From positions 19,973 through 83,972 of the forward strand of contig CAZJCK010000003.1 of NCBI GenBank assembly GCA_964544635.1: a stretch of 64,000 nucleotides of DNA, read 5' to 3'. The position numbers and the translations under genes were made by a program. Source of the stretch: an uncultured Ignavibacteriales bacterium (lineage in GTDB: Bacteria; Zixibacteria; MSB-5A5; GN15; FEB-12). Below, piece after piece: positions 1 through 64,000 of this stretch; position 1 is the stretch's first letter, and every line of letters starts with the position of its first letter. The notes beneath the pieces were generated by a model, which worked only from the letters and a program-made list of their open reading frames with translations, did no database searches and had not been told where the DNA came from.

Positions 1-1432
1 TGCTGTCACCAAGATTCATTTCGACGGCGGCCAGACACAGCGCGTTGACGAGCAGTTCGTCGGTGCCGGGCCGGTACACGAGGTTCTGGATGGTGATGTC
101 GTCGGTCTTCATCCGGTACGGATTCATCGACACGATTTTAGCGCCGAAGAAGTTGTACGCTTTGCGCATCCGCAAATATTCGTTGGGATGCTCGCGCAGC
201 AGGTCGGAGCCGAGCGTGACGATGACGTCGGAATCGTCGATGTCCTTGATGGTGAACGGGCGGCGGCAGAGTCTGCTGAAATCGGTGTCGTTGTCCGACG
301 GCAGCATCTTGTAGTCAAAGCGGTAGTCGATGTTGTTCGACTTCATGACCGTTCGCATGAACTTGTTGAACGTGTAGAGCGAAGCGTTGTCGAGGTTGGG
401 AGCGGCGAAACCACCGATACAGACCGAGCCTTCCTCGCCCTTGATATCCGAGATACGTTCGGCAATAAGGCTGAGGGCCTCGTCCCAGGTCGCCTCCACC
501 TGTTCGCCGCCCTTCTTGATGAGCGGTGTGGTGAGACGGTCGGGCGAGTTGATAACCTGGTAGCCGTAACGGCTGACATCCGGGATCCAACCGTCGTCGA
601 CGTCGTCGTTAGGTCGGGCGGTGGTACGGAAGATCTTGTTCTTGTGGGTTTCTTTCCAGAAGAGCGTGTTCAGCCCGGACGAAGTGTAATTGCAGATCGA
701 CGCGGTGGTGCTGGTAAGCCAGACGCGAATCTTGTATCGCCAATCGGTGTTGGTCAGGGCGCCGACAGGACAGATCTCGACCAGGTTGCCGGAGAACGGA
801 TTGTCGACCTGCCGTCCGGGAGCAGCGTTGATCTCGGTATGGTTACCGCGTTCGAAGGCGCCGAGGTCGTATTCGCCGAACGCTTCCTTGTTGGCGCGGA
901 CGCACTTGTAGCAAAGGATGCAGCGATTGCGGTTGAGAATGATCTCGGGGCCGATGCGGACATCGTCGAATGTCGTATGTTCGGCGCCCTCGACAAAGCG
1001 CATCTTATGGAAGTCGTAGCGGGAGTCGTCGTAACCATGGGCGAAGGTGAGGTCCTGGAGGTCGCACTCTCCCCCCTTGTCGCAGGTCGGGCAATCGAGC
1101 GGATGGTTGATGAGGGTGAACTCGATGATCGCTTTACGTCCCTGGCGAACGAGGTCGGAGTCGGTGTAGACGACCATACCGTCGGCCGCGGGAAGCGAGC
1201 AGGAGACCTGCAGCTTGGGCATCTTTTCGACCTCGACGTAGCACATGCGGCAGGCGCCGACCGGTTTCAGCTTGGGGTGCCAGCAGAAAGTGGGTACATC
1301 GATACCCAGCTTGTGTGCCGCTTCGAGGACCGTGGCGCCTTTGGGAACGGTCACTTCCCGGCCGTTGATGGACAGGGTGACGGTCGGTACCTGTGGTGCG
1401 ACGTCTTTAGTTTTAGTCGAGTCCGTAGCCAT
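1..1432 (-). CDS. nuoG: NADH-quinone oxidoreductase subunit G, N-terminal part (3' end beyond window edge)
   Basis: Absent from the ORF track because there is no stop in the window. My minus-strand translation from the ATG at 1432 gives MATDSTKTKDVAPQVPTVTLSINGREVTVPKGATVLEAAHKLGIDVPTFCWHPKLKPVGACRMCYVEVEKMPKLQVSC, a NuoG-type 2Fe-2S N-terminus. It starts 8 nt after the nuoF stop. Confidence 0.85.
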   Translation of the reverse strand, partial: MATDSTKTKDVAPQVPTVTLSINGREVTVPKGATVLEAAHKLGIDVPTFCWHPKLKPVGACRMCYVEVEKMPKLQVSCSLPAADGMVVYTDSDLVRQGRKAIIEFTLINHPLDCPTCDKGGECDLQDLTFAHGYDDSRYDFHKMRFVEGAEHTTFDDVRIGPEIILNRNRCILCYKCVRANKEAFGEYDLGAFERGNHTEINAAPGRQVDNPFSGNLVEICPVGALTNTDWRYKIRVWLTSTTASICNYTSSGLNTLFWKETHKNKIFRTTARPNDDVDDGWIPDVSRYGYQVINSPDRLTTPLIKKGGEQVEATWDEALSLIAERISDIKGEEGSVCIGGFAAPNLDNASLYTFNKFMRTVMKSNNIDYRFDYKMLPSDNDTDFSRLCRRPFTIKDIDDSDVIVTLGSDLLREHPNEYLRMRKAYNFFGAKIVSMNPYRMKTDDITIQNLVYRPGTDELLVNALCLAAVEMNLGDS

Positions 1433-1439
1433 AGTTGTC

Positions 1440-2777
1440 CTACCTCAGCGGGTAATGCGATTTCACCTTGCACGTACCGTGCTTGATATGGTGTTCCCAT
1501 TCATCCCGCCAGTGCTTTATCGCCGACTGGATCGGCATGACGGCGGCATCACCCAGCGGGCAGATGGTACGCCCGAGGATATTGCCGCAGACATCTTCAA
1601 TCTTCTCGATATCGCCCGGTTGCCCCTGGCCGTGCTCGATGCGATAGATCATCTGTTCGAGCCAGCCGGTGCCTTCGCGACAGGGGGTGCATTTGCCGCA
1701 CGACTCGTGCCGGAAGAAATAGATCAGCTTGTAGATGGTCCAGACGATGCAGGTTTCTTCGTGGAAGACGATGACGGCACCGGAGCCGAGCATCGAGCCG
1801 ACCTCGGTGAGGGATTCATAGTCGAGGCCGACATCGATCTGGTCCGGTGTCAAGAACGGCGTGGAGGCGCCGCCGGGGATGACGCCCTTGAGTTTCTTGT
1901 CGTCGAGGATGCCGCCGCCGTATTCCGGATCGTAGATCAATTTCTTGAGTGAAAAGCCAAGTTCGACTTCATAGTTGCCGGGTCGCTTGACGTGGCCCGA
2001 CAGCGAGAAGAGCTTGGTGCCGGCCGATTTCTCGGTGCCCATCGATTTGTACCAGGCCGCGCCATTATTGATGATATGCGGGACGGCGGCAAGCGATTCG
2101 ACGTTGTTGACGATGGTCGGGCAGGCCCAGAGGCCCTCGACGGCCGGGAAGGGCGGACGCATCCGCGACATGCCGCGTTCACCCTCGAGCGAATTGAGCA
2201 TGGCGGTTTCTTCACCGCAAATATAGGCGCCACCACCGGTGTGGATGACCATGTCGAGGTCGTAGCCGGAGCCATGGATGTTCTTGCCGAGGTGGCCGGC
2301 GTCGTAGGCTTCCTTCATGGCGGCTTCCATGCGTTCGATGCAATGGCCGAACTCACCCCGAATGTAGCAGAACATGAGGTGCGAGCCAATGGCGTAGGCT
2401 GCGATGGCCATGCCCTCGATGACTCCGTGGGGGTCGCGCTCCATGAGGACGCGGTCCTTGCAGGTACCCGGTTCCGATTCGTCGGCATTGCAGCACAGAT
2501 AGCGCGGCTTGGGGGAATCCTTGGGGACAAAGCCCCACTTCATGCCGGTGGGAAAACCGGCGCCGCCGCGACCGCGCAGACCGGAGGCCTTGACCTCGTC
2601 GATCACCTGGTCGGGCTTGAGTTCTTTGAGGCTCTTCTGCCAGGCGGTGTAGCCGCCGTGTTTGACATAGGTTTCGAGTTCGTGCTGGTGTTCGTCCTCG
2701 ACATACCTGAACAGGTGCAGCTTCTCGTTTTGGGCCGCCTCGGATGCGTTGGTTATGACCGGTGAGTAGAAACTCAT
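1440..2777 (-). CDS. nuoF: NADH-quinone oxidoreductase subunit F (NADH/FMN/4Fe-4S)
   Basis: 445 aa with GLRGRGGAGFPTG and ESCGKCTPCREG motifs. Sits in nuoA-G order. Confidence 0.95.
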   Translation of the reverse strand: MSFYSPVITNASEAAQNEKLHLFRYVEDEHQHELETYVKHGGYTAWQKSLKELKPDQVIDEVKASGLRGRGGAGFPTGMKWGFVPKDSPKPRYLCCNADESEPGTCKDRVLMERDPHGVIEGMAIAAYAIGSHLMFCYIRGEFGHCIERMEAAMKEAYDAGHLGKNIHGSGYDLDMVIHTGGGAYICGEETAMLNSLEGERGMSRMRPPFPAVEGLWACPTIVNNVESLAAVPHIINNGAAWYKSMGTEKSAGTKLFSLSGHVKRPGNYEVELGFSLKKLIYDPEYGGGILDDKKLKGVIPGGASTPFLTPDQIDVGLDYESLTEVGSMLGSGAVIVFHEETCIVWTIYKLIYFFRHESCGKCTPCREGTGWLEQMIYRIEHGQGQPGDIEKIEDVCGNILGRTICPLGDAAVMPIQSAIKHWRDEWEHHIKHGTCKVKSHYPLR

Positions 2778-3250
2778 GCTTTCGCCTTCAAGTCTTCAAG
2801 CAGCTTGTCAACTTTTTCCCGGGTGAGGTTTTCGTAGTAGTCGTTGTTCACCTGGATCATCGGTGCCGTGGAGCAGGAGCCAAGACATTCGACCGTAATG
2901 AGGGTGAAGAGATTATCCTTGGTCGTTTCACCCTTCTTGATATTGAGCTTTTCTTCGAGATACTCAACGAGCGAGTCGGCGCCCATGAGCGCACACGAAA
3001 TATTGTGGCAGACCTGCAGGAGGTATTTGCCGCGCGGCGCTTTGGCAAACATGGTGTAAAATGTAGCCGCCTCGGCGATTTCCGAGTACGGCACGTTGAT
3101 CGCCTTCGATACCTCGCGATATACCTCGTCATCGACATAGCCAAGCTGGCGGTAGGCGATGGTCAGCGCCGGCAGGATCGCGCCCTTGCGGCGCGGGTAG
3201 AGCTTGACCTTGGCCTTCATCTGCTTGACAGAATCTTCGGTCAGTATCAT
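2774..3250 (-). CDS. nuoE: NADH-quinone oxidoreductase subunit E (2Fe-2S)
   Basis: 158 aa with the CHNISC...ECLGSC cysteine pattern. Has 4-nt overlaps with both nuoD and nuoF. Confidence 0.93.
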   Translation of the reverse strand: MILTEDSVKQMKAKVKLYPRRKGAILPALTIAYRQLGYVDDEVYREVSKAINVPYSEIAEAATFYTMFAKAPRGKYLLQVCHNISCALMGADSLVEYLEEKLNIKKGETTKDNLFTLITVECLGSCSTAPMIQVNNDYYENLTREKVDKLLEDLKAKA

Positions 3251-4419
3251 CGATCAACTTCTCCCAGCACAATGTCAATGGAGCCGATAGCGCAGACAAC
3301 GTCGGAGAGCATCTTGCCCTCGACCAGTTTGGGCAGCGACGCCAGGTTGATGAAGGAAGGCGGTCGGACGCGGACGCGGTTGGGACGGTTGGTACCGTCG
3401 GAGGCAATGAAAAACCCGATTTCACCCTTGGGCGATTCCATTGCCTGGTAGACCGATCCGGGCGGCGACTTGAAGCCTTCAGTAATGATCTTGAAGTGGA
3501 AGATCATCGATTCCATCTTGTAGAGCACATCTTCCTTGGGCGGCAGCACCACGCCCGGAACGTGGGCACGGTACGGTCCCTCGGGCATACCGTCGATTGC
3601 CTGCTCGGCGATATTGAGCGACTGGCGCATCTCTTCGAGCCTGATGAGGTAGCGATCGTAGGCATCGCCGTTTTTGCCGAGCGGGACGGTAAAGTCGAAA
3701 TTTTCGTAGCCGGTGTACGGGAATGCCTTACGCACGTCGTAATCTACACCGCTGCCGCGCAGCATGGGGCCGGACAGCGACCAGTTGATGGCGTCCTCGG
3801 CCGAGATAACGGCCACATTTTTGGTGCGGTTGATGAAGATCTGGTTATTGGTCAGCAGGTCTTCGTACTCGTTGAGGCGCTGGCGGATCGTCTTGCAGAT
3901 CTCGCGCACTTTCTTGTCGAAACCGGGCGGCAGTTCTTTGGCAAGGCCGCCGATGCGGATATACGTGGTCATCATGCGCTGGCCGCCGCAGGCTTCGTAG
4001 ATGTCGATAATCAGTTCGCGTTCGCGGAAAGCGTACAGCAGCATCGACATGGCGCCCAGGTCGAGGGCGTGGGTACCGAGCCAGACGAGGTGCGAGTTGA
4101 TCCTGGTAAGCTCGGCAAGACAGACGCGCGCCCACTTGACTTTCTCCGGAACCTCGATCTCCATCAGTTTCTCGACAGCAAGGCAGAAACCGAGGTTGTT
4201 GGACATCGGCGCGAGATAGTCCATGCGGTCGGTGCAGGGGATCGCCTTGTAGTACAGCTTGCTCTCCATGGTCTTCTCGATACCGGTATGGAGATAGCCG
4301 ATGATCGGCCTGGCGCTGACCACGGTCTCACCGTCGACCTCAAGCTCGACGCGAAGCACACCGTGGGTCGACGGGTGCTGCGGGCCCATATTGATATGCA
4401 GGGTCTTGTTCTCGGCCAT
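3247..4419 (-). CDS. nuoD: NADH-quinone oxidoreductase subunit D
   Basis: 390 aa. N-terminus is INMGPQHPSTHGVLR and C-terminus is DIVLGEVDR, both typical of NuoD. Confidence 0.95.
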   Translation of the reverse strand: MAENKTLHINMGPQHPSTHGVLRVELEVDGETVVSARPIIGYLHTGIEKTMESKLYYKAIPCTDRMDYLAPMSNNLGFCLAVEKLMEIEVPEKVKWARVCLAELTRINSHLVWLGTHALDLGAMSMLLYAFRERELIIDIYEACGGQRMMTTYIRIGGLAKELPPGFDKKVREICKTIRQRLNEYEDLLTNNQIFINRTKNVAVISAEDAINWSLSGPMLRGSGVDYDVRKAFPYTGYENFDFTVPLGKNGDAYDRYLIRLEEMRQSLNIAEQAIDGMPEGPYRAHVPGVVLPPKEDVLYKMESMIFHFKIITEGFKSPPGSVYQAMESPKGEIGFFIASDGTNRPNRVRVRPPSFINLASLPKLVEGKMLSDVVCAIGSIDIVLGEVDR

Positions 4420-4970
4420 TACTTGATCACCTCGGGTGGATCATCCTTGTTCCATGAGAAAACGGGCTGCTCCCAGGTGAGCGGGAAGTCTTTGCGCAAC
4501 GGGTGACCGTCAAGTTCGTCCGGGGTCAGAATCTTGGTCAGGTCGGGGTGACCTTCGAAGGTAATGCCCATGAGGTCCCAAATCTCGCGCTCCATCCAGT
4601 TGGCGCCGGCAAAGACGGGGACGAGCGTATCGATGGTGGGGTTGTCCTCGGGCAGCCGGCAGCGGATGAAAAATCGATACTTGTGGCTTAAGGAAAGCAT
4701 GTTATAGACGACTTCGAAGCGGCCGTCTGCAGCGAACTCGGTATCGAGCCAGTCGCAGGAGGTAATGTCGGACAGCATCTTGACGTCGAGGTCGTCGTCT
4801 TCGACGAGGGCCTCGCAGACGTCGACTATGGCGTCCGGCTGAATATCGAACGACAGCTCGCCGCGGAATGTGGTAGTGCGGATGAGGCTGTCGCCAAAAC
4901 GCTTCTCGAAGAACTCCCTGAGCCTGGCTTCGATGGCGGGTGCTGTCTGTTGATGCGTCCCTTGTTCCAT
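4419..4970 (-). CDS. nuoC: NADH-quinone oxidoreductase subunit C
   Basis: 183 aa with NWMEREIWDLMGITFEGHPD, the NuoC signature region. Position between nuoB and nuoD. Confidence 0.9.
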   Translation of the reverse strand: MEQGTHQQTAPAIEARLREFFEKRFGDSLIRTTTFRGELSFDIQPDAIVDVCEALVEDDDLDVKMLSDITSCDWLDTEFAADGRFEVVYNMLSLSHKYRFFIRCRLPEDNPTIDTLVPVFAGANWMEREIWDLMGITFEGHPDLTKILTPDELDGHPLRKDFPLTWEQPVFSWNKDDPPEVIK

Positions 4971-5025
4971 TTTTCACAAAACCCGCCCACCGAAACGGTC
5001 GTTGCGGTGAGCTGAAGCTGTATCC

Positions 5026-5529
5026 TTACCCTACCTTACGTCCCCACTTCTCCGAGGAATCCTTCAGCGATTCCTTTTCAAGTTTTTCCTGCAGTTTGAG
5101 AATGCCCTGCATGAGTTGTTCCGGCCGCGGCGGACATCCGGGGACATAAATGTCGACCGGAATGATGCGGTCGACGCCCTGGAGAATAGCGTAATTGTTG
5201 AACACGCCGCCGCAGGAGGCACAGGCCCCCATGGAGATGACCCACTTGGGGTTGGGCATCTGGTCATAGAGTGTTCGCACGACCGGCGCCATTTTCATGG
5301 AGACGCGGCCGGCAACGATCATGAGGTCGGCCTGGCGCGGAGATGGCCGCAAGACTTCCATGCCCCAGCGGGCGAGGTCGAAGTGCGCGGAAAAGCTGGA
5401 GATCATCTCGATGGCGCAGCAGGCCAGACCAAAGCCCAGCGGCCACATGGAGCGTTTGCGCGCCCAGTTGACCATTTTGTCCAGGCTGGTCAGTATAATT
5501 GAGTCCGGAATCTTTTCTTCTAATCCCAT
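5026..5529 (-). CDS. nuoB: NADH-quinone oxidoreductase subunit B
   Basis: 167 aa with GLACCAIEM and GCPPRPE motifs. Confidence 0.95.
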
Positions 5530-5876
5530 TTCAGCGCTCCTCGCCCCAGTTCGTAGGCGTAGCCTACCAGGATGACGGTTACAAAGATGGATATTGCGAG
5601 GAATCCATACATGCCCAGATCACGGGCGACGACCGCCCAGGGATACAGGAATATGACTTCGATGTCGAACAGAATGAACGAGATGGCGACCAGGTAGAAT
5701 TTTACAGAGACCGGGTCCTTGGTTGAACCGGACGGTTTCACGCCGCACTCGTACGGGTCGCCTTTGGCGCCCTGGCGGGTCCGTTTGCCGACGAACAGCG
5801 ACATGCCGGTAAAGGCGAGAGCCAGTACGGCAGCAAACAGGAACAAGAACAGGATCGGGTAGAAGGTCTCAAACAT
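5520..5876 (-). CDS. nuoA: NADH-quinone oxidoreductase subunit A
   Basis: 118 aa, three TM segments, PYECG and [12 protein letters not shown] motifs. First gene of the operon. Confidence 0.9.
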
Positions 5877-5927
5877 GTGATGCGCTCAGTCTACTCTTCG
5901 GTTCAGGGCACGTGAAATAATTCCCCA

Positions 5928-5956
5928 ACTTTATGCGTTGTACGCAGTAATGTCAA
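5928..5956 (-). promoter_or_regulatory. Candidate sigma70-type promoter of the nuo operon
   Basis: On the minus strand: TTGACA (5956..5951), a 17-nt spacer, then TAAAGT (5933..5928). Lies about 50 nt upstream of the nuoA ATG. Confidence 0.4.
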
Positions 5957-5993
5957 GAAATATTGGCCGCTATGTGGCGGGGGCTAAAACCGG

Positions 5994-6458
5994 TCAGGAT
6001 TCGAATATCTCGAAGGTCTGCAAGCGGTCGGAACGGCTGATGATGCTGCCCAGAAGACCGCTGTCATACTGGCCATAGGCTGTGGAATAGCCGTAAAAGC
6101 GGAGCGACTTTTCGAGGGGATCAAAATCGAACCAGCCGCCGCCGGCGATGCTGACATCGGGATCAAAGATTCTCAGCAATTCACGGCGGCGAATCCAGGA
6201 TGCGGCAATCTCGCGTTGATCGCACAAGGCAGCAAGGATCTGGGCGTGGTATTTGTAATTTTCGATGTGGCCGAGGGCGAGAATCGACAGGCCGTTGTGC
6301 TCTACCAGCATGAATTTGCCGGTTCGCTTGTCGGATCCATCGTCGAGCACACCGGACAGGTCGACGACCTGGATATCTAAGCGTTGATCGGTGCTCAAGC
6401 CTGCCACTCCCCTATTCGTATGTGGTTGGAGAAGATCCAGCCACGGGTGCCTTTCCAT
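5994..6458 (-). CDS. Hypothetical protein (no recognisable motif)
   Basis: 154-aa ORF whose first 64 nt overlap the upstream PHP gene. A TTG at 6398 overlapping that gene's TGA (TTGA) is a more likely start, giving about 134 aa. Confidence 0.45.
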   Translation of the reverse strand: MERHPWLDLLQPHTNRGVAGLSTDQRLDIQVVDLSGVLDDGSDKRTGKFMLVEHNGLSILALGHIENYKYHAQILAALCDQREIAASWIRRRELLRIFDPDVSIAGGGWFDFDPLEKSLRFYGYSTAYGQYDSGLLGSIISRSDRLQTFEIFES

Positions 6459-7453
6459 GCTTCTACCCGAAAAATGCCCGATTGTTGCACGCCATATTCA
6501 AGTTCGGTGGTATCAGCGCTGACGATGGTCCGGCCGTTGTGGACAATGTTGATGCCGGCGCGTTCGGGCAGACAAACATGGAGGCGGGTGTTGTCGACCG
6601 AGGGCAGCTCGCCGCCGGAACAAACCACCCGGGCGCCCGACTGAGCCGTGAAACGGAAATCGTCGGCCTCCCCCCAGCGCATATTGCTGATGAAGACGCG
6701 GCAGTCGCGGAAAGCGTCGTAGAGTTGTGCTTTGGCGGTCGGGAAGTCGTCGCTCATCGGCCGGGGCAGAATGATGTGGGTGCGCAGGCTGCGGAAGTGC
6801 ACTTTGTAGGGGAAAATCTTCAGCGTGAACGGTCCGACTGAGACGGGAAACTCGTGGGCATCGACGCCGGCAATACCGACAACTTTGCGCGCCAGGTTCC
6901 ATTCGTCCCAGCGCTTGATGGTGACCGGCGCCGGGCCAATCATGGACTTGCGGGGCGAGAGTGACATCATCAGCTTGTTCCAGCGGGTCAGGCGTTCCAT
7001 CCACTCCGACATCTGGTTCCAGAGTTCGACACCGGTGAAACCGTCGACATTCCACTCGGTCCATGGATACGGCGGATACTGTGGCATCTGGGAACGGGTT
7101 TCGTCGGGATGAGCGATGATACCGATGGCGTTGTCTCTGGCGCCGGCGGCGACATAGTCTCTTGCAGCCATCTCTTCGGGGTAGACGTTCGGGGCGTCAA
7201 AGAGCAGGTAATGGTTTTCGTCAGCCGGGTCGTTGTGCTCGTAGCCGATGAGGACGAGGGTGTCGCCGTACTTGCCTTCGTGGCCGTCGTCACGGTGGAT
7301 CTGGGTCATGTGGTCGGTGATCATCATGAAGTCCAGTCCGGAGGAACGGCCGATATCGATCAGTTGCTCGATTTCGGCGGTACCGTCGGAGGCGGTGGTA
7401 TGCATATGTATGGCGCCGGAATAGTGATACCAGTCACCGACTCGTTTAGCCAT
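6395..7453 (-). CDS. PHP-domain metal-dependent phosphoesterase family protein
   Basis: HMHTTASDGT N-terminal PHP signature and ITDH motif. Start re-called to MAKRVGDWYH (ATG 7453), an 8-nt overlap with the MFS gene stop. The track start at 7501 is over-extended. Confidence 0.8.
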   Translation of the reverse strand: MAKRVGDWYHYSGAIHMHTTASDGTAEIEQLIDIGRSSGLDFMMITDHMTQIHRDDGHEGKYGDTLVLIGYEHNDPADENHYLLFDAPNVYPEEMAARDYVAAGARDNAIGIIAHPDETRSQMPQYPPYPWTEWNVDGFTGVELWNQMSEWMERLTRWNKLMMSLSPRKSMIGPAPVTIKRWDEWNLARKVVGIAGVDAHEFPVSVGPFTLKIFPYKVHFRSLRTHIILPRPMSDDFPTAKAQLYDAFRDCRVFISNMRWGEADDFRFTAQSGARVVCSGGELPSVDNTRLHVCLPERAGINIVHNGRTIVSADTTELEYGVQQSGIFRVEAWKGTRGWIFSNHIRIGEWQA

Positions 7454-8771
7454 CGTCGTGATACCTTGCTTGCGGCACTTTTCTGAAGAGGAACAGTCCA
7501 ACCAGCATCATAACAGCCAGCGACAACACGGCGATCTTGTACGGGACGACGTGGTAGTTGTCGGGGCTGACAGCCAATAGTTCGACAACAAATCGGCCGA
7601 GCGTTCGTTCCGCGTTGAAAAGATAAACGACGGCGGTCCAGACGAGTGGTCCGACGATGGCGGCGGCACGACCGGACAGGGAAAAGAGGCCGAAGAAACG
7701 CCCGAGCTCATCGCGCGGCACCAGTTCGCCGAGCATCGGCCGGGAGGTGGTCCACAAACCACCAAGGAGGATGCCGACCATAGAGCCGAGAATCCAGATG
7801 ATGGTCATGCTCTCGGCGAAAACAAAGACCAGCAGGGCGACTACCCAGCCGCCGACGATCAGCGCCAGCAACGGTTTGAGGTGCCAGCGCCGGGCAATGA
7901 AGCCGAGAACGAACGAGCCGACAACGGCGGAGATTGTTGATATAATGAGGAAGAAGGTTATTTCTGCTTCGGCCATGCCAAGAACAATTGAGCAGTAGAG
8001 GCCAATGTTAATGATCACGGTGGTGACGGCGTCCTCGAAGAAGTAGTCGGAGACCAGAAAGCGGAGCACACCGGGGTATTTTTTCGTCTGCTTGAGGCTG
8101 GTAACGACCTCGCGGTAGCCCTGCCGCATGGTGATCTGGCCCGCCTTTTGGACCGGGGCTTCGCGTACGAAGGTGAACAGCGGGATTGAGAAGAGGATAA
8201 ACAAGAGGGCAGTCGGAAGGAAGGCGGCCTCCTTTCCCCCACCCTCGATAAAGGGAATCTCGATGCCGAACAGGTCGCCGGTGACGAAAGGAAGGACGAC
8301 GGCCATACCGACGACGGAGCCGATGTAGCCGAAGGCGACACCGAAGCCGGAGACGAACCGGGCCTGGCGACCGGCAGCGACGGAGTACAGCAGGGCGTTG
8401 TAGAACGGCTGTGCGGCTTCGTATGCAAAGTTGGCAATGACGAACAGGAGGATGGTGCCGATGACGAACGAGCCGGGGACCAGCGACAGCAGGCCGGTGG
8501 CGGCGCAACAGGTAATGGTGAAGAGAAAGACGAACAATTTCTTCTTGGTCGAATAGTCGGAGACAGCGCCGAGGGCGGGCAGCAGGGCGGCGGCGAAAAT
8601 CATGGAGACGGCGTACGGGATATCATAGTAGCGGTCGTCGTAGCCGAGGTCTTCGACGATGTATCGCTTGAGATAAAGCGATATGATGTTCATCGAAAAG
8701 ATAGTGTTGGCGAAGTCGTAGAGCGACCAGCCGAGGACATCTTTTCGCCACAGCGCAGCGGTTTTATTCAT
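7446..8771 (-). CDS. MFS transporter (UMF1/Atg22-like type)
   Basis: 441 aa, about 12 TM segments. N-terminus is LGWSLYDFANTIFSMNIIS, as in UMF1-family MFS proteins. Confidence 0.8.
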   Translation of the reverse strand: MNKTAALWRKDVLGWSLYDFANTIFSMNIISLYLKRYIVEDLGYDDRYYDIPYAVSMIFAAALLPALGAVSDYSTKKKLFVFLFTITCCAATGLLSLVPGSFVIGTILLFVIANFAYEAAQPFYNALLYSVAAGRQARFVSGFGVAFGYIGSVVGMAVVLPFVTGDLFGIEIPFIEGGGKEAAFLPTALLFILFSIPLFTFVREAPVQKAGQITMRQGYREVVTSLKQTKKYPGVLRFLVSDYFFEDAVTTVIINIGLYCSIVLGMAEAEITFFLIISTISAVVGSFVLGFIARRWHLKPLLALIVGGWVVALLVFVFAESMTIIWILGSMVGILLGGLWTTSRPMLGELVPRDELGRFFGLFSLSGRAAAIVGPLVWTAVVYLFNAERTLGRFVVELLAVSPDNYHVVPYKIAVLSLAVMMLVGLFLFRKVPQARYHDDG

Positions 8772-8778
8772 GTCTCTT

Positions 8779-9339
8779 TTATAATCCGAGGCGATCGCGG
8801 ATAGTCAGCATGCCGTCACGAACGAGCAACAGAAACTCTTCGAGTTCCAGTCCCAAATGTGAGCATGCGGCCATGTTGTCGCGCGAGGCGCCGGCGGCGA
8901 AGCGTTTCTCATGAAAGCGCCGAATCATGAAGTCGGCATCGATGGCATCGAGTTTCTTGTCGGGATGCATCAGGGCGCAGGCGACGATAAAGCCGGTGGT
9001 CGGGTCGACACAGTAGAGCGCCCAGTCGAGCCTGGTTTCACACGAAATGTGGCCGGGGTGGGCATGGATGGCGTGCATCATATCGTCCGGCATATCGTAC
9101 TCTTCGAGCCATTCGCCGGTCACATAGGTGTGGCGCGGGTGGTCGTCCTTCGTTTCATGATAATCGAGATCGTGCAACAGACCGGTGAGGCCCCAGTACT
9201 CGATGTCCTCGCCCAGGTGTTCGGCCACTATGCGCATGCCGGCTTCGACCGCCAGGATATGCTTGAGCAGGTTATTCTCGCCGATTTTGTCGACGACGAG
9301 TTGACAGGCTTCATCGCGGGTCATGGGAAGTGTCGTCAT
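8779..9339 (-). CDS. HD-domain (HDIG-type) hydrolase
   Basis: LLKHILAVE...TGLLHDLDY (HD motif). Start re-called to MTTLPMTRDE (ATG 9339). The track's 319-aa version runs into the upstream barrel gene with S/T/P-rich nonsense. Confidence 0.8.
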   Translation of the reverse strand: MTTLPMTRDEACQLVVDKIGENNLLKHILAVEAGMRIVAEHLGEDIEYWGLTGLLHDLDYHETKDDHPRHTYVTGEWLEEYDMPDDMMHAIHAHPGHISCETRLDWALYCVDPTTGFIVACALMHPDKKLDAIDADFMIRRFHEKRFAAGASRDNMAACSHLGLELEEFLLLVRDGMLTIRDRLGL

Positions 9340-9391
9340 GAAGCCAAGGTACAATTGGGCGGAGCGGAGGTCAAGCAGGACTGGAACGGCA

Positions 9392-11440
9392 CTAATTGAG
9401 GAAGTTCCAGACGAAACCGTAGTAGAAATACTGGCCGAGGAAGGTGAAGCCTTCGCGCTCGGAGTACAGGGCGTTGAGGTTGTTTTCGAACACGACGTGG
9501 AAGGTGAAGTCCTTGAGTCGGGCGGCCAGCCTGGTGTTGGTGATAAAGTCGCCGGCGAGGTTGTCGACCACGAAACCGTCGTACTCGCCCGTATAGACGA
9601 TCTCGCCGTAGGCGAAGAAGTGCAGCAGCCGCTGCGGCCAGTAGAGGTTGATTTCGCCGCCGATAAATGCCTGGTATTCCGGAATGTATGCCTTGTCGTC
9701 GAATTGCTCATAGTCGGTCCAGTGATAGGAACCGCCACTGCGCAGCCAGAGGAAGTTGAACAGCTGCAGTTGCTGCTGGACGGTTACGCCGGCAAAGGTA
9801 ATGTCACCGTTGTCAGGGTAGAAGTAGCGATAGCTGATACTGTCGCTGAAAAACTCGTTGCGCCAGTCTATGCCGTCGATTATCTGACCACCGGTCACCT
9901 GGACGCCGGCCCAGGTATCGGGGGAGCCGTAGTGAAACAGGAGGCTGCCGGTCAACTGGCGTTCCGATTTGAGGGTTTCGTTGCCGCTGTCGGCGTAGTC
10001 GGTGGTTGTATTGTAGATCGTTTTGCGCTGGAAGGGAAGGTAGAGTTCATAGAGTGACGGCGCCCGTTCGCTGTAGCCGATCGAGGTGTACAGGAAGGCG
10101 CGGTCTGACTCGTTGAGCCACGTAATGGAAGCGCGCGGCAGGAAGCGGTAGTCTTCTTCCCAGTTGGAGCCGATGGTCAGGCCGAAGCGAGAGCCATGGC
10201 TGGTCTTGATGAGGCGAATGTCGCCTTTGAGGCGGGCCCGTTGGTGACGGGAGCTGGCGGCGTCAAACTCAACCTTATCGGCAGCGGCATCGAACGAAAC
10301 GAGGTAGCCGCCAAGACGGCGCTGGTGGGAGGCAAACAAGCCGTCGACGAAATAATCGAGATTGGCGGCATAGATGCCGGTGATCTTGCTTCCCTGGCGC
10401 TGCCAGTTGTAGCCGAGCTCCCAGCGCTCAGAACCGTCGTCGGCATGCCAGTCGGCCGAAAGGTGGGCAGAGCGTTCGAAGCGGTCGCGATTGACGACCC
10501 GTCCCCCCAGATTCGGCCGCACCGAGAACGGACCGGAGCGGTCGTATAACCAGATGTCAGCATTGAACCCGAAGCTCTCCCCCATCGGCTCGAAGATGCG
10601 TCCGAGGTAGTGGCGGGTGTCGTCGTCGCGACCGAAAGCGGAACCCTCGGCATTGCGGTAGCCGATGGCGAGGTCGATTTCGCGATGGTTCTGAAACTGC
10701 TTGGCAAACCGTCCGCGGAGATGGTTGAAGGCAAACGAACCCTGGTCGACGATGAAGGCGGAGCGGGCCGGACCGGCCTCGACTTTGCGCGGCGCCGTAA
10801 CGAGCGTAGCGACCGACGTCGGACCGCCGAACAGCTGGCCGGCGGCGCCCGGGAGAACGTACAGGTCGGTCGATTGGGCGATCGGGATATCATGCATGTC
10901 GACCTGACCGTCAGGTTCGATGACATGTTCGAACGGGCGACGGGATTCACCGAAGCTGATCACATTAAGACGGTCGCCGCTGAGGCCGAAGGGCGTGATG
11001 ATGGTGCGCATCGGCGTAGTCTGGTAATCGAGGGCGAAGTAGGACGGATCGAATTTGAAGAAGTCGCCGGCATTCTTGAAGATGGAGCGACTGACGGCGT
11101 CACGTTGGTTCAGGCGCTGCGGCGCAAAGTAGGTCAGCAGGCTGTCGTGGAAATTCAGTCGCGGCGGACGCTTGATCTGCGAATCCTGGAACTCCTTGAG
11201 CCGGTCCTGCATGCGGAAACGTTCGGCCTCGCCAACTATAACAGTATCACCCGTTTCGGGGTCGATGCGCATGAAATCAGGCAGGGAGTCGGCCCTGGTC
11301 GTATCGGTGGTCGATGTATCGGCGGTGATAGAGTCGGCCGTGGTCGTGTCGGCGCGGGTGGTGTCGGTTTCGATCTGCTGCGCAGGAAGGGTGGTGTGCG
11401 CGCAGACGGTGACAAGTATGGCAGCAGCAAGTATTCGCAT
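9392..11440 (-). CDS. Putative outer-membrane beta-barrel protein (TonB-dependent-receptor-like size and composition)
   Basis: 682 aa. Signal peptide MRILAAAILVTVCAHTTLPAQQ, alternating aromatic/polar beta-strand composition, and an aromatic-rich C-terminus YYGFVWNFLN. Confidence 0.55.
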   Translation of the reverse strand: MRILAAAILVTVCAHTTLPAQQIETDTTRADTTTADSITADTSTTDTTRADSLPDFMRIDPETGDTVIVGEAERFRMQDRLKEFQDSQIKRPPRLNFHDSLLTYFAPQRLNQRDAVSRSIFKNAGDFFKFDPSYFALDYQTTPMRTIITPFGLSGDRLNVISFGESRRPFEHVIEPDGQVDMHDIPIAQSTDLYVLPGAAGQLFGGPTSVATLVTAPRKVEAGPARSAFIVDQGSFAFNHLRGRFAKQFQNHREIDLAIGYRNAEGSAFGRDDDTRHYLGRIFEPMGESFGFNADIWLYDRSGPFSVRPNLGGRVVNRDRFERSAHLSADWHADDGSERWELGYNWQRQGSKITGIYAANLDYFVDGLFASHQRRLGGYLVSFDAAADKVEFDAASSRHQRARLKGDIRLIKTSHGSRFGLTIGSNWEEDYRFLPRASITWLNESDRAFLYTSIGYSERAPSLYELYLPFQRKTIYNTTTDYADSGNETLKSERQLTGSLLFHYGSPDTWAGVQVTGGQIIDGIDWRNEFFSDSISYRYFYPDNGDITFAGVTVQQQLQLFNFLWLRSGGSYHWTDYEQFDDKAYIPEYQAFIGGEINLYWPQRLLHFFAYGEIVYTGEYDGFVVDNLAGDFITNTRLAARLKDFTFHVVFENNLNALYSEREGFTFLGQYFYYGFVWNFLN

Positions 11441-11958
11441 CAGTGTTGTTCCCGTCGATATATCCGTCGGGCTACCGGAAACAGCAATGGAAAAATAACC
11501 ATATTTGATACAATCGAGACGCCGGCCCAGACGATCCCGGTGATGAAGCGTGGCCAGAACGGTTGAAACAGCCAGGCGTCGACAGTGTTGACCGGCAGAT
11601 AGAACAACAGGGCGGCGAGAGCGCCGAAGAGTGCGAGCTGGATGATGAGTGTGGTGTTGTTCTCGCGGTCGCGATAGGTGGCACCGAAGAGAGCTCCGAG
11701 CAGGCCGACTAAGGCGGCGCCGGTGACCTGGGCCAGCGAGATAGGCAGGGCGGCCGGGCCGTACGGGTTGAAGGTGGTCCAGAGTCCCATGCCGACGGCG
11801 CCGACGAGGAGTCCGGATGAGGGCCCCCAGAGGAAACCGGCGGTGAAAACGATGAAGAAGATCAGGTTGACGTTCGGTAGAAACGAGGTCGCCCAGGAGA
11901 AGACATAGACGAGGGCTGCAAACAGGGCAATGCGGGTCAGCCGGGCCGCGCCCGTCAT
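11440..11958 (-). CDS. Small polytopic membrane protein (ECF-transporter S-component-like)
   Basis: 172 aa with 5-6 TM segments. Stop and start are coupled to both neighbours (ATGA and TGATG junctions). Family assignment is only by general resemblance. Confidence 0.5.
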   Translation of the reverse strand: MTGAARLTRIALFAALVYVFSWATSFLPNVNLIFFIVFTAGFLWGPSSGLLVGAVGMGLWTTFNPYGPAALPISLAQVTGAALVGLLGALFGATYRDRENNTTLIIQLALFGALAALLFYLPVNTVDAWLFQPFWPRFITGIVWAGVSIVSNMVIFPLLFPVARRIYRREQH

Positions 11959-14267
11959 CGGATTATGAGCACCTTCACGGTCTCCTCGGCCAGGATGTTC
12001 TGCCGGTTGCGACTCTCGAAGAGGCGGGCAACACCGAGGTAGACACCGGAGGCGACATCAGTACCGAAGGCGTTGGTCATGTCCCAGGAGATTTCGGCAA
12101 TGACCTCCTGCTCCGTCGGGACAAACAGGTTGCCGGGGCTGGCGTCGACCGTGGAGTCCATCGACAGGATACGTTCGCCGGCCACCGTGTACAGGTCAAG
12201 CGCCATGAAGGGGCTGAAGTACAGCGGCATCGACAGTTCGTCGGTGGGGATCTGGAAACGGAAGGTTACTTTCTTCTCGGTCATGTCGGTGAGAACGGCC
12301 GGGTTGGGGTAGGCCGAGAGGATGGCCGGTGGCACGTTGATGGCGGTGGAGTCGACATTGAAATCGTAGCGGGCTTCATCGGCTGAGTCTGAAACCAGCA
12401 GGTTCAAGCCGAAGCGCGTTTCTATGGTCGAGTTGTATGAATAGTACTCGCGGTTAGGTGCGGCGGGAGAGAGGATGAGGGTAATCGAACGGTACTTTCC
12501 CGTAGCTGGCACGCCGAGGTCGAGCAGCCCGGTCACCTGGCCGGGGGGAAGGAGCAGGCGAGCCACCTCGAGCGAGTCGAGTTTGTCGGCGTACTGCAAC
12601 ACGACACTAAGGCCCCAGGGATCGATGAACTCCGGATCGAGGCCGATGCCGAGTTCGAGCACCGACGAGGTGTCGGACCAGATACTGTCGAAGGGGGCAT
12701 TGGTGATTTCGCGGATCTGACAGGAATCGGTGCACACCGTCGAATCAAATGAGAGGCTGTCGCAGTCGGCGGCGGTAAGCCAGTCGTCTGTGGTTCGCAG
12801 GTTGCACAACGGATAGGTGCCGGCGCGACAGACCCAGCAGGTGGTGTCGACATAGGTGTCGCTGCCGGTGGAATCGATCCAGTCCTGCGCGGAGACCCAG
12901 TAGGTGGTGTCGTCACCGACGACCGCCTGGGTCTGGTCGAGTTTGAAGTAAGCGGCGCCGAGGTGTTCGGGGTTGTATATACTGGTGTCGCGGGTCAGCA
13001 GGAAATCGAACTCTGTAAAGAGTCCGAGCAGATTGTCGGGGAACTGCGGGTAGTTGGCCCTTTCTTCGTAGCCCTGAAGGTTGTAGGGCAGGGGATCGGC
13101 GCGATCTCCGGTGAAGAGATTCCACAGCGCAAACTCGCGGAAGGCGGTGGCGAGATTCTGTGTAAAGTCGGTTTGCTCGAGCAGTACGTTGTGCGCGGCA
13201 AGCAGGAAACTCGGCCCCACATTGAGCGTGTCACAGTGCTCCCAAATCTTGCGGATCAGGTCGCGGCCATCCAGGCTGTCGGCAAATTGCGGATAGGTAT
13301 CAAAAAACTCCACCATGAACAAGGGAAAGATGCCCGAGGCGTACGGCCGCAGGTCGGATATAGCGTTGAATTGCTGCAATGACAGTCGCGGGTCGTTATA
13401 GAAGAAGGGGAGGATCAGGTAGTAGTCGTTGATTTCGTCGTACTGCTCCTCTTCCATCCAGACCGCCGACATCTCCATCCAGTACCGTCGCACGATACCA
13501 TCCGTCGTCGTTTCATGCTCGAGGTAATCGTACTCGAAGTGAACGGCATGGAAGAATTCATGGGCGGCGGTGACGCGGACGGCGTTGAGCGGGTTGTCGT
13601 TGTAGGTCAGGAAGGCCGGACCCTGGTAGTCGTTGTCGATTTCGATAAACGAGGTGGCACGGGCTTCATCGGGGGTGCGCAGGTATGCCGAGTCAAGATA
13701 GGTCAGGCCGTAGACTCCGAAGGCGCCGACATTGCTCAGGTAGACGTCGTACAGGCTGTCTCCCCCGCCGCCGTAGAAGCCGTCACTCACGGGCATGCGA
13801 TAATTGAGGGTGTCGCGGAAATAGACATAGACCGAGTCAAAGATACGGGCGGTCGAGACAACGTAGAGCGGCACACCGGCCGTGTTGGTGTCGGTGGCGC
13901 GGTAGACAGCGTGGTCGCCGAGCCGGTTGTAGTGGATCTTGAAGTAGCCGCCGGGGCTGTCGTAGGTGTTGGCCCGGTTGGGGCGGGACGGCAGGCTGGC
14001 GGCATAGCGCCGGAGCAGGTCCTTGTCGAACTGGTCGTAGTTGAGTTTGAAGTCGAGGACATATGACATGCCACACTTGATCGGGTGGGGTTGATCCTCC
14101 CCCGGCAGCGTAAGAGAGGCGGCCATCTTGTCCGGCATCTGGTCGAGCTGGCCCGTCACCCACATGTAATTTTCGATGATCTCAATCTGTCGTTCACGAT
14201 CGATTTCGGCCGAGACCGATCCTGCCAGGGCGGTAAATATAACCGCTATTATCACCAACCGTCGCAT
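11955..14267 (-). CDS. Secreted HExxH zinc-metalloprotease-like protein with a C-terminal sorting-type beta domain
   Basis: Signal peptide MRRLVIIAVIFTALAGSVSA and HEFFHAVH (HExxH). The C-terminal GVYLGVARL...VKVLIIR resembles FlgD-Ig/T9SS-type sorting domains. The ATG at 14267 is preferred over the TTG at 14270. Confidence 0.6.
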   Translation of the reverse strand: MRRLVIIAVIFTALAGSVSAEIDRERQIEIIENYMWVTGQLDQMPDKMAASLTLPGEDQPHPIKCGMSYVLDFKLNYDQFDKDLLRRYAASLPSRPNRANTYDSPGGYFKIHYNRLGDHAVYRATDTNTAGVPLYVVSTARIFDSVYVYFRDTLNYRMPVSDGFYGGGGDSLYDVYLSNVGAFGVYGLTYLDSAYLRTPDEARATSFIEIDNDYQGPAFLTYNDNPLNAVRVTAAHEFFHAVHFEYDYLEHETTTDGIVRRYWMEMSAVWMEEEQYDEINDYYLILPFFYNDPRLSLQQFNAISDLRPYASGIFPLFMVEFFDTYPQFADSLDGRDLIRKIWEHCDTLNVGPSFLLAAHNVLLEQTDFTQNLATAFREFALWNLFTGDRADPLPYNLQGYEERANYPQFPDNLLGLFTEFDFLLTRDTSIYNPEHLGAAYFKLDQTQAVVGDDTTYWVSAQDWIDSTGSDTYVDTTCWVCRAGTYPLCNLRTTDDWLTAADCDSLSFDSTVCTDSCQIREITNAPFDSIWSDTSSVLELGIGLDPEFIDPWGLSVVLQYADKLDSLEVARLLLPPGQVTGLLDLGVPATGKYRSITLILSPAAPNREYYSYNSTIETRFGLNLLVSDSADEARYDFNVDSTAINVPPAILSAYPNPAVLTDMTEKKVTFRFQIPTDELSMPLYFSPFMALDLYTVAGERILSMDSTVDASPGNLFVPTEQEVIAEISWDMTNAFGTDVASGVYLGVARLFESRNRQNILAEETVKVLIIR

Positions 14268-15103
14268 CAAGAATTCTCCCGACGTTGTTGAGCCTTACGT
14301 TTCATCTTTTCCAGTACCTCGAGCGGCACCTTCTGTGAACCAACCATGCTGTGCCTGTCGCCGCGCCCGTGAAAGTCGGACCCACCCGAAACGAGCAGGT
14401 TGAAGCGGGAGGCTTCGTAGCGGTATCGGCTGGTATCACTGTCACTGTGGGCGGGATGGTAGATTTCGACGCCATCAAGTCCGAGCCGTACGAGATCTTC
14501 GATATGCCGCCCGACATTCCCGATTCCGGGATGAGCCAATATAGCCAATCCGCCGGCGTTGTGAATTAACGAAATAGCCTCGGCGGGTGTGAAGTTTTGT
14601 TTGGGGACATAGGCCGGCTTGCCGGTGGCGACATACTTGTTGAAGGCTGCGTCGAAGGAGTCGACGGCACCGTGGTCGACCAGGGCCTGGGCGATGTGGG
14701 GGCGGCCGATGACGGCGCCGGCGGCAACCGACTCAACGTCATCGTAGGTAAGGTCGATGCCGAGTTCGTTGAGACGGTCGACCATCTTCTCCCCCCGCCG
14801 GCTGCGGCGATCCTGGAATTCGGCGAGAGCGTCGATCAAGGCATCGTCCTCGGGGTCGAAGAAATAGCCGAGCATGTGCACGTCGTCATCACCGATCGAG
14901 CATGACAGCTCGACACCGGTGATCAGCTCCGGGTCGTTTGGTTTGAGCATCTCGATAATCTGAAAATAACCGCCGAGGGTGTCGTGGTCGGTGACCGAGA
15001 ACGCAGCGACGTTTTCGCGCCGGACGATCTCGAGCAGCGTGGACGGTGTCACGATACCGTCGGACTTGTTCGTATGCATGTGCAGGTCGATGTGGTTTGC
15101 CAT
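14267..15103 (-). CDS. PHP-domain phosphoesterase (TrpH/YciV-like)
   Basis: 278 aa. IDLHMHTNKSDG and VTDHDT motifs, with GGSDFHG near the C-terminus. Confidence 0.85.
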   Translation of the reverse strand: MANHIDLHMHTNKSDGIVTPSTLLEIVRRENVAAFSVTDHDTLGGYFQIIEMLKPNDPELITGVELSCSIGDDDVHMLGYFFDPEDDALIDALAEFQDRRSRRGEKMVDRLNELGIDLTYDDVESVAAGAVIGRPHIAQALVDHGAVDSFDAAFNKYVATGKPAYVPKQNFTPAEAISLIHNAGGLAILAHPGIGNVGRHIEDLVRLGLDGVEIYHPAHSDSDTSRYRYEASRFNLLVSGGSDFHGRGDRHSMVGSQKVPLEVLEKMKRKAQQRRENS

Positions 15104-15172
15104 GTCCCGTGGATGTGCTTCTTAGACGTTTGACGGCGCGATTGGTTCGTTTTCCGCCCCGATACAACGAAG

Positions 15173-16099
15173 TTAGGCCTCTTTCCCTTCCAGAGCAACC
15201 ATTGCTTTGATTCTCTCCTCCAAAACCTGATTCGCGGAGAATCGTTCCAATTGAAGATAATGGCCGGCGACATCGAGGAGCGCCTCGTTGGGCACCAATC
15301 CGACGATTTCTGATGAGACCACCCGAACATTGTCTTCGGCCGCGATCCTGCATATGGCGTCGAACACCTTGTACAAAGGGGTGACGGTGAAATTGGTCAG
15401 GTTCATCGAGACCTGGACCTGGCCGCGCTTCCGGATCAGGAAACCGAGGGCGCGGACATGCTCGAAGCCGCCATTGCTGGCCCGTATCTTCCGGGCGATG
15501 CGATCGGCTATCTCCTGCTTGTCGGTGTCAAGGAAGACATTGAAGGCGATGAGCGGGAAGCGTACGCCGACAGCCGTGGCGCCGGCGGTGGCGTGGAGCT
15601 TCCTCGGGCCGAAGTCGGGGGCGCGGGTCGGGTCGTCGGCGATCGCCTCTTTCAGTCCTTCGAACTGGCCCCGGCGGATATACGCGAGGCTCCGGCGTTC
15701 CGGCCGGGTTGCCGATTCCTCGTACAGGTAGACCGGGATACTCAGCTCGCTTGCCACCCGATCGGCCAGTTGTCTGGAGAGGGCGACCGCTTCGTCGACG
15801 GTGATGTCGGAGATCGGTATAAGAGGGCAGACATCACAGGCGCCGATGCGAGGGTGGACGCCGTCGTGATGATTCAGGTCAATCAATTCGGCCGCTTTCT
15901 TGTATCCGGCAAAAGCGGCGTCGACAATCCGGTCGGGGTGGCAGACATAGGTGACAACTGCGCGGTTGTGGTCCTCATCGGAGTGGACATTCAGGATCAG
16001 CACGCCGGGTATTTCGGCGATGGCGGTGGTGATGGCGTCGATGATCTCCGGCCGTCGGCCGTCGGAAAAGTTGGGTACCGCTTCGATCAGTTTCGCCAT
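15173..16099 (-). CDS. ftcD: Glutamate formimidoyltransferase
   Basis: 308 aa. The N-terminal VPNFSDGR and HSDEDHNRAVVT motifs are typical of the formiminotransferase domain. No cyclodeaminase domain is attached. Confidence 0.8.
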   Translation of the reverse strand: MAKLIEAVPNFSDGRRPEIIDAITTAIAEIPGVLILNVHSDEDHNRAVVTYVCHPDRIVDAAFAGYKKAAELIDLNHHDGVHPRIGACDVCPLIPISDITVDEAVALSRQLADRVASELSIPVYLYEESATRPERRSLAYIRRGQFEGLKEAIADDPTRAPDFGPRKLHATAGATAVGVRFPLIAFNVFLDTDKQEIADRIARKIRASNGGFEHVRALGFLIRKRGQVQVSMNLTNFTVTPLYKVFDAICRIAAEDNVRVVSSEIVGLVPNEALLDVAGHYLQLERFSANQVLEERIKAMVALEGKEA

Positions 16100-16117
16100 C
16101 GCTGCAGGTCTTTCCGT

Positions 16118-17074
16118 TCAGAGAGTAATTTTGGCTTTCAGCGCCCAGGCCAGGAGCGGCAGCAGGATCTCGTGGTGACCGACAAAATTATACCCGTCGC
16201 CGCCTTCGGCGGTAGGGCGCCTGACGACATTCTCCATCGGGCGGTAATGCGTGATCATGTCAAAGTTGGCCGAGACGAGCATATGGTTCGGGCTTGAAAG
16301 GTTGCGTGCGACCGTCAGCGCCTTTAGGAATACTTCCGGCAACAACACCGCCGAACCGATGTTGGCGACGACGCCACCGTTGTCGAGATCGCGGCAGATA
16401 TCGGCGAGGATGCGAAAGTCGCGGTGGGACGCGGCCGCCATGGCAGCGGCGTCGTATTCAGGATGCTGCGCGATGGTGTCAGTGCCGATACCGACGTGGA
16501 CCGTGACCGGCACATCGAGGGCATCAGCCCCGGCGAAGACACACAACTCGCGGTGGGGAGCGTTTTCATTGTTGATGAACCTCCCCCCCGCTTCACCGAG
16601 GCCGAGATTGTCTCTGGCGGCCAGGTCGGTGACGGCGCGAAAGAGCTTCGAGGTCTCCTCGACCATCCCGAAACTGCCGTCGGCCAAACCCTTCTGGACA
16701 TCTTCAGAGGTACCGCCGAAGAAGGCGAGTTCGAGGTCGTGGATGAGGCCGGCGCAGTTGAACGAAAGGCCGGTGACGATACGGCGCTGCATCAGGTCGA
16801 TAATGATTGGCGACAGCCCGACCTTGATGACGTGGGCGCCCAACATCCAGTGAAAGGGGAGGTTTTTCCCGCGGGCGCGGGCGACATGGTCCAGGAAGGC
16901 TCTTAAGTCGGCGGCTTTGAGGAAGTCCGGTAACGAGTCGAGAAAGTCGTTGATACCGTCACTGTCGACCGGCTTGCCGAAACGATCGATGGCTGTCTTG
17001 GTGGGTCGGTCGTTGACGGAATACCGTTTTACCCTGGTCAGGTCAACCGGCTGTGGTTTCTTTGAGTCAGCCAT
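16118..17074 (-). CDS. Conserved hypothetical, deoxyhypusine-synthase-like fold suspected
   Basis: 318 aa. The segment MLGAHVIKVGLSPIIIDLMQRRIVTGLSFNCAGLIHDLE follows the LG..(n)G....I..L....V.....AG...D pattern of DHS-family proteins. Weak call from memory. Confidence 0.35.
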   Translation of the reverse strand: MADSKKPQPVDLTRVKRYSVNDRPTKTAIDRFGKPVDSDGINDFLDSLPDFLKAADLRAFLDHVARARGKNLPFHWMLGAHVIKVGLSPIIIDLMQRRIVTGLSFNCAGLIHDLELAFFGGTSEDVQKGLADGSFGMVEETSKLFRAVTDLAARDNLGLGEAGGRFINNENAPHRELCVFAGADALDVPVTVHVGIGTDTIAQHPEYDAAAMAAASHRDFRILADICRDLDNGGVVANIGSAVLLPEVFLKALTVARNLSSPNHMLVSANFDMITHYRPMENVVRRPTAEGGDGYNFVGHHEILLPLLAWALKAKITL

Positions 17075-17080
17075 ACGGCG

Positions 17081-17935
17081 TCAGAAGGTTTCGATTTCGC
17101 CCAGTTCGAAATTGGTCAGCTCGGCGCTGATCGACCCAACCAGGACTTTGGATTTCATCTGGACCGGCATGTGCAGGCGGTCGTCGGTCAACCAGACCTT
17201 GAGCTGGCCTTCCTGCTTGAAGGCGCCAACCGACTGGAGCATCGGTTCAACGACGATGCAGTCGAAGGTACCGGCCGGAACGCTCACGGTTTCCCGTTTG
17301 TGTATCTTGACTTCCAGCGGATAAAATTTGCCGCTGTCAAAATGGTCGATATGAATCGTGGAGCCGACTGTTAAGTCCTGGGTGCGGACAAAGTAGAATG
17401 CCGACAACACGTCCTGAACATAGCGTGGCACTTCGAAGGTGTCGTTGTTGTAAAAGGCCTGCCCCTCGACCTGATCGAACCAGAACTCGCGGTCGGACTT
17501 GTAGGAACCTTCGCGAAGTATTTTCTCAAAACGCCAGCTGAACAGCCCGACAGCATCCATGATCGATTCGAGGCGATCGTCAACCTTGTAGAAAGTTGAG
17601 AAGAAACTGTTGGACTGGGCCCGGGATACGATGCGATAGGCCGGGCGGCCGTTGTACTCGACCACGTCGGCGACCTCGACGCTGGCGGTGCCGGCATTGA
17701 TGAAGCCGTAGTTGATATCGAAGGTCAACTTTTCGCCGATGCCGAAGGCGACATTGTCGATCTGACGGTTCAGTCCTGTTTCGGTCGGTGGCGAGATCGG
17801 CTCGCCAAGGGCGGGCTGAGTGAAACCGAGCCACAGGGCCACGAAGTAAAGTATCGGAATAACACCGACCATAATCAGTAACACCACTCCAAGTGAGGGC
17901 CATTTCCATCGTTCAGGCATGTTGCTTTTCGTCAA
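17081..17935 (-). CDS. DUF3108-like membrane-anchored protein
   Basis: 284 aa with an N-terminal TM. The GEKLTFDINYGFINAGTASVEV pattern resembles DUF3108. Confidence 0.5.
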   Translation of the reverse strand: MTKSNMPERWKWPSLGVVLLIMVGVIPILYFVALWLGFTQPALGEPISPPTETGLNRQIDNVAFGIGEKLTFDINYGFINAGTASVEVADVVEYNGRPAYRIVSRAQSNSFFSTFYKVDDRLESIMDAVGLFSWRFEKILREGSYKSDREFWFDQVEGQAFYNNDTFEVPRYVQDVLSAFYFVRTQDLTVGSTIHIDHFDSGKFYPLEVKIHKRETVSVPAGTFDCIVVEPMLQSVGAFKQEGQLKVWLTDDRLHMPVQMKSKVLVGSISAELTNFELGEIETF

Positions 17936-18410
17936 TCCTTTTTACAATTTCCGGCAATTGTCGCCCCAGAATCTCACCGATTTCGAGGAACGTCTGGTTG
18001 TACTGGTCGAGGGCCTGGCCAATCGGGTCCTCGACACCCTCTCCGACCGGAGAATCGTCCGGGAAGTTCTTAAACAGGAATACCTTGTGTTTCGCCTGCG
18101 GGGCCACCTTGAGGATCTCTTTCACGTGCGACGGGGTCATGCCGAAGACGATATCGGCTCGGTCGACAAGATCGCGGGTGAGCGATTGCGAGCTGTGGCC
18201 GCTCAAATCGGCGTTCCAAATCTTGACCGCCTCGGCGGCGTACCTGGTGGCCGGAAAACCGGCCGCAGCGGCGACCCCGGCCGAGATCACTTCAGACTTG
18301 CCGGGACGCTCCTTCTCGAGCAGAACGCGGAGGCCGGCCTCGGCCATGGGAGAACGGCAGGTGTTACCGGTGCAGACGAAGAGTATGACAAACGTATTAT
18401 TCTCAGTCAT
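17913..18410 (-). CDS. Low-molecular-weight protein-tyrosine/arginine phosphatase
   Basis: FVCTGNTCRSPMAE (the CX5R P-loop of LMW-PTPs). 165 aa. Confidence 0.85.
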   Translation of the reverse strand: MTENNTFVILFVCTGNTCRSPMAEAGLRVLLEKERPGKSEVISAGVAAAAGFPATRYAAEAVKIWNADLSGHSSQSLTRDLVDRADIVFGMTPSHVKEILKVAPQAKHKVFLFKNFPDDSPVGEGVEDPIGQALDQYNQTFLEIGEILGRQLPEIVKRIDEKQHA

Positions 18411-19051
18411 GTCGCTTTCAGTTCTCTGGTGATTTTTTCAATCTCCGATCGAGCGATGGCGCCTTCGCGGAGGATGCGCGGCGGGACGGCGGTGGTGTCG
18501 ATGACGGTTGAGGCCACCCGGTCGCAGGGGCCGGCATCGAGATACAGGTCGACGCTCTCGCCAAACAGGGCCTCAATTTCGGTTGCGGTGGCCGGGGTCG
18601 GTTCGTTGGAACGGTTGGCCGAGGTCGCCGAAAGCGGCAGATCAAGTGCCGAACAGATCTGTTCGATGATTGGGGCCGGCGACACCCGCAAGCCGATCCG
18701 TCCGTTCTCCGCGGGCGGTTCCGGATAGCCCGGCCGGGCGTCGATGACCAGGGTGATCGGCCCGGGCAGAAAGGCGCCCGCAAGGGCGGTGGCGGTGCTG
18801 TTCATACGGCCGAATTCGGCGAGCTGGTCGATCGATCTGGCGAAGACCGCCATCGGCATGCTGCGCGGTCGTGACTTGAGCTCGAAGATCCGTTCGATCG
18901 CAGCTTGCGAGAGGGTGTTGCACAACAGACCGTACTGGGTTTCCGTCGGCGCCACGATCACCCCTCCCCCTTTGAGGATAGCAACCGCCTCGCGAATGAT
19001 GCTTGCATCCGGACGGTCATAGCTGATCTGAATTCGCTTAGTTTCCCTCAT
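18407..19051 (-). CDS. tsaC: L-threonylcarbamoyladenylate synthase (YrdC/Sua5 family)
   Basis: 214 aa with GGVIVAPTETQYGL and SATSANRS motifs. Confidence 0.85.
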   Translation of the reverse strand: MRETKRIQISYDRPDASIIREAVAILKGGGVIVAPTETQYGLLCNTLSQAAIERIFELKSRPRSMPMAVFARSIDQLAEFGRMNSTATALAGAFLPGPITLVIDARPGYPEPPAENGRIGLRVSPAPIIEQICSALDLPLSATSANRSNEPTPATATEIEALFGESVDLYLDAGPCDRVASTVIDTTAVPPRILREGAIARSEIEKITRELKAT

Positions 19052-19685
19052 ATTCCTGAATCAGACTGTCGACCCGGGCGGGGTCGAGCAGTTCACTGCT
19101 GCCGGTGGTTTCATACAATGGGGTGGCTTCCTGAACATTGACCGTCACGGCCACCACCCAGGCATCGCGGTAACCGGCCGTCCGGGCACGCATCAGGTAG
19201 TCGTCGGCGGTATCCCGGTTGCCGAACGAACCGACGCGGACCTTGAAGTAGGGTACTTCGTACTCGAGAAAAACCGGCCGATCGAAGATCTCCTCGGCGA
19301 CGCGGACCTGGTAGCGGGCATCGCCGTATACCTTGGTCGTATACAACTGCACGCGGAAGGCCTGCGAGTTGAGGGTGTCGATGGCCGACGGCGGGATCGG
19401 GGCGAGCAGGGTGTCGACCATCAGGCTGTCGGGGATAGCGTCGCCGGTCGCCAGATCGGTCTGGCCGAGGACGACATCGCCCGGCTGGGGGTACGTTTTC
19501 GGGACAACCACACGATCGGCCTCGAGTGCCAGCGGATCAAAACGGGTCGGCGGCGCCGGTTGTTCGTCCGGTGATCGCTCTTCTTCCGGTTCATCCTGTT
19601 TGAATATCTGGCCGCACCCGGCCACCAGCGCAAAAAGCAGGAGCGTCAGCAGTGTCAGTTTATAGATAGTCGCGGTGTTTCTCAT
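19038..19685 (-). CDS. SPOR-domain lipoprotein
   Basis: Lipobox LVAGC. C-terminal FRVQLYTT...YFKVRVGSFGNRDTADDYL is a SPOR repeat. Confidence 0.75.
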   Translation of the reverse strand: MRNTATIYKLTLLTLLLFALVAGCGQIFKQDEPEEERSPDEQPAPPTRFDPLALEADRVVVPKTYPQPGDVVLGQTDLATGDAIPDSLMVDTLLAPIPPSAIDTLNSQAFRVQLYTTKVYGDARYQVRVAEEIFDRPVFLEYEVPYFKVRVGSFGNRDTADDYLMRARTAGYRDAWVVAVTVNVQEATPLYETTGSSELLDPARVDSLIQEYEGN

Positions 19686-20739
19686 CTTTGTCCAGTTGTG
19701 CGAGGAGCTTCTTGATCTCTCCCGCTTTGGTCTTGTGCGTTACCATTGTGATATCTCCGCACTGCACGACGACGAGGTCGGAGACACCGAGGCAGGCGAC
19801 GATACCGTCACCCTGATTATACACCGTCGTCTCGTAGGTGTCCTCAAAGACGACGTCACCAACGATAACATTGTTGTCGCGGTCGCGATCCATGTATCGG
19901 GAGAGGGCGTTCCAGCCGCCGATATCGTCCCAGACAATGTCAGCCTTGATCGTGAGCACGTTGTCGGCGTTTTCGAGGACGGCGAAATCGATCGAGATGG
20001 CGGTCGCCTTGTCGTACAGTTCGTTGCGGGCCTTCTGTTCATTGGCGGTGCCGATCTGCTTTTCGTATGCACTCAACAGATCACCGAGGTCGGGGTTATA
20101 CTTTTCGATGGCGCTGTAGATAGCCTTGGCCGACCAGACGAACATGCCGGAATTCCAGAGGTACTTGTGGCTGTAGTAGTAATCGTGGGCCACCTCGGCG
20201 CGCGGCTTCTCGGTAAAGGCGGCCACCTGGTGGACAACATGATCCCCCTGGTGGCGATAAGGATCACCCAGCTTGATGTAGCCGTAGCCGGTTTCGGGGC
20301 GAGTGGGGACGATGCCGATGGTGATCAGGCGGTCCTCGACGGCGGCTATGGCGGCTCCTTCTTCCAGAATCTGGCGCAGTTTGTCGGCCGGGCGAATCAG
20401 GTGGTCGGCGGAGAGGACGACCATGACGGCGTCGGGGTCGATATGACGCAGGTGGACCGCGGCCAGACCAATGGCGGCACAGGTGTTCCGCCCGACCGGC
20501 TCGGTCAGCAGGTTGTCGCCGGCGATTGACGGCATTTCTGAACGGATCATATCGGCCATCGATTCGCCGGTGACGATACGGATGCGATCCTGCGGGATGA
20601 GGGGCAGGACACGGTCGATTGTTTCCTCCAGCATGGTGCGGTCGGAAGTGAGTTTTAGAAACTGTTTGGGCCGGTTACGTCGCGACAACGGCCAGAACCG
20701 TTCGCCGCGTCCACCGGCCAAAATGACGCCATAAATCAC
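19660..20739 (-). CDS. Mannose-1-phosphate guanylyltransferase
   Basis: GVILAGGRGERFWPLSR nucleotidyltransferase motif. Start re-called to the GTG at 20739, preceded by GAAAGGAAA. The track start at 20967 adds about 75 aa of implausible sequence. Confidence 0.85.
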   Translation of the reverse strand: MIYGVILAGGRGERFWPLSRRNRPKQFLKLTSDRTMLEETIDRVLPLIPQDRIRIVTGESMADMIRSEMPSIAGDNLLTEPVGRNTCAAIGLAAVHLRHIDPDAVMVVLSADHLIRPADKLRQILEEGAAIAAVEDRLITIGIVPTRPETGYGYIKLGDPYRHQGDHVVHQVAAFTEKPRAEVAHDYYYSHKYLWNSGMFVWSAKAIYSAIEKYNPDLGDLLSAYEKQIGTANEQKARNELYDKATAISIDFAVLENADNVLTIKADIVWDDIGGWNALSRYMDRDRDNNVIVGDVVFEDTYETTVYNQGDGIVACLGVSDLVVVQCGDITMVTHKTKAGEIKKLLAQLDKDEKHRDYL

Positions 20740-20900
20740 GGATTTCCTTTCAACGTTCACCTGTAATTGCCTATAGGTACGGGAGTTAAGGTTTGCAGTC
20801 AAGTTAAAGATGGGGTCCGCCGCGGGTTTACGTCGACCCAACACGGATTTAGACCAAGCTGGTCGACGTTGTTGGGAACTGTTCGGTGGCGTCCGGCGTT

Positions 20901-20916
20901 TGTGAAGATATTCACA
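20901..20916. promoter_or_regulatory. Perfect CRP/FNR-family type palindrome TGTGA-N6-TCACA
   Basis: TGTGAagatatTCACA lies in the divergent intergenic region, 28 nt upstream of the ATG at 20944. Confidence 0.4.
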
Positions 20917-20943
20917 TAGCTTCTCGCACCTGGAGGTGTCGGC

Positions 20944-21987
20944 ATGGTAAAAAAGCAATCGAAGCATACGGCGGGACTACTAATTTCTCCGACGAAGACA
21001 GGCGCGGCGGCAACAGTCGGGGGCGGCATGTTTTTGTCGGCGGCGCTCATCTCACTGTTTGTCAGACCAATCATTGATGCACAGCCGGATGCAACCCTGC
21101 TGGCGGCGGCGCTGCTGTTCGATCTGGTGATTGCGGTGCCGGCGCTGGTCTACGCAACGCTTGTTCGGGCCGGACGGTTGCGTCCGCTCTTCCTCATTCC
21201 AATTGCTGTAGCCGGATACGCAACGGCGGCTGCGACCATGCCCGATCAGGAGGCACTGTTTGATATGGTGCGGCCGTTGGTCGGACTGGTCGAGCTGGCC
21301 ATAGTCGGCTGGTTGATCTGGCGCGTCAAACGTGGGCTTGCGGCGCATTCGGGTAGCGGCGACTTTGCAGGCAGCTTACGTGAGTCGCTGCTGCGTATGA
21401 CCGGCAACCGGGTAGCAGCGGGGATAATCGCGACCGAGGTAGCGTTGCTGTACTATGCATTGCGCTGGCCGCGACAGTCACACAGTCAAGCTGGGTTTAC
21501 GGTGCATCGAGACGCCGGATATAGCGCGGTGGTGATCGGTTTGATCGGGTTACTGGCGGTCGAAACGGCTGTCGTGCATGTCGTGTTGTTGCAATGGAGT
21601 GCAACGACAGCATGGATACTGTCAGCGCTGAGTGTGTACGCGGTAATTTGGTTTGTGGGGGATTACCGGGCACTGTCGGCACGATCGATCGTACTCACCA
21701 AAGAGGCATTGCAGCTGCACATCGGATTGCGCTGGGAGGCGACAGTTCCGTATCGACTGATCGAGACCGTCGAGACTGTGAAAGAGGCGCCGGAAGTCCT
21801 GTCGAAATCATCGCTGAAGATTGATATGATGGGGCAGGTCAATGTGCGGATAAGACTGCGCGAGACGACCGAGGTGATCGGTATGTACGGCATACGGCGT
21901 CGTGTCGATGAGATCTTGTTGCAGGTGGATGATGCGGGACGGTTTCTGGGGGAGGTGAAGGAGAATCGCGGGGCAGGTTCCTTGTGA
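20944..21987 (+). CDS. Hypothetical polytopic membrane protein with a soluble C-terminal domain
   Basis: 347 aa with several TM segments. RBS GGAGG lies 7 nt before the ATG. The stop codon lies inside a repeat-element copy. Confidence 0.5.
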   Translation: MVKKQSKHTAGLLISPTKTGAAATVGGGMFLSAALISLFVRPIIDAQPDATLLAAALLFDLVIAVPALVYATLVRAGRLRPLFLIPIAVAGYATAAATMPDQEALFDMVRPLVGLVELAIVGWLIWRVKRGLAAHSGSGDFAGSLRESLLRMTGNRVAAGIIATEVALLYYALRWPRQSHSQAGFTVHRDAGYSAVVIGLIGLLAVETAVVHVVLLQWSATTAWILSALSVYAVIWFVGDYRALSARSIVLTKEALQLHIGLRWEATVPYRLIETVETVKEAPEVLSKSSLKIDMMGQVNVRIRLRETTEVIGMYGIRRRVDEILLQVDDAGRFLGEVKENRGAGSL

Positions 21988-21994
21988 ACCTGAC
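21974..21994 (+). repeat. 5'-half copy of the CAGGTTCCTTGTGAACCTGAC repeat family
   Basis: caggttccttgtgaacctgac is an internal hairpin (CAGGT/ACCTG). The same core occurs at 22057, 28470 and 44011. Confidence 0.7.
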
Positions 21995-22016
21995 GCATAT
22001 CGCATTGACGGGCGGC

Positions 22017-22045
22017 ATGGGCCCCGACTCAAGGCCGGGGCGACA
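22017..22045 (+). repeat. Short relative of the ATGGGC...GGGGCGACA repeat family
   Basis: atgggccccgactcaaggccggggcgaca. Compare the 71-bp copies at 28575 and 29370. Confidence 0.5.
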
Positions 22046-22056
22046 AATTCATAGTT

Positions 22057-22081
22057 GCAGGTCAGGTTCCTTGTGATTCAC
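22057..22081 (+). repeat. 5'-half copy of the GCAGGTCAGGTTCCTTGTGA repeat family
   Basis: gcaggtcaggttccttgtgattcac. Confidence 0.7.
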
Positions 22082-22110
22082 ACGTGGATCGCATGGGTTC
22101 GATACTAACG

Positions 22111-22168
22111 GGCAGGCGAGGACGTCTGCCGCGCACAGGATTGGCAGACCGCAGCGTCTGCCGCACAC
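22111..22168. repeat. Two tandem GGCAG-N-GTCTGCCGC(G)CACA hairpin units just downstream of the ptb-like gene
   Basis: Units are ggcaggcgaggacgtctgccgcgcaca and ggcagaccgcagcgtctgccgcacac. The second folds as GGCAGAC/GTCTGCC (7 bp). No T-run follows. Confidence 0.5.
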
Positions 22169-22175
22169 GTCGGCC

Positions 22176-23120
22176 TTACACCAGCAGGCAGCAGACGGCG
22201 ATGGAGTTGTACAGTGCGCTCGGGTTGTCGTGGCGGGCGGCAAAGGCAACCGGGGTGCGACCGCCAACTAGCACACCGGCCGACTGCGCCTCGCCGAATG
22301 CTGTCATCGCTTTGTAAATGCCGTTCGCCGTGAAACTGTTCGGCGCGATCATCAGGTCGGTCTGGCCGGCCACTGTCGAGTCGGTTATCCCCTTGGCGGC
22401 GGCAGCCTCGCTGTCGATGGCGATGTCGAACGACAGCGGGCCATCGACGAACACGCCCTTGATCTGCCGACGGTTGTTCATTTGGGTCAGTATGGCGCCG
22501 TCGGTAGTAGCGTTCATCTGCGGATAGACAACCTCGACAGCTGCCAGGACGGCGGTGCGCGGGGTATCGACACCGAGCTTGCGGCAGACCGTGGCGGCGT
22601 TGTTGATGATCGCTACCTTGGTCATAGTGTCAGGTTGTTCGTTGACGACACCGTCGGAGACAAACAGCAGCTTCGGATACTTGTCGGCCTTGAGTATGGC
22701 AACGTGCGAGAGTACGGCTTTCTTCCCCACGAAACCGACCTCGTTGGACGATAGTGATGAAAGCATTTCCGACGAGCAGACATTGCCGCGGACAATGAAG
22801 TCGGCGGTACCGTCGTTGATCAGTTGCGCCGCCATGCGTACCGCTTCAAACGGCTGCTCCGCAGTCAGGCGCGAGGAATCGTCGGCGCTGAGTTGCGTCG
22901 CCTTGAGATATTCATCGATATCGGACTGCGAGCCGATCAGCACCGGCTTGATGAAACCATCGTTAACCGCATCAGCGAAGCCGGACAGCGACGGTGCGCT
23001 CGACGGTGCTACTATAGCGGCAGTCAGTGGTTCGGCTTTGGTACGTTCCTTTGCTTTCTCGACGATCCGGTCGAAGGAATGGGTATCGGGTAGTGACATG
23101 GTATTTGTCTGCATGGTCAT
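22176..23120 (-). CDS. Phosphate acyltransferase, PTA_PTB family (second paralogue)
   Basis: 314 aa with the same fold pattern as the upstream ptb (IVRGNV..., DGVVNEQP). 4-nt overlap with the upstream gene. Confidence 0.75.
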   Translation of the reverse strand: MTMQTNTMSLPDTHSFDRIVEKAKERTKAEPLTAAIVAPSSAPSLSGFADAVNDGFIKPVLIGSQSDIDEYLKATQLSADDSSRLTAEQPFEAVRMAAQLINDGTADFIVRGNVCSSEMLSSLSSNEVGFVGKKAVLSHVAILKADKYPKLLFVSDGVVNEQPDTMTKVAIINNAATVCRKLGVDTPRTAVLAAVEVVYPQMNATTDGAILTQMNNRRQIKGVFVDGPLSFDIAIDSEAAAAKGITDSTVAGQTDLMIAPNSFTANGIYKAMTAFGEAQSAGVLVGGRTPVAFAARHDNPSALYNSIAVCCLLV

Positions 23121-24079
23121 GCCTCCCGCTTCCAGACGTTGTGTTGCTCGTAATAGTCGGCAAGGACAGCCGAGATGGCGAGTGACGCTTTCTTGTTCTT
23201 GATCGTATCGGTACGCGAAACCAGTGAGACCGGCACCGAGGCGCCGACGATGACACCGGCAAAGATCGCGTTGGCGAACTGGATGAGCGACTTGGCGACG
23301 ATGTTGCCTTCCTCGATCGAGTTAACGAGGTAGACATCGGCATCGCCGATCACCGGTCCGGTCGCGCCCTTCAATTCGCCGGCTTCTTTCGAGGTTGCAA
23401 GATCGAGCGAGAGCGGCCCCTGGATGATGCAATCGTCGAACCTGGCCTGGGCGTCCCTGGCGAATGCCGACGCCTCCACCCCGCCGGTGACTGCGACTTT
23501 GACCGGCGACAATCCGAGGGCGCGGGCGCTTAAAAGAGCGTTCTCGAGAATCTGCATGCGTTGCTCGGTGTCGGGAGCCGGCACCATGCCGCCGTCAGTG
23601 AAGTTCAACAGCTTGTGGTAGCCGGGAATGTCGAGGACGGCGCAATGCGACAGCGTGTTGGCCTGGCGCAGGTTGTACTGTTTGTCGAGGACCGTCTTGA
23701 GGAGCGCCGAGGTGGGGATGAACCCTTTCATCATCACCTGCGCCTCGCCATCGGAGGCGAACTTGACGGCGGCGTGTGCCGCCCTCATCGGATCGACTTC
23801 GTTAACCACGCGCAGGTTGCCGATGTCGATCTTCTGTTCCGATGCGAGCTGTTCGATTTTTTCTCTATCGCCGACGAGGATGCCGTCGAGGAAGCCGTCC
23901 GCGTTGGCTTCCGCTACCGCACCGATAACGTCGGCATCCTGTGCCGCAGCGACGGCGACAGTTTTCTTGCGGCCTTCCCTGGCGACCTGGATCGCCCGTT
24001 CAATCAAAGCGTCGGCCGAGGTGATACGTTGCGACGCAATCTCGGCATCGCCGGTTGGTGTCATACGGTTCATGCTCAA
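23117..24079 (-). CDS. ptb: Phosphate butyryltransferase
   Basis: 320 aa with MMKGFIPTSALLKTVL and TDGGMVPAPD motifs. Sits next to buk. Confidence 0.8.
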   Translation of the reverse strand: MSMNRMTPTGDAEIASQRITSADALIERAIQVAREGRKKTVAVAAAQDADVIGAVAEANADGFLDGILVGDREKIEQLASEQKIDIGNLRVVNEVDPMRAAHAAVKFASDGEAQVMMKGFIPTSALLKTVLDKQYNLRQANTLSHCAVLDIPGYHKLLNFTDGGMVPAPDTEQRMQILENALLSARALGLSPVKVAVTGGVEASAFARDAQARFDDCIIQGPLSLDLATSKEAGELKGATGPVIGDADVYLVNSIEEGNIVAKSLIQFANAIFAGVIVGASVPVSLVSRTDTIKNKKASLAISAVLADYYEQHNVWKREA

Positions 24080-25143
24080 TACTCCTTGAGCTGTTCTTCG
24101 CCGGTGAGGAAGCGACGTCCGGCGGCAGCCAGCGCCTCCATTTCGTATTCGCCCGGAATGACGACAAACTCGCCGAGAAAACCGGCGTAGGTATGGATGA
24201 TGTCGACGAGCCGCTTGGAGTGGGCCATGCCGCCGGTGAGGATGATCGCCTTGTAGTCGCCCTTGAGAGCGGTGGCGGCGACAGCGATCTCCTTGGCGAT
24301 CTGGTAGCCCATGGCGGTGAAATAGAGCAGCGCTTTTTCGTCGCCGCCGTCGATTATCTCCTCCACCTTGCGAAGGTCGGCCTCGCCGAGGTAAGCAACC
24401 AGACCGGATTTCTTCGACAGCTTGTCGATCATCTCTTTCTCGGTATACTCACCGGAGTAGCAGAGTTTGACAAGACCGCCGATGGGAAGGGCGCCGGCGC
24501 GGTCGGGCGAAAACGGTCCCATCCCCAACAGGGCGTCGTTGACATCGACCACTCTGCCTTTCTCCAGCGCCGCGACCGAGACCCCGCCACCCATGTGGAC
24601 GGCGACAAAGTTGATCTCATTGAGTTTGCGTCCGCGCTTCTCGGCCTCGCGGCGGCAGACCTCCTTGATGTTGAGGGCGTGGACCCGGCACTTGCGTTCG
24701 ATTTCCGGCACGCCGGAAATCCGGGCGATGTCGGTGAAGTTGTCGACGGTGATCGGGTCGGAGATCATCGATGCTACTTTGTACCGTTCGCCCAGGTGAT
24801 GGGCGATGATACTGCCGAGATTGGAGGCATGGTTGGAGTAGACAGCGTGCCGCACGTCGTACAGGAGCTGCGGCGAGATGGTGTACGATCCGCCTTCGAG
24901 CGGCTTGAGCGGGGCGCCGCGACCGACCACCACCTTCGGTTGGTCGCCGTTGAGGTCAAGACCGTCAAGCCACCGGTTGATGCTCTCCATGCGGTAGTCG
25001 AATTGTTCGGCGACGTTGTCGAATTTGGCCAGTTCGTTGGGGTCGTGGCGGACCACTTCCTCGGACTCGATGATATCGTCGTTGAAGCAGGCTACCTTGG
25101 TCGAGGTCGAACCGGGATTGATAACGAGAATTCTGTCTCCCAC
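24076..25143 (-). CDS. buk: Butyrate (branched-chain acyl) kinase
   Basis: ILVINPGSTSTK ASKHA motif. Start re-called to the GTG at 25143, with AGGAGG 6 nt upstream. Confidence 0.9.
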   Translation of the reverse strand: MGDRILVINPGSTSTKVACFNDDIIESEEVVRHDPNELAKFDNVAEQFDYRMESINRWLDGLDLNGDQPKVVVGRGAPLKPLEGGSYTISPQLLYDVRHAVYSNHASNLGSIIAHHLGERYKVASMISDPITVDNFTDIARISGVPEIERKCRVHALNIKEVCRREAEKRGRKLNEINFVAVHMGGGVSVAALEKGRVVDVNDALLGMGPFSPDRAGALPIGGLVKLCYSGEYTEKEMIDKLSKKSGLVAYLGEADLRKVEEIIDGGDEKALLYFTAMGYQIAKEIAVAATALKGDYKAIILTGGMAHSKRLVDIIHTYAGFLGEFVVIPGEYEMEALAAAGRRFLTGEEQLKEY

Positions 25144-25153
25144 GGTTGTCCTC

Positions 25154-25756
25154 CTATGCCTCCACTTGTTCGAGCGTGGTGCCGACACCGCGTTCGAACG
25201 CCTTGAGGTTGATTTCGACGAAGCGCTCCTTGACGCGTGACTTGATCGTCTGGCTCCAGATCTCGCGCTCGAACGGCAGGTAGTTCGAGAGGGTGCCGAG
25301 CAGGATGGTGTTGACCAGACGCGGGTTGCCGAGTTCGCCGGCGATCTTGTCGGCAGGAACGTCGATAACCTTCTGCGCCTTCTTCTTCATCTGCGCGATG
25401 GCGTCGTGGGGATACGTGAATTTCTTGTTGGCGGTGACGATGGCCGGCACCAGTTTGGTTTGCGAAACGATCGCCACACCGTCCTTCTTCATCCAGTCCA
25501 TAGCGCGGAGGCCCTCGGCCGATTCGAAGGCCATGAGGACATCCACCCGGCCGTACTGGATGGTCGGGCTGTAGACCTTGGGGCCGATCTTGATGTGCGA
25601 CGAGACGATGCCGCCGCGCTGGCTCATACCGTGGACTTCGGATTTCTTGACGTCCAGCCCTGAGCGCATGGCTGCCTCGGAGATGATCTCCGAGGCGAGC
25701 AGGACACCCTGGCCGCCGACGCCGACTATCAGTATGTTGAATTCATTCTTTTCCAT
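25154..25756 (-). CDS. iorB: Indolepyruvate:ferredoxin oxidoreductase subunit beta
   Basis: 200 aa with ILIVGVGGQGVLLASEI and HGMSQRGG motifs. Confidence 0.88.
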   Translation of the reverse strand: MEKNEFNILIVGVGGQGVLLASEIISEAAMRSGLDVKKSEVHGMSQRGGIVSSHIKIGPKVYSPTIQYGRVDVLMAFESAEGLRAMDWMKKDGVAIVSQTKLVPAIVTANKKFTYPHDAIAQMKKKAQKVIDVPADKIAGELGNPRLVNTILLGTLSNYLPFEREIWSQTIKSRVKERFVEINLKAFERGVGTTLEQVEA

Positions 25757-25764
25757 GGTTGCAC

Positions 25765-27609
25765 CTATGCCTGTTCTGCCGTTTCAAAGTGACTCTTGAG
25801 GATGATCGCCTCCGGCGGGCAGATCTGCGCACAGAGCGTGCAGCCGGTACAGAGCGACGTATCGATAACCGCCTTGGGATGGCCGTGCTTGTTGGTCTCG
25901 GTCGAGGCCTCGATGGCCGGACAGGAGATGCGGAAGCAGGCGCCGCAGGCGGTGCACTTCTCGAGATCGACAACGTACGGTTCTTCCATGATCCGCTTGG
26001 GCATGAGCACGCACGGCCGTTTGGTGTGGATGACTGACGGTCCGGGAGTTTCGAGCTGTTCCTTGATGACACTGAGCACCTGGTCGTAGTCGTACGGGTC
26101 GGCCTTGACATAGTTCTTCACGCCCAGGGCGTTGACCAGCTTCTCGATGTCGATCACGCCGGCCTTTTCGCCCATCAGGGTGTAGCCGGTCGAGGGGTGC
26201 ATCTGGCCGCCGGTCATGGCGGTGGCGGAGTTGTCGAGGATGATGATGGTCACATTCGAGTGGTTGTAGATAGCGTCCATCAGACCGGTCACGCCCGAGT
26301 GCAGGAAGGTGGAGTCGCCGATGACGGCCACGGTGCCTTTCTCGGAGCCTTTCACTTTCTCCATGCCGATGGCGTTGCCGATCGACGCCCCCATGCAGAT
26401 GCAGGTGTCCATGGCGTTGAGCGGCTCCATCACGCCGAGGGTGTAGCAGCCGATGTCACCGGTGACGGCGACACCGAGTTTCTTGAGGGCCATGAAGGCG
26501 CCGCGGTGCGGACAGCCGGGACAGAGCACAGGTGGCCGCGGGAACATGTTCTCTTCGGCGAGGATTTCGGCCTGCTTGACGATGTCGATCAGGCCGGCTT
26601 CGTAAAGCCCTTCGGCAACGCGCAAGGGGTGCAACTCGCCGCGATAGCCGAAATACTTCTTTCCTTCGACTTCAATGCCGGCGGCTCGGATCTGGTCTTC
26701 GTAGAACGGTTCGAGTTCTTCGACGACGATTACGCGGTCGTGCGACTCGACGAACTGGCGAATCTTGTCTAACGGCAACGGGTAACTCATGCCGAGCTTG
26801 AAGTAGTCGAAGTCGGGGGCGACCTCCTTGGCGTACTGGTAGGCCACGCCACCGGTGATGATGCCGATCTTCGAACCGTTGTCTTCGATGACGTTGAACG
26901 GTGATTCCTCGGTGAACTTTTCGAGCCGATGGAGCCGTTCGCGCACCACCACATGGCGACCGCGGGCGTTGGACGGCACCATGACGTATTTCGACGGATC
27001 CTTGGCGAACTTGCGCTCCGGGCCGGAGTGGACGTCGCCGAGGCTGACCACGCCCTTGGAGTGCGAGATGCGGGTGGTCAGCCGGACCATGACGGGGGTG
27101 TCGAACTCCTCGGAGAGATCGTAGGCGGCGACCATCATGTCTTTGGCTTCCTGCGAGTCCGACGGTTCCAGCATCGGAATCTGGGCGAAGCGGGCGTAGA
27201 AACGGTTGTCCTGCTCGTTCTGCGACGAGTGCATTTCCGGGTCGTCGCAGGAAACCAGCACAAAGCCGCCGTTGACGCCGGTATAGGCCTGGGTCATGAA
27301 CGGATCGGCGGCGACATTGAGGCCGACATGTTTCATCGTACAGAGGGCGCGGGCGCCGCCAACTGAAGCGCCGATGGCCACTTCGTAGGCCACCTTTTCG
27401 TTGGGTGACCACTGGGAATAAATATGGCGGTAGTGAGCCGCGAGGGTCTCAAGGATTTCGGTGGACGGTGTTCCCGGGTAGGATGCGGCCAGTTTGACTC
27501 CAGCCTCATGGGCGCCCCGGGCAACCGCCTCGTTACCCGACATAAGCTCTTTTTGCATAAGTTCACCTGATGTATTTACAGACAATTTACCTTGCATAGC
27601 ACCTCCCAT
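25765..27609 (-). CDS. iorA: Indolepyruvate:ferredoxin oxidoreductase subunit alpha
   Basis: 614 aa. Has GNEAVARGA..AGV...SYPGTPSTEI, a TPP-binding region, and a C-terminal 2x4Fe-4S region (CTACGAC, CTGCTLC). The ATG at 27597 has a better RBS (GGAGGT) and may be the true start. Confidence 0.9.
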   Translation of the reverse strand: MGGAMQGKLSVNTSGELMQKELMSGNEAVARGAHEAGVKLAASYPGTPSTEILETLAAHYRHIYSQWSPNEKVAYEVAIGASVGGARALCTMKHVGLNVAADPFMTQAYTGVNGGFVLVSCDDPEMHSSQNEQDNRFYARFAQIPMLEPSDSQEAKDMMVAAYDLSEEFDTPVMVRLTTRISHSKGVVSLGDVHSGPERKFAKDPSKYVMVPSNARGRHVVVRERLHRLEKFTEESPFNVIEDNGSKIGIITGGVAYQYAKEVAPDFDYFKLGMSYPLPLDKIRQFVESHDRVIVVEELEPFYEDQIRAAGIEVEGKKYFGYRGELHPLRVAEGLYEAGLIDIVKQAEILAEENMFPRPPVLCPGCPHRGAFMALKKLGVAVTGDIGCYTLGVMEPLNAMDTCICMGASIGNAIGMEKVKGSEKGTVAVIGDSTFLHSGVTGLMDAIYNHSNVTIIILDNSATAMTGGQMHPSTGYTLMGEKAGVIDIEKLVNALGVKNYVKADPYDYDQVLSVIKEQLETPGPSVIHTKRPCVLMPKRIMEEPYVVDLEKCTACGACFRISCPAIEASTETNKHGHPKAVIDTSLCTGCTLCAQICPPEAIILKSHFETAEQA

Positions 27610-27638
27610 TGATGTGCGTTACTCCGGTTGAGAATATG

Positions 27639-27654
27639 TGTGAAATCTTTCACA
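27639..27654. promoter_or_regulatory. Perfect CRP/FNR-family type palindrome TGTGA-N6-TCACA upstream of iorA
   Basis: TGTGAaatcttTCACA lies 30-45 nt upstream of the iorA start, in the divergent intergenic region. Confidence 0.4.
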
Positions 27655-27718
27655 AAAGCAAGACCTGCAAACGGGATTTGTTGTGGCCGGATTGAGTTGG
27701 ATCAATGGACATGGATAA

Positions 27719-27747
27719 TTGACAAATATGTGGATGAATGCGATATT
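27719..27747 (+). promoter_or_regulatory. Candidate promoter for the lipoprotein gene
   Basis: TTGACA (27719..27724), a 17-nt spacer, then GATATT (27742..27747). Confidence 0.3.
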
Positions 27748-27844
27748 GAGAGCGTCTGTATGGCAGAGCGCCACGGGGCTATTCTTGAGCTGACATCGCG
27801 ATCGTGGCAGTGAATCAGGAAAACGGAATCTGGAGGGGTTTGTC

Positions 27845-28366
27845 ATGAAACGGATAAAAATTTTGGGGCTGCTGGGCGCGGTCTGCCTGGTGTGGGGATG
27901 CGGTGAGGACAAGAATGCGGACATGGCGACCACACCGACAGAAGAGCAGACGATACGCAGCTCACTCTCAGATGACAGGCTGGTTACGCGTGACCAGTTG
28001 ATTGGTACCTGGCTGGGCCAGTACATTCATATCGACCCGCATTCGAGACAACGGATGGAGTTTACGGTGAGCTTCGTTTTCAACGACACCGCCTTCTTGT
28101 ACCAGAAGGCCGAAACTGATTCTACGAACTATCACTGCCCACACGTCTACGCGTGGGGTCCGTGGGCAACTGATGGCCTGGCGCTGTGGCTGCAGAATCA
28201 TGCTTTTTACACGATGGACTGTTTCTGGTATCCGATTTCTGCTCGAAATCACCCGGTTTGGTTTGATGGCAATACGCTGATTATTCTGGAGAACGAGATT
28301 GCATATCCTGACTCGGTAGTGTCGTTTGGCTACCTCGATACATTCAGACTGGTGAGGGTGAAATGA
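27845..28366 (+). CDS. Hypothetical lipoprotein
   Basis: 173 aa with signal peptide plus lipobox LVWGC. No other motif recognised. Confidence 0.6.
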   Translation: MKRIKILGLLGAVCLVWGCGEDKNADMATTPTEEQTIRSSLSDDRLVTRDQLIGTWLGQYIHIDPHSRQRMEFTVSFVFNDTAFLYQKAETDSTNYHCPHVYAWGPWATDGLALWLQNHAFYTMDCFWYPISARNHPVWFDGNTLIILENEIAYPDSVVSFGYLDTFRLVRVK

Positions 28367-28473
28367 GAACACACGCAACCGTATTGGTAGTACTCGTCGC
28401 TGTGACGATGTCACTGTCCTGTTCGGAGAAACCGAATGAGCCGATGACGGGTGCGAAGAAATCAGTCCCGTAG
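28363..28473 (+). CDS. 36-aa lipoprotein-signal ORF, possibly a truncated gene
   Basis: Not in the track. Translates as MRTHATVLVVLVAVTMSLSCSEKPNEPMTGAKKSVP. Has an ATGA overlap with the upstream stop. Its TAG stop is the first bases of the 75-bp repeat element. Confidence 0.3.
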   Translation: MRTHATVLVVLVAVTMSLSCSEKPNEPMTGAKKSVP

Positions 28474-28544
28474 GTCAGGTTCCTTGTGAAGCTGACAGTG
28501 TATCGTCCGTTGGGCGAAGTCAGGTTGCAAGCAACCTGACCTAC
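28470..28544 (+). repeat. 75-bp MITE/REP-like element with 12-bp terminal inverted repeats
   Basis: Termini are GTAGGTCAGGTT...AACCTGACCTAC. Internal hairpins are CAGGTT..CTTGTGAAGCTGAC and TCAGGTTGCAAGCAACCTGA. A same-length homologue sits at 44011..44085. Confidence 0.7.
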
Positions 28545-28574
28545 GAACAGAGTGCGGGGACATTTTCGGCAGAG

Positions 28575-28645
28575 ATGGGCAGACTGGGCCCCAGGTGTTC
28601 GCCCCGGGGCGACAGAGAAAGAGCCCACCTGAGAGGTAGGCTACC
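28575..28645 (+). repeat. 71-bp direct repeat, left copy
   Basis: ATGGGCAGACTGGGCCCCAGGTGTTCGCCCCGGGGCGACAGAGAAAGAGCCCACCTGAGAGGTAGGCTACC. About 90 percent identical, by eye, to 29370..29440. Confidence 0.75.
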
Positions 28646-28678
28646 GTTGAGGTTTCAGTAATGTACCAATCATCTGCC

Positions 28679-28892
28679 AGTGAGTGTAGGTCGAAACTTC
28701 AAGGCCCGCAGGGCCGAAGAGTTTCGACATTGTTCTTTTAACGAATGTCGAAAGTCTGCCTGAGTCGTATGGCTAAGGTCAGAACCCACTCTCACAAACT
28801 CAATTCGTACGCGTGAATGTAGGCCAGGATGTCCTGCAGGGACTTCTGGCGTCGTTATGATTCGCAGACTCCTTTGTATCACGTATTTCCTG
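28679..28892. repeat. 214-bp structured non-coding unit, copy 1 (candidate ncRNA or mobile non-coding element)
   Basis: Identical to 28929..29142 except one base (28698 t vs 28948 c). Contains several perfect hairpins, for example GTCGAAACT/AGTTTCGAC enclosing GGCCC-GCA-GGGCC. Strand unknown. Confidence 0.7.
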
Positions 28893-28928
28893 GCGGTTGT
28901 ACGGGGTGTGGCGAGAGGAGTTTACGGA

Positions 28929-29142
28929 AGTGAGTGTAGGTCGAAACCTCAAGGCCCGCAGGGCCGAAGAGTTTCGACATTGTTCTTTTAACGAATGTCG
29001 AAAGTCTGCCTGAGTCGTATGGCTAAGGTCAGAACCCACTCTCACAAACTCAATTCGTACGCGTGAATGTAGGCCAGGATGTCCTGCAGGGACTTCTGGC
29101 GTCGTTATGATTCGCAGACTCCTTTGTATCACGTATTTCCTG
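28929..29142. repeat. 214-bp structured non-coding unit, copy 2
   Basis: Period is 250 bp (214-bp unit plus 36-bp spacer). Followed by ACTCACTGG (29148..29156), which is complementary to CCAGTGAGT (28677..28685). Confidence 0.7.
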
Positions 29143-29369
29143 ATAGTACTCACTGGATACGAAACGGTCTCTTAACTAATCGTCCGCCGAAAGCGCCGTG
29201 CAACGTGCCATTTCCGCGTTTTCAAAGAGGGGAGGACTGAGCAGAAGTAAAGACGCAGACCTCTCCGTCCGGCAGTTGCCGGATTCCGAGATCTGCGCTA
29301 CGGGACGGTCGAAGAGAATAATGGATGCCCGCCGGCGCGGGCACGACGTATGCAGCGTTCGTCGCAGGG

Positions 29370-29440
29370 ATGGGCAGACTGGGCCCCGGGGTCTTCGCCC
29401 GCGGCGACAGAGAAAGAGCCCACCTGAAAGGTAGGCGACC
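29370..29440 (+). repeat. 71-bp direct repeat, right copy
   Basis: ATGGGCAGACTGGGCCCCGGGGTCTTCGCCCGCGGCGACAGAGAAAGAGCCCACCTGAAAGGTAGGCGACC. Confidence 0.75.
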
Positions 29441-29542
29441 TCCAGAGATAGAAGTCACCTGAAAAATGGGATACCAGGAATGGTGGGCGCCGTACGCGGA
29501 AGCAGCGCTTTACATCGGTAACGTGGATCGGTATCGTAGGGC

Positions 29543-30751
29543 ATGGTGCGACGTCCAGAACCATCGTATACCGGGCTGTATCTTCTTTTCCTGTTTGCCT
29601 TTCAGTTTGTGCTGGTACCGGTGATGGCGCTTGATGCCCCGGTATGGGGGGATGAGGGCCACTATGTAAACACCATCGAGCAGTTCGGCGACCGGTTATC
29701 ACTCGAGCTGCTGCGAACGTACGAAGAAATGTCGGGGCCTCTCCCCTTTGTGCTGTATGCGGCATGGGGCAACCTGGTCGGTTTCAACCTGACCATGCTG
29801 CGGATCTTCTCGCTGCTGGCGGCACTGGTAACATATATTCTGTTTTACCGCGTTGCGCGGACATGGGGGCTGTCGCCGGAACGTGCGGTAATTGCGCTGG
29901 CGATCCTCATGCTCAATCCGTACATGATCGGCCTGTCGGTGTTTGTCTATACCGATATGCTGACGATCCTTTTTGTCGTGTTCGCGCTGCAGGGGTTCGT
30001 CACCAACAAGGTGCGGACGATGTCGGTCGCACTGGCTCTGGCGCTTTTGTGCCGCCAGTATATCGTGTTCGTCTCGATCGCGTTGATTGCCTATCAGGTG
30101 ATGCAGTATGTTCTGGAGAAGGACCGAAGCGCGCTGCCGAAGATCGGCTACCTGATAGCGGCGCACCTGCCGTTGATTGCGTTGTTTTTCCTCTGGGGCG
30201 GGCTGAATCCGGACAACGACATGCAGCAATTGTATGCCCGGCATGCGTTTGTATTTCATCCGTCGTTTGTAACCACCTACATCGCGGCGTTGGGGGCGTA
30301 TTTGCTGCCGATCCTGGTCTGGCGGTGGCGCCAGGTATACGCCAAGCGTGCTGTAATAATAAGCGCCGTACTCTGCTGGTTGTACTGGCTCTTTCCAATC
30401 GAGGCAGCCGAGCCGGCGAAGCATGTCGGTACCGACACGGTCGGGCTGCTGCACGGCTGGCTGGTGGAGCGTTTGGGGGGCGGCATCGGGCCGGATATCG
30501 CATTTTTCGTGCTGTTCTTTGTCGGCATACCGATTGTGATTCACGCTGTGGCGGAGATGGGCGTTATTGCAAAGCGCCGGGTGATCGTGCCACAGGATTT
30601 GTGGCCGATGCTGCTGCTGGCGTTTTTGATTGTGATGCCGTGGTCGTATCTGGTGTGGGAGAAATACCTGATGCCGCTGCTTCCAGCAGTGATTTTGATG
30701 ATAATTCACTTAGATTTGCGAAAACCGTTAAAAAAGTATCTCCGCGACTGA
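29543..30751 (+). CDS. GT-C fold glycosyltransferase (GT39/GT83, ArnT/PMT-like)
   Basis: 402 aa with about 11 TM segments. Has an early periplasmic-loop acidic motif (WGDEGHY) as in ArnT/PMT-type enzymes. Confidence 0.7.
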   Translation: MVRRPEPSYTGLYLLFLFAFQFVLVPVMALDAPVWGDEGHYVNTIEQFGDRLSLELLRTYEEMSGPLPFVLYAAWGNLVGFNLTMLRIFSLLAALVTYILFYRVARTWGLSPERAVIALAILMLNPYMIGLSVFVYTDMLTILFVVFALQGFVTNKVRTMSVALALALLCRQYIVFVSIALIAYQVMQYVLEKDRSALPKIGYLIAAHLPLIALFFLWGGLNPDNDMQQLYARHAFVFHPSFVTTYIAALGAYLLPILVWRWRQVYAKRAVIISAVLCWLYWLFPIEAAEPAKHVGTDTVGLLHGWLVERLGGGIGPDIAFFVLFFVGIPIVIHAVAEMGVIAKRRVIVPQDLWPMLLLAFLIVMPWSYLVWEKYLMPLLPAVILMIIHLDLRKPLKKYLRD

Positions 30752-30817
30752 CACGTTTTGACAGTGGGCCTTTGTATATTTCAGGCAAGCGGAGATAGAT
30801 TTGGGGGTGATGGGGAT

Positions 30818-31063
30818 ATGACGCAGACGGCTGTATACACTCGTCGCATTCGGTCGGGCAGCCGGGTGTACATGTTTGACGTTCGGCGGGCACAAAATGG
30901 GCGGCTGTATCTTCGCTTGACCGAGGAGCGCCGCACGCCGGAGGGGGATCTCAAGAGTACAATTCTGGTGTTTGAGGACGGGTTACTTCCGATGTGGCGG
31001 GAATTTGATCAGATGATCAAGGCTCTGCAGCGGATGGGCTGGTACCCGAACGAGAGGTGTTAG
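30818..31063 (+). CDS. PUR-alpha-like nucleic-acid-binding protein (DUF3276-like)
   Basis: 81 aa from the ATG at 30818. SGSRVYMFDVRRAQNGRLYLRLTEERR matches the PUR-repeat pattern (R.Y.FD.K.N..G.FL.I.E). The track start at 30758 is over-extended. Confidence 0.55.
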   Translation: MTQTAVYTRRIRSGSRVYMFDVRRAQNGRLYLRLTEERRTPEGDLKSTILVFEDGLLPMWREFDQMIKALQRMGWYPNERC

Positions 31064-31064
31064 G

Positions 31065-31090
31065 AAGGCAGGTGGGCTAATGCGCCTGCC
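31065..31090. terminator. Weak hairpin between convergent genes
   Basis: AAGGCAGG-tgggctaatgcg-CCTGCC. No clear T-run. Confidence 0.25.
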
Positions 31091-31096
31091 GAATAC

Positions 31097-31639
31097 TTAC
31101 CCCATGGCGGCGTGGACAGCCAGACCGATCAAAAGCAGGCCGCCGATGATGCCGGCGATCCTGCTGTAACGCAGACCGAGGCCGCGGCCGAAGGCGAGGC
31201 CGATGATCGTCATGGCGGCGGCGGTAATGCCGATCACCATGCTGGGATAGAGGATGTCGACGCCGATCAGGGCGAGCGAGAAGCCGGCCGCCAGGGCGTC
31301 GATCGAAGTGGCGAACATCAGCACCAACAGCGACATGCCGCGTGAGGGATCACCTTTCCAGCGCCGTTCGTCGGGATTGAACTGCTCCCAGATTAATCGG
31401 GCGCCGATGACCGCCAGGACCACGCCGGCGGTGATCTTACCATAGACTCCCATCAGATCGGCGATCGGTTCACCGGCCAGCCAGCCGACAATCGGCATGC
31501 CGAACTGGGCGAAGCCGAAGTGGAAGGAGAGGCGGAAGACTGTCCAGCGATCGATCTGGCCGGCATGGATGCCGATGGCGACGGCGACCGCGAAAGCGTC
31601 GAAGCCCAGCGCAAAGGCCAGGGTGATGAGGTTTATCAA
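31097..31639 (-). CDS. mntP: Manganese efflux pump MntP (DUF204)
   Basis: 180 aa. ALGFDAFAVAVAIG and a second IDALAAGFSLA half-repeat give the typical duplicated DUF204 architecture. TTG start. Confidence 0.8.
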   Translation of the reverse strand: MINLITLAFALGFDAFAVAVAIGIHAGQIDRWTVFRLSFHFGFAQFGMPIVGWLAGEPIADLMGVYGKITAGVVLAVIGARLIWEQFNPDERRWKGDPSRGMSLLVLMFATSIDALAAGFSLALIGVDILYPSMVIGITAAAMTIIGLAFGRGLGLRYSRIAGIIGGLLLIGLAVHAAMG

Positions 31640-31790
31640 GTCGATGGAGCGGTTCTCCCTTTTGTTGTCTCCCCGCCGCCCGCTGCGTCGGGCAATGGCG
31701 GACCCGGTTTCCTCTCTGTTTTATCGGCCTGGCGGGTCGCTCCGTCAGGCGGTCGCCGGACTCCGGAGACCGACCTGAATTGAACGCCGG
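31640..31790 (-). promoter_or_regulatory. GC-rich structured 5' leader of mntP, a possible Mn-riboswitch-like element (unverified)
   Basis: The minus-strand leader contains GTCTCC...GGAGAC closing complementarity, GGAGUCCGG, AUUGCC-hairpin-GGGGAGACA and GAGGAAAC segments. These match the yybP-ykoY consensus only loosely. Confidence 0.2.
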
Positions 31791-31888
31791 GCAGTATAGC
31801 CAACAAGCGACCGGAAAACAACTTACCGGTACCGTTTTCGGGCCGGATCGGGGAACAGAATAGCTCCTGATCGGTTAAAGAATAAAAC

Positions 31889-31917
31889 TTTACGAAAATG
31901 TAATCTTTTCGTATATT
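31889..31917 (+). promoter_or_regulatory. Candidate suf-operon promoter with an embedded inverted-repeat operator
   Basis: TTTACG (31889..94), a 17-nt spacer, then TATATT (31912..17). A perfect inverted repeat ACGAAAA-N7-TTTTCGT (31892..31912) spans the spacer. Lies 50 nt upstream of the Rrf2 gene. Confidence 0.45.
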
Positions 31918-31967
31918 GTGGTAGTGAAGTTGACGACCTAATAAGGCCTTAATTGGATAATTAAACG

Positions 31968-32483
31968 ATGAGAATTTCGTCACTTGAAGAATATGGATTG
32001 AGGTGCCTGCTCACGCTGGCGCGCACCGGGACCGACGGTCAGATGTCGATCTCGGACATCGCCGAGAAAGAAGGGTTGTCGGTGCCGTATGCATCGAAGC
32101 TCCTTTCGATCTTGCGTCAGAAGGACCTGGTCAGTTCGGTGCGTGGTCGCGGCGGCGGGTTTTGCATCGCCCGGGAGCCGAGCCAAATCAACCTGTATGA
32201 GGTGATCACGGCGCTGGGCGGGCCGCTCATCGACCCGGACCACTGCGATCGGTTCACCGGGCAGCTCGAGGAGTGCGTGCACTCGGACAATTGCACGGTG
32301 CACCATGTGCTCGACGGTCTGGCCGGGTATATCGGTCACTTCCTGAGCCGTGCCACGCTGGCGGATCTGCTCGACGGCAAGGTGAGCGGCGGCGCGCCGT
32401 TTGTCATGCCGCAGTCGTTTGTGATCGAGCCGGAAGCCATCGAGCAGGCGAACACGAGTATGAAGGTTAACGAGAAACAATAA
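31968..32483 (+). CDS. Rrf2-family transcriptional regulator (IscR/SufR-like role)
   Basis: 171 aa with a MRISSLEEYGLRCLL N-terminal wHTH and SVRGRGGGF. Cys/His cluster candidates (HCD...C..H..C). First gene of the suf operon. Confidence 0.88.
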   Translation: MRISSLEEYGLRCLLTLARTGTDGQMSISDIAEKEGLSVPYASKLLSILRQKDLVSSVRGRGGGFCIAREPSQINLYEVITALGGPLIDPDHCDRFTGQLEECVHSDNCTVHHVLDGLAGYIGHFLSRATLADLLDGKVSGGAPFVMPQSFVIEPEAIEQANTSMKVNEKQ

Positions 32484-32506
32484 ATTAAGAGAAGGAAGCG
32501 CTAACA

Positions 32507-33277
32507 ATGGCGGACAAGAAACCACTGTTCGAGTTTAAAGACATACACGTCGAAGTTGACGGCAACGAGGTAGTCAACGGTGTGTCGCTGCAGATATTCC
32601 CCGGCGAGATTCATGCGATCATGGGTCCCAACGGTTCCGGAAAGTCATCGTTGTCTAACGCCCTGATGGGCCATCCCAATTATGCGATCACCAAGGGGAC
32701 GGCGACCATCGAGGGTAAGGACATCCTCGAGATGGCGGCGGATGAACGTTCGCGCGCCGGCCTGTTTTTGGCCTTCCAGTACCCGCTGGCGATTCCGGGC
32801 GTCAAGGTAGCCGATTTCATGCGGGCGGCGTTGCAGTCGCACCGTGGCAAGGATGCCGACATGTCCGATTTCCGGAAGCTGTTCAAGGCGGAGATGGATG
32901 CACTGAATGTCGATCATTCGTTTGCGACGCGCTATTTGAACGAGGGCTTTTCCGGCGGTGAGAAGAAGCGTATCGAGATCTTACAGATGTCGATGCTCAA
33001 TCCGAAGATGGCGCTTCTCGATGAAACCGATTCGGGCCTCGATATCGACGCCTTGAAGGTCGTTTCCGAAGGTATCAACCGTTTTGCAAATGAGAACAAT
33101 GCCCTTCTGCTCGTAACGCACTATCAGCGCCTGCTGAATTTCGTGAAGCCACATCACGTGCATGTGATGATGGCGGGCAAGCTGGTCAAGTCCGGCGGCC
33201 CGGAACTGGCGCTGAAGCTCGAGGAAGAAGGCTATGAATGGGTCGGTGAAGAGAGCCGACAGAAAGTGGAGGCGTAA
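32507..33277 (+). CDS. sufC: Fe-S cluster assembly ATPase SufC
   Basis: 256 aa with GPNGSGKS Walker [13 protein letters not shown] and LDETDSGLD motifs. Confidence 0.95.
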
Positions 33278-33279
33278 CC

Positions 33280-34713
33280 ATGGCTGAACCTCTCAAGCAG
33301 CGCAACGAAGATCTCTCCACCCTGAATCAGGACTATGCATCGAAGTACGGGTTCCATGACCCGGTTAACTATTTCCACAAGGGTGCCCGGGGGGTCAACC
33401 ACGAAGTTGTGGAGATGATCTCGCAGATGAAGAAGGAGCCGCGCTGGATGGCGGACCTGCGTCACCACGCGCTGGACGTGTTTCTCTCGAAACCGACGCC
33501 GCAGTGGGGTAACACCAAACTGCTAAACGAGATCCTGTACGACAACATCTACTACTTCATGAAGCCGATCGAGAAGCAGGGTCAGTCGTGGGACGATGTG
33601 CCGGAATACATCAAGAACACCTTTGACAAGCTCGGTATCCCGGAAGCGGAAAAGAACTTCCTGGGCGGCGTATCGGCGCAGTATGAGTCGGAAGTGGTGT
33701 ATCACTCGATGCGACAGGAGTGGAAAGACCAGGGGGTGGTCTTCCTCGACATGGATGCCGGCCTGCGCGAGTATGAAGATATCGTGAAGAAGTACTTTGG
33801 TACGGTCATTCCGATGAATGACAACAAATTCGCGGCCCTTAACTCGGCCGTCTGGTCGGGCGGTTCGTTCATCTACGTGCCACCGGGCGTAAACGTAACG
33901 GTCCCGCTGCAGGCCTACTTCCGCATCAACGCGGAGAACATGGGCCAGTTCGAGCGGACACTGATCATCGCCGACAAGGGTTCGCGGGTGCACTACATCG
34001 AAGGCTGCACGGCGCCGGTCTACTCGACCGACTCGCTGCACTCGGCGGTGGTCGAGCTGATTGCGCTCGATGACGCCTACATCCGCTACACGACCATCCA
34101 GAACTGGGCGCGCAATATTTACAATCTCGTCACCAAGCGGGCGTCGGCGTACAAGAACGCCACGGTCGAATGGGTCGACGGTAACCTCGGATCGCGCCTG
34201 ACGATGAAGTACCCGTGCATCCAGCTTCTCGGTGAAGGCGCCAAGGGCGAAATCCTGTCGGTAGCGTTCAGCGGGCAGGACCAGCACCAGGATGCCGGGG
34301 CCAAGGTGATTCATGCCGCCCCGCGAACATCGAGCCGTATCACCTCCAAGTCGATTTCGAAGGACAACGGCCGGGCATCGTATCGCGGCCTTGTCAAGGT
34401 GCACAAGAACGCTGCAGACTCGAAGGTTTCGGTGGAGTGTGACGCCCTCCTGATCGGGGCAGATGCGCGCAGCGATACGTATCCGACCATGGAGATCGAT
34501 CACGACCAGGTGAAGATCGAGCACGAGGCGCGGGTTTCGAAGGTGGCCGAGGAGCAGTTGTTCTACCTGACCTCGCGCGGCCTGACGGAAGACGATGCCC
34601 GCCTGCTGATCGTCAACGGTTTTATGGAGCCGTTCACCAAAGAATTGCCGATGGAATACGCGGTCGAGTTGAACCGGTTGATTGAACTTGAAATGGAAGG
34701 GTCGATTGGCTGA
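33280..34713 (+). CDS. sufB: Fe-S cluster assembly protein SufB
   Basis: 477 aa with a typical SufB C-terminal beta-helix region ([14 protein letters not shown]). Follows sufC. Confidence 0.95.
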
Positions 34714-36053
34714 TGGCAGAGAGCACTACTACTTCCAGGGAGATGGCTCTCGATCAATTTTTGATCGATGAGCATGCACCCGAACTGCACCGCGGACCGG
34801 ACTGGCTGACAGAGCGTCGGCAGGAAGCCCGCGCCAGTTTCAACGACCAGCCTCTCCCCCGTCGTGGTTTGCACCTGTGGCGTTATACTGATCCGGGCAA
34901 GTTCCTGATGGACAAGTCGCTGGTGAGTGATACGTCGTTCGGTGAAAACTACGACATGGTCGAGCAGCTGGAGTTGCAGCACCTGAAGGACGGTCATTTG
35001 GCCGCGCTGGTCAGTGACCTCGGCGGTCGCGAGATCCAGATTCACCGTTCCGAGTCGGAGCTGCCCGAAGCGGTGGTGATTGCATCGCTTTCCGAGGCGG
35101 CGCAGGCGCATGAAGAGATCGTGCAGAAGTACCTGTACGAGTTGGTGCACAAGGATACCGGCAAGTTCGAAGCGATGAACGGCGCGTTGTGGAATGACGG
35201 CATCTTCATTTACGTGCCGAAGAATGTCGAAGTAACCAAGCCGGTGCACCTGCTTCGTGAGGCTGGTCGCAATAAGTCGGCGCACTTCGCGCGGCTGCTG
35301 GTGGTGATTGAAGACAATGCCAGGCTGACGATTGTCGATGAGTACGGGGGCGGGTCTTTTGATATTGCCGACGGCCGTTCGCTGGCCAACTCGGTGGTCG
35401 AGTTGTACGGCGGTCCGAACAGCCACATGCGGTACGTTCCGTTGCAACGCCAGGCGAGCGGGATGACGTCGTACCTGACGCATCGCGCCCGCATCGAGCA
35501 GGGAGCGACGATGCTGACGGTGCCGCTGGCGTTCGGCGGCGCGATCAGCAAGGCCAACTTCGGTGTAACCATGAATGGTGAAGGCGCCGACAGCCGGATG
35601 TACGGCATGCTCTTCGGCACCGGCCGTCAACACTTCGACAATCACACCCTGCATCATCACGCGGTCGGCAAGACGTTCAGCGATATCGATTACAAGGTGG
35701 TTCTGCGAGACCGGGCGGTGTCGGCCTATACCGGGCTTATCCGTATCGACAACGGCGCCAAGGTGTGTGAAGCCTACCAGGAGAACCGCAACCTGCTTCT
35801 CAACAAAGGGACGCGCGCCGAGACGATTCCGGAACTGGAGATTCTCAACGAAGAGGTGTCGTGTTCACACGGCGCCACGATCGGCCCGATCGATCCCGAG
35901 CAGATCTTTTACCTCGGTTCGCGCGGTGTTGACCGCGAGCGGGCGGTGCGGATGATTGTCGGTGGCTTTGTGGCCGATACCTTGAAGCTGGTGCCGGAAG
36001 ATCTTCGCGAACGTATCACCAGCTTCGTGGCCCAGCGGCTGGAGGATATCTGA
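34713..36053 (+). CDS. sufD: Fe-S cluster assembly protein SufD
   Basis: 446 aa, a SufB/D-family paralogue. 1-nt junction with sufB. Confidence 0.88.
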   Translation: MAESTTTSREMALDQFLIDEHAPELHRGPDWLTERRQEARASFNDQPLPRRGLHLWRYTDPGKFLMDKSLVSDTSFGENYDMVEQLELQHLKDGHLAALVSDLGGREIQIHRSESELPEAVVIASLSEAAQAHEEIVQKYLYELVHKDTGKFEAMNGALWNDGIFIYVPKNVEVTKPVHLLREAGRNKSAHFARLLVVIEDNARLTIVDEYGGGSFDIADGRSLANSVVELYGGPNSHMRYVPLQRQASGMTSYLTHRARIEQGATMLTVPLAFGGAISKANFGVTMNGEGADSRMYGMLFGTGRQHFDNHTLHHHAVGKTFSDIDYKVVLRDRAVSAYTGLIRIDNGAKVCEAYQENRNLLLNKGTRAETIPELEILNEEVSCSHGATIGPIDPEQIFYLGSRGVDRERAVRMIVGGFVADTLKLVPEDLRERITSFVAQRLEDI

Positions 36054-36367
36054 TGGCCGAATTTGTCCGGGTAGCGTCGCTTGACGACATCCCGCAGGGC
36101 AGCATGAAGGGCTTCGAAGTGGGCTACGACCGGGTGTTGATCGTCCACACCGAGAAGGGTGTGTTTGCGCTCAACGACGAGTGCTCGCACCAGGCGGTGC
36201 CGTTGTCGGACGGCAAGCTGACCCGCAGCGGCCAGGTTGTCTGTACGGCGCACGGCGCGCGGTTCAACCCGGAAACGGGGGCGGTGGAGGAGGCACCGGC
36301 GATTGTCGGCGTCGACCGGTATGATACGAAGGTGGAAAACGGCGAGATATTCGTCAAATTCGATTAA
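36053..36367 (+). CDS. Rieske [2Fe-2S] ferredoxin-type protein
   Basis: 104 aa with the CSH...C.AHG Rieske motif. 1-nt junction with sufD. Confidence 0.85.
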   Translation: MAEFVRVASLDDIPQGSMKGFEVGYDRVLIVHTEKGVFALNDECSHQAVPLSDGKLTRSGQVVCTAHGARFNPETGAVEEAPAIVGVDRYDTKVENGEIFVKFD

Positions 36368-36390
36368 CGCCAGACTGACGAAAGAACGAC

Positions 36391-37683
36391 GTGAAGAAGT
36401 ATGAACAGAGCCAGAGTTCGGCCGGTACAACCGGCAGCGCCGACATATCGGAGAAGCGTATCGATGCGGCGGCAGTGAAAGCCGACTTTCCGGTCCTGGA
36501 CCAGGAAGTGAACGGCCGGAATCTGGTGTATTTGGATAATGCGGCCTCGACGCAGAAGCCAAAGGTGGTGATCGACGCCCTGGTGTCGTATTACCAGCGC
36601 GACAACTCGAACATTCACCGGGGTTTGCATACCCTGGCGGAACGCGCCACGGCGGCGTACGAAAATACGCGTCGACATGCGGCCAGGTTCGTGGGCGATG
36701 TGCTGCCCGAGGAGATTGTGTTTACGTCGGGCACCACCCACGCCATTAACACCGTGGCGGCGACGTGGGGCGAGGAGAACATCTCGGAAGGGGACGAAAT
36801 CCTCATCACCGAGATGGAACATCACGCCAACCTGATTCCGTGGATGATGCTGGCGAAGCGCAAGGGTGCGACGCTGCGGCGGATTCCGATTACGGCGGAC
36901 GGTTACCTCAAGATGGAGCAGCTCGACTCGCTGCTGACCGACAAGACAAAACTGGTTGCGGTCAGCCATATGTCGAATGTGCTGGGGACGATCAACCCGG
37001 TGGCCGACATCGTGGCGGCGGCGAAGAAAGTCGGTGCGCTGGTCCTGGCCGACGGCGCCCAGGCGGCGCCGCACATGCCGGTGAACGTGAAAGAGCTTGA
37101 AGTCGATTTCTATACTTTCTCGGCGCACAAGATGCTGGGACCAACCGGCGTGGGCATCCTGTACGGCCGCAGGGAGCTGCTGGAAAACATGCCGCCCTTC
37201 CTGACCGGTGGCGAGATGATCCAGAAGGTGACATTCGACGAAGCGACATGGGCAGACCTGCCCCATAAGTTCGAGGCGGGTACGCCGAATATCGCCGACG
37301 TAGTTGCCTTCGACGCGGCGCTGACGTATCTTGAGAATCTTGGTATGGACGCGATCCGTCGCCATGAGATCGAACTGAGCGACTACACGATACAGAAGCT
37401 GCTGGAGATCGACGGTATCGAGATCCAGGGGCCGACGGATGGGCGAGATCGCGGCGGCGCGATCTCGTTTACGGACGCGAACATTCACCCCCACGATATC
37501 GGGACGTTTCTCGATTCGCGCGGGGTGGCGGTGCGCGCCGGTCACCACTGCGCACAGCCGCTGATGCGGGTGATGGGCAAAGTGGCGACAGCGCGGGCAT
37601 CGCTGTACGTGTATAACGACGAGGCGGACATCGATGCACTGGCGTCGGCAATTCGGGAAATGCAAAAGTATTTTGGTGGATGA
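36391..37683 (+). CDS. sufS: Cysteine desulfurase SufS
   Basis: 430 aa with LDNAASTQKP, SAHKMLGPTG (PLP lysine) and RAGHHCAQPL active-site loop. GTG start. Confidence 0.92.
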   Translation: MKKYEQSQSSAGTTGSADISEKRIDAAAVKADFPVLDQEVNGRNLVYLDNAASTQKPKVVIDALVSYYQRDNSNIHRGLHTLAERATAAYENTRRHAARFVGDVLPEEIVFTSGTTHAINTVAATWGEENISEGDEILITEMEHHANLIPWMMLAKRKGATLRRIPITADGYLKMEQLDSLLTDKTKLVAVSHMSNVLGTINPVADIVAAAKKVGALVLADGAQAAPHMPVNVKELEVDFYTFSAHKMLGPTGVGILYGRRELLENMPPFLTGGEMIQKVTFDEATWADLPHKFEAGTPNIADVVAFDAALTYLENLGMDAIRRHEIELSDYTIQKLLEIDGIEIQGPTDGRDRGGAISFTDANIHPHDIGTFLDSRGVAVRAGHHCAQPLMRVMGKVATARASLYVYNDEADIDALASAIREMQKYFGG

Positions 37684-38156
37684 TGAACGAACAACTCGAT
37701 GATATGTATCGGGATATCATTCTCGATCACTATCGCGCACCGCGCGGCAAGAAAGCAATCAGTAAGTGCGACATCTCGTCGGAAGGACACAACCCCTCCT
37801 GCGGCGACGAGGTCGAGCTGCAGGTCGAGATGGAGGACGGCACGATCAAGGATGTGCACGTTGACTGTCGCGGCTGCGCCATCAGCGTGGCGTCTGGCTC
37901 GATGCTCGCCGAGATGTGCAGGGGGAAGTCGCTGGAGGACGTCAAGCAGCTCTCCGGTGTCGTCAAGACACTGCTCAAAGAGGGCACCCTGCCCGACGAC
38001 CAGGATCTCGGCGATCTGGACGCGCTCCAGGGAGTGAAGAAATTCCCGGTGCGAGTCAAGTGCGCGCTTTTGGCGTGGGCGACCTTGATGGAAGGTATCA
38101 AGTCGTTCGAAGGGAACGGCAAAGACGAATCGAAGACGAGCACGGAAGAAGATTAG
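37680..38156 (+). CDS. sufU: SUF-type Fe-S scaffold/sulfur acceptor SufU (NifU-like)
   Basis: 158 aa with NPSCGDE, CRGCAIS and KCALLAW cysteine motifs. Confidence 0.85.
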   Translation: MMNEQLDDMYRDIILDHYRAPRGKKAISKCDISSEGHNPSCGDEVELQVEMEDGTIKDVHVDCRGCAISVASGSMLAEMCRGKSLEDVKQLSGVVKTLLKEGTLPDDQDLGDLDALQGVKKFPVRVKCALLAWATLMEGIKSFEGNGKDESKTSTEED

Positions 38157-38170
38157 AGGGACTGACAGAC

Positions 38171-38482
38171 ATGCCCGCTCCGAATAAAGAACAGGTGATG
38201 GAAGCGCTCAAGCCGGTGCAGGATCCGGAGATACGGATCGGCATTGTTGATCTCGGCTTGATCTATGATGCCTTGATCTCAGACGACAACGAGGTCGAGG
38301 TGAAGATGACACTGACCACGCCGGGCTGCCCGTATGGTGAGATGTTGATGACGATGGTACATAGGGCGGTGGAAGAACTGCCGGAGGTAGCGGCGGTCAA
38401 GGTGTCGCTGGTCTGGGACCCGCCGTGGGACCCCAAAGAGATGGCCTCGGACCTGGCAAAGGATCAGCTGGGTATCTGGTAA
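38171..38482 (+). CDS. sufT: DUF59/MIP18-family Fe-S assembly protein (SufT-like)
   Basis: 103 aa from the ATG at 38171, with DPEIRIGIVDLGLIY and TLTTPGCP motifs. The track ORF start at 37916 is over-extended. Confidence 0.8.
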   Translation: MPAPNKEQVMEALKPVQDPEIRIGIVDLGLIYDALISDDNEVEVKMTLTTPGCPYGEMLMTMVHRAVEELPEVAAVKVSLVWDPPWDPKEMASDLAKDQLGIW

Positions 38483-38510
38483 GCGTCGAGCATTGAAAAG
38501 ATATGAGAGA

Positions 38511-38544
38511 GCGCCGCCGGCTTATACGCAGGCGGCGCTTTTGT
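38511..38544 (+). terminator. Rho-independent terminator of the suf operon
   Basis: GCGCCGCC-ggcttatacgca-GGCGGCGC followed by TTTTG. Confidence 0.65.
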
Positions 38545-38553
38545 GTCGCAGGG

Positions 38554-38955
38554 CTATACTGTGCGATCGGGTAGCTGGCCGGTCCGGGCGGCACGGACAC
38601 GGGAGCCGGCGGCAATGCCGAGAATGGGCAGCAGTATCATGGCCAGTGAAAACCAGAACGGCTGGCCGCCGCGGGCTGACAACAGGGCGCCGACATTAAA
38701 GATGATGGTGACCGCGGCCATGTACAGCGCGTGGCGAGCTACCTCGGTGCGGACAATGACAGCCATGATATAGCTCCCGGCGAAATAGCAGGCAAAAGCG
38801 ATCACGAAATTGAAGCCGATCCAGGCGGCCGAAGGATCGAGCTGCGGTTCCCGGATGTCGTAGCCGAACTGAGCATCGAGCGCCAGGGTGGCGACAAGCT
38901 GGACGCTTGAGGCGAGGATATAGCCGGTGACGACGGCGACGGCGCTGCGCAGCAT
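38554..38955 (-). CDS. Hypothetical 4-TM membrane protein
   Basis: 133 aa, hydrophobic, no motif recognised. Confidence 0.5.
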   Translation of the reverse strand: MLRSAVAVVTGYILASSVQLVATLALDAQFGYDIREPQLDPSAAWIGFNFVIAFACYFAGSYIMAVIVRTEVARHALYMAAVTIIFNVGALLSARGGQPFWFSLAMILLPILGIAAGSRVRAARTGQLPDRTV

Positions 38956-39150
38956 TGAGGTTCCTTTCAGGTCGATGGTCGGTTCCGTGATAATCCCAAC
39001 AAGCGAAAGGTACTGGTTCCGGGCAACCTAAAAAGCACGGGGTCCATTTTGTTGTGAAATTCGGAACGAGGCATGAAACCGGGAGTGTAGCAACGGCGTT
39101 TCAGGTTAGACTATAGAAACCGGGCACGAAAGAACATAAGGACAGGCAGC

Positions 39151-40344
39151 ATGGCCGCAGAGAACAACCGACCCGATCTGGGTTCATTGAAGATAGACCG
39201 CAAGAAAAAGTACTCGGGTCCGCCGAAACGTCGCTGGTTCCGATGGGTCATTGCCCTGCTGGCGGTGATCGCGATCGTCCTCGCATTCATTGCCTTTCGC
39301 GACGATATCACACCGGCCACGAGTGTCAAGGTTGCGACGGCGACGGTACTGACCGGAACCGATGCCCAGGCGACGCTGGTCGCGACCGGCTATGTGGTGG
39401 CACAACGCAAGGCCGAGGTAGCCTCGAAGGGGACCGGCCGCCTCGAGTATCTGGCATTCGAGGAGGGTGATACCGTGCTGCAGGGGCAGGTAATTGCAGA
39501 GCTGGACAATGACGACATCGAAGCGCAGCTTGACATAGCGCGGGCCGAACTGGAGCTGGTGAAAGTCGACAGCCTGCAGGCGGGGCGCTCATTTCGACGT
39601 AGCGCCGACCTGCTAAAAACTGGCTCAGTAACGCCGTCCCAGTATGAAGAAGTAGAAGCGGCGTACCTGCGTTCGAAGGCGGCGGTCGATGCCGCCGCCG
39701 CGGCTGTCGAAGTGGCCGAGGTGGCGCTGGAGAATACGATTATCCGGGCGCCGTTCGATGGTACGGTGCTGACGAAGAACGCCGATGTCGGCGATGTTGT
39801 CGCGCCGTTCGCATCCTCGGCGACGTCGAAAGGCTCGGTCGTGACCATGGCCGACATGAATTCGCTCGAGGTTGAAGCCGACGTTTCGGAGGCCAATATC
39901 AACAAGGTTATCGTCGGCCAGCCGTGTGAGATCATCCTCGACGCCTACCCCGAGTCGCCGTATCCCGGGCGCGTGAAGAAGATCGTTCCCACGGCCGACC
40001 GGAGTCGTGCTACCGTGATGACCAAAGTCGCCTTTGCAGCAATCGACGATCGGGTGCTGCCGGAGATGTCGGCCCGGGTCAACTTCTTCCTCGATGCCGG
40101 CAGGAAGGAAACGACGGCCCGCGGCCAGGTGGTGGTAATACCGAACGACGCATTGACGCGTCGCGACGGCGGCACCGTGGTGTTTGCCTTGAACGGCGAG
40201 TACGTGGAGTCGGTGGCGGTGAAAACCGGTCGCGAACTGGGACGCCTCACCGAGGTCCTGAGTGGTATCGCTGCCGGTCAACAGGTGGTCCTCTCCCCGC
40301 CCGGCAAACTGCAGGCCGGCCAGAAAGTCGAAGTCACACAGTAG
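39151..40344 (+). CDS. Efflux periplasmic adaptor (HlyD/MacA family)
   Basis: 397 aa with an N-terminal TM, coiled-coil hairpin (DIEAQLDIARAELELVK...), lipoyl-like and beta-barrel segments (IRAPFDGTV). Confidence 0.85.
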   Translation: MAAENNRPDLGSLKIDRKKKYSGPPKRRWFRWVIALLAVIAIVLAFIAFRDDITPATSVKVATATVLTGTDAQATLVATGYVVAQRKAEVASKGTGRLEYLAFEEGDTVLQGQVIAELDNDDIEAQLDIARAELELVKVDSLQAGRSFRRSADLLKTGSVTPSQYEEVEAAYLRSKAAVDAAAAAVEVAEVALENTIIRAPFDGTVLTKNADVGDVVAPFASSATSKGSVVTMADMNSLEVEADVSEANINKVIVGQPCEIILDAYPESPYPGRVKKIVPTADRSRATVMTKVAFAAIDDRVLPEMSARVNFFLDAGRKETTARGQVVVIPNDALTRRDGGTVVFALNGEYVESVAVKTGRELGRLTEVLSGIAAGQQVVLSPPGKLQAGQKVEVTQ

Positions 40345-40345
40345 G

Positions 40346-41035
40346 ATGAATACGATGGCACAACCGTTGGTTCGTATAGATAACCTGTACAAGTCATACT
40401 GGCGCGATCGCATCGAAATTCCAGTACTGAACAACATCAACCTGACGATTAGCGAGGGAGAGTTCCTTGCCCTCATGGGACCGTCGGGGTCGGGCAAGAC
40501 GACGCTGTTGAACCTGGTTGCCGGTATCGACCGACCGTCGGAAGGCAGCCTGTTTGTCGGCGACGATGACCTGGTGACGATGTCGGAGGGTGAGCTGGCG
40601 GTCTGGCGATCGAACAACATCGGATTCGTGTTCCAGTTCTACAACCTCATGCCGGTGCTCAATGCGTTTGAGAATGTTGAGCTGCCGCTCCTGCTGACCG
40701 GATTGAGCCGCAAAGAGCGGCGGCAGCAGGTAGAGACGGCGTTGACGGTGGTTGGTCTGGCCGACCGGATGAAGCATTACCCCAACCAGTTGTCGGGCGG
40801 CCAGGAGCAGCGGGTGGCGATTGCGCGGGCGATCGCGACCGATCCGTCGCTGATCCTGGCGGACGAACCGACCGGCGACCTCGATAAGCAGTCGGCCGAA
40901 GCCATCATGCATCTGCTGGCCGACCTGAACCAAACGTACGGCAAGACAATCGTCATGGTGACCCATGATCCGCGGGCGGCGGAAAAGGCATCGGTAATAC
41001 GACATCTTGACAAGGGCGAACTGATCGCAGCATGA
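40346..41035 (+). CDS. ABC transporter ATP-binding protein (MacB/LolD type)
   Basis: GPSGSGKTT, LSGGQEQRVAIARA and ILADEPTGDLD motifs. Start re-called to the ATG at 40346, right after the adaptor stop. Confidence 0.92.
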   Translation: MNTMAQPLVRIDNLYKSYWRDRIEIPVLNNINLTISEGEFLALMGPSGSGKTTLLNLVAGIDRPSEGSLFVGDDDLVTMSEGELAVWRSNNIGFVFQFYNLMPVLNAFENVELPLLLTGLSRKERRQQVETALTVVGLADRMKHYPNQLSGGQEQRVAIARAIATDPSLILADEPTGDLDKQSAEAIMHLLADLNQTYGKTIVMVTHDPRAAEKASVIRHLDKGELIAA

Positions 41036-42189
41036 AGCTTCTCAAACTTATCGCACGCAACGCCATGCGCCACAAGTTGCGTACCTCGCTGACAATTTTC
41101 GGCCTGGCGATCGCCGTGCTGGCGTTCATTATCATCAGGGCGTCGATCGGAGCCTGGTACGCCCAGTCGGAGGCGGCCTCGCCCAATCGCTTGATCACCC
41201 GCAACGCCGTATCGCTGGTATTCACGATGCCGATGTCGTATCGCGACCGGATGTTGAAAGTCGACGGTGTGACGGGAGTGTCGTACTCGCAATGGTTCGG
41301 CGGGAAGTACATCGACGACCGCAACTTCTTCGCCCAGTTCGCAATCGATCATGAAACGTATTTCGAGATGTACCCCGAATTCGTTATCGAGCCGGAGGCA
41401 TGGCGGGCGTTTGAGTCGCGACGCAACGCTGTGATTGTCGGTCGCAAACTGGCTGATCGCTTCGGCTGGGAGATCGGCGACAACATCCAGTTGATCGGCA
41501 CGATCTTTCCCGGAGACTGGGATTTTGAAGTTGTCGGCATCTATACGGGGGCCGAAGAAAACACCGATGAATCGACGTGGTACTTCCGGTTTGACTATCT
41601 CGACGAACGGATGAAACAGGATTTCCCCGGTCGCGCCGGCCAGGTCGGCGGATATCATATACAGATAGCTGATCCGTCGGAAGCGGCGCGGGTGTCGCAG
41701 GAGATCGACGCGCTGTTTGTCAACTCGTCGGCCGAGACCCTGACCGAGACGGAAGAAGCGTTTCAACTGAGTTTTGTCGAGATGGCGAGTGCGATCATTA
41801 CCGGGCTGGAAGCGATTTCCGTGCTGGTTATCGGCATCATCCTGCTGGTACTGGCCAACACCATGGCAATGACCGCACGCGAGCGGGTTAATGAGTATGC
41901 GGTGATGAAGACACTGGGCTTCAGGCCCTATCACCTGGCTGGTTTGATCATGGGAGAATCGCTGTTCATTGCGGCAGTCGGCGCCGGCATGGGACTGCTC
42001 TTGACGATACCGGCGAAGCAGTTGGTGGGTATCGCGCTTTCGACGTTCTTCCCGGTGTTCAATGTGAGTATGGTTACAATGGTGCTGGCGGTGACCTCGG
42101 CGATTGTCGTCGGGATCGTATCGGCAATCTTCCCTACCGCCAAGGCGGTGCGAACACCGATCGTCGAAGGATTGAGGATAATCGACTGA
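41032..42189 (+). CDS. ABC transporter permease, FtsX/MacB-type
   Basis: 385 aa. Architecture is N-terminal TM, large periplasmic domain, then a 3-TM FtsX-like C-terminus. Confidence 0.85.
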   Translation: MKLLKLIARNAMRHKLRTSLTIFGLAIAVLAFIIIRASIGAWYAQSEAASPNRLITRNAVSLVFTMPMSYRDRMLKVDGVTGVSYSQWFGGKYIDDRNFFAQFAIDHETYFEMYPEFVIEPEAWRAFESRRNAVIVGRKLADRFGWEIGDNIQLIGTIFPGDWDFEVVGIYTGAEENTDESTWYFRFDYLDERMKQDFPGRAGQVGGYHIQIADPSEAARVSQEIDALFVNSSAETLTETEEAFQLSFVEMASAIITGLEAISVLVIGIILLVLANTMAMTARERVNEYAVMKTLGFRPYHLAGLIMGESLFIAAVGAGMGLLLTIPAKQLVGIALSTFFPVFNVSMVTMVLAVTSAIVVGIVSAIFPTAKAVRTPIVEGLRIID

Positions 42190-43355
42190 TGAAGCTGCTG
42201 CTCTCATACTCCTGGCGCAATGTGCTGACGCGCAAGCTGACCTCCGGCCTGACGGTGTTTGGTATCGGGCTGGTGGTCTTTGTCTTCTCGGCCGTGCTGA
42301 TGCTCTCACACGGCCTGGACAACGCGCTGGTGTCGACCGGGAGCGACGACAACGCGATCGTCATTCGCAAGGCGTCCAAGACGGAAGTGCAGTCGATACT
42401 GGATCGGAGTATGGCCGGGGTGGTAAAAGCGGATCAGAACATCGAGCAGGCATCGGATGGCACCCCCCTGTTTGCCAACGAGATCCTGGTGCTGATATCG
42501 CAGGAGAAGCGCGGGACAACCGATGCGTCGAATGTTCCGGTACGCGGGGTGACGGCCATGTCGACGGTGATCCGGCCGAGTTTCAGTTTGGTCGAGGGGC
42601 GGTTGTGGCAGCCGGGCACCAGCGAGATTATCGCCGGTCGCAAGGTTGCGGGCGGTTTCGAGGGGGCGGGCATGGGCGAGACAGTTCGTTTCGGGGCGCG
42701 CGAGTGGACGGTGGTCGGGATCTTCGAGACCGACAACTCGGCGTTCGAGAACGAGATATGGGGGGATGTCGACCAGTTGATGGATGCCTTCGGGCGGCCC
42801 GTCTTCTCCTCGTTTACCATGAAACTGAAGGATGTGTCAGCGTTCGACCTGATGCAGGCGCGGCTCGAGGCTGATCCGAGGTTGACGGTGGATGTCCGAC
42901 GCGAGAAGCGGTACTACGCTGATCAGTCGCAGTTGACGACGACCTTTATCAATGTGTTGGGGATTGTCATCTCGGTCGTCTTCTCAATGGGGGCGATTGT
43001 GGGGGCGATGATCACGATGTATGCATCGGTAGCGGCACGTACCAAAGAGATCGGCACCTTGCGGGCGCTCGGTTTTTCGCAGCCGACGATCCTGCTGACA
43101 TTTCTTGTCGAGGCGATACTGATTTCGGTCGTGGGTGGCGTGCTGGGGGTGCTGTCGGCCACGTTTTTGCGGCGGGTCGAGGTGTCGACCACCAACTGGG
43201 ATACGTTCGCCGAGATCGCATTTACCTTCGAGTTGTCGCCGGAGATTATCGGCGGCGCGCTGACGTTTGCGATTGTCATGGGGCTGGTCGGTGGGTTTCT
43301 GCCGGCAGTGCGGGCGTCGCGCCTGGAGATTCTGTCGGCGCTCAGGGCGAAGTAG
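42189..43355 (+). CDS. ABC transporter permease, FtsX/MacB-type (second)
   Basis: 388 aa with the same architecture, including KEIGTLRALGF. Confidence 0.85.
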   Translation: MKLLLSYSWRNVLTRKLTSGLTVFGIGLVVFVFSAVLMLSHGLDNALVSTGSDDNAIVIRKASKTEVQSILDRSMAGVVKADQNIEQASDGTPLFANEILVLISQEKRGTTDASNVPVRGVTAMSTVIRPSFSLVEGRLWQPGTSEIIAGRKVAGGFEGAGMGETVRFGAREWTVVGIFETDNSAFENEIWGDVDQLMDAFGRPVFSSFTMKLKDVSAFDLMQARLEADPRLTVDVRREKRYYADQSQLTTTFINVLGIVISVVFSMGAIVGAMITMYASVAARTKEIGTLRALGFSQPTILLTFLVEAILISVVGGVLGVLSATFLRRVEVSTTNWDTFAEIAFTFELSPEIIGGALTFAIVMGLVGGFLPAVRASRLEILSALRAK

Positions 43356-43370
43356 TATTCGTTGTAGGGC

Positions 43371-43397
43371 AGCCTCAGCCCTGCGAGGCTTTCATTC
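43371..43397 (+). terminator. Weak hairpin after the ABC operon
   Basis: AGCCTC-agccctgc-GAGGCT then TTCATTC. Confidence 0.3.
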
Positions 43398-43472
43398 ACA
43401 ATAGACGCTGTCTAAGACTGTAATGGGCAACTGCCTGCGCAGGTACGACGTGTGATGGGTTCTGAGCTACCG

Positions 43473-43940
43473 TCAAAACTTCTTATCTCTAATCGCAAAG
43501 ATGTAGTCGGTGGCGGCCGGTTCGTGGCCGGCGTCACGAAGCAACGTTGCAACCTGGCCGCGGTGATACGCCGAGTGGTAGAGCATGTGGGTCAGGATGT
43601 CGCGCATGCTGTTTTCGAACGTCTCCCCTTTCGTGTTGGAGTAATTTGTCATGGTGTCGAGATCGGCGTCGGTGCGTTTTTCCAGGAAACCCTGCCATGC
43701 TTTGCCAAGCTGGTGGATCGACTCCTCGATCTGCTTGGTGGTCATTTCGGGCCACATCCTGAGATCGGCCGACGGATGTCCCATGCGATTGAGCCAGGCC
43801 CATTCGGCGGAAATGAGGTGGGCCATCACCCGGTGCACCTTTTCCGGCGGGTCGGCGACGTTTTTGATGGACTGGTGGGTCTGGCCGTTGGCCCAGTAGT
43901 CGTACTCGAACTGTTTGCGGAAGTGGTCTATAGTGATCAT
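43473..43940 (-). CDS. DinB-family (DinB/YfiT-like) protein
   Basis: 155 aa from the ATG at 43940 (RBS AGGAGGA). Has W..N...L, H.I.AE..W and HSAYHRGQ histidine-triad-type motifs. The track start at 44087 runs through a repeat element. Confidence 0.8.
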   Translation of the reverse strand: MITIDHFRKQFEYDYWANGQTHQSIKNVADPPEKVHRVMAHLISAEWAWLNRMGHPSADLRMWPEMTTKQIEESIHQLGKAWQGFLEKRTDADLDTMTNYSNTKGETFENSMRDILTHMLYHSAYHRGQVATLLRDAGHEPAATDYIFAIRDKKF

Positions 43941-44010
43941 TGGTCCTCCTGACGTGTGATTGTGTAACGCGTGGAGGTAGCGGGATGTTTCGGGGGGTGG
44001 GGATGGATTC

Positions 44011-44085
44011 GCAGGCCAGGTTCCTTGTGAACCTGACGTTTGTGTGGATGATCCAGATGCCAGGTTGGCGAGCAACCTGACCTGC
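44011..44085 (+). repeat. 75-bp MITE/REP-like element with terminal inverted repeats (second complete copy)
   Basis: Termini are GCAGGCCAGGTT...AACCTGACCTGC. Shares AGGTTCCTTGTGAACCTGAC and CAGGTTG...GCAACCTGACCT with 28470..28544, and has the same 75-bp length. Confidence 0.7.
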
Positions 44086-44093
44086 ATACTACC

Positions 44094-44849
44094 TTACATC
44101 AAACTATAACCGCCGTCGACGATGACGGTCTGGCCGGTGACCCAGGTCGCTTTCGGGCTGCACATGAAGGCTGCGACGGCCGCTACCTCTTTGGGCGTAC
44201 CGACACGTTTGAACGGCGTACGTGCCGATACTTCCTCGAGCATCTGCTTGTAGTTCGGAAACACTTTCAAGGCATCCGTATCAATAAAGCCGCCCGATAC
44301 GCAGTTGACCGTAATGTGCCGTTCGGCGAACTCGATCGCCATGTACTTGACGATATTTTCGATCGCTGCTTTCGACACACCGATGGCGGCGTAGCCGGGG
44401 ATATAGCGGATCGAACCGAGCGACGACAGGGCGACAATGCGGCTGTGGTCGGGCATGATCGGTGATGCCAGCTGGACGCAGTTCAGGAAGGCGCGGGCGT
44501 TGGTGTGCATGGAAAGATCCCACGCCTTGTCGTCGATTTCCAGCATGCTGGTGTACAGTCCGAGCGCGGCGTTGGAAACGAGGATGTCGAGTTTGCCAAA
44601 GCGTTCCTTGATACCCTCGAAGATCGGCGGCAGTTGTTCGTGATTGCCGATATTGGCGCGGTGGGCGTAGCATTCAACGCCGTAGGTATCTTTAATTTTA
44701 TCCTCGGCCGCTTTGGCGTTGGAGCGGCTGCGGAAGTAGTTGAGTACGATGTTGGCGCCTTGAGCGGCCAGTTCTTCGGCGATGGCCAGGCCGATCCCCC
44801 GGGTGCCACCCGATACGAATGCAATCTTGCCCTTCAGTTCCTTCTCCAT
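44094..44849 (-). CDS. SDR-family oxidoreductase, enoyl-ACP reductase FabL-like
   Basis: 251 aa from the ATG at 44849. Has VSGGTRGIG, NAA and Y..SK catalytic motifs. Confidence 0.75.
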   Translation of the reverse strand: MEKELKGKIAFVSGGTRGIGLAIAEELAAQGANIVLNYFRSRSNAKAAEDKIKDTYGVECYAHRANIGNHEQLPPIFEGIKERFGKLDILVSNAALGLYTSMLEIDDKAWDLSMHTNARAFLNCVQLASPIMPDHSRIVALSSLGSIRYIPGYAAIGVSKAAIENIVKYMAIEFAERHITVNCVSGGFIDTDALKVFPNYKQMLEEVSARTPFKRVGTPKEVAAVAAFMCSPKATWVTGQTVIVDGGYSLM

Positions 44850-44892
44850 AGAAGCATCCCCTGCTCTATTGTACGGTTTCGAATTTTTGGTG

Positions 44893-45594
44893 TCAGACGT
44901 GATCGCCGCCCGATTGCGACTTGATGTCTTCGTCCAGTTCGTCCAGCGTGATCGGCCGGAAATCGGTCTCGAACACGTCGGCATATTTCTTTACCAGCAA
45001 CTGGCCGAAATCGTAGCGGTCGATTTCCTTGCCGGTCAGCTTGCTGAGCGAGGTCATGGTTTTCGAATTGAGGCCGCACGGGTTGATACTGTCGAAGCTG
45101 GAGAGGTCGGTATTGAGATTGATGGCGGCGCCGTGAAAGGAGATCCACTTCTTGATCGCCACGCCGACCGAGGCAATCTTGCGATCGTCCACCCACACCC
45201 CGGTATACTCGTTATCTTTGCGCGCGGTCACGGTGTACTCGGCGAGAGCATCGATAATACCCTGCTGAATGTTGGACATGAACTTTTTGACGTCGCGGCC
45301 GCGCCGCGCGATGTTGAACACGAAGTAGGCGACGAGCTGGCCGGGGCCGTGGAAGGTGACGTCGCCGCCGCGCTCGACAAAGACCGCCTGGTCAGCAAGG
45401 CTCTTGTAGTTTTCCTCGTGACCGTCCTTGCCCACCGTGACCACGGGCGGATGTTCCAGCAGGATGATGGTATCACGGGCCATGCCGCCGCGTCGCATGT
45501 CGACGAGGTTGCGCTGCCAGCGGAGGGCGCGTTCATACTCGACCGTGCCCAGTTCAAGCCACCAGCCGTACCGTATGCCGTGATCAAGCGCCAT
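44893..45594 (-). CDS. lipB: Octanoyltransferase LipB
   Basis: 233 aa from the ATG at 45594. Has LLEHPPVVTVG, RGGDVTFHGPGQLV and KIASVGV motifs. Confidence 0.85.
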   Translation of the reverse strand: MALDHGIRYGWWLELGTVEYERALRWQRNLVDMRRGGMARDTIILLEHPPVVTVGKDGHEENYKSLADQAVFVERGGDVTFHGPGQLVAYFVFNIARRGRDVKKFMSNIQQGIIDALAEYTVTARKDNEYTGVWVDDRKIASVGVAIKKWISFHGAAINLNTDLSSFDSINPCGLNSKTMTSLSKLTGKEIDRYDFGQLLVKKYADVFETDFRPITLDELDEDIKSQSGGDHV

Positions 45595-45596
45595 AC

Positions 45597-47003
45597 TTAT
45601 CGGAGGTACAGCAGCAGTTTGCGCAGGTCGGCGAGATACTCGTGGACACGGTGCAGGAACTGCACGGCGGTGTGACCGTCGATCAAGCGATGATCGAACG
45701 ACATGCCGAAGTTCGAGATATGCCGCACCGTGATCTCGTCGTTCACTACCCACGGTTTCTTCACGATGGCGTGAACACCGAGGATGGCGACCTGCGGCTG
45801 GTTGATAATCGGAGTCGAGCCGGTGGCGCCGAACATGCCGGCGTTGGTCAGGCTGAAGGTGCCGCCGGAGACATCGTCGGGCGTAAGCTGATTCTTGCGC
45901 GCCTTCTCGCCTATCTGCTGCAGTTCGACGGCGATCTCGACGATTGTTTTCTTATCACAGTCCCTGATGACCGGTACAATGAGGCCCTCTTCGCGGGCGA
46001 CGGCGATGCCGATATTGTAGAAATTCTTGAGGACGATTTCTTTTTCGGTCATCGAGGCGTTGACCTTCGGGAATTCCTTGAGACCCATGCAGACTGCTTT
46101 GGCGACAAACGGCATGTAGGTCAGGTTGGCGCCGTAGGTTTCGACGAACCAGGGTTTGATCTCTTTGCGATACTCGACCAGGTTGGTCATGTCGACATCT
46201 TCAAAGGTCGTGACATGGGGCGAGGTCTGAACCGATCTTACCATGTGCTCGGAAATAACCTTGCGGATACCCTCTACCGGCTTGCGGGTTTCACGCCGGT
46301 TGGCCGGCAGCGGCTCAAACCTGGGAATCTCGACATGCACTTTGGGTTCCGGCTTGGCCGGCGCCTGCGGCTGGGCGGAGGGTGCGGCGGCGGCGGCAGG
46401 ACGGGCGGTCCCTTCCGGCATGGTTGGCAGCGGCGGAGTCGGGATCGGACCGAGGGTAAAGCCCTTGTCGGTGGTTCGTTCTTCGATAGCCCGCTCAACA
46501 TCGTCAACCGTCACGATACCGTCCTTACCGGTCGGGGTGATGCTGGACGGATCGAGGTCGTACTGGCGCACCATCATCTTGACCTTGGGCGACATCTTCC
46601 CCTTGCCACGGTCGCCGGTTGCCTTGGGGGCCGGCCTGGCCGGCTGCGGCTTATCTTTTGGCGCGGGGGTTTCTCCGGTCGTTGCTTTTTCAGCCTTTTC
46701 CGGCTTGGCAGCGTGCGATGGTTCGGCCGCTTCGGTGGCCGACGGGGCCGGCTCGGCGTCGCCGGTGCCGTCGTCGATACTGGCAATGCGAGTACCGACC
46801 GGAACAACTTCGCCCTCCTTGGCGTACTGGTGGGTCAGGACGCCCTCGGTTTCGGCGGGAATTTCGACGTTTACCTTGTCGGTCATCAGCTCGACGAGGG
46901 GTTGATTCAATTTGACCTTATCGCCGACCTTGACCTTCCACTCCAGGATTGTCCCTTCAAGAACCGATTCGCCCATCTGGGGGACTAAAACATCGAATGC
47001 CAT
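45597..47003 (-). CDS. 2-oxoacid dehydrogenase E2 (dihydrolipoamide acyltransferase)
   Basis: 468 aa. Has a lipoyl domain (LMTDKVNVEIPA), an A/P-rich linker, an E3/E1-binding domain, and a catalytic domain with the DHRLIDG motif. Confidence 0.9.
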   Translation of the reverse strand: MAFDVLVPQMGESVLEGTILEWKVKVGDKVKLNQPLVELMTDKVNVEIPAETEGVLTHQYAKEGEVVPVGTRIASIDDGTGDAEPAPSATEAAEPSHAAKPEKAEKATTGETPAPKDKPQPARPAPKATGDRGKGKMSPKVKMMVRQYDLDPSSITPTGKDGIVTVDDVERAIEERTTDKGFTLGPIPTPPLPTMPEGTARPAAAAAPSAQPQAPAKPEPKVHVEIPRFEPLPANRRETRKPVEGIRKVISEHMVRSVQTSPHVTTFEDVDMTNLVEYRKEIKPWFVETYGANLTYMPFVAKAVCMGLKEFPKVNASMTEKEIVLKNFYNIGIAVAREEGLIVPVIRDCDKKTIVEIAVELQQIGEKARKNQLTPDDVSGGTFSLTNAGMFGATGSTPIINQPQVAILGVHAIVKKPWVVNDEITVRHISNFGMSFDHRLIDGHTAVQFLHRVHEYLADLRKLLLYLR

Positions 47004-47064
47004 CGCGTGATTCCTCTATACAAACAAGTGCATGTAATTTGCAGCTAATGGGTTAACGGGCGGA

Positions 47065-47092
47065 AATATAGCCCATTTAGGTCGACAGTCAA
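47065..47092 (-). promoter_or_regulatory. Candidate promoter for E2-lipB
   Basis: On the minus strand: TTGACT (47092..87), a 16-nt spacer, then TATATT (47070..65). Lies about 60 nt upstream of the E2 ATG. Confidence 0.4.
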
Positions 47093-47114
47093 GCGAGAGG
47101 GAGAAAATTTCGGT

Positions 47115-48194
47115 TCAGCCGATCTCCAGCATCTTCTGAAGCGCCAGGAGCGCTTCCGAACGCATCGGTTCGTCGACCCGGATCGGCTTGATATCTTCGA
47201 GGTTTTCGAGGCAGTAAGCCAGGTCGTTGAGGGTTGTGCGGTACATATTGGCACAAACCGGGCAGGTCTGGCCGGACAGCTCGATAATCGTCTTGTCCGG
47301 ATGCTCGTGGGCCATGCGATTGATCAGGTTGATCTCGGTGCCGATGGCGATGGTCGCGCCGGGCTCGGCGTTGGCGCAGAACTCGACGATGTGCCTGGTT
47401 GAGCCGGCCGAGTCGGCCAGCTTGACAACATCGTGCGGGCACTCCGGGTGCACCACGATCTTGATACCGGGGTAGTTCCGGCGCATCTCGGCGACGTGCT
47501 CCGGACGGAAATTGGTGTGAACGTGGCAGTGTCCCTTCCACAGGATGACTTTGGCGCGTTCGATCTGTTCTTCGGTCAGGCCGCCATCTTCGCGGGAAAA
47601 ATCCCAGATAACCATCTGTTCCGGCTTGATACCGTAGTTAATGCCGGTGTTGTAGCCGAGATGCTCGTCCGGGAAGAAGAAGACTTTCTGGCGCTGGTTG
47701 AAGGCCCACTCCATGGCGCCGGCGGCGTTGGACGAGGTGCAGATGAGACCGCCGTTACGTCCCGTAAACGCTTTTAGACCGGCGGCAGTATTCATGTATG
47801 AGATCGGCATGATGTTTTCGGTGCCGGCGACCTCGTCGAGATAGTCCCAGGCCTCGAGCACGTCGGCCATCTCCGCCATATCGGCCATAGGGCAGCCGGC
47901 CAGTGGGTTGGGCAGGTAGACGGTCTGTTTTTCGGAGGTCAGGATGTCGGCCGATTCAGCCATGAAGTGCACACCGCAGAAGACAATGAATTCGGCCTTG
48001 TCGCTGCCGGCCGCGATCTGCGACAGGCCATAGCTGTCGCCCACGTGATCGCCAAAACCGACCACTTCCAGCCGCTGGTAGTGGTGGGCCAGGATCATCA
48101 GGCGTTCACCAAACCGTTGCTTTTGGGCAGTGATGCGCGCCTTGAGATCGTCAATCCCGGCTTCGCGATATTCCTGGGGCAGCGAGAAATACAT
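47115..48194 (-). CDS. nadA: Quinolinate synthase NadA
   Basis: 359 aa with ILAHHYQ, FCGVHFMAE and HPEC motifs, plus cluster cysteines. Confidence 0.9.
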   Translation of the reverse strand: MYFSLPQEYREAGIDDLKARITAQKQRFGERLMILAHHYQRLEVVGFGDHVGDSYGLSQIAAGSDKAEFIVFCGVHFMAESADILTSEKQTVYLPNPLAGCPMADMAEMADVLEAWDYLDEVAGTENIMPISYMNTAAGLKAFTGRNGGLICTSSNAAGAMEWAFNQRQKVFFFPDEHLGYNTGINYGIKPEQMVIWDFSREDGGLTEEQIERAKVILWKGHCHVHTNFRPEHVAEMRRNYPGIKIVVHPECPHDVVKLADSAGSTRHIVEFCANAEPGATIAIGTEINLINRMAHEHPDKTIIELSGQTCPVCANMYRTTLNDLAYCLENLEDIKPIRVDEPMRSEALLALQKMLEIG

Positions 48195-48200
48195 GGTGTA

Positions 48201-49271
48201 TCAGTCCCCCTGGGCCTGTTTCTCCTGTTCTTCCTTCATCTTAATCCGCTTCAACTTGCGCTGGACCAGTTCGTGCTTATCGGTCGAATGACCGGGCGAC
48301 ACCTTGGCCTTGGGGTCGAGATAGTTCTTGGCGTTGTTGACAGCGATGGCGACTTCGCCGCAACCGGTCGAAATCAGTTTCAGCTTACCGTCGTACGTAA
48401 CGATGTCGCCGGCGGCGTAGACGCCTTCAATATTAGTACGCATGCGACTGTCGACCTTGATGGCGTTTTTCTCGAGTTCGAGACCCCAGTTTTCGATCGG
48501 GCCGAGGTTGGTAATGAAACCGATGTTGAGCACGACTGCGTCGACATCCATCTCGACCTCTTCCCCGGTCTGGGTCTGCACGATGGTGGCGTGCTCTACC
48601 CAGTCTTCCCCCTCAAGCTCCTTTAACTCCCAGAAGGGAAACTTCATTTCGACGGACGAGTCCATCACCCGGCGGATCGAATCCTCGTGAGCGCTGAAGA
48701 AGTCGTTGCGATGGATAAGGGTGATACTGGCGGCGACCGGTTCGAGCATCATGGCATAGTCGAAGGCGGTGTCGCCGCCGCCAACAATCAGGATATTCTT
48801 ATCGCGGAAATCGTCGAGCCGTCGGCAGAAGTAGTAAACACCGTGGCCCTCGAGTTCCTTGAGGTTGGGGACATCGAGGCTGCGCGGCACATAGGCGCCG
48901 AGGCCGGCACAGATGATGACCGTGCGCGAGTAGTGTTCGGCCTTGTTGGTGGTGAGCGTGATAATGCCGTCGTCACCACGCTTGATATCGGTCACTTTTT
49001 CGCCCAGGGCGAAGCTGTGCGGGTACTGCGAGGCCTGCTTTTCGAGTTCACGCACGAGGACTTTGGCGAGGACCTTGGGAAAGCCGGCGACGTCGTAGAT
49101 ATATTTGTCAGGGTAGAGGGCCATGAGGCCGCCGCCGAGTTCTTCAAGCATGTCGATCGCCTTCATCTTCGACATCCGCAGGCCGGCGTAATACATGCCG
49201 TAGAGGGCAACCGGGCCGGCCCCGATAAAGGTGATATCGTATATGTCGCGAGTCGTATTGTCCATATCCAT
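48201..49271 (-). CDS. Thioredoxin-reductase-like ferredoxin-NADP+ reductase (YumC type)
   Basis: FIGAGPVALYG FAD motif, GGGDTAFD, and a GLELE...I.VD C-terminal region, plus a charged approximately 25-aa tail. Start re-called to MDMDNT (49271). Confidence 0.8.
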   Translation of the reverse strand: MDMDNTTRDIYDITFIGAGPVALYGMYYAGLRMSKMKAIDMLEELGGGLMALYPDKYIYDVAGFPKVLAKVLVRELEKQASQYPHSFALGEKVTDIKRGDDGIITLTTNKAEHYSRTVIICAGLGAYVPRSLDVPNLKELEGHGVYYFCRRLDDFRDKNILIVGGGDTAFDYAMMLEPVAASITLIHRNDFFSAHEDSIRRVMDSSVEMKFPFWELKELEGEDWVEHATIVQTQTGEEVEMDVDAVVLNIGFITNLGPIENWGLELEKNAIKVDSRMRTNIEGVYAAGDIVTYDGKLKLISTGCGEVAIAVNNAKNYLDPKAKVSPGHSTDKHELVQRKLKRIKMKEEQEKQAQGD

Positions 49272-49359
49272 CACTGTTTGAACACGCCCGAAGAACAGTT
49301 GTTTCCGGTTTCCCCGCAATAACTTACGCAAATGAAGGGAAGCCGGCTGGGACGCTCAG

Positions 49360-49854
49360 TCAGTCCTGTATCAGTGCCAGCTGGCGGAACAGTTCGTCGT
49401 GATCCGGCAAGACCATCAGCTCGGAATGCTCGATATAGCGGATGATCCCTTTCTTGTCAATGAGGAAGAGGGAGCGCAGCGCATAGCCGCCACGATCGTA
49501 AAAGACGCCATACTTGCGGGCAACCTCACCGTGGGGCCAGAAATCAGACATGAGCGGGAAACTGAGGCCGCCCAGTGACTTGGCCCAGGCGAGGTGACAG
49601 GGAATGGGATCGGTGGAGACAGCGAGTACCTGGCAGTTGAGGTGATCGAAGTCGTCGATGCGCTTCTGGTAGTCGGGGATCTGCTGGGAACAGACGGGGG
49701 TGAAGTCGCCCGGATAGAAGGCAAGCAGGACATGCCTGCGGCCCTCGTACCATTCGAGGTTGAGCTCTCCCTCGTTATGGGTGGGCAGCGTAAAATCGGG
49801 GGCATGATCGCCAACCCGGAGTCTGGCGGTCTTTTCTTCAGCGATTTGAGCCAA
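49360..49854 (-). CDS. Peroxiredoxin (AhpC/TSA, Bcp-like)
   Basis: 164 aa with the FYPGDFTPVCSQQ peroxidatic cysteine motif. Confidence 0.85.
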   Translation of the reverse strand: MAQIAEEKTARLRVGDHAPDFTLPTHNEGELNLEWYEGRRHVLLAFYPGDFTPVCSQQIPDYQKRIDDFDHLNCQVLAVSTDPIPCHLAWAKSLGGLSFPLMSDFWPHGEVARKYGVFYDRGGYALRSLFLIDKKGIIRYIEHSELMVLPDHDELFRQLALIQD

Positions 49855-49898
49855 GGTGGTACTCCTGCCTATGATACACCGATTCGGTCGAGACGTTC

Positions 49899-50048
49899 CT
49901 ACACGTCCTCGGCGTGAAAACCGTCCGGCATATCGTCGTCCCCTTGATACTCGACAAACTTATCCTCGGGCGCGCCACAGATCGGGCACACCCCGGGCGG
50001 CTCTTCGTCGTCATGCACATAGCCGCAGATTTCACATTTCCACTGCAT
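49899..50048 (-). CDS. Rubredoxin-type small protein (equivalent to the rubrerythrin C-terminal domain)
   Basis: Not in the track (49 aa). Translates as MQWKCEICGYVHDDEEPPGVCPICGAPEDKFVEYQGDDDMPDGFHAEDV, with CxxCG...CPxCG. RBS GGAGG lies 6 nt upstream. Confidence 0.65.
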   Translation of the reverse strand: MQWKCEICGYVHDDEEPPGVCPICGAPEDKFVEYQGDDDMPDGFHAEDV

Positions 50049-50105
50049 GTCCTACCTCCCGTGTGATCGCCCGCCGAGCCCGGCGATCATGTCGCAGCCT
50101 GAGCC

Positions 50106-50606
50106 TCAGTGCTCGAGTGGCTGGGTGTCGTCGTATTCAAACCAGCTGTAGTTGCCGCCCATGGCATCCTTCTCCGCCTGCAGCAGTTCGAAGTGGTGGT
50201 GTTCTTCGTCGGCCAGCTTATCGAAGATGTTGCGGAAGGTTTCATCCTCGATCAGGTCGCGTTCGGCCTTGTAGTACCTGGTCGCGGCCAGTTCGGCCTC
50301 AATAGCCAGGTTCACGAATTCGATCTCGGTGTGGCGATCTTCGACGTGGCCCTTGCGGAAGATCTCCGTGAGCACGCTGAGGCCCTTGTCGGGCAGTTCA
50401 CCGACCTCGCCGCCGATATGCCGGTCCCAGATTTCCTGGAGCGTTTGCTTGTGGCGGATCTCGTCGTCGCGCAGCGACTCGAGCAGTTTCTTTGCGGTCG
50501 AGTTGCTCGCCTTCTTCGACAACAGGTCGTAGAAACGGTAACCGTCCTCTTCCCCGCGCATGGCCCGCTTGAGTACTTCGGCTGCTTTCTTTTTCTCGTT
50601 ATCCAT
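50106..50606 (-). CDS. Ferritin-like diiron protein (rubrerythrin-type four-helix bundle without a rubredoxin domain)
   Basis: 166 aa with two E...Y / ExxH pairs (EEDGYRFY...DDEIRH and EAELAATRYY...DEEHHH). Confidence 0.7.
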   Translation of the reverse strand: MDNEKKKAAEVLKRAMRGEEDGYRFYDLLSKKASNSTAKKLLESLRDDEIRHKQTLQEIWDRHIGGEVGELPDKGLSVLTEIFRKGHVEDRHTEIEFVNLAIEAELAATRYYKAERDLIEDETFRNIFDKLADEEHHHFELLQAEKDAMGGNYSWFEYDDTQPLEH

Positions 50607-50624
50607 ATTTTGCCTCGCTGTGTC

Positions 50625-52085
50625 TTACTTGTTTTCTACTGATTGCTGGTTTCTAATATAATCAATTGCCCGGCGCATGCGCTCAACGACTTTTTCCTTT
50701 CCCAGTGCGACCAACAGGTCGAACAGTCCGGGACCGGAGGGTACGCCGCTGACAGCGAGCCGGGTGGGATGTATGAGTTTGCCGCGCTTCACACCGCGCG
50801 CCTCGGCCACTTCGTTGAGGGCCTGCTCGACGTCGTCGTGATTAAACGATTCGAGGGCGTCGAACCGGTCGGCCAGATCGGTGAGGATGGCGGCGCCGTC
50901 GGCCGTGAAGTTCTTCTCGGCCGCCTGTTCGTCGTAGGTAAAGTCGAACTCGAAGAAGTAGCCGCCCATACTGACGAAATCGGTGAGGCGACGCACCCGC
51001 TCCTTGAGCAGGCGGACCACCAGGCGGAGATAGTCCCAGCGGGTTTCCAGCCAGTACCTGGTAGTCAGGCCAGCCTCGACAAACATCGGCGCCACCAGCT
51101 CGGCCAGTTCGTGGTCGGAGCGCTTCTGGATGTGGGCGTAGTTGAAGGCTTCGAGCTTTTCTTCGTCGAAAACGGCATTGGCATTATTAAAGTGCCTGTC
51201 ATCGAACAGTTCGATCAGTTCGTCGACGGTGTAAATCTCCTGATCCGTTTTCGGACTCCAGCCCAGCAGCGAAAGGTAGTTAAAGAGAGCTTCGGGGAGG
51301 AAGCCGTCGTTGCGGTATTCGCCGACATCCTTGTCGCCCAGCCGCTTGGATACCTTTTTCTTGTCCGGACGCAGGATGAGCGGTACGTGGCCGAACGCCG
51401 GTACCTCCCAGCCAAGGGCGCGGTACAAGAGAATTTGCTTGAAAGTATTGGTGACGTGGTCGTTGCCACGTATCACGTGGCTGATGCCCATCTCGTGATC
51501 GTCGATGACGACGGCCAGATTATACGTCGCGCTGCCGTCGGAGCGGGCGATCACGAAGTCTTCGATGTCAGCGCCGGAACGGCTGACCTCGCCGGCTACC
51601 ATGTCGTTGAAGGTCTGGGTAGCGTCGGGAATCTCCAGACGGATGGTGAACGGTTTACCCTCGGCGAGGAACTTCTGTTCGTCCTCGGGTGACGGTTTGA
51701 GGTGTTGGCGCAGTTCACGGTTGCCCTGTTTGGCCTCGCGGATTTCGTCACGGATGGCCGTCACTTCGTCGGGTTCGAGGAAACAGCGGTAGGCGTGGCC
51801 GTTGTCGAGGACCTGGGTGGCGTACTGCTGGTACCGGTCGATGCGCTGTGACTGGTAAACTATCTCCTCATCGGACTTCATACCGAGCCACTCGAGCGCG
51901 GCAAGGATCGGCTGGATGAGGGCGGCATCGGAGCGGGCGACATCGGTATCCTCGATGCGAATGAGAAACTTGCCGCCATACCGGCGGGCAAACAGGTAAT
52001 TGAAGATAGCGGTGCGGGCGGTACCAACGTGGAGGTAGCCCGACGGTGATGGGGCGATACGAACGCGAACAGGTGTATCGGTCAT
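50625..52085 (-). CDS. gltX: Glutamate--tRNA ligase
   Basis: PSPSGYLHVGTAR (HIGH) and KVSKR (KMSKS-type) motifs. Start re-called to MTDTPVRV (ATG 52085). The track's upstream 108 aa are R/H-rich shadow sequence. Confidence 0.92.
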   Translation of the reverse strand: MTDTPVRVRIAPSPSGYLHVGTARTAIFNYLFARRYGGKFLIRIEDTDVARSDAALIQPILAALEWLGMKSDEEIVYQSQRIDRYQQYATQVLDNGHAYRCFLEPDEVTAIRDEIREAKQGNRELRQHLKPSPEDEQKFLAEGKPFTIRLEIPDATQTFNDMVAGEVSRSGADIEDFVIARSDGSATYNLAVVIDDHEMGISHVIRGNDHVTNTFKQILLYRALGWEVPAFGHVPLILRPDKKKVSKRLGDKDVGEYRNDGFLPEALFNYLSLLGWSPKTDQEIYTVDELIELFDDRHFNNANAVFDEEKLEAFNYAHIQKRSDHELAELVAPMFVEAGLTTRYWLETRWDYLRLVVRLLKERVRRLTDFVSMGGYFFEFDFTYDEQAAEKNFTADGAAILTDLADRFDALESFNHDDVEQALNEVAEARGVKRGKLIHPTRLAVSGVPSGPGLFDLLVALGKEKVVERMRRAIDYIRNQQSVENK

Positions 52086-52101
52086 GCTGCTGGGGTCCAA
52101 C

Positions 52102-52695
52102 TCAGTTTTGTGGGCGCGGCGGTAAGGTCGGGTCGTCGTCGCCCGGTGGTTCATCGTTGCCGTCCGACGGTAGCGGTGGCGGCGGCGGTGGCGAGATCGG
52201 CCGATCAGTCGGTGGTTCGTCCGGCTGCTGTTCCTGCCGCTGCGATTGGTAAGTCGGTGGCGGTGGTGGTGGTGGTGGCGTGGCCGGACGGTCGGGCGGC
52301 GGTGCAGTCGGTTCGTAGCTCGGCGGCGGAGGAGGAGGGGCGGTCTGCGTTGGCGTGACCGGTCGAACCTCACCGATGGTGGCGAAAGAAAATTCGAGGC
52401 CGCCGACAATGCGGGCGATCAGGTTATAGGCGAGGGCGGCGATCATGCCGAACAGGGTACCGAATATGGCGCCGCCGACGGCAAACATGATCGGCATCAC
52501 AATAAGGAGCAAGCCGAGGGCGGAGGAATCGGTCCCCAGTCCGAGCGCCTGCAGTTCGGGTGACAGGCCCATCGCCAGTGACATCATGATAAACGGTGCA
52601 TAGAGCAAACCGCTGATGAAACCGAGGATCAGGTGCAGGAAGAAGCCGACTTTGATGACCGGCCAGATGCCGATCGATTTCAGTTCCCAGCGCAT
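52102..52695 (-). CDS. Membrane protein (DUF3566-like TM domain) with a long proline-rich tail
   Basis: 197 aa. The first approximately 110 aa are hydrophobic. The tail is PPPPPPSYEPTAPPPDRPATPPPPPPPPTYQ...PPPPPPLPSDG. Confidence 0.55.
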   Translation of the reverse strand: MRWELKSIGIWPVIKVGFFLHLILGFISGLLYAPFIMMSLAMGLSPELQALGLGTDSSALGLLLIVMPIMFAVGGAIFGTLFGMIAALAYNLIARIVGGLEFSFATIGEVRPVTPTQTAPPPPPPSYEPTAPPPDRPATPPPPPPPPTYQSQRQEQQPDEPPTDRPISPPPPPPLPSDGNDEPPGDDDPTLPPRPQN

Positions 52696-52887
52696 ACCGC
52701 GTTACCTCGCATTTCGTTTGTGCCACCAGAAGGCAGCGCAACCGGGTCTCACTGCCAGTGCTGATCAAGATAGGCAGCAGACGGAAAAAGACAAGTGCAT
52801 TATGGGCGCGGCAGACCACCGCACCGGTTGTGCAAGGGACGGCAGCCCTTCAAAGTGGCGTCCTGTCCTGTGGCTCAATTACAATTG

Positions 52888-52920
52888 AAAAACCCCACCG
52901 CGCGCGGCGCGCAGTGGGGT
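52888..52920 (-). terminator. Rho-independent terminator of ppdK
   Basis: On the minus strand: CCCCAC-tgcgcgccgcgcgcg-GTGGGG followed by TTTTTC. Lies 28 nt after the ppdK stop. Confidence 0.6.
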
Positions 52921-52947
52921 GCTCAGATTGAGTCTGGTCTGCAGCCG

Positions 52948-55773
52948 TTACTTCTCGGACTGTTTCATGGCTGCCTGGGCGGCCGCGAGGCGTGCAATCG
53001 GCACGCGGAACGGCGAACAGCTGACATAGTTCAGGCCAACGTCGGCGCAGAACTCGATCGACTTGGGATCACCACCGTGCTCGCCGCAGATACCAACTTT
53101 GAGGTCCGGATTGGTCTGGCGACCTTTCTCCTTGCCCATGCGTACGAGCTGCCCGACACCGTCCTGATCAAGGGTGACGAACGGATCTTTCGGCAGGATC
53201 TCGTTTTCGACATAGAAGCCGAGGAACTTACCGGCGTCGTCGCGGGAGAAGCCCATCGTCATCTGGGTCAGGTCGTTGGTGCCGAAGCTGAAGAAGTCGG
53301 CGGCCTCGGCGACCTCGTTGGCCGTCAGGGCGGCTCGCGGGATCTCGATCATGGTGCCGATCATGTAGTCGAGTTTCTTGATACGATACTTGGAAATGAC
53401 CTCGCGGGCGACGCGTTCGATCACCTCGCGCTGGTTCTTCAGTTCGTTGACATGACCAACCAGCGGTACCATGATCTCGACCGACACCTTCTTCTTGTTC
53501 TTCTGGAGCTCGCAGGCGGCCTCGATGATGGCGCGCGCCTGCATCTCGGTGATTTCCGGGTAGGTGACACCGAGGCGGCAACCGCGATGACCGAGCATCG
53601 GGTTCTGTTCATCGAGTTCGTGAATACGAGCGAGGATCTTGGAGAGCCGTTCCTGCTGTTCTTCGAAGTCGTCGGACTTAGGGTCGAGCTTCTTGAGCTT
53701 CTCTTCGATTTCCTCTTTGCGCGGCAGGAATTCGTGGAGCGGCGGATCGAGCGTGCGAATCGTGACCGGCAGGCCGTTCATCGCATCGAAGATCTCCTTA
53801 AAGTCGGATTTCTGGAAGGGCAACAGTTTGTCGAGTGCGGCCTGGCGGCCCTCCGGCGTATCGGCGAGAATCATCTCCTGAACGATCGGGATACGATCCT
53901 CGGCGAAGAACATGTGCTCGGTGCGACAGAGGCCGATACCTTCGGCACCGAACTTACGGGCCTGGGTAGCATCGCGCGGGGTGTCGGCATTGGTGCGCAC
54001 CCGCATCACGCGTACCTCGTCGGCCCAGGCCATGAACTCGGAGAATTCGCCGGACAACTCGGGTTCGACCGTCGGCACGCTGCCGAGGATAACCTCGCCG
54101 GTGGAACCGTTGAGGGTGATCGTCTCCCCTTCCTTAATGATCAGCTTGCCGATCTGGAACTGCTTCTTCTTGGCATTGACGCGCACCGCCTCGGCTCCCG
54201 AAACACAGCACTTGCCCCAGCCGCGGGCAACCACTGCAGCGTGGGAGGTCATCCCCCCGCGCGACGTGAGAATGCCGGCCGCCTCGCGCATACCGTCGAT
54301 ATCGTCCGGATTGGTTTCCTCGCGAACCAGGATGGTCGGGCGAGTCTTCTTGGTGTTGGCGACGACATCTTCGGCCGTGAAGTAGACGGCGCCGGTGGCG
54401 GCGCCGGGGGAAGCGGCCAGTCCCTTGGCGACGACATCATACTCGGCCTCGGGATCGATACTCGGGTGCAGCAACTGGTCAAGCTGGATCGGCTCGATGC
54501 GCATGAGCGCTTCTTCCTTGGTGATCAGCTTCTCCTTGACCATGTCGACGGCGATCTTGATGGCCGCCTGCACGGTGCGTTTGCCGTTGCGCGTCTGCAA
54601 CATGTACAGCTTGTTTTCCTGGATGGTGAATTCGAAGTCCTGTACATCGCGATAATTCTTCTCCAGCTTGTCGGTGATGTCCTTGAGTTGCTTGTAGACA
54701 ACCGGCATCTCGTCCTGGAGTTGCTTGATGGGCGAGGGGGTGCGGACACCGGCGACGACATCTTCACCCTGGGCATTGACCAGGTACTCGCCGTAGAATT
54801 CCTTCTCACCGGTTGAAGGGTTGCGGGTGAAACCGACACCGGTGCCGGAGGACGTGCCCATATTGCCGAAGACCATCATCTGGATATTGACGGCGGTGCC
54901 GATATCGCCCGGAATATCGTGAACACGGCGATACGAGATGGCGCGGGGATTGTTCCATGAGCGGAAGACAGCGTCGCGGGCCATGCGGAGCTGGTGCATC
55001 GGGTCTTCCGGGAAATCCTCGCCGGTCTTCTTCTTGATGATCTTCTTGAACTGCTTGATAATTTCCTTGAGGTCGTTTTCCTGCAGCGAGCTGTCCTGCT
55101 TGATGCGACGTTCTTCCTTGCGCTTTGAGATAACGTGCTCGAATTCGTCCTTGTCGATACCCATCACGACATTGCCGAACATGGCGATGAGGCGACGGTA
55201 GTTATCGAGAGCGAAGCGCTCATTGCCGGTCTTCTCAGCCAGGCCGGCGACCGATTCTTCGTTCAGGCCGAGGTTGAGGATGGTGTCCATCATGCCGGGC
55301 ATGGAGAAACGGGAGCCGGAGCGGACCGAGACCAGCAGGGGATCGGACGGATCGCCGAGCTTCTTGCCGGCCGACTTTTCGAGTTTGGCGATATACGACT
55401 CGAGCTCTTCGTCGATATCCTTCGGGATCGCCATATTGTTGTCGTAGTAACGCTTGCAGACCTCGGTGGTGATGGTAAAGCCGGCCGGGACGGGTACCCC
55501 GGCAGCGCTCATCTCGGCGAGGTTGGCGCCCTTGCCGCCGAGCAGGTCGCGCATGGTGGCATCACCGTCAGCCTTACCGTCACCGAAAAAGTAGTAATAC
55601 TTTCCCTTGGTTGGCGTTTTACCCTTGCGGGCGACGGTCTTGCGGGTGGTTTTCTTTGTCGTTTTCTTCGCTGTGGTTGTTTTCGTGGTTTTCTTCGCAG
55701 TCTTTTTGGTCGTTTTCTTCTTGCTGGTGGACTTCTTCCGTGTCGTCGTTTTGGCAGCTTTCTTCGCTGTCAT
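52948..55773 (-). CDS. ppdK: Pyruvate, phosphate dikinase with a 57-aa Lys/Thr-rich N-terminal extension
   Basis: 941 aa with LLGGKGANLAEM, the GGMTSHAAVVARG phospho-His region and a TNDLTQ PEP-utiliser C-terminal domain. RBS GGAGG lies 4 nt before the ATG at 55773. Confidence 0.95.
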   Translation of the reverse strand: MTAKKAAKTTTRKKSTSKKKTTKKTAKKTTKTTTAKKTTKKTTRKTVARKGKTPTKGKYYYFFGDGKADGDATMRDLLGGKGANLAEMSAAGVPVPAGFTITTEVCKRYYDNNMAIPKDIDEELESYIAKLEKSAGKKLGDPSDPLLVSVRSGSRFSMPGMMDTILNLGLNEESVAGLAEKTGNERFALDNYRRLIAMFGNVVMGIDKDEFEHVISKRKEERRIKQDSSLQENDLKEIIKQFKKIIKKKTGEDFPEDPMHQLRMARDAVFRSWNNPRAISYRRVHDIPGDIGTAVNIQMMVFGNMGTSSGTGVGFTRNPSTGEKEFYGEYLVNAQGEDVVAGVRTPSPIKQLQDEMPVVYKQLKDITDKLEKNYRDVQDFEFTIQENKLYMLQTRNGKRTVQAAIKIAVDMVKEKLITKEEALMRIEPIQLDQLLHPSIDPEAEYDVVAKGLAASPGAATGAVYFTAEDVVANTKKTRPTILVREETNPDDIDGMREAAGILTSRGGMTSHAAVVARGWGKCCVSGAEAVRVNAKKKQFQIGKLIIKEGETITLNGSTGEVILGSVPTVEPELSGEFSEFMAWADEVRVMRVRTNADTPRDATQARKFGAEGIGLCRTEHMFFAEDRIPIVQEMILADTPEGRQAALDKLLPFQKSDFKEIFDAMNGLPVTIRTLDPPLHEFLPRKEEIEEKLKKLDPKSDDFEEQQERLSKILARIHELDEQNPMLGHRGCRLGVTYPEITEMQARAIIEAACELQKNKKKVSVEIMVPLVGHVNELKNQREVIERVAREVISKYRIKKLDYMIGTMIEIPRAALTANEVAEAADFFSFGTNDLTQMTMGFSRDDAGKFLGFYVENEILPKDPFVTLDQDGVGQLVRMGKEKGRQTNPDLKVGICGEHGGDPKSIEFCADVGLNYVSCSPFRVPIARLAAAQAAMKQSEK

Positions 55774-55923
55774 ATCTCCTCCGCCATTTGGTATTCAGAG
55801 TTCAACGTGGGGCGAATCTACGCAATATGGAGTCCGTGGGCAACCGTAAAAGAAAAGGCGATCGACTGAAAAATCCAGTCCGACCGCCGGCGCACAACGA
55901 AAAAAAGCTGGCTCGCGGGTCGG

Positions 55924-56280
55924 TCACATCGTAAAGAACCGCTCCCCCGACAGGATCTTGTCGATCATGCGGACGGTCTTCTCGACCGGGGCATGCATGA
56001 GATCGGACGAATGAAAGGTGCTCCGAATGACCTCGCGAGGGGCGACAAAGCTCGATTTGCCGCGACCGGCGCGCAGTTTCTTCTTGTGGGTGAGATTGTA
56101 CTGTCGCTGGTATTCCTTGGCTTTCTCCTTGTGCATCTGGTAATACCGGCGCTGGTATTCGCGACGCGCTTCAGCCGTGGACAGCGATCCTTTTCTGGTA
56201 GTCTTCTTTTCCGCCGGGGAGTCCTGCGTGATGTTGTCTTGAGTGGCGGCCTTTTCGGGACGTGCCATAACCTCCCTCAC
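55924..56280 (-). CDS. Hypothetical small basic protein
   Basis: 118 aa, K/R/Q/Y-rich centre (REYQRRYYQMHKEKAKEYQRQYNLTHKKK). No family recognised. Confidence 0.4.
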   Translation of the reverse strand: MREVMARPEKAATQDNITQDSPAEKKTTRKGSLSTAEARREYQRRYYQMHKEKAKEYQRQYNLTHKKKLRAGRGKSSFVAPREVIRSTFHSSDLMHAPVEKTVRMIDKILSGERFFTM

Positions 56281-56702
56281 TTTCCATGTGAAAAGGTTGT
56301 CTACCCTTCGCGACCATGAATGTGCTTCGAATGTCCTGGCATGCTCTGACTAACATGCCGTGCTCCTCTGAATCTGACAAAGTTACAGTAGGATTATTTT
56401 TCCTGTATGTCAAGCGAAAAATGTGATTCTCTCGAAAAAAGTGTTAAGTAACTACAGTGATGACCGATATTTAGACGAGCCGCGATTATCCCGGTCCCGT
56501 ATATTACGTGTATACATCACTTTACATGTATTAATTAATATACAAGTAAGTGCCTGCAAGACAACCAGGTAAGAGAGCGCGACAGCGCGCTGCGGTTGCT
56601 GTAAATGGTTCGGGATAGACTTCAACCCCTCCATCGCGCCGGACGGCGCGTGGCTCCTCCTAACTAAGTGCAAGATAAACAGCCTGTTATAGGTTGGGTC
56701 AA

Positions 56703-56746
56703 CAAAAAAACGCCCCGAAAATTTTCGGGGCGTTCATTTTTTTTTT
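56703..56746. terminator. Strong bidirectional rho-independent terminator
   Basis: AACGCCCCGAAA/ATTTTCGGGGCGTT stem flanked by A7 on one side and T10 on the other. Lies 16 nt after the stop of the last membrane-module gene. Confidence 0.8.
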
Positions 56747-56761
56747 GGGCTACCGCCGAAA

Positions 56762-57577
56762 TCAACCTTCGCTGGGCTGCTCCTTCGGACGGTTAACGTG
56801 CTGGACTATCTCCTTGACGACATACCCGACCAACAAAACCACAACCAACCAGAAGAAAATCAGGAAGGTGCCGCTGTAGGCCGGGTTGGGATCGGGGGTG
56901 GCATCGAAACCGAATAACACCCAGCGGTTGATCTCCTGCACCCGGTTGATGAAGAGCGAAATACGGGCCATGACGGTGAAGCCGAAGGAGGCGCCGAAGC
57001 CGATCATCAGCACCCAGATACCGAACTTGGCGACCGCGCCAAAGGTGCCGGTGTGGGCCTTGGAAAAGAAGAAATAGATCAACGCCGCGAAAGTGCCGGC
57101 AAAGATGATGACCTGGGAGTAACCGGAAGCGATGTCGAGGTACGAATTGCCCCAGAAGTTGGCCCAGTCGATGTCGATCATCGAGGCTGCCAGCTGCTTG
57201 TTGACACGGTTGGCCATCTCCAGGGGGATGGCGATGCCGGTACTGATCCCGATGTAGAGCGCCATCGGCCAGCGCGATAGCCAGGAGTACTGCTTGGAGA
57301 AGCGCGCCCACATCATCAGGCCGAGGATAGCCGGCACCAGATACCAGGGGGCATCGGAGTTCAGCCAGAGCACATACCAGTCGCCATCCTCAAGGCGCTC
57401 GAACAGGTTCGGCACCAGGCCGTTGTGCCAGAGAATGATGACAAAGTAGCCGGCCGAGACGCCGACCACGAGATGTTCGGCGAACTTGTAGAACGGGTTG
57501 TCCTTGTACAGGAACGAGAAAGTCGCAAGCGTCACGAAGGTCGCAAACGTCAGCCAGATATACGTAGTCAAATCCAT
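56762..57577 (-). CDS. Uncharacterised polytopic membrane protein, module subunit A (copy 1)
   Basis: 271 aa from the ATG at 57577, 1 nt after the B1 stop. Shares FSFLYKDNPFYKFAEHL, YFFFSK and GIWVLMIGFGASFGFTVMARISL with the paralogue at 60873..61691. Confidence 0.75.
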   Translation of the reverse strand: MDLTTYIWLTFATFVTLATFSFLYKDNPFYKFAEHLVVGVSAGYFVIILWHNGLVPNLFERLEDGDWYVLWLNSDAPWYLVPAILGLMMWARFSKQYSWLSRWPMALYIGISTGIAIPLEMANRVNKQLAASMIDIDWANFWGNSYLDIASGYSQVIIFAGTFAALIYFFFSKAHTGTFGAVAKFGIWVLMIGFGASFGFTVMARISLFINRVQEINRWVLFGFDATPDPNPAYSGTFLIFFWLVVVLLVGYVVKEIVQHVNRPKEQPSEG

Positions 57578-57578
57578 A

Positions 57579-58457
57579 CTAACGTCCCCCTTCCCTGCGT
57601 TCTTGCCGTCTCGAGACGAAATACCCGACATTGCCGATAATGATGAACAGGATGATGGTTATGTGCGCGAACAGTTGTATTCGCATACCGTCGCGCGCCA
57701 GGCCGTAATTGTCGGCCAGCTTCTCGTACTGTGCCGCGCCGAGCAGCCCGCCCATGATACCGAAGACCTGGCCGGAGCCGAGGAACGGGTAGTACTGGGC
57801 GGTCATGACGCCGGTAAGACCGAGGGCCAGCGGGAAGTTGAACCGTCCCTGGCCGTAGGAGATCCAGAAGTCGGTGATGTTACCGCCGGAAAGGTCGATG
57901 ACACAGGCGACGTCGTCGTAGTTGAGCACGCCCTGCATCATCGGCAGTGAATCGAGCGGCGTACCGTAGTAGTCGCGCGGGAAGGGGAGGCGGAAATCCT
58001 GCCCCATACCGAGGATAACGAGGGCAAAGTATGGCTTGTAGCCAAGGAACGTATAGTCGACGCCACGGATGATTTCACGTCCTTCATACTCGATGTCGTT
58101 GTAGACGCGGGTTTCCCTGAGGGAATCGGCGATATCGCGCAGGGCCTGGTCGGCCATGCCCGGTCCGTTCTGCGACAGGGCGGTGACCAGCACCTTCAAC
58201 TCCTTTCGCCAGCAGTGTTCGATGATGGCGTACGTCATCGGGTGCAGCTCGGCCAGGTTGTTGGGATCATAGTCGATGGCGATCATCACAATCTCGCCGG
58301 GCGGCAGGGAGTCGACAAAATCGTAGATGACGCGCACTTCGTCTTCGACGATGATGGGCACCTCGAAGTCGGCGACATAGGCCCAGATGCAGATGATGAT
58401 GAGGAACAGGAAGATCCAGCGCCGGTCAAGACGCATTAAGCGATCAAATAAATTCAT
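57579..58457 (-). CDS. Uncharacterised bitopic protein, module subunit B (copy 1)
   Basis: 292 aa with N- and C-terminal TM helices around a soluble domain. Shares SLPPG..IAIDYDP, LGYK, GGLLGAAQYE and IIGNVGYF with 61688..62614. Confidence 0.75.
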   Translation of the reverse strand: MNLFDRLMRLDRRWIFLFLIIICIWAYVADFEVPIIVEDEVRVIYDFVDSLPPGEIVMIAIDYDPNNLAELHPMTYAIIEHCWRKELKVLVTALSQNGPGMADQALRDIADSLRETRVYNDIEYEGREIIRGVDYTFLGYKPYFALVILGMGQDFRLPFPRDYYGTPLDSLPMMQGVLNYDDVACVIDLSGGNITDFWISYGQGRFNFPLALGLTGVMTAQYYPFLGSGQVFGIMGGLLGAAQYEKLADNYGLARDGMRIQLFAHITIILFIIIGNVGYFVSRRQERREGGR

Positions 58458-58469
58458 AGCGACAGCACC

Positions 58470-59294
58470 TTATCCTTTCCCCATGTATCCCCGCTCGATA
58501 CCGAGGATGACTTTCATGGCGGTTGCGACGATGCCCAGACCGATACCGATAATGATGGCGCGTTGCGCCGCGAGGTTCGGAACGTTCATCAGCCAGGTGG
58601 ACGTTTTGGCGACATATTCCCCGATGCCGAACGGGAAGTAGGGGAAGAATCGCAGCATGAGAATGAGCGCCGACACCAGCAGCAGCGTGGCCAGCAGGTT
58701 GCGGGCGCGGAAAGCGCGGTAAGCGGCCGAGGCTATAAAGAAGGCCAGCAGCGCGAACATCGTCGCCAGGATCGGCATCATGACATAGTCAAAGAAATGC
58801 CGGAACATGCTGCTCTCGAGTCCCTCCTGGGTATAGAAGTAGAACGCCCAGGAATTGTCGACCACGGCGATGATCACCGAGGCGGCAACGAAAACAAGCG
58901 TTGCAATACCCCACTTGGTGCGATCACCGGAATTTGCCCCTGACATCATCAGCTGCATGATCGAGGCGATCGACAGCAGGTAGGTGATGATGAAGACAAA
59001 GAAGAGTCCCCACGAGTCGCCGGTCCGCGAGGTCCAGCCGAAGAGCATCATGATGAACAGGCCGGCCAGGGTGACATACGAGTACCCCCAGTTGGGCTTG
59101 CGGGTTCGGATGCGCTGGACCGAAACTTTGAACAGCGACCAGATCCCCAGAGCAAGGGCGAAGATGCCGATGATAAGAATCCAGTCGAGCAGGAATTCGT
59201 AGACCCACGTCGAGATTTCGTGGGGCACAAAGTATTGGAATGCCATGAAGATTCCGAATACGAAGACGAGGGCGTATGGTATTTGTCGTTTCAT
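58470..59294 (-). CDS. Uncharacterised polytopic membrane protein, module subunit C (copy 1)
   Basis: 274 aa. Shares LLAFFIASAAYRAFRARN, NLAAQRAIIIGIGLG and ILGIERGYMG with 62611..63285. Confidence 0.75.
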   Translation of the reverse strand: MKRQIPYALVFVFGIFMAFQYFVPHEISTWVYEFLLDWILIIGIFALALGIWSLFKVSVQRIRTRKPNWGYSYVTLAGLFIMMLFGWTSRTGDSWGLFFVFIITYLLSIASIMQLMMSGANSGDRTKWGIATLVFVAASVIIAVVDNSWAFYFYTQEGLESSMFRHFFDYVMMPILATMFALLAFFIASAAYRAFRARNLLATLLLVSALILMLRFFPYFPFGIGEYVAKTSTWLMNVPNLAAQRAIIIGIGLGIVATAMKVILGIERGYMGKG

Positions 59295-59305
59295 ATGGAA
59301 TCCCT

Positions 59306-60838
59306 TTAGTCAGTTACCTTGAAGATTTCGACAAACCAGTCCAGGCCGAGGTTGGCCGCGATCAGGCCGGCCACGGCGCAGACCAGGATGATCGCCTTGG
59401 CGTAATCCTGGGCCTTGAGCGAGCCGAGCAGGACCGGTTCGCGACCGAGATAGGCCGAGGCGGCATACAACTCCTCACCGATGAGGGTGTAGTCGGTCGC
59501 CACGATGAAGAACGGCAACTGCGCGATTTCGTCGGTTCCGGAGATCTGAATCGATCCGGCGAGGGCGCCGGTCTCGGCGAGAATGAGTGACTCGGCGAAG
59601 AACTTGCCCATATAGACGTTGGTGGCCGGGTGTTCCCGCAGCATGATACCGTTGACCGCCGCAACGTAAGCGAACTGCGACTGGGTGACGAAGAAGACAA
59701 TATCTTCGCTGTAGTCGTCGGCGCGGCCGGCGTCGAAGTACGACGACTTGACCACTTCCTGGGCGACGCTCATGACGATCGGGTCGTAGGTCGGCACCAG
59801 CAGTTGCGTCTGGTACTCGGCGACGCGTTTGGCGACACGGCCAAGAATGGTGAACGATGCGATGGTTGCAATATCGGCGGCGGTACCGAGACCGAGGACA
59901 TAGAGAATGGGCCGTCCCATCTCGGTGGCGCGGCCGATCGCTTCATCGACCGCTTCAATGCCGGCCAGTGGCCGGACATAGAGCTCGGTGCCGCCCTTGG
60001 CGCGTTGCACCATGCCGATGACCAGCGTGAAAAAGATCAGGACAGCGATCAGCACGGGGATCCGCCCGCCGTTAAACCACTGCCCCGACGATTGCACCGG
60101 CCCGACGACTTCGGATTCGGAGAACAGTGTCGTGGTATCGTCGATCTTGACGGCGGTCAGGACCTTGTAGTAAAGGTCGGTGTAGTCGGGAATAAAGTCG
60201 GGATTGGCGCGACTCTTGGAACCACGGTCATAGCCGATAGTGTCACCCCGGGCGGCCAGGCCGACGGTATCGAAGCGCCCTTCGTTGGGATAGGCTTCGT
60301 AGGCCGGGGTAAGCCGCTGCATGAGCGAATCGATCCGCAGCTCGAACTGCCCCTCGAACTGTTTAAACTGCTCTTCCCTGTCCTGGGCTGCGAGTATCTG
60401 TTCCAGATAGGCCATGCGCCGGGCGTTGAAGGCGATGATGCTGTCCTGGACCTCGGCCGTATCGGCGCGAAGCGAGTCGTTCTGGGCCTGCAAGAGGTCG
60501 ATCTGGGTCTGCATCTTCGCCCATTCGCCTTCCAGGGAGATCATCCAATTGAGCGTACCCCGTTGCACCATGACCGAGTCCCAGAGGTAGGGAATCCACC
60601 GCATGATACGGTAGCCGCTGACAAAGCGCCGACCCGCGCCGTCGTCGGCCGACAAGTCCCAGGTCAGGGTAATGGCATGACCATGGTCGTCGTCGGTATC
60701 GAAGGCGTTCACGTTGGTGACCGGCGCCGGGGGTGGAATGCTCTGCGTGGTATCGACGGTCGTGTCGGGCTGGTCCTGAGACCAGGCCGGCAGTGCGACC
60801 AATACCATCACCAGAATTCCTGCCAGTATACGTTTCAT
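59306..60838 (-). CDS. Uncharacterised membrane protein, module subunit D (copy 1), with a signal peptide, FN3-like/coiled-coil ectodomain and conserved C-terminal domain
   Basis: 510 aa. The C-terminal 240 aa share EAVDEAIGRATEMGRP, FFAESLILAETG and AQLPFFIVATDYTLIGEELYAASAYL with 63297..64000. Confidence 0.75.
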   Translation of the reverse strand: MKRILAGILVMVLVALPAWSQDQPDTTVDTTQSIPPPAPVTNVNAFDTDDDHGHAITLTWDLSADDGAGRRFVSGYRIMRWIPYLWDSVMVQRGTLNWMISLEGEWAKMQTQIDLLQAQNDSLRADTAEVQDSIIAFNARRMAYLEQILAAQDREEQFKQFEGQFELRIDSLMQRLTPAYEAYPNEGRFDTVGLAARGDTIGYDRGSKSRANPDFIPDYTDLYYKVLTAVKIDDTTTLFSESEVVGPVQSSGQWFNGGRIPVLIAVLIFFTLVIGMVQRAKGGTELYVRPLAGIEAVDEAIGRATEMGRPILYVLGLGTAADIATIASFTILGRVAKRVAEYQTQLLVPTYDPIVMSVAQEVVKSSYFDAGRADDYSEDIVFFVTQSQFAYVAAVNGIMLREHPATNVYMGKFFAESLILAETGALAGSIQISGTDEIAQLPFFIVATDYTLIGEELYAASAYLGREPVLLGSLKAQDYAKAIILVCAVAGLIAANLGLDWFVEIFKVTD

Positions 60839-60872
60839 ATGCTCTGCCTCGTTGTTGCAGATCAGTAGTTAA

Positions 60873-61691
60873 TCAGCTAATTATTCCAAGCCAGTCTTTG
60901 AACAGGAACGTCATGCGACCGACGAGGAGGGAGATGCGACCCATCACGGTATAGCCGAACGATGCCCCGAAGGTGATCATCAGGATCCAGATGCCCACCC
61001 GCGAGGCAACGCCGAAGGCGCCCCTGTGCTCCTTACTGAAGAAGAAGTAGACCAGTCCGGTAAAGACGCCGATAAAGATGCTCCAGTTGAGGATGATACC
61101 GACGAACTGGCCGGTTGCGTTCAGGTCGAAATTGGAGAAAAAGGCGCCGAGGCCGGTCCACGGGTTCTCGCCGGTCGACGAGCCGAGCAGCGGGATATAG
61201 GTCGCCGAAATCTGCTTGATGAAATCGGAGCGAAGGTAGCGCACGAAGTTCAGGCCGGCGGTGGTTCCGACGATAAAGGCCAGCGGCCAGCGCGACAGCC
61301 AGCCGGCTTCTTTCGACAGGCGCATCAACAGCAGGATACCGAGGATGACCGGAATCCAGTAGAAGAAGTTGAGCGGCCCGGCGTGGTAAGGTACCTGAAA
61401 CCAGTTGGACAGGCCCTCGGAGATGCGCGGGATGAGGTTGCCGATGAGGGTCGACCAGAAGCCCTGGACCATCCAGAAGGCGGCCGAGACGCCGACAAAC
61501 AGGTGCTCGGCGAACTTGTAGTACGGATTGTCTTTGTACAGGAAGGAGAAAATCGCGAGCGTCAGGAAAGCAGCGACGGTAAGCAGGAAGGCGTCCATGA
61601 GTGAATTCTCAGCCTCAAAAGCTTTACCGACCCAGCTCACGATGAACAGGACGATCACGACAGCGAGTATTATCAACGACGTCCGGCTCAT
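60873..61691 (-). CDS. Module subunit A (copy 2)
   Basis: 272 aa with FSFLYKDNPYYKFAEHL, YFFFSK and GIWILMITFGASFGYTVMGRISL. 4-nt overlap with B2. Confidence 0.75.
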   Translation of the reverse strand: MSRTSLIILAVVIVLFIVSWVGKAFEAENSLMDAFLLTVAAFLTLAIFSFLYKDNPYYKFAEHLFVGVSAAFWMVQGFWSTLIGNLIPRISEGLSNWFQVPYHAGPLNFFYWIPVILGILLLMRLSKEAGWLSRWPLAFIVGTTAGLNFVRYLRSDFIKQISATYIPLLGSSTGENPWTGLGAFFSNFDLNATGQFVGIILNWSIFIGVFTGLVYFFFSKEHRGAFGVASRVGIWILMITFGASFGYTVMGRISLLVGRMTFLFKDWLGIIS

Positions 61692-62614
61692 ACGCTGGTC
61701 AGTTCCTTCTTCTTACGTCCGGGACCTCGGAAGTAGGCGATGTTGCCGATGATAATGAAGGCCATGATCACCATGTGCGCGAGCGTCTGCGGCCCCATCA
61801 TGCGCAGGCCGGGTGTCTCCATGTCATTGAAGCGCGGGTAAGCGTCGCGTAACTCCGACTCATACTCCGCCGCGCCCTTGATGCCACCCAAAATGCCGAG
61901 GACCTGCTGGGGATAGTACGGATACAGCTGCGGCGCGACAACGGCGGCGACGCCGACGCCGATCGGGACACCGGCCGGATCGCCGACAAAGAGTACCCAT
62001 TCCTTCGGACCGGGCCGTCCGCCGCCCAGTGCGACGATCAGGTCGAGGTCGGACGACGATCGGATATCGCGGAACAGATCGATGGAATCAAGCGGGACAC
62101 CGTTGGCGTCGGTCGGGAACATTTTTTTGATGTCGGAGACGATAACGTTGAGCACACCTTCGTTACCCGCCTTGTAGCCGAGGCTGACATAGTCGACACC
62201 GTCGATCTTGTCAGGAAACTGCGGGAAAATGTACCGGTTGAGCGACTGCGACAGCAGTGACTGGCCGGTCGCCCAGAGCGACATGAAGATGACCCGGTGG
62301 TTCCTGGCGAGACAATGGGCGGTGACGGCATTCGCCATCGGCTGCACTTCCGGTGCCATGGCCGGGTCGAAATCGTATGAAATGAGGACCTTCGATCCTT
62401 CGGGCAGGCTTTCAATCTTGTCAAAGAGCGCCTTGACCACCGGGGTAGCCTTTTCATCGAACGTAATCGGGAATAACAGCGGTGCCGCCACGGCGAAGGC
62501 GATGAACAGGAAGACAATGCGGCGCCCTACCTCGCGTCCGGTAATAGAGCGGAACAGCAGCCAGGCGAGGCCACCAAAAATGAGAAAGAGCGAGATAACA
62601 ACGCCGAGGTTCAT
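61688..62614 (-). CDS. Module subunit B (copy 2)
   Basis: 308 aa with SLPEG..ISYDFDP, LGYK, GGIKGAAEYE and IIGNIAYF. 4-nt overlap with C2. Confidence 0.75.
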   Translation of the reverse strand: MNLGVVISLFLIFGGLAWLLFRSITGREVGRRIVFLFIAFAVAAPLLFPITFDEKATPVVKALFDKIESLPEGSKVLISYDFDPAMAPEVQPMANAVTAHCLARNHRVIFMSLWATGQSLLSQSLNRYIFPQFPDKIDGVDYVSLGYKAGNEGVLNVIVSDIKKMFPTDANGVPLDSIDLFRDIRSSSDLDLIVALGGGRPGPKEWVLFVGDPAGVPIGVGVAAVVAPQLYPYYPQQVLGILGGIKGAAEYESELRDAYPRFNDMETPGLRMMGPQTLAHMVIMAFIIIGNIAYFRGPGRKKKELTSV

Positions 62615-63285
62615 TTTTCTTCTCCCAGGTAGGAACGTTCCACACCGAGGATCAGTCGCAACGACATCGCGATCACCCCGAGGCCGATGCCGATCATGAT
62701 GGCACGCTGGCCGGCAAGGTTGGGGCCTTTCATGATCAGGATGGCCATATTGGGAATTTCCAGAGCCGAAAGGGCATCCGGAATCCAGGCGGTAAGCATC
62801 ATACCGAACGGTGTTCGACCGAGCAGGATGATAAAGGCGGCGACCAGCAGCAAGGTGGCTTCACGGTTCTTGGCCCGGAAGGCGCGGTAGGAGGCCGACG
62901 CGACGAAGAACGCCAGCAAGGAGTACATCGTCGACTGGAGCGGATTGATGACATAGTTGAAAACCGTCTGGAACCACATGCCTTCAGAGGTCACGCTGGT
63001 GGTGATATCGCCGGGGTTGCCGACTTTGAACAGCCCAATGATGAGCATGAACAGGAAGCCGGCGACGGTAACGGCGGAGAAGCCCCAGTCTTTCTTCTGA
63101 TTGATCAGCTTGGTCGTATGGACACGCATCAGGTTGCCGCCGCCAAGGAAGAAGGCGAAGACGGCGATGATATCGAAGAAGACGGTGAACTCTTCACCGA
63201 GGCCTTCCGCCGGCGGGATGAAGACTGAAAAGATCAGCACGACACCGACGACAAACGTTATGACCAGCGGAACTACTCTACGCAT
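62611..63285 (-). CDS. Module subunit C (copy 2)
   Basis: 224 aa with LLAFFVASASYRAFRAKN, NLAGQRAIMIGIGLG and ILGVERSYLG. Confidence 0.75.
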   Translation of the reverse strand: MRRVVPLVITFVVGVVLIFSVFIPPAEGLGEEFTVFFDIIAVFAFFLGGGNLMRVHTTKLINQKKDWGFSAVTVAGFLFMLIIGLFKVGNPGDITTSVTSEGMWFQTVFNYVINPLQSTMYSLLAFFVASASYRAFRAKNREATLLLVAAFIILLGRTPFGMMLTAWIPDALSALEIPNMAILIMKGPNLAGQRAIMIGIGLGVIAMSLRLILGVERSYLGEEK

Positions 63286-63296
63286 ACCACATCATC

Positions 63297-64000
63297 CTAC
63301 TGTGTCTCAAAAATCCTGATCATGAAGTCGGTAATTTCCTGCATAATCGGCAGGTCCCACGCTTCCGAGAAAGTAAGGCCGATCGTTCCGATGATGATGG
63401 CGACCATGGCGATTCCCTTGCCGACATCCTGGCCCTTCAGCGAGCCGAGCTGGCGCGGTTCCCCCGACAGATAGGCCGAGGCGGCGAACAGTTCTTCCCC
63501 GATGAGTGTAAAGTCGCAGGCGGCGATAAAGAACGGCAGCTGCGCCGGCCGGGCGGTGCCGGCAATCTGGATGGCGCCGATCGAGTTACCGGTCTCGGCA
63601 AGAATCAGCGATTCGGCGAAGAAGGCGCCCAGCAAAAAAATGGTGGCCGGCTTTTCGCGCACCATGATACCGTCGACGGCCGCGACATACCCAAACTGTT
63701 CGTCGGTCACATAGTTGACCATGTCATCGCTGTAGGCATCGGGCCGACCAGCCGACATGTACGACGCTTTTATCGTTTCACGGGCGGCGGTCATGACCAG
63801 CGATCGGGAGACCGGCATGAAAATGCGGGAATCGTAATCAGCGATGGTGCGCGAGATGCGACCGAGGATAGTCAGGGCGGCCAGGGTCTGGACATCGTCG
63901 AGATCGTGAATACCCGGGATGAAGAGCACCGGGCGGCCCATTTCGGTGGCGCGACCGACCGCTTCGTCGATCGCCTCGAGGCCGGCGATCTTGCGCACAA
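63297..64000 (-). CDS. Module subunit D (copy 2), 5'-truncated by the window edge
   Basis: The reading frame is open to the window end. Aligns with the C-terminal domain of D1 starting from its RPLAGIEAVDE region, so the N-terminus lies beyond 64000. Confidence 0.7.
   Translation of the reverse strand, partial: VRKIAGLEAIDEAVGRATEMGRPVLFIPGIHDLDDVQTLAALTILGRISRTIADYDSRIFMPVSRSLVMTAARETIKASYMSAGRPDAYSDDMVNYVTDEQFGYVAAVDGIMVREKPATIFLLGAFFAESLILAETGNSIGAIQIAGTARPAQLPFFIAACDFTLIGEELFAASAYLSGEPRQLGSLKGQDVGKGIAMVAIIIGTIGLTFSEAWDLPIMQEITDFMIRIFETQ

What the first reader, a model, noticed from the sequence alone, without database searches (positions are those of the whole stretch)
28677..29156. Near-identical tandem pair of a 214-bp highly structured non-coding element
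Units 28679..28892 and 28929..29142 differ at a single base (28698 t vs 28948 c). They are separated by a 36-bp spacer, giving a 250-bp period. That period is not a multiple of 3, and the minus-strand ORFs crossing the units change frame between copies, so a repeated protein domain is unlikely. Each unit is packed with perfect stems. GTCGAAACT (28690..98) pairs with AGTTTCGAC (28720..28), enclosing GGCCC-GCA-GGGCC. CGACATT-N12-AATGTCG spans 28725..28750. GCCAG...CTGGC (28823..28850) encloses GTCC-TGCAG-GGAC. The unit's 5' GTGAGTGTAGG is 9/11 complementary to CCCACTCTCAC (28785..95). The motif GTCGAAA occurs twice in direct orientation, on either side of its complement TTTCGAC. That allows two mutually exclusive helices, a switch-like arrangement. 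The whole array is closed by CCAGTGAGT (28677..85) pairing with ACTCACTGG (29148..56). By eye, GC content here is lower than in flanking genes. This looks like either a novel structured RNA that was recently duplicated or a non-autonomous mobile element. I do not recognise it as any known ncRNA class.
Basis: seen in the sequence. Interest (0 to 1): 0.7.

Follow-up and report, generated by a model that had tools for sequence, protein, structure and literature searches.

The report
Young tandem repeat of hairpin-rich spacer DNA
Two almost identical copies of a 214-base, non-coding, hairpin-rich stretch really do sit side by side in a repeat-filled gap between two genes of an uncultured Zixibacteria-like bacterium. 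Nothing like it was found anywhere else, so it is most likely young lineage-specific repeat DNA, not a proven new RNA gene.

Summary
Units 28679-28892 and 28929-29142 are 213/214 identical, with a 36-bp spacer and a 250-bp period. All named stems exist.

The unit is non-coding:
- GC3 is 0.39, against 0.64-0.83 in real genes.
- There is no Shine-Dalgarno sequence.
- No protein homologue turned up among 5.8 and 1.8 billion sequences.

The first 118 nt fold into a four-way junction far better than chance (z about -4.5; only 1 of 852 background windows is as extreme). They do so equally well on both strands, as DNA palindromes do.

No related sequence was found: no Rfam family and no tRNA; no match in phage, plasmid or viral collections; no exact pattern match in the GTDB or JGI collections; and no further copy in the 64 kb.

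Syntenic Zixibacteria carry a multihaem cytochrome gene in this slot instead. The 1.1-kb gap is therefore lineage-specific. It also holds REP-like hairpins and a second 77-nt repeat.

Best reading (about 0.45): young, palindrome-rich repeat DNA, 1.86 copies of a 250-bp period, transcribed if at all as a passenger.

Rivals: tandem small-RNA genes (0.25), a non-autonomous mobile element (0.12), a type I toxin-like locus (0.07), an assembly artefact (0.05).

No homologue exists, so covariation cannot be tested. Transcription is unknown.

The parts
28679..28892 (.). Repeat unit 1 (214 bp; t at 28698)
   Evidence: 213/214 identical to unit 2. GC 49%.
28893..28928 (.). 36-bp spacer present once. Together with a unit it makes the 250-bp period.
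   Evidence: No source elsewhere in the window. On the + strand it can pair with the 3' tail of unit 1, but weakly (-23.2 kcal/mol, z = -1.5).
28929..29142 (.). Repeat unit 2 (214 bp; c at 28948)
28679..28796 (.). 5' domain of unit 1: a four-way junction made of a closing stem (GTGAGTGTAGG / CCCACTCTCAC) and three hairpins. The same domain lies in unit 2 at 28929-29046.
   Evidence: -46.8 kcal/mol (z = -4.65) on +; -45.0 kcal/mol (z = -4.42) on -; 1 of 852 background windows is as extreme. Covariance model R1 finds only these two copies.
28690..28754 (.). Three GTCGAAA half-sites (direct 28690, inverted 28722-28728, direct 28747). They give two mutually exclusive helices.
   Evidence: exact inverted repeats of 10 and 9 nt. 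(alternative folds within about 1 kcal/mol; the SNP switches the MFE).
28823..28850 (+). 3' hairpin GCCAGGA(T)GTCC-TGC-AGGGACTTCTGGC. The same hairpin lies in unit 2 at 29073-29100. No U-run follows it.
   Evidence: -20.4 kcal/mol on + against -13.2 on -. It is not called a terminator.
28677..28685 (.). Left arm of the 9-bp inverted repeat around the whole array (CCAGTGAGT)
   Evidence: It pairs with 29148-29156 only for some choices of flanks.
29148..29156 (.). Right arm of the 9-bp inverted repeat (ACTCACTGG)
28569..28645 (.). Flanking 77-nt 'A' repeat, left copy. On the - strand it reads as a hairpin plus a CT-rich tail.
   Evidence: 86-90% identical to 29364-29440. (terminator-like on the - strand).
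29364..29440 (.). Flanking 77-nt 'A' repeat, right copy. A partial extra copy of its last 33 nt lies at 29443-29475.
28469..28545 (.). REP/REPIN-like long hairpin, a member of a family also found at 21971, 22060 and 44014
   Evidence: 4 copies against 0.03 expected.

Best explanation
The pair is a young, lineage-specific piece of non-coding repeat DNA. It is best described as 1.86 copies of a 250-bp period (214 bp shared plus 36 bp present once).

It is built from palindromic modules and lies in a fast-evolving, repeat-filled 1.1-kb gap between a lipoprotein gene and a GT39-type glycosyltransferase gene. The host is an uncultured Zixibacteria-like bacterium.

Shown:
- It is real, non-coding and strongly self-complementary on both strands.
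- It has no detectable relatives.
- It sits in a slot that syntenic relatives fill with other genes.

Inferred:
- It arose by a local recombination or replication-slippage event in a gap that also shows other local duplications. An alternative origin is a fragment of a longer array.
- It has no dedicated cellular function.
- If it is transcribed, this is as a passenger of the lipoprotein-to-glycosyltransferase intergenic transcript on the + strand. There its stable hairpins would behave like REP/BIME elements, as barriers to 3'-5' exonucleases or as partial transcription stops.
For: Real and recent:
- The units are 213/214 identical with period 250.
- An independent Logan contig ends exactly at SNP+30.

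Non-coding:
- GC3 is 0.39 and GC2 0.52, against 0.64-0.83 and 0.36-0.45 in nine real genes.
- There are no Shine-Dalgarno sequences, although the genome's genes have them.
- No protein homologues were found.

Palindromic at the DNA level:
- The 118-nt domain folds equally well on both strands (-46.8 and -45.0 kcal/mol).
- Its stems are long and perfect, 9-10 bp.

Repeat-rich, unstable neighbourhood:
- A REP-like hairpin family is present.
- A 77-nt direct repeat lies at 28569 and 29364, with a partial tandem copy at 29443.
- A 34-codon lipoprotein-signal ORF stops at the REP hairpin (note 3).

Lineage-specific:
- The syntenic Zixibacteria loci L008 and L010 carry a 629-aa multihaem cytochrome and a small gene between iorA and the GT39 gene.
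- They show no similarity to the gap.

No RNA-gene signals:
- No sigma-70-like promoter and no terminator lie inside the units.
- There is no Rfam match.
Against: - The 5' domain is among the most stable folds in the window. Two near-isoenergetic alternative helices are what a functional RNA switch would look like.
- A simple tandem duplication should give 2.0 copies of one period. The array stops after 1.86, and the 36-bp spacer has no source. At least one extra event, or import of a fragment of a longer array, must therefore be assumed.
- GC is 9 points below the genome. That could mean foreign or mobile origin.
- Long intergenic repeats that sit in tandem have turned out to be functional in E. 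coli, for example ibs-sib and ldr-rdl (PMC2887945).
- The absence of homologues is weak evidence. The closest sampled genomes share only about 80% identity in IorA and about 40% in the GT39 protein.
Confidence: 0.45

Rival explanations
1. Two tandem paralogous genes for a novel small or structured RNA of about 180-215 nt. Each would have a four-way-junction body with a bistable helix plus a 3' hairpin. They would be kept identical by recent duplication or gene conversion, like other tandem sRNA pairs.
For: - The folds are strong: z = -3.3 for the unit and -4.65 for the 5' domain.
- The alternative helices lie within 1 kcal/mol.
- The + strand is favoured overall (-73 against -64 to -70 kcal/mol; 3' hairpin -20.4 against -13.2).
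- Tandem sRNA genes are a known arrangement, for example prrF1/prrF2 (PMC2851614, PMC7948967).
- It matches no Rfam family, so it would be new.
Against: - No promoter-like site lies in or just before either unit. No intrinsic terminator lies at either unit's 3' end on either strand.
- The flanks upstream of the two copies share nothing that could be a promoter.
- The 5' domain folds equally well on both strands.
- The only substitution breaks a + strand pair (structure).
- No homologue and no covariation were found.
- The element is absent from the syntenic relatives.
Confidence: 0.25
2. A non-autonomous mobile element inserted twice, 36 bp apart, or brought in as one block. Possible models are a derivative of a transposon family that leaves no terminal inverted repeats or target duplications (IS200/IS605-PATE, IS110 or IS91-like), or a 117-bp MITE-like core with 11-nt imperfect ends plus a tail.
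For: - Identity has sharp edges, with unrelated sequence on all four flanks.
- GC is 49% against 58% for the window.
- Hairpins lie near both ends and share a CCYGCAGGG core.
- The first 117 bp are bounded by a 9/11 inverted repeat.
- The slot differs between relatives.
- REPIN-like elements exist in this genome (PMC3116915).
Against: - The 214-bp unit has no terminal inverted repeats. There is no target-site duplication. No shared tetra- or pentanucleotide lies next to the two copies: the left flanks are ..CTGCC and ..ACGGA, the right flanks GCGG.. and ATAG...
- No third copy lies in the 64 kb.
- About 60 of the window's large ORFs were scanned against Pfam. None matched a transposase, integrase or reverse transcriptase family, though about a dozen had no Pfam match at all.
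- No match was found in the plasmid, phage or viral collections.
Confidence: 0.12
3. A type I toxin-antitoxin-like locus. Each unit would be the long structured 5' leader of a tiny hydrophobic peptide gene whose ATG lies at unit position 179. That gives 44 aa in copy 1 and 22 aa in copy 2 (MIRRLLCITYFLIVLTGYETVS), with an antisense RNA from the other strand.
For: - Tandem duplication inside one intergenic gap is a hallmark of ibs-sib, ldr-rdl and zorO-orzO (PMC2887945, PMC3919570).
- Both ORFs pass the transmembrane proxy of that paper, at least 10 of 15 residues from IVLFCMA.
- A long, highly structured leader precedes the ORF.
Against: - Such an ORF occurs by chance in 9% of shuffles and 18% of real tiles of the window.
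- It has no Shine-Dalgarno sequence, although the genome's genes use one.
- The repeat identity ends after codon 12, so the two peptides differ from there on.
- The hydrophobic run is only 11-14 residues long.
- No homologue exists among 1.84 billion representative proteins.
Confidence: 0.07
4. An assembly artefact. A single-copy element with a strain polymorphism, or a repeat from elsewhere, was threaded twice into the contig.
For: - The window comes from a metagenome-assembled contig.
- The copies differ by one SNP, as two strain alleles would.
- Short-read assemblers cannot count copies of a 250-bp period.
Against: - The unique 36-bp spacer is joined to a unit end on one side and a unit start on the other. 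De Bruijn assemblers do not invent sequence.
- The independent Logan contig reads through the t allele from the left flank and ends exactly 30 nt after it. That implies a second copy with a different left context, not a simple allele bubble.
Confidence: 0.05

Closest known systems
REP / BIME / REPIN elements (repetitive extragenic palindromes; PMC3116915, PMC3337134)
   Same: They are intergenic, non-coding, species-specific, palindromic on both strands and clustered in mosaic arrays with other repeats. A REPIN-like hairpin family lies in the same gap.
   Different: REP units are 20-40 nt, and REPINs about 70-110 nt as a single long hairpin. They are present in tens to hundreds of dispersed copies and are tied to a RAYT transposase. 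This unit is 214-250 bp with four distinct hairpins. Only two adjacent copies are seen, and no RAYT or Y1 transposase gene lies in the window.
Larger structured intergenic repeats and MITEs such as ERIC/IRU, Correia (NEMIS), RUP and BOX (my own knowledge)
   Same: They are 100-250-bp non-coding, lineage-restricted elements that fold strongly when transcribed and can alter mRNA stability or termination.
   Different: Those have clear terminal inverted repeats, usually a target-site duplication, and many dispersed copies. None of these features was found here.
Tandem sRNA paralogues, e.g. PrrF1/PrrF2 of Pseudomonas aeruginosa (PMC2851614, PMC7948967)
   Same: Two near-identical non-coding units lie head to tail with a short unrelated spacer in one intergenic region.
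   Different: Each PrrF copy has its own regulated promoter and terminator, and the pair is conserved across strains. Here no promoter, terminator, conservation or transcript evidence exists.
Tandemly duplicated type I toxin-antitoxin loci (ibs-sib, ldr-rdl, zorO-orzO; PMC2887945, PMC3919570)
   Same: Long direct repeats in tandem enlarge one intergenic region. The RNA is highly structured, and a short hydrophobic ORF lies in each copy.
   Different: The ORF here lacks a ribosome-binding site. It is cut by the repeat boundary after 12 codons, is at chance frequency and has no homologues.

Membership tests
Any curated RNA family (Rfam 15), tRNA or tmRNA | Covariance-model match at or above the gathering score, or an ARAGORN call | tested here: not met
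   There were 0 matches at gathering over the window. At E <= 10 over 28300-29600 only noise appeared, at 15-18 bits against cut-offs of 35-45. No tRNA or tmRNA was called.
Tandem trans-acting sRNA genes (PrrF1/F2 type) | The unit is non-coding | tested here: met
   GC3/GC2 pattern. No Shine-Dalgarno sequence. No protein homologues.
Tandem trans-acting sRNA genes (PrrF1/F2 type) | Own promoter in front of each copy and an intrinsic terminator at each 3' end | tested here: not met
   The sigma-70 and terminator scans find none in or next to the units on either strand. The sequences upstream of the two copies are unrelated. Caveat: the promoter consensus of this phylum is not established.
Tandem trans-acting sRNA genes (PrrF1/F2 type) | Conserved in related genomes, with compensatory changes in stems | tested here: inconclusive
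   No homologue was found in GTDB representatives, JGI metagenomes, viral contigs, phages, plasmids or nine fetched loci. The nearest sampled relatives are distant.
Tandem trans-acting sRNA genes (PrrF1/F2 type) | A discrete transcript is detected | not testable with these tools
   No expression data are available.
TIR-type MITE (Correia, ERIC, RUP) | Terminal inverted repeats at the ends of the repeated unit | tested here: not met
   The unit starts AGTGAGTGTAGG and ends CACGTATTTCCTG, which are not complementary. Only an internal 9/11 inverted repeat closes the first 117 bp, and a 9-bp inverted repeat brackets the whole array.
TIR-type MITE (Correia, ERIC, RUP) | Target-site duplication flanking each copy | tested here: not met
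   The flanks are ..CTGCC|unit|GCGG.. and ..ACGGA|unit|ATAG...
TIR-type MITE (Correia, ERIC, RUP) | Many dispersed copies in the genome | tested here: inconclusive
   blastn, nhmmer and the covariance model found no other copy in the 64 kb. The rest of the genome was not available.
IS200/IS605-derived PATE or REPIN | The same target tetra- or pentanucleotide immediately 5' of every copy, and a cognate Y1 transposase or RAYT | tested here: not met
   The left flanks differ, and so do the right flanks when the element is read on the other strand. About 60 of the window's large ORFs were scanned against Pfam and none matched a Y1_Tnp family, though about a dozen had no match at all. The genome outside the window was not tested.
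Type I toxin-antitoxin locus | Tandem duplication in one intergenic region of a short ORF (<60 aa) with a transmembrane-like stretch (criteria of PMC2887945) | tested here: inconclusive
   Formally met: MIRRLLCITYFL... has 11 of 15 hydrophobic residues in both copies. The same feature occurs in 9% of shuffles and 18% of real tiles.
Type I toxin-antitoxin locus | A complete toxin ORF with a ribosome-binding site inside each repeat, and homologues in other genomes | tested here: not met
   Identity ends after codon 12. No Shine-Dalgarno sequence is present. There were 0 hits among 1.84 billion proteins.
Riboswitch or cis-regulatory leader of the downstream GT39 gene | It lies in the 5' UTR directly upstream of the regulated ORF, and is conserved with that gene | tested here: not met
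   Unit 2 ends 400 nt before the ATG. The only promoter-like site (29509-29537) lies between the two. The GT39 orthologues in L008 and L010 sit in an operon with no such element.
Large-period tandem repeat formed by local duplication | Head-to-tail copies of one period with near-identity | tested here: met
   Period 250, 1.86 copies, 99% matches. The non-integer copy number needs a second event or import of an array fragment (inference).

The most novel reading that the evidence does not exclude
The unit is a previously unseen structured regulatory RNA from an uncultured Zixibacteria lineage. It would have a 118-nt four-way-junction domain with a bistable helix, followed by a 3' hairpin. The two copies would be kept as tandem paralogues. 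It could act in trans, or as the switch-like leader of a tiny membrane-peptide ORF.
Probability: 0.2. Interest if true: 0.5.

Novelty: new member of a known kind. Interest (0 to 1): 0.25.

Why it matters
If the ordinary reading holds, the pair is one more example of how intergenic gaps in little-known phyla fill with private palindromic repeats. It is useful mainly as a strain marker and as a warning for short-read assembly.

If it turned out to be transcribed as a discrete RNA, it would be a new structured RNA class from Zixibacteria, a candidate phylum with almost no known non-coding RNAs. Its pair of near-isoenergetic helices would make a tractable candidate switch.

With a single lineage and no homologues, the case cannot currently be advanced by sequence analysis alone.

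Tried and rejected
RNA families and known sequence collections:
- Rfam at gathering score and at E <= 10: nothing. ARAGORN: nothing.
- blastn of 28560-29460 against plasmids and phages: no match.

Exact-pattern scans:
- Hairpin 1 in GTDB genomes, JGI metagenomes and viral contigs: none.
- Three other unit segments in viral contigs: none.
- The core of the 77-nt flank repeat in JGI metagenomes: none.
- These scans find only near-identical copies. The window's own genome is not in those collections.

Protein route to related DNA:
- The 117-aa minus-strand ORF across the units has no homologue.
- Exact look-ups of the unit ORFs found nothing.
- GT39 relatives are at most 43% identical. Their loci (L002-L006) share no synteny and no similar DNA.
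- IorA relatives at about 80% identity gave the syntenic loci L008 and L010. These have a cytochrome gene in place of the gap.

Other searches and tests:
- A covariance model of the 5' domain found only the two units. A 16-bit hit in L007 lies in that genome's own REP-like gap and equals the score of the reverse strand, so it is noise.
- Coding readings were rejected by codon-position GC, by the lack of a Shine-Dalgarno sequence and by the lack of homologues. There is no remnant similarity to the neighbouring lipoprotein or to the relatives' cytochrome.
- A templated origin of the 36-bp spacer was not found.
- Hammerhead-like words (GUCGAAAC, CUGAGUC) were checked by eye, and the core CUGANGA is absent. 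Rfam ribozyme models gave nothing.
- A retron, DGR, CRISPR or TnpB/IscB guide-RNA reading was rejected. No scanned ORF matched a reverse transcriptase, Cas or transposase family, and there is no array.
- Calling the strand from folding energy or G-U counts is ambiguous.
- A literature search for the run accession found nothing.
Full report
OBSERVATION

Units 28679-28892 and 28929-29142 are identical at 213 of 214 positions (28698 t, 28948 c). A 36-bp spacer separates them. Tandem Repeats Finder reports period 250, 1.9 copies, 99% matches and score 921. An exhaustive k-mer scan of the unit finds exact inverted repeats of 10 nt (AATGTCGAAA/TTTCGACATT) and 9 nt (GTCGAAACT/AGTTTCGAC) that share the middle arm, and the 8-nt palindrome CCTGCAGG. 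The unit has 49% GC, against 58.4% for the window.

An independent Logan assembly of run SRR7048224 (L001) is 100% identical to 27221-28728. It ends exactly 30 nt after the SNP. That is what a k=31 graph does when two copies with different left flanks converge. So the two-copy structure is in the reads, although the true copy number could exceed two.

IS IT MORE THAN CHANCE?

As single-stranded RNA the unit folds to -73 kcal/mol on + (z = -3.3). On - it folds to -63.6 (unit 1, z = -2.0) or -69.7 (unit 2, z = -3.7). I made a background of 214-nt windows across the 64 kb. Its mean z is -0.43 with sd 1.23, and apart from the units about 2% of windows reach z <= -3. The whole unit is therefore unusual but not unique.

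The exceptional part is the first 118 nt. A closing stem (GTGAGTGTAGG/CCCACTCTCAC) encloses three hairpins to form a four-way junction. It has z = -4.65 on + and z = -4.42 on -, with 0 of 200 shuffles as stable. Only 1 of 852 background 118-nt windows reaches -4.4.

The 'switch' is thermodynamically real. Forcing either full alternative helix costs about 1 kcal/mol or less (-71.9 and -72.5, against an MFE of -73.0). The single SNP moves the unit 2 MFE to the second helix. The 9-bp helix that brackets the array forms only for some choices of flanks.

NOT CODING

- Nine real genes of the window have GC3 of 0.64-0.83 and GC2 of 0.36-0.45. The only open frame across the unit (minus strand, 70-117 aa) has GC3 of 0.39-0.47 and GC2 of 0.52-0.54, and no frame looks gene-like.
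- That ORF has no homologue among 5.8 billion proteins.
- Small ATG ORFs in the gap lack Shine-Dalgarno sequences, whereas the genome's genes have GGAGG-like ones.
- One small ORF starts at unit position 179. It reads MIRRLLCITYFLIVLTGYETVS in copy 2 and has a different 44-aa continuation in copy 1. It passes the transmembrane proxy used to find type I toxins (PMC2887945). Such an ORF appears in 9% of shuffles and 18% of real tiles, the repeat boundary cuts it after codon 12, and it has no homologue among 1.84 billion representative proteins.

NOT A KNOWN RNA, AND NO RELATIVES

- Rfam gives nothing at gathering score and only noise at E <= 10. There is no tRNA or tmRNA.
- blastn against phage and plasmid collections finds nothing.
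- Exact-pattern scans of GTDB species representatives, JGI metagenomes and IMG/VR find nothing. These scans see only near-identical copies, and the window's own genome is not in those collections.
- Within the 64 kb, blastn, nhmmer and a covariance model of the 5' domain find only the two units.

CONTEXT

The pair lies in a 1.1-kb gap. Upstream is a 173-aa lipoprotein gene (27845-28366; signal peptide with lipobox). Downstream is a GT39/ALG10-like membrane glycosyltransferase gene (29543-30751). On one side lie iorAB, ack and pta-pta; on the other lie mntP, rrf2 and sufCBD-sufS-nifU. I scanned about 60 of the window's large ORFs against Pfam. None matched a transposase, integrase, reverse transcriptase or Cas family; those with matches are housekeeping genes, and about a dozen had no match at all.

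The nearest IorA relatives (about 80% identity) are mostly labelled Zixibacteria. Two of their loci, L008 (GCA_040756055.1) and L010, share the whole gene order. Between iorA and the GT39 gene, however, they carry a 629-aa multihaem cytochrome and a small gene, all on one strand with GT39. No trace of those genes exists in the window's gap, and no trace of the gap exists in the relatives. The gap is therefore lineage-specific.

The gap is also crowded with other repeats:
- A REPIN-like long hairpin lies at 28469-28545. Its core GGTCAGGTTCCTTGTGAA recurs at 21971, 22060 and 44014 (4 copies against 0.03 expected).
- A 77-nt direct repeat lies at 28569-28645 and 29364-29440 (86-90% identical). 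A partial tandem copy follows at 29443-29475.
- A 34-codon ORF consists of a lipoprotein signal peptide and little else. It stops where the REP hairpin begins.
- The three best terminator-like hairpins in 20 kb all lie in this gap, all on the minus strand, and two of them are the 77-nt repeat. No minus-strand gene lies upstream of them, so they look like REP-type hairpins, not working terminators.

HOW THE PAIR AROSE

The edges of identity are sharp, and all four flanks are unrelated. A plain tandem duplication would give two full periods. Here the second period stops after 214 of 250 bp, and the 36-bp part has no source in the window.

The simplest description is 1.86 copies of a 250-bp period. 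That is what any segment between 250 and 500 bp cut from, or left over from, a longer array looks like (inference). The alternative is two insertions of a 214-bp element 36 bp apart. That lacks support: there are no terminal inverted repeats, no target-site duplication, no shared target motif on either strand and no further copies.

WHICH STRAND, IF RNA?

- The + strand is favoured overall, and at the 3' hairpin in particular (-20.4 against -13.2 kcal/mol).
- The 5' domain is symmetric between strands.
- The one substitution turns a U-A pair into C.A on +, but A-U into G.U on - (structure).
- The scans find no promoter-like site or terminator in or beside the units. Promoter-like sites lie before the lipoprotein gene (27719-27747) and just before the GT39 start (29509-29537).
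- If the region is transcribed, read-through from the lipoprotein gene on + is the simplest route (inference).

VERDICT

My ranking:
- Young lineage-specific palindromic repeat DNA without a dedicated function, acting at most like REP/BIME hairpins on a passenger transcript: 0.45.
- Tandem small or structured RNA genes: 0.25.
- Non-autonomous mobile element: 0.12.
- Type I toxin-like locus: 0.07.
- Assembly artefact: 0.05.
- Something else: the remainder.

The comparison with known systems (REP/REPIN, PMC3116915; prrF1/prrF2, PMC2851614; ibs-sib and ldr-rdl, PMC2887945) shows resemblance in layout. For each family, at least one defining feature that I could test failed.

Decisive data would be read-level copy counting, a search of the full MAG and sister genomes, and strand-specific transcript mapping.

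Noticed in passing
window 28469-28545, 44010-44083, 21971-21994, 22060-22077: A REP/REPIN-like family with core GGTCAGGTTCCTTGTGAA has 4 copies against 0.03 expected by chance. At 28469 and 44010 the core is paired with an inverted partner, giving a hairpin of about 77 nt. All copies lie in intergenic gaps. No RAYT or Y1 transposase gene lies in the window.
   Followed up: partly
window 28569-28645 and 29364-29440 (also 29443-29475 and 21998-22047): A 77-nt direct repeat (86-90% identical) flanks the array 795 bp apart. It has conserved blocks ATGGGCAGACTGGGCCCC and GGCGACAGAGAAAGAGCCCACCTGA around a variable GC hairpin. On the minus strand it looks like a terminator (hairpin plus CT-rich tail). 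It has a partial tandem copy and a weak third relative (nhmmer E = 0.12). It is not in Rfam, and its core has no exact match in JGI metagenomes.
   Followed up: partly
window 28364-28468 (+): A 34-codon ORF, MRTHATVLVVLVAVTMSLSCSEKPNEPMTGAKKSVP*, consists of a lipoprotein signal peptide with lipobox and only 14 further residues. It overlaps the stop of the 173-aa lipoprotein gene and ends where the REP hairpin begins. It looks like a second lipoprotein gene truncated by the repeat-rich insertion (sequence).
   Followed up: partly
window 27610-29542 versus L008 6437-8676 and L010 6434-8676: The gene order suf-rrf2-mntP-GT39 ... iorAB-ack-pta-pta-... is conserved with two Zixibacteria MAGs. Those carry a 629-aa multihaem cytochrome and a small gene where the window has a 173-aa lipoprotein gene plus the 1.1-kb repeat gap. 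This slot is a gene-replacement hotspot.
   Followed up: yes
window 29254-29297 and 29323-29344: Two further strong hairpins lie between unit 2 and the right 77-nt repeat. One is a 44-nt near-palindrome (CGCAGA..CCGGCA-GT-TGCCGG..TCTGCG). The other is the GC hairpin GCCCGCCGGCGCGGGC. Both read as terminator-like on the minus strand only, yet no minus-strand gene lies upstream.
   Followed up: no
L007 14369-15228: The relative GCA_964557855.1 has its own, unrelated set of palindromic repeats (e.g. GGCAGGTCTGAAGCAGATCTGCCCTACAA, twice). They lie in the gap that corresponds to window 21987-22176. This suggests that private REP-like families are common in this group.
   Followed up: no

What the first reader, a model, noticed from the sequence alone, without database searches (positions are those of the whole stretch)
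56762..64000. Tandemly duplicated four-gene integral-membrane module (D-C-B-A twice) that I cannot assign to any known family
Eight co-directional minus-strand genes form two consecutive copies of one four-gene unit. The order is D2 (63297 to window edge), C2 (62611..63285), B2 (61688..62614), A2 (60873..61691), then D1 (59306..60838), C1 (58470..59294), B1 (57579..58457), A1 (56762..57577). A strong hairpin plus T-run terminator (56703..56746) closes the set. Paralogy is visible by eye. A1/A2 share FSFLYKDNP[FY]YKFAEHL, YFFFSK and GIW.LMI.FGASFG.TVM.RISL. B1/B2 share SLP.G, D[YF]DP, LGYK, GG..GAA.YE and a C-terminal IIGN..YF anchor. C1/C2 share LLAFF.ASA.YRAFRA.N, NLA.QRAI.IGIGLG and ILG.ER.Y.G. 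D1/D2 share EA.DEA.GRATEMGRP, FFAESLILAETG and AQLPFFI.A.D.TLIGEEL.AASAYL. Spacing is conserved too: an 11-nt D-C gap in both copies, and 4-nt overlaps or 1-12 nt gaps elsewhere. That fits co-translated subunits of one complex. A and C are polytopic. B is a soluble domain clamped between two TM helices. D is a TM helix plus a large partly hydrophobic domain. I see no Walker motifs and no signatures of ABC, MFS, RND, TRAP/TTT, Mrp, Rnf/Nqr, PTS or secretion-system components. The copies are clearly diverged, so this is an old whole-module duplication, which suggests two specificities of one uncharacterised membrane machine or transporter.
Basis: partly seen in the sequence, partly recalled or inferred. 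Interest (0 to 1): 0.8.

Follow-up and report, generated by a model that had tools for sequence, protein, structure and literature searches.

The report
Unknown four-protein membrane complex, tandemly duplicated
Two tandem copies (probably of three) of a four-gene inner-membrane complex that is highly conserved across many uncultured bacterial phyla yet matches no characterised family by sequence or predicted fold; its gene neighbours hint at a role in amino-acid catabolism, but that role is unproven.

Summary
Eight co-directional minus-strand genes form two D-C-B-A units. Paralogue identities are A 42%, B 32%, C 34% and D 54%, all with E < 1e-39. A strong terminator closes the set.

The window most likely truncates a three-unit array, because a complete Zixibacteria genome has three units in the same place. 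In 81 loci from at least 10 mostly uncultured phyla, 115 of 120 D genes with enough downstream sequence are followed by C, B and A in that order. Arrays hold one to three units.

D is Pfam DUF6754. A, B and C match nothing in Pfam, NCBIfam, PADLOC or PDB sequences. AlphaFold models of D and A have no significant PDB fold match.

Inferred anatomy: A and C are six-helix membrane proteins with opposite orientation. B clamps an α/β domain in the periplasm. D clamps a very conserved Rossmann-like domain in the cytoplasm and carries a variable Fn3-like ectodomain.

Recurrent neighbours are a GlmL/MutL-type ATPase with a barrel-sandwich protein, and amino-acid oxidation genes.

Best guess, at low confidence: a new multi-subunit transporter or translocase linked to amino-acid catabolism. 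The function remains unproven.

The parts
63297..64000 (-). D2, 3' part only (233 aa: DUF6754 domain plus C-terminal TM helix). The N-terminus lies beyond the window edge.
   Evidence: ORF. PF20539 E 1.7e-110. 81% identical to L001 copy-2 D.
62611..63285 (-). C2, 224 aa. A six-TM protein, N-in/C-in. Motifs FFVASASYRAFRA and PNLAGQRAIMIGIGLG.
   Evidence: No Pfam or NCBIfam hit.
61688..62614 (-). B2, 308 aa. An extra N-terminal TM helix, a TM helix, a periplasmic α/β-type domain, then a C-terminal TM helix containing invariant His and Asn. Overlaps C2 by 4 nt.
   Evidence: No family hit.
60873..61691 (-). A2, 272 aa. An extra N-terminal TM helix plus a six-TM core (three helical hairpins with tight conserved cytoplasmic turns: KDNP, SKEAGW, SKEHRG). 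Overlaps B2 by 4 nt.
   Evidence: AF2 model pLDDT 74, pTM 0.43. No PDB fold hit.
59306..60838 (-). D1, 510 aa, full length.
60065..60775 (-). D1 ectodomain (about aa 22-258). An Fn3-like β-sandwich split by a coiled-coil insertion of about 90-130 aa. It follows a signal peptide (aa 1-21, 60776..60838).
   Evidence: Sequence comparison with short and long D homologues. Homologues are named 'fibronectin type III domain-containing' and some hit PF00041. Weak coiled-coil family hits (ZapB, DivIC).
59321..60085 (-). D1 DUF6754 region (aa 252-506). TM helix, six-stranded parallel α/β Rossmann-like cytoplasmic domain, C-terminal TM helix. Invariant motifs GRATEMG, AESLILAETG and D.T.IGEEL.AASAYL.
   Evidence: PF20539 E 1.3e-112. 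AF2 model pLDDT 82, pTM 0.74. Invariant columns.
58470..59294 (-). C1, 274 aa. The C core plus an insertion of about 50 aa that adds two hydrophobic helices.
57579..58457 (-). B1, 292 aa. TM helix, periplasmic domain, TM helix.
56762..57577 (-). A1, 271 aa. Six-TM core plus an extra C-terminal TM helix.
56708..56735 (-). Intrinsic terminator hairpin closing the array. It has a T-run downstream and an A-run upstream, so it may act in both directions.

Best explanation
SHOWN. The region encodes two units, and by synteny most likely three, of a conserved four-subunit inner-membrane complex. I call it the DUF6754 module, with gene order D-C-B-A. The module is a real, co-inherited functional unit in many uncultured phyla. 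It belongs to no characterised family by sequence or, as far as testable, by fold.

INFERRED ANATOMY. A (six TM helices, N-out/C-out) and C (six TM helices, N-in/C-in) form a membrane core of about 12 helices. B holds an acidic α/β-type domain of about 227 aa in the periplasm between two TM helices. D does the mirror image: it holds an extremely conserved Rossmann-like domain in the cytoplasm between two TM helices, and it puts a variable Fn3-like ectodomain in the periplasm.

INFERRED MECHANISM (low confidence). The complex is a new kind of multi-subunit transporter or translocase. The conserved cytoplasmic face is made of the D domain, with its cluster of invariant Glu, Asp and Arg residues at the C-terminal ends of the strands, together with the three invariant cytoplasmic turns of A. 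I propose that this face is the coupling or gating site. In many lineages it would be served by nucleotide-hydrolysing partners: a GlmL/MutL-type actin-fold ATPase with a barrel-sandwich protein, or a MazG-like protein in WOR-3. Conformational change would pass through the clamped TM helices to the divergent periplasmic parts (B and the D ectodomain), which would set specificity. The gene neighbours point to uptake of a small amino acid or a C2-C3 acid (glycine, proline or sarcosine type) that feeds catabolic enzymes. The tandem units would then be paralogues of different specificity.
For: Unit and paralogy. Three units in the syntenic complete genome, with positional orthology. Co-occurrence: 115 of 120 testable D genes are followed by C-B-A, all on one strand, in Zixibacteria, Eisenbacteria, Fermentibacteria, WOR-3, Poribacteria, Cloacimonadota, Edwardsbacteria/TA06, Latescibacteria-labelled and other MAGs. 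Family size: about 2,100 clusters at 50% identity for D and at least 8,000 hits each for A and D. Conservation gradient: D core 53-83% identical across phyla; A keeps invariant polar motifs; B and C average about 35% column identity; the D ectodomain ranges from about 35 to over 1,000 aa. Topology from the positive-inside rule across 82-98 members per family. D fold. No cofactor-type Cys or His motifs and no Walker motif among the invariant columns. Partners: the MutL-like ATPase and BSH protein lie next to the module in 17 loci from at least 6 clades, in three different arrangements; MazG overlaps the D start in 8 loci. Catabolic context: gcvT-H-PA-PB ... DCBA DCBA ... lplA in Eisenbacteria; subunit genes of a sarcosine-oxidase/HcnABC/proline-dehydrogenase-like enzyme flank the modules in TA06/Edwardsbacteria-type loci and lie downstream in a Cloacimonas genome; an aminotransferase plus 2-oxoacid:ferredoxin oxidoreductase lie directly upstream in L083; a 2-hydroxyacid dehydrogenase overlaps the D start in Fermentibacteria; PPDK lies downstream in Zixibacteria and in this window.
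Against: No experiment and no homology supports transport. Everything functional is guilt by association plus topology. Many neighbours are lineage-specific and could reflect synteny among housekeeping genes: the glycine-cleavage link rests on one clade plus one partial case, and Poribacteria show aroK/aroB and a sulfatase instead. The MutL/BSH pair is absent from the flanks in about three quarters of loci with enough upstream sequence. A cytoplasmic domain 55-80% identical across phyla is unusually conserved for a transporter accessory domain; it looks more like a catalytic or bioenergetic core. Peptidoglycan- and capsule-related neighbours (M23, M15, YkuD, Wzi) point elsewhere. The A model is of low confidence (pTM 0.43), B and C were not modelled, and no complex model could be made. 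No riboswitch that might name a ligand was found in 21 loci.
Confidence: 0.4

Rival explanations
1. A cofactor-free ion-translocating, energy-coupling membrane module. It would work like the antiporter-type membrane arm of complex I or Mbh: it pumps or admits H+ or Na+ and is conformationally coupled at its cytoplasmic face to soluble partners (the GlmL-like ATPase with the BSH/NqrA-N-like protein, MazG, or amino-acid dehydrogenases), thereby conserving or spending energy in fermentative anaerobes.
For: The cytoplasmic D domain and the MutL-like ATPase are conserved at a level typical of core bioenergetic enzymes. Invariant polar or charged residues lie in or at the ends of TM helices: His and Asn in B's C-terminal TM helix, Glu-His at the start of A's TM2, Gln-Asp..Lys at D's last TM helix, and RAFRAR in C. 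The modules are embedded between subunit genes of redox enzymes, directly after a ferredoxin-like gene. They lie next to an Mbh/Mrp hydrogenase cluster in WOR-3. They lie next to PPDK and an ADP-forming acyl-CoA synthetase in Zixibacteria. The BSH partner shows faint RnfC/NqrA N-terminal similarity.
Against: There is no homology to Mrp/Nuo antiporter subunits, Rnf/Nqr, or any ion pump. No invariant acidic or lysine residue sits mid-membrane. No precedent exists for an actin-fold ATPase driving an ion pump. Partner adjacency is not universal.
Confidence: 0.2
2. A cell-envelope machine. It would be a mechanotransmission device, working like FtsEX/MacB or Tol-Pal, that uses its clamped periplasmic domain and long D ectodomain to control or position peptidoglycan hydrolases or capsule and outer-membrane components.
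For: The periplasmic domain is clamped between two TM helices, as in type VII ABC proteins. The D ectodomain is hypervariable, sometimes over 1,000 aa or coiled-coil, and could span the periplasm. An M23 (Csd3/EnvC-type) peptidase gene lies directly upstream in 5 Cloacimonadota loci, exactly where D is longest. A Wzi outer-membrane protein gene follows A in 4 WOR-3-type loci. YkuD and M15 enzymes are neighbours in single loci.
Against: Each envelope neighbour is confined to one lineage. There is no ABC ATPase and no FtsX, MacB or Tol family signal. Peptidoglycan enzymes are common genes, so chance adjacency is plausible. The most widespread partners are cytoplasmic: MutL-like, BSH and the catabolic enzymes.
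Confidence: 0.15
3. A very divergent, unrecognised member of an already known transporter or complex family, for example a binding-protein-dependent secondary transporter of TRAP/TTT type with a tethered binding domain. More sensitive profile-profile or structure comparison would reveal the relationship.
Against: HMMER profiles of 82-98 diverse members of each family found nothing in PDB sequences. Per-member Pfam scans at E <= 1 gave no recurrent family. The good D model has no PDB match at E < 1e-3. Pfam's curators left D as a DUF.
Confidence: 0.15
4. A redox or respiratory membrane complex: Rnf/Nqr-like, or NarI-like as two automated JGI labels suggest for subunit A.
For: Two of 120 listed A homologues carry the automated name 'nitrate reductase gamma subunit'. 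Ferredoxin and flavoprotein genes are neighbours in some loci. An ApbE flavin transferase lies downstream in one locus.
Against: None of 125 A members hits PF02665 even at E <= 1. A has only one or two conserved histidines, not the four haem ligands. A, B, C and D have no invariant cysteine. B lacks an SGAT-type flavinylation motif. There are no Rnf/Nqr family hits. The A model does not match NarI.
Confidence: 0.03

Closest known systems
Pfam PF20539 (DUF6754)
   Same: D1 and D2 are full-length members (375 and 369 bits against a cutoff of 27).
   Different: The Pfam entry is a domain of unknown function. It says nothing about the three partner genes, the tandem arrays, the topology or the fold established here.
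Type VII ABC 'mechanotransmission' proteins (MacB, LolCE, FtsX) and GldG-type accessory proteins
   Same: They have a sizeable periplasmic domain inserted between two TM helices, so that it can be moved from the membrane side. B has this layout, and D has its cytoplasmic mirror image.
   Different: There is no sequence or family match, no ABC ATPase gene, and a different subunit count. The resemblance is one of architecture only.
Na+-NQR / RNF complexes
   Same: They are multi-subunit complexes with a pair of small six-TM subunits of opposite orientation (NqrD/E, RnfA/E), a TM-anchored periplasmic domain subunit (NqrC/RnfG) and a cytoplasmic barrel-sandwich subunit (NqrA, RnfC N-terminus). Here A and C have opposite orientation, B is TM-anchored and periplasmic, and the recurrent partner protein has a faint RnfC-N-like barrel-sandwich hit.
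   Different: There is no homology: no Pfam or NCBIfam hit, and A and C are not detectably related to each other. There are no conserved cysteines, no flavinylation motif, and no NADH, FMN or Fe-S subunit in the module.
TRAP / TTT binding-protein-dependent secondary transporters
   Same: Several small subunits combine polytopic membrane proteins with a periplasmic α/β domain. They often occur as multiple paralogous operons next to catabolic genes.
   Different: There is no DctP/Q/M or TctA/B/C signal. B is anchored at both ends and is smaller than typical binding proteins. An extra, highly conserved cytoplasmic Rossmann-like subunit has no counterpart.
GlmL/MutL accessory ATPases of glutamate, ornithine and lysine mutases (the family of the partner protein, not of the module)
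   Same: The recurrent neighbour matches PF13941 end to end (E 9e-131), and GlmL-family proteins are linked to amino-acid fermentation.
   Different: It scores 231 bits against the 475-bit GlmL equivalog cutoff. It has a C-terminal extension of about 130 aa. No mutase genes are nearby. It is not encoded in this window.

Membership tests
Pfam DUF6754 (PF20539) | Match to the family HMM above the gathering score | tested here: met
   D1 aa 252-506, 375.5 bits. D2, 368.6 bits. Cutoff 27.
Rnf / Na+-NQR | Membrane subunits of the Rnf-Nqr family (RnfA/E, NqrD/E, RnfD/NqrB) | tested here: not met
   No such Pfam or NCBIfam hit for A, B, C or D at E <= 1. None in per-member scans of 125 A, 82 B and 84 C sequences.
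Rnf / Na+-NQR | Cofactor sites: conserved Cys pairs in the D/E-type subunits and an SGAT flavinylation motif in the periplasmic subunit | tested here: not met
   No invariant Cys in any family. B's conserved G.T.V segment is not SGAT and is lost in B2.
NarI (nitrate reductase gamma; the automated JGI label on two A homologues) | PF02665 match and four conserved haem-ligand histidines | tested here: not met
   0 of 125 members hit PF02665. At most two conserved His. No NarI hit in the fold search.
ABC transporters, including type VII (MacB/FtsX) and GldFG | A Walker A/B ATPase subunit encoded with the permease, and FtsX / MacB_PCD / ABC_transp_aux domains | tested here: not met
   No ATPase gene in 115 complete units. 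No such Pfam hits.
TRAP / TTT transporters | DctP/DctQ/DctM or TctC/TctB/TctA family domains | tested here: not met
   No hits.
PTS (EIIC/EIIB) | EIIC family domain and a phosphorylatable Cys or His in a Rossmann-like EIIB | tested here: not met
   No EIIC or EIIB hits. D has no invariant Cys or His.
Ion-driven 5:2 motors (MotAB, ExbBD/TolQR, GldLM) | MotA_ExbB-type subunit plus a single-TM partner with an invariant mid-membrane Asp | tested here: not met
   No family hits. No invariant mid-TM Asp. The fold evidence for A is weak because the model has pTM 0.43.
GT-B glycosyltransferases (top-ranked fold neighbours of D) | Two Rossmann domains forming a cleft, an EX7E-type motif and a significant structural match | tested here: not met
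   D has a single α/β domain. Best hit is 2bfw at E 7e-3 with TM 0.34/0.44. The conserved motif is E-x5-E.
Anti-phage defence systems (PADLOC) | Match to any PADLOC model | tested here: not met
   No hits for the eight proteins or the two partner proteins.

The most novel reading that the evidence does not exclude
The D-C-B-A module is the membrane sector of a previously unknown class of energy-coupling machine in uncultured FCB-type and related phyla. It would be a cofactor-free complex of about 16-19 TM helices whose ultra-conserved cytoplasmic Rossmann-like domain docks an actin-fold (GlmL/MutL-type) ATPase and an NqrA-N-like barrel-sandwich protein. This would link nucleotide hydrolysis or amino-acid oxidation to ion or solute movement, a coupling principle with no characterised precedent.
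Probability: 0.15. Interest if true: 0.9.

Novelty: categorically new. Interest (0 to 1): 0.72.

Why it matters
If the reading is right, this is a widespread piece of membrane biology that nobody has characterised. The carriers are phyla known only from metagenomes, including Zixibacteria, WOR-3, Cloacimonadota, Poribacteria, Eisenbacteria, Fermentibacteria and TA06/Edwardsbacteria.

One subunit is conserved at the level of core bioenergetic enzymes. Three of the four subunits are absent from Pfam. The module is repeatedly duplicated as a whole and repeatedly placed inside operons for amino-acid oxidation. Working out its function would fill a recurrent blank in metabolic reconstructions of these organisms: how they take up or energetically exploit amino acids. 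It could also reveal a new transporter or coupling architecture.

The finding gives a precise, testable parts list: four subunits, plus a candidate ATPase and barrel-sandwich partner.

Tried and rejected
1. Internal homology within the unit, meaning an ancient two-gene duplication with B~D and A~C. This was suggested by the mirror-image topologies and similar C-terminal motifs. hhalign gives B-D a score of 24.3, no better than unrelated TM-to-TM pairs (A-D 22.3, C-B 22.5), and A-C is at the level of reversed-profile controls. Rejected at the sequence level; only the topological mirror symmetry stands.

2. The 'nitrate reductase gamma subunit' label on two A homologues. No support.

3. A defence system. 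No PADLOC hits.

4. A riboswitch or leader that would name a ligand. None in the window or in 21 loci.

5. Ectodomain content as a functional clue. Ten long D proteins have no Pfam domain in the ectodomain, apart from one with HEAT repeats.

6. Extending the contig past 64000. The identical protein P0001 is on a 104,860-nt NCBI contig, but the exact-match look-up found no record for it.

7. Using diverse locus-derived alignments for structure prediction.

9. Literature. No paper contains 'DUF6754' or 'PF20539', and two broader searches returned nothing relevant.

10. A biotin or lipoyl role for the BSH partner. The hairpin lacks the modifiable Lys motif on reading the sequence, so it looks like an RnfC-N/NqrA-N-type sandwich rather than a carrier domain.

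Full report
**1. The observation**

BLASTP among the eight products gives four clean paralogue pairs and nothing else:

| Pair | Identity | E-value |
|---|---|---|
| A1/A2 | 42% | 3e-53 |
| B1/B2 | 32% | 5e-40 |
| C1/C2 | 34% | 8e-42 |
| D1/D2 | 54% | 2e-81 |

The A1 start at 57577 is supported by the orthologue in L001. The closing terminator is real, with a 12-bp stem, 7 GC pairs and a T-run. GC content matches the rest of the window, so there is no sign of recent import.

**2. What lies beyond the window**

A2 is 100% identical to a protein on a 104,860-nt NCBI contig and about 70% identical to many Zixibacteria proteins. In a complete Zixibacteria chromosome (CP070777, locus L001) the same neighbourhood carries three D-C-B-A units. 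They are followed by the same small basic gene and PPDK that follow the array in this window.

Window unit 1 is orthologous to L001 unit 1, and unit 2 to unit 2. Across Zixibacteria, copy k matches copy k of other genomes at 57-78% identity for subunit B. It matches its own neighbours at only 30-35%. The window's best matches are units 1 and 2 of three-unit arrays. So the array predates the divergence of the Zixibacteria sampled, and the window most likely cuts off a third unit.

Two- and three-unit arrays in Edwardsbacteria/TA06-type and Eisenbacteria MAGs look like separate, younger duplications.

**3. Co-occurrence**

I scanned one genome per GTDB species with a D alignment. The 80 best loci come from MAGs labelled as follows:
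- Zixibacteria, Eisenbacteria, Fermentibacteria/Aegiribacteria and WOR-3/Stahlbacteria
- Poribacteria, Cloacimonadota, Edwardsbacteria and CSSED10-310
- a few labelled Planctomycetota or Latescibacteria

I mapped HMMs of A, B, C and D onto six-frame ORFs of L001-L081 and found 132 D genes. Of these, 115 are followed by C, B and A in that order on the same strand, and 12 are cut by a contig end. Five are exceptions: lone D paralogues, a D-D tandem and one apparent B-A fusion. Complete units per locus were one in 47 loci, two in 10, three in 16 and none in 8.

An exhaustive phmmer search with the D core found 2,115 clusters at 50% identity (733 at E <= 1e-30). DUF6754 is always at the C-terminus.

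**4. Tests against known families**

- **Pfam, NCBIfam, PADLOC:** D matches Pfam DUF6754 (E 1e-112). A, B and C match nothing in Pfam or NCBIfam. None of the eight proteins matches a PADLOC model.
- **Per-member Pfam scans at E <= 1:** scans of 125 A, 82 B and 84 C sequences show no recurrent family. Two automated JGI labels call A a 'nitrate reductase gamma subunit'. No member hits PF02665, and A lacks the haem-ligand histidines, so the label is unsupported.
- **PDB sequences:** HMM profiles of all four families find nothing.
- **Source names:** these are only 'hypothetical', 'DUF6754 domain-containing' or 'fibronectin type III domain-containing'.
- **Literature:** no paper in the library mentions DUF6754 or PF20539.

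**5. Structure**

*Subunit D.* AlphaFold2 on D1 residues 240-510 with a 118-sequence alignment gives a good model (pLDDT 82, pTM 0.74). It has an N-terminal TM helix, a six-stranded parallel α/β Rossmann-like domain and a long C-terminal helix ending in a TM segment. Foldseek against the PDB gives no hit at E < 1e-3. The best are generic Rossmann-type domains, namely a GT-B C-domain, SIS, USP and PP-loop enzymes, with TM-scores up to 0.44. The GPCR hits are explained by their glycogen-synthase fusion partner.

*Subunit A.* The A2 model is weaker (pLDDT 74, pTM 0.43). It shows an extra N-terminal helix and six core helices arranged as three hairpins. It has no PDB neighbour, with E >= 1 throughout.

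**6. Anatomy (inferred)**

Charge bias in loops across 82-98 members per family gives the following topology:
- **C:** N-in/C-in with six TM helices.
- **B:** N-in, TM helix, a net-acidic periplasmic domain of about 227 aa, TM helix, C-in.
- **D:** signal peptide, ectodomain, TM helix, cytoplasmic domain, TM helix, C-out.
- **A:** N-out/C-out core. The extra TM helix at the N-terminus (A2) or C-terminus (A1) puts that terminus inside.

So B and D are topological mirror images, and so are A and C. I tested whether this reflects an ancient internal duplication. hhalign with reversed-profile controls says no.

Conservation is strongly asymmetric:
- The cytoplasmic D domain is 53-83% identical across phyla. 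Its invariant residues are R50, GRATEMG, AES.L.AETG, Q.IAGT and D.T.IGEEL.AASAYL, placed mainly at the C-terminal ends of strands 4-6.
- A keeps invariant polar turns on the cytoplasmic side (KDNP..E-H and SKEHxG).
- B and C average about 35% column identity.
- The D ectodomain varies from about 35 to over 1,000 residues. It is an Fn3-like sandwich into which lineages have inserted different material. In this window's D1 the insert is a coiled coil.

There are no invariant cysteines and no Walker or Gly-rich nucleotide motifs.

**7. Gene neighbourhood**

| Neighbour | Where |
|---|---|
| GlmL/MutL-type actin-fold ATPase (~618 aa; PF13941, E 9e-131, but 231 bits against the 475-bit equivalog cutoff) | 17 loci, together with the BSH protein below in most of them |
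| ~380-aa protein with a barrel-sandwich-hybrid domain and faint RnfC-N similarity (BSH) | 14 loci |
| Two small membrane proteins (c8, c15) | often with the pair above |
| gcvT-H-PA-PB, then c15-c8-MutL-BSH, then two units, then lplA | Eisenbacteria clade (one clade plus one partial case) |
| Fer2_4, Pyr_redox_2, Fer4 upstream; Fer2_BFD/SO_alpha_A3 and DAO downstream | TA06/Edwardsbacteria-type loci |
| The same five genes at 34-40% identity, 1.3 kb downstream | one Cloacimonas genome (L060) |
| Aminotransferase plus 2-oxoacid:ferredoxin oxidoreductase, directly upstream | one MAG (L083) |
| 2-hydroxyacid dehydrogenase overlapping the D start | four Fermentibacteria |
| MazG-like gene overlapping the D start | 8 WOR-3-type loci |
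| Wzi outer-membrane protein gene after A | 4 WOR-3-type loci |
| Mbh/Mrp hydrogenase cluster upstream | one WOR-3-type locus |
| M23 peptidase upstream | 5 Cloacimonadota loci |
| PPDK downstream | 15 Zixibacteria loci and this window |
| aroK/aroB and a sulfatase | Poribacteria |

The MutL-like/BSH link is the most widespread. It spans at least six clades that are only 61-77% identical to one another in the ATPase. It also occurs in three arrangements: divergent in the Zixibacteria closest to this window, co-directional and tightly spaced elsewhere, and once between two units. The dehydrogenase genes are of the sarcosine-oxidase/HcnABC/archaeal proline-dehydrogenase type.

No riboswitch was found in the window or in 21 loci. 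None of the partner genes is inside this window.

**8. How it most likely works**

Shown: a four-subunit, co-inherited membrane module that is repeatedly duplicated as a whole and has a conserved cytoplasmic face and a variable periplasmic face.

Inferred: A and C form the membrane core. D's cytoplasmic domain and A's cytoplasmic turns form the conserved functional or coupling site. B and the D ectodomain are the lineage- and paralogue-specific periplasmic parts.

- the repeated placement inside or beside amino-acid oxidation operons;
- the absence of cofactor motifs;
- the whole-unit duplications;
- the greater divergence of the periplasm-facing parts.

The recurrent nucleotide-hydrolase partners (GlmL-like ATPase, MazG) suggest that the cytoplasmic face may be energised or regulated by them. 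I hold this at about 0.4.

The rivals are:
- **A cofactor-free ion-translocating coupling module (0.2).** It is favoured by the bioenergetic-grade conservation of D and of the ATPase.
- **An envelope mechanotransmission machine (0.15).** It is favoured by the clamped periplasmic domain, the giant ectodomains and the M23/Wzi neighbours.
- **A divergent member of a known family that more sensitive tools would reveal (0.15).**
- **A redox complex (0.03).**

**9. Comparison with known systems and novelty**

The module works 'like' several things in part. It shares clamped domains with MacB and FtsX. It shares opposite-orientation small polytopic subunits, an anchored periplasmic domain and a barrel-sandwich partner with Rnf/Nqr. 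It shares the combination of small subunits and a periplasmic α/β domain with TRAP/TTT. It fails every membership test that could be run (see the membership table). Its only formal membership is DUF6754.

With the stated limits on sensitivity, I rate it categorically new. It is interesting because of its breadth, its conservation and the complete absence of functional information.

Noticed in passing
window 52948..55773 (minus strand): The pyruvate phosphate dikinase carries a Lys/Thr/Ala-rich, histone-H1-like N-terminal extension of about 55 aa (MTAKKAAKTTTRKKSTSKKKTTKK...). The same kind of extension is present on PPDK in 15 or more Zixibacteria loci. It is a conserved lineage feature with no obvious explanation.
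   Followed up: partly
window 55924..56280 (minus strand): A small, very basic protein (118 aa) lies between the array and PPDK. It is conserved in Zixibacteria loci, with an invariant core AEARREYQRRYYQMHKEKAKEYQRQYNLTHKKK and a C-terminal GERFFTM. No family was assigned.
   Followed up: partly
L001:1-2999; L050:5600-9363; L032:5237-9547 and 14 other loci: A recurrent gene set lies next to the module: c15 (~150 aa, two TM helices), c8 (~160 aa), a GlmL/MutL-family ATPase with a C-terminal extension of about 130 aa, and a ~380-aa barrel-sandwich protein. In L001 there is also a 252-aa secreted, membrane-anchored protein. The ATPase is 61-77% identical between clades. This may be an uncharacterised system in its own right.
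   Followed up: partly
P0269, P0310 (homologues of A): The automated JGI name 'nitrate reductase gamma subunit' is attached to members of the A family. No member hits the NarI Pfam model, so this looks like a mis-annotation that could spread.
   Followed up: yes
L002, L005, L006, L008, L014, L018-L020, L022, L024, L073: MAGs titled 'uncultured Ignavibacteriales' or 'Ignavibacteria' carry arrays. Several (for example L005, L006, L008, L014, L018, L019) also share the PPDK synteny typical of Zixibacteria, which suggests taxonomic mislabelling of those assemblies.
   Followed up: no
L036:10736-11929, L037:16668-17846, L043:9647-10825, L081:8459-9589: Lone D (DUF6754) paralogues without C, B and A lie a few kb from a complete unit (Fermentibacteria), or occur as a D-D tandem (L081).
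   Followed up: no
L016:11646-13370: A single 575-codon open frame covers both B and A in this complete Zixibacteria chromosome. It is either a natural B-A fusion or a sequencing frameshift. A true fusion would support direct B-A contact.
   Followed up: no
window 59630..60868 (+), 52795..54816 (+), 61026..61604 (+): Long ORFs run antisense to D1, PPDK and A2. These are the usual high-GC artefacts and not genes.
   Followed up: no
window 58900..59030 (C1) against C2: Each unit has its own extra TM helices. C1 has an insert of about 50 aa with two extra helices. A1 has an extra C-terminal TM helix. A2 and B2 each have an extra N-terminal TM helix. These unit-specific helices are conserved in orthologues. 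They could mediate contacts between units, which would mean one super-complex rather than three independent ones.
   Followed up: no
L077:13058-14110: An ApbE flavin-transferase gene lies directly downstream of the module in one Cloacimonadota locus. No flavinylation motif was found in B or D, so this is probably coincidental.
   Followed up: partly
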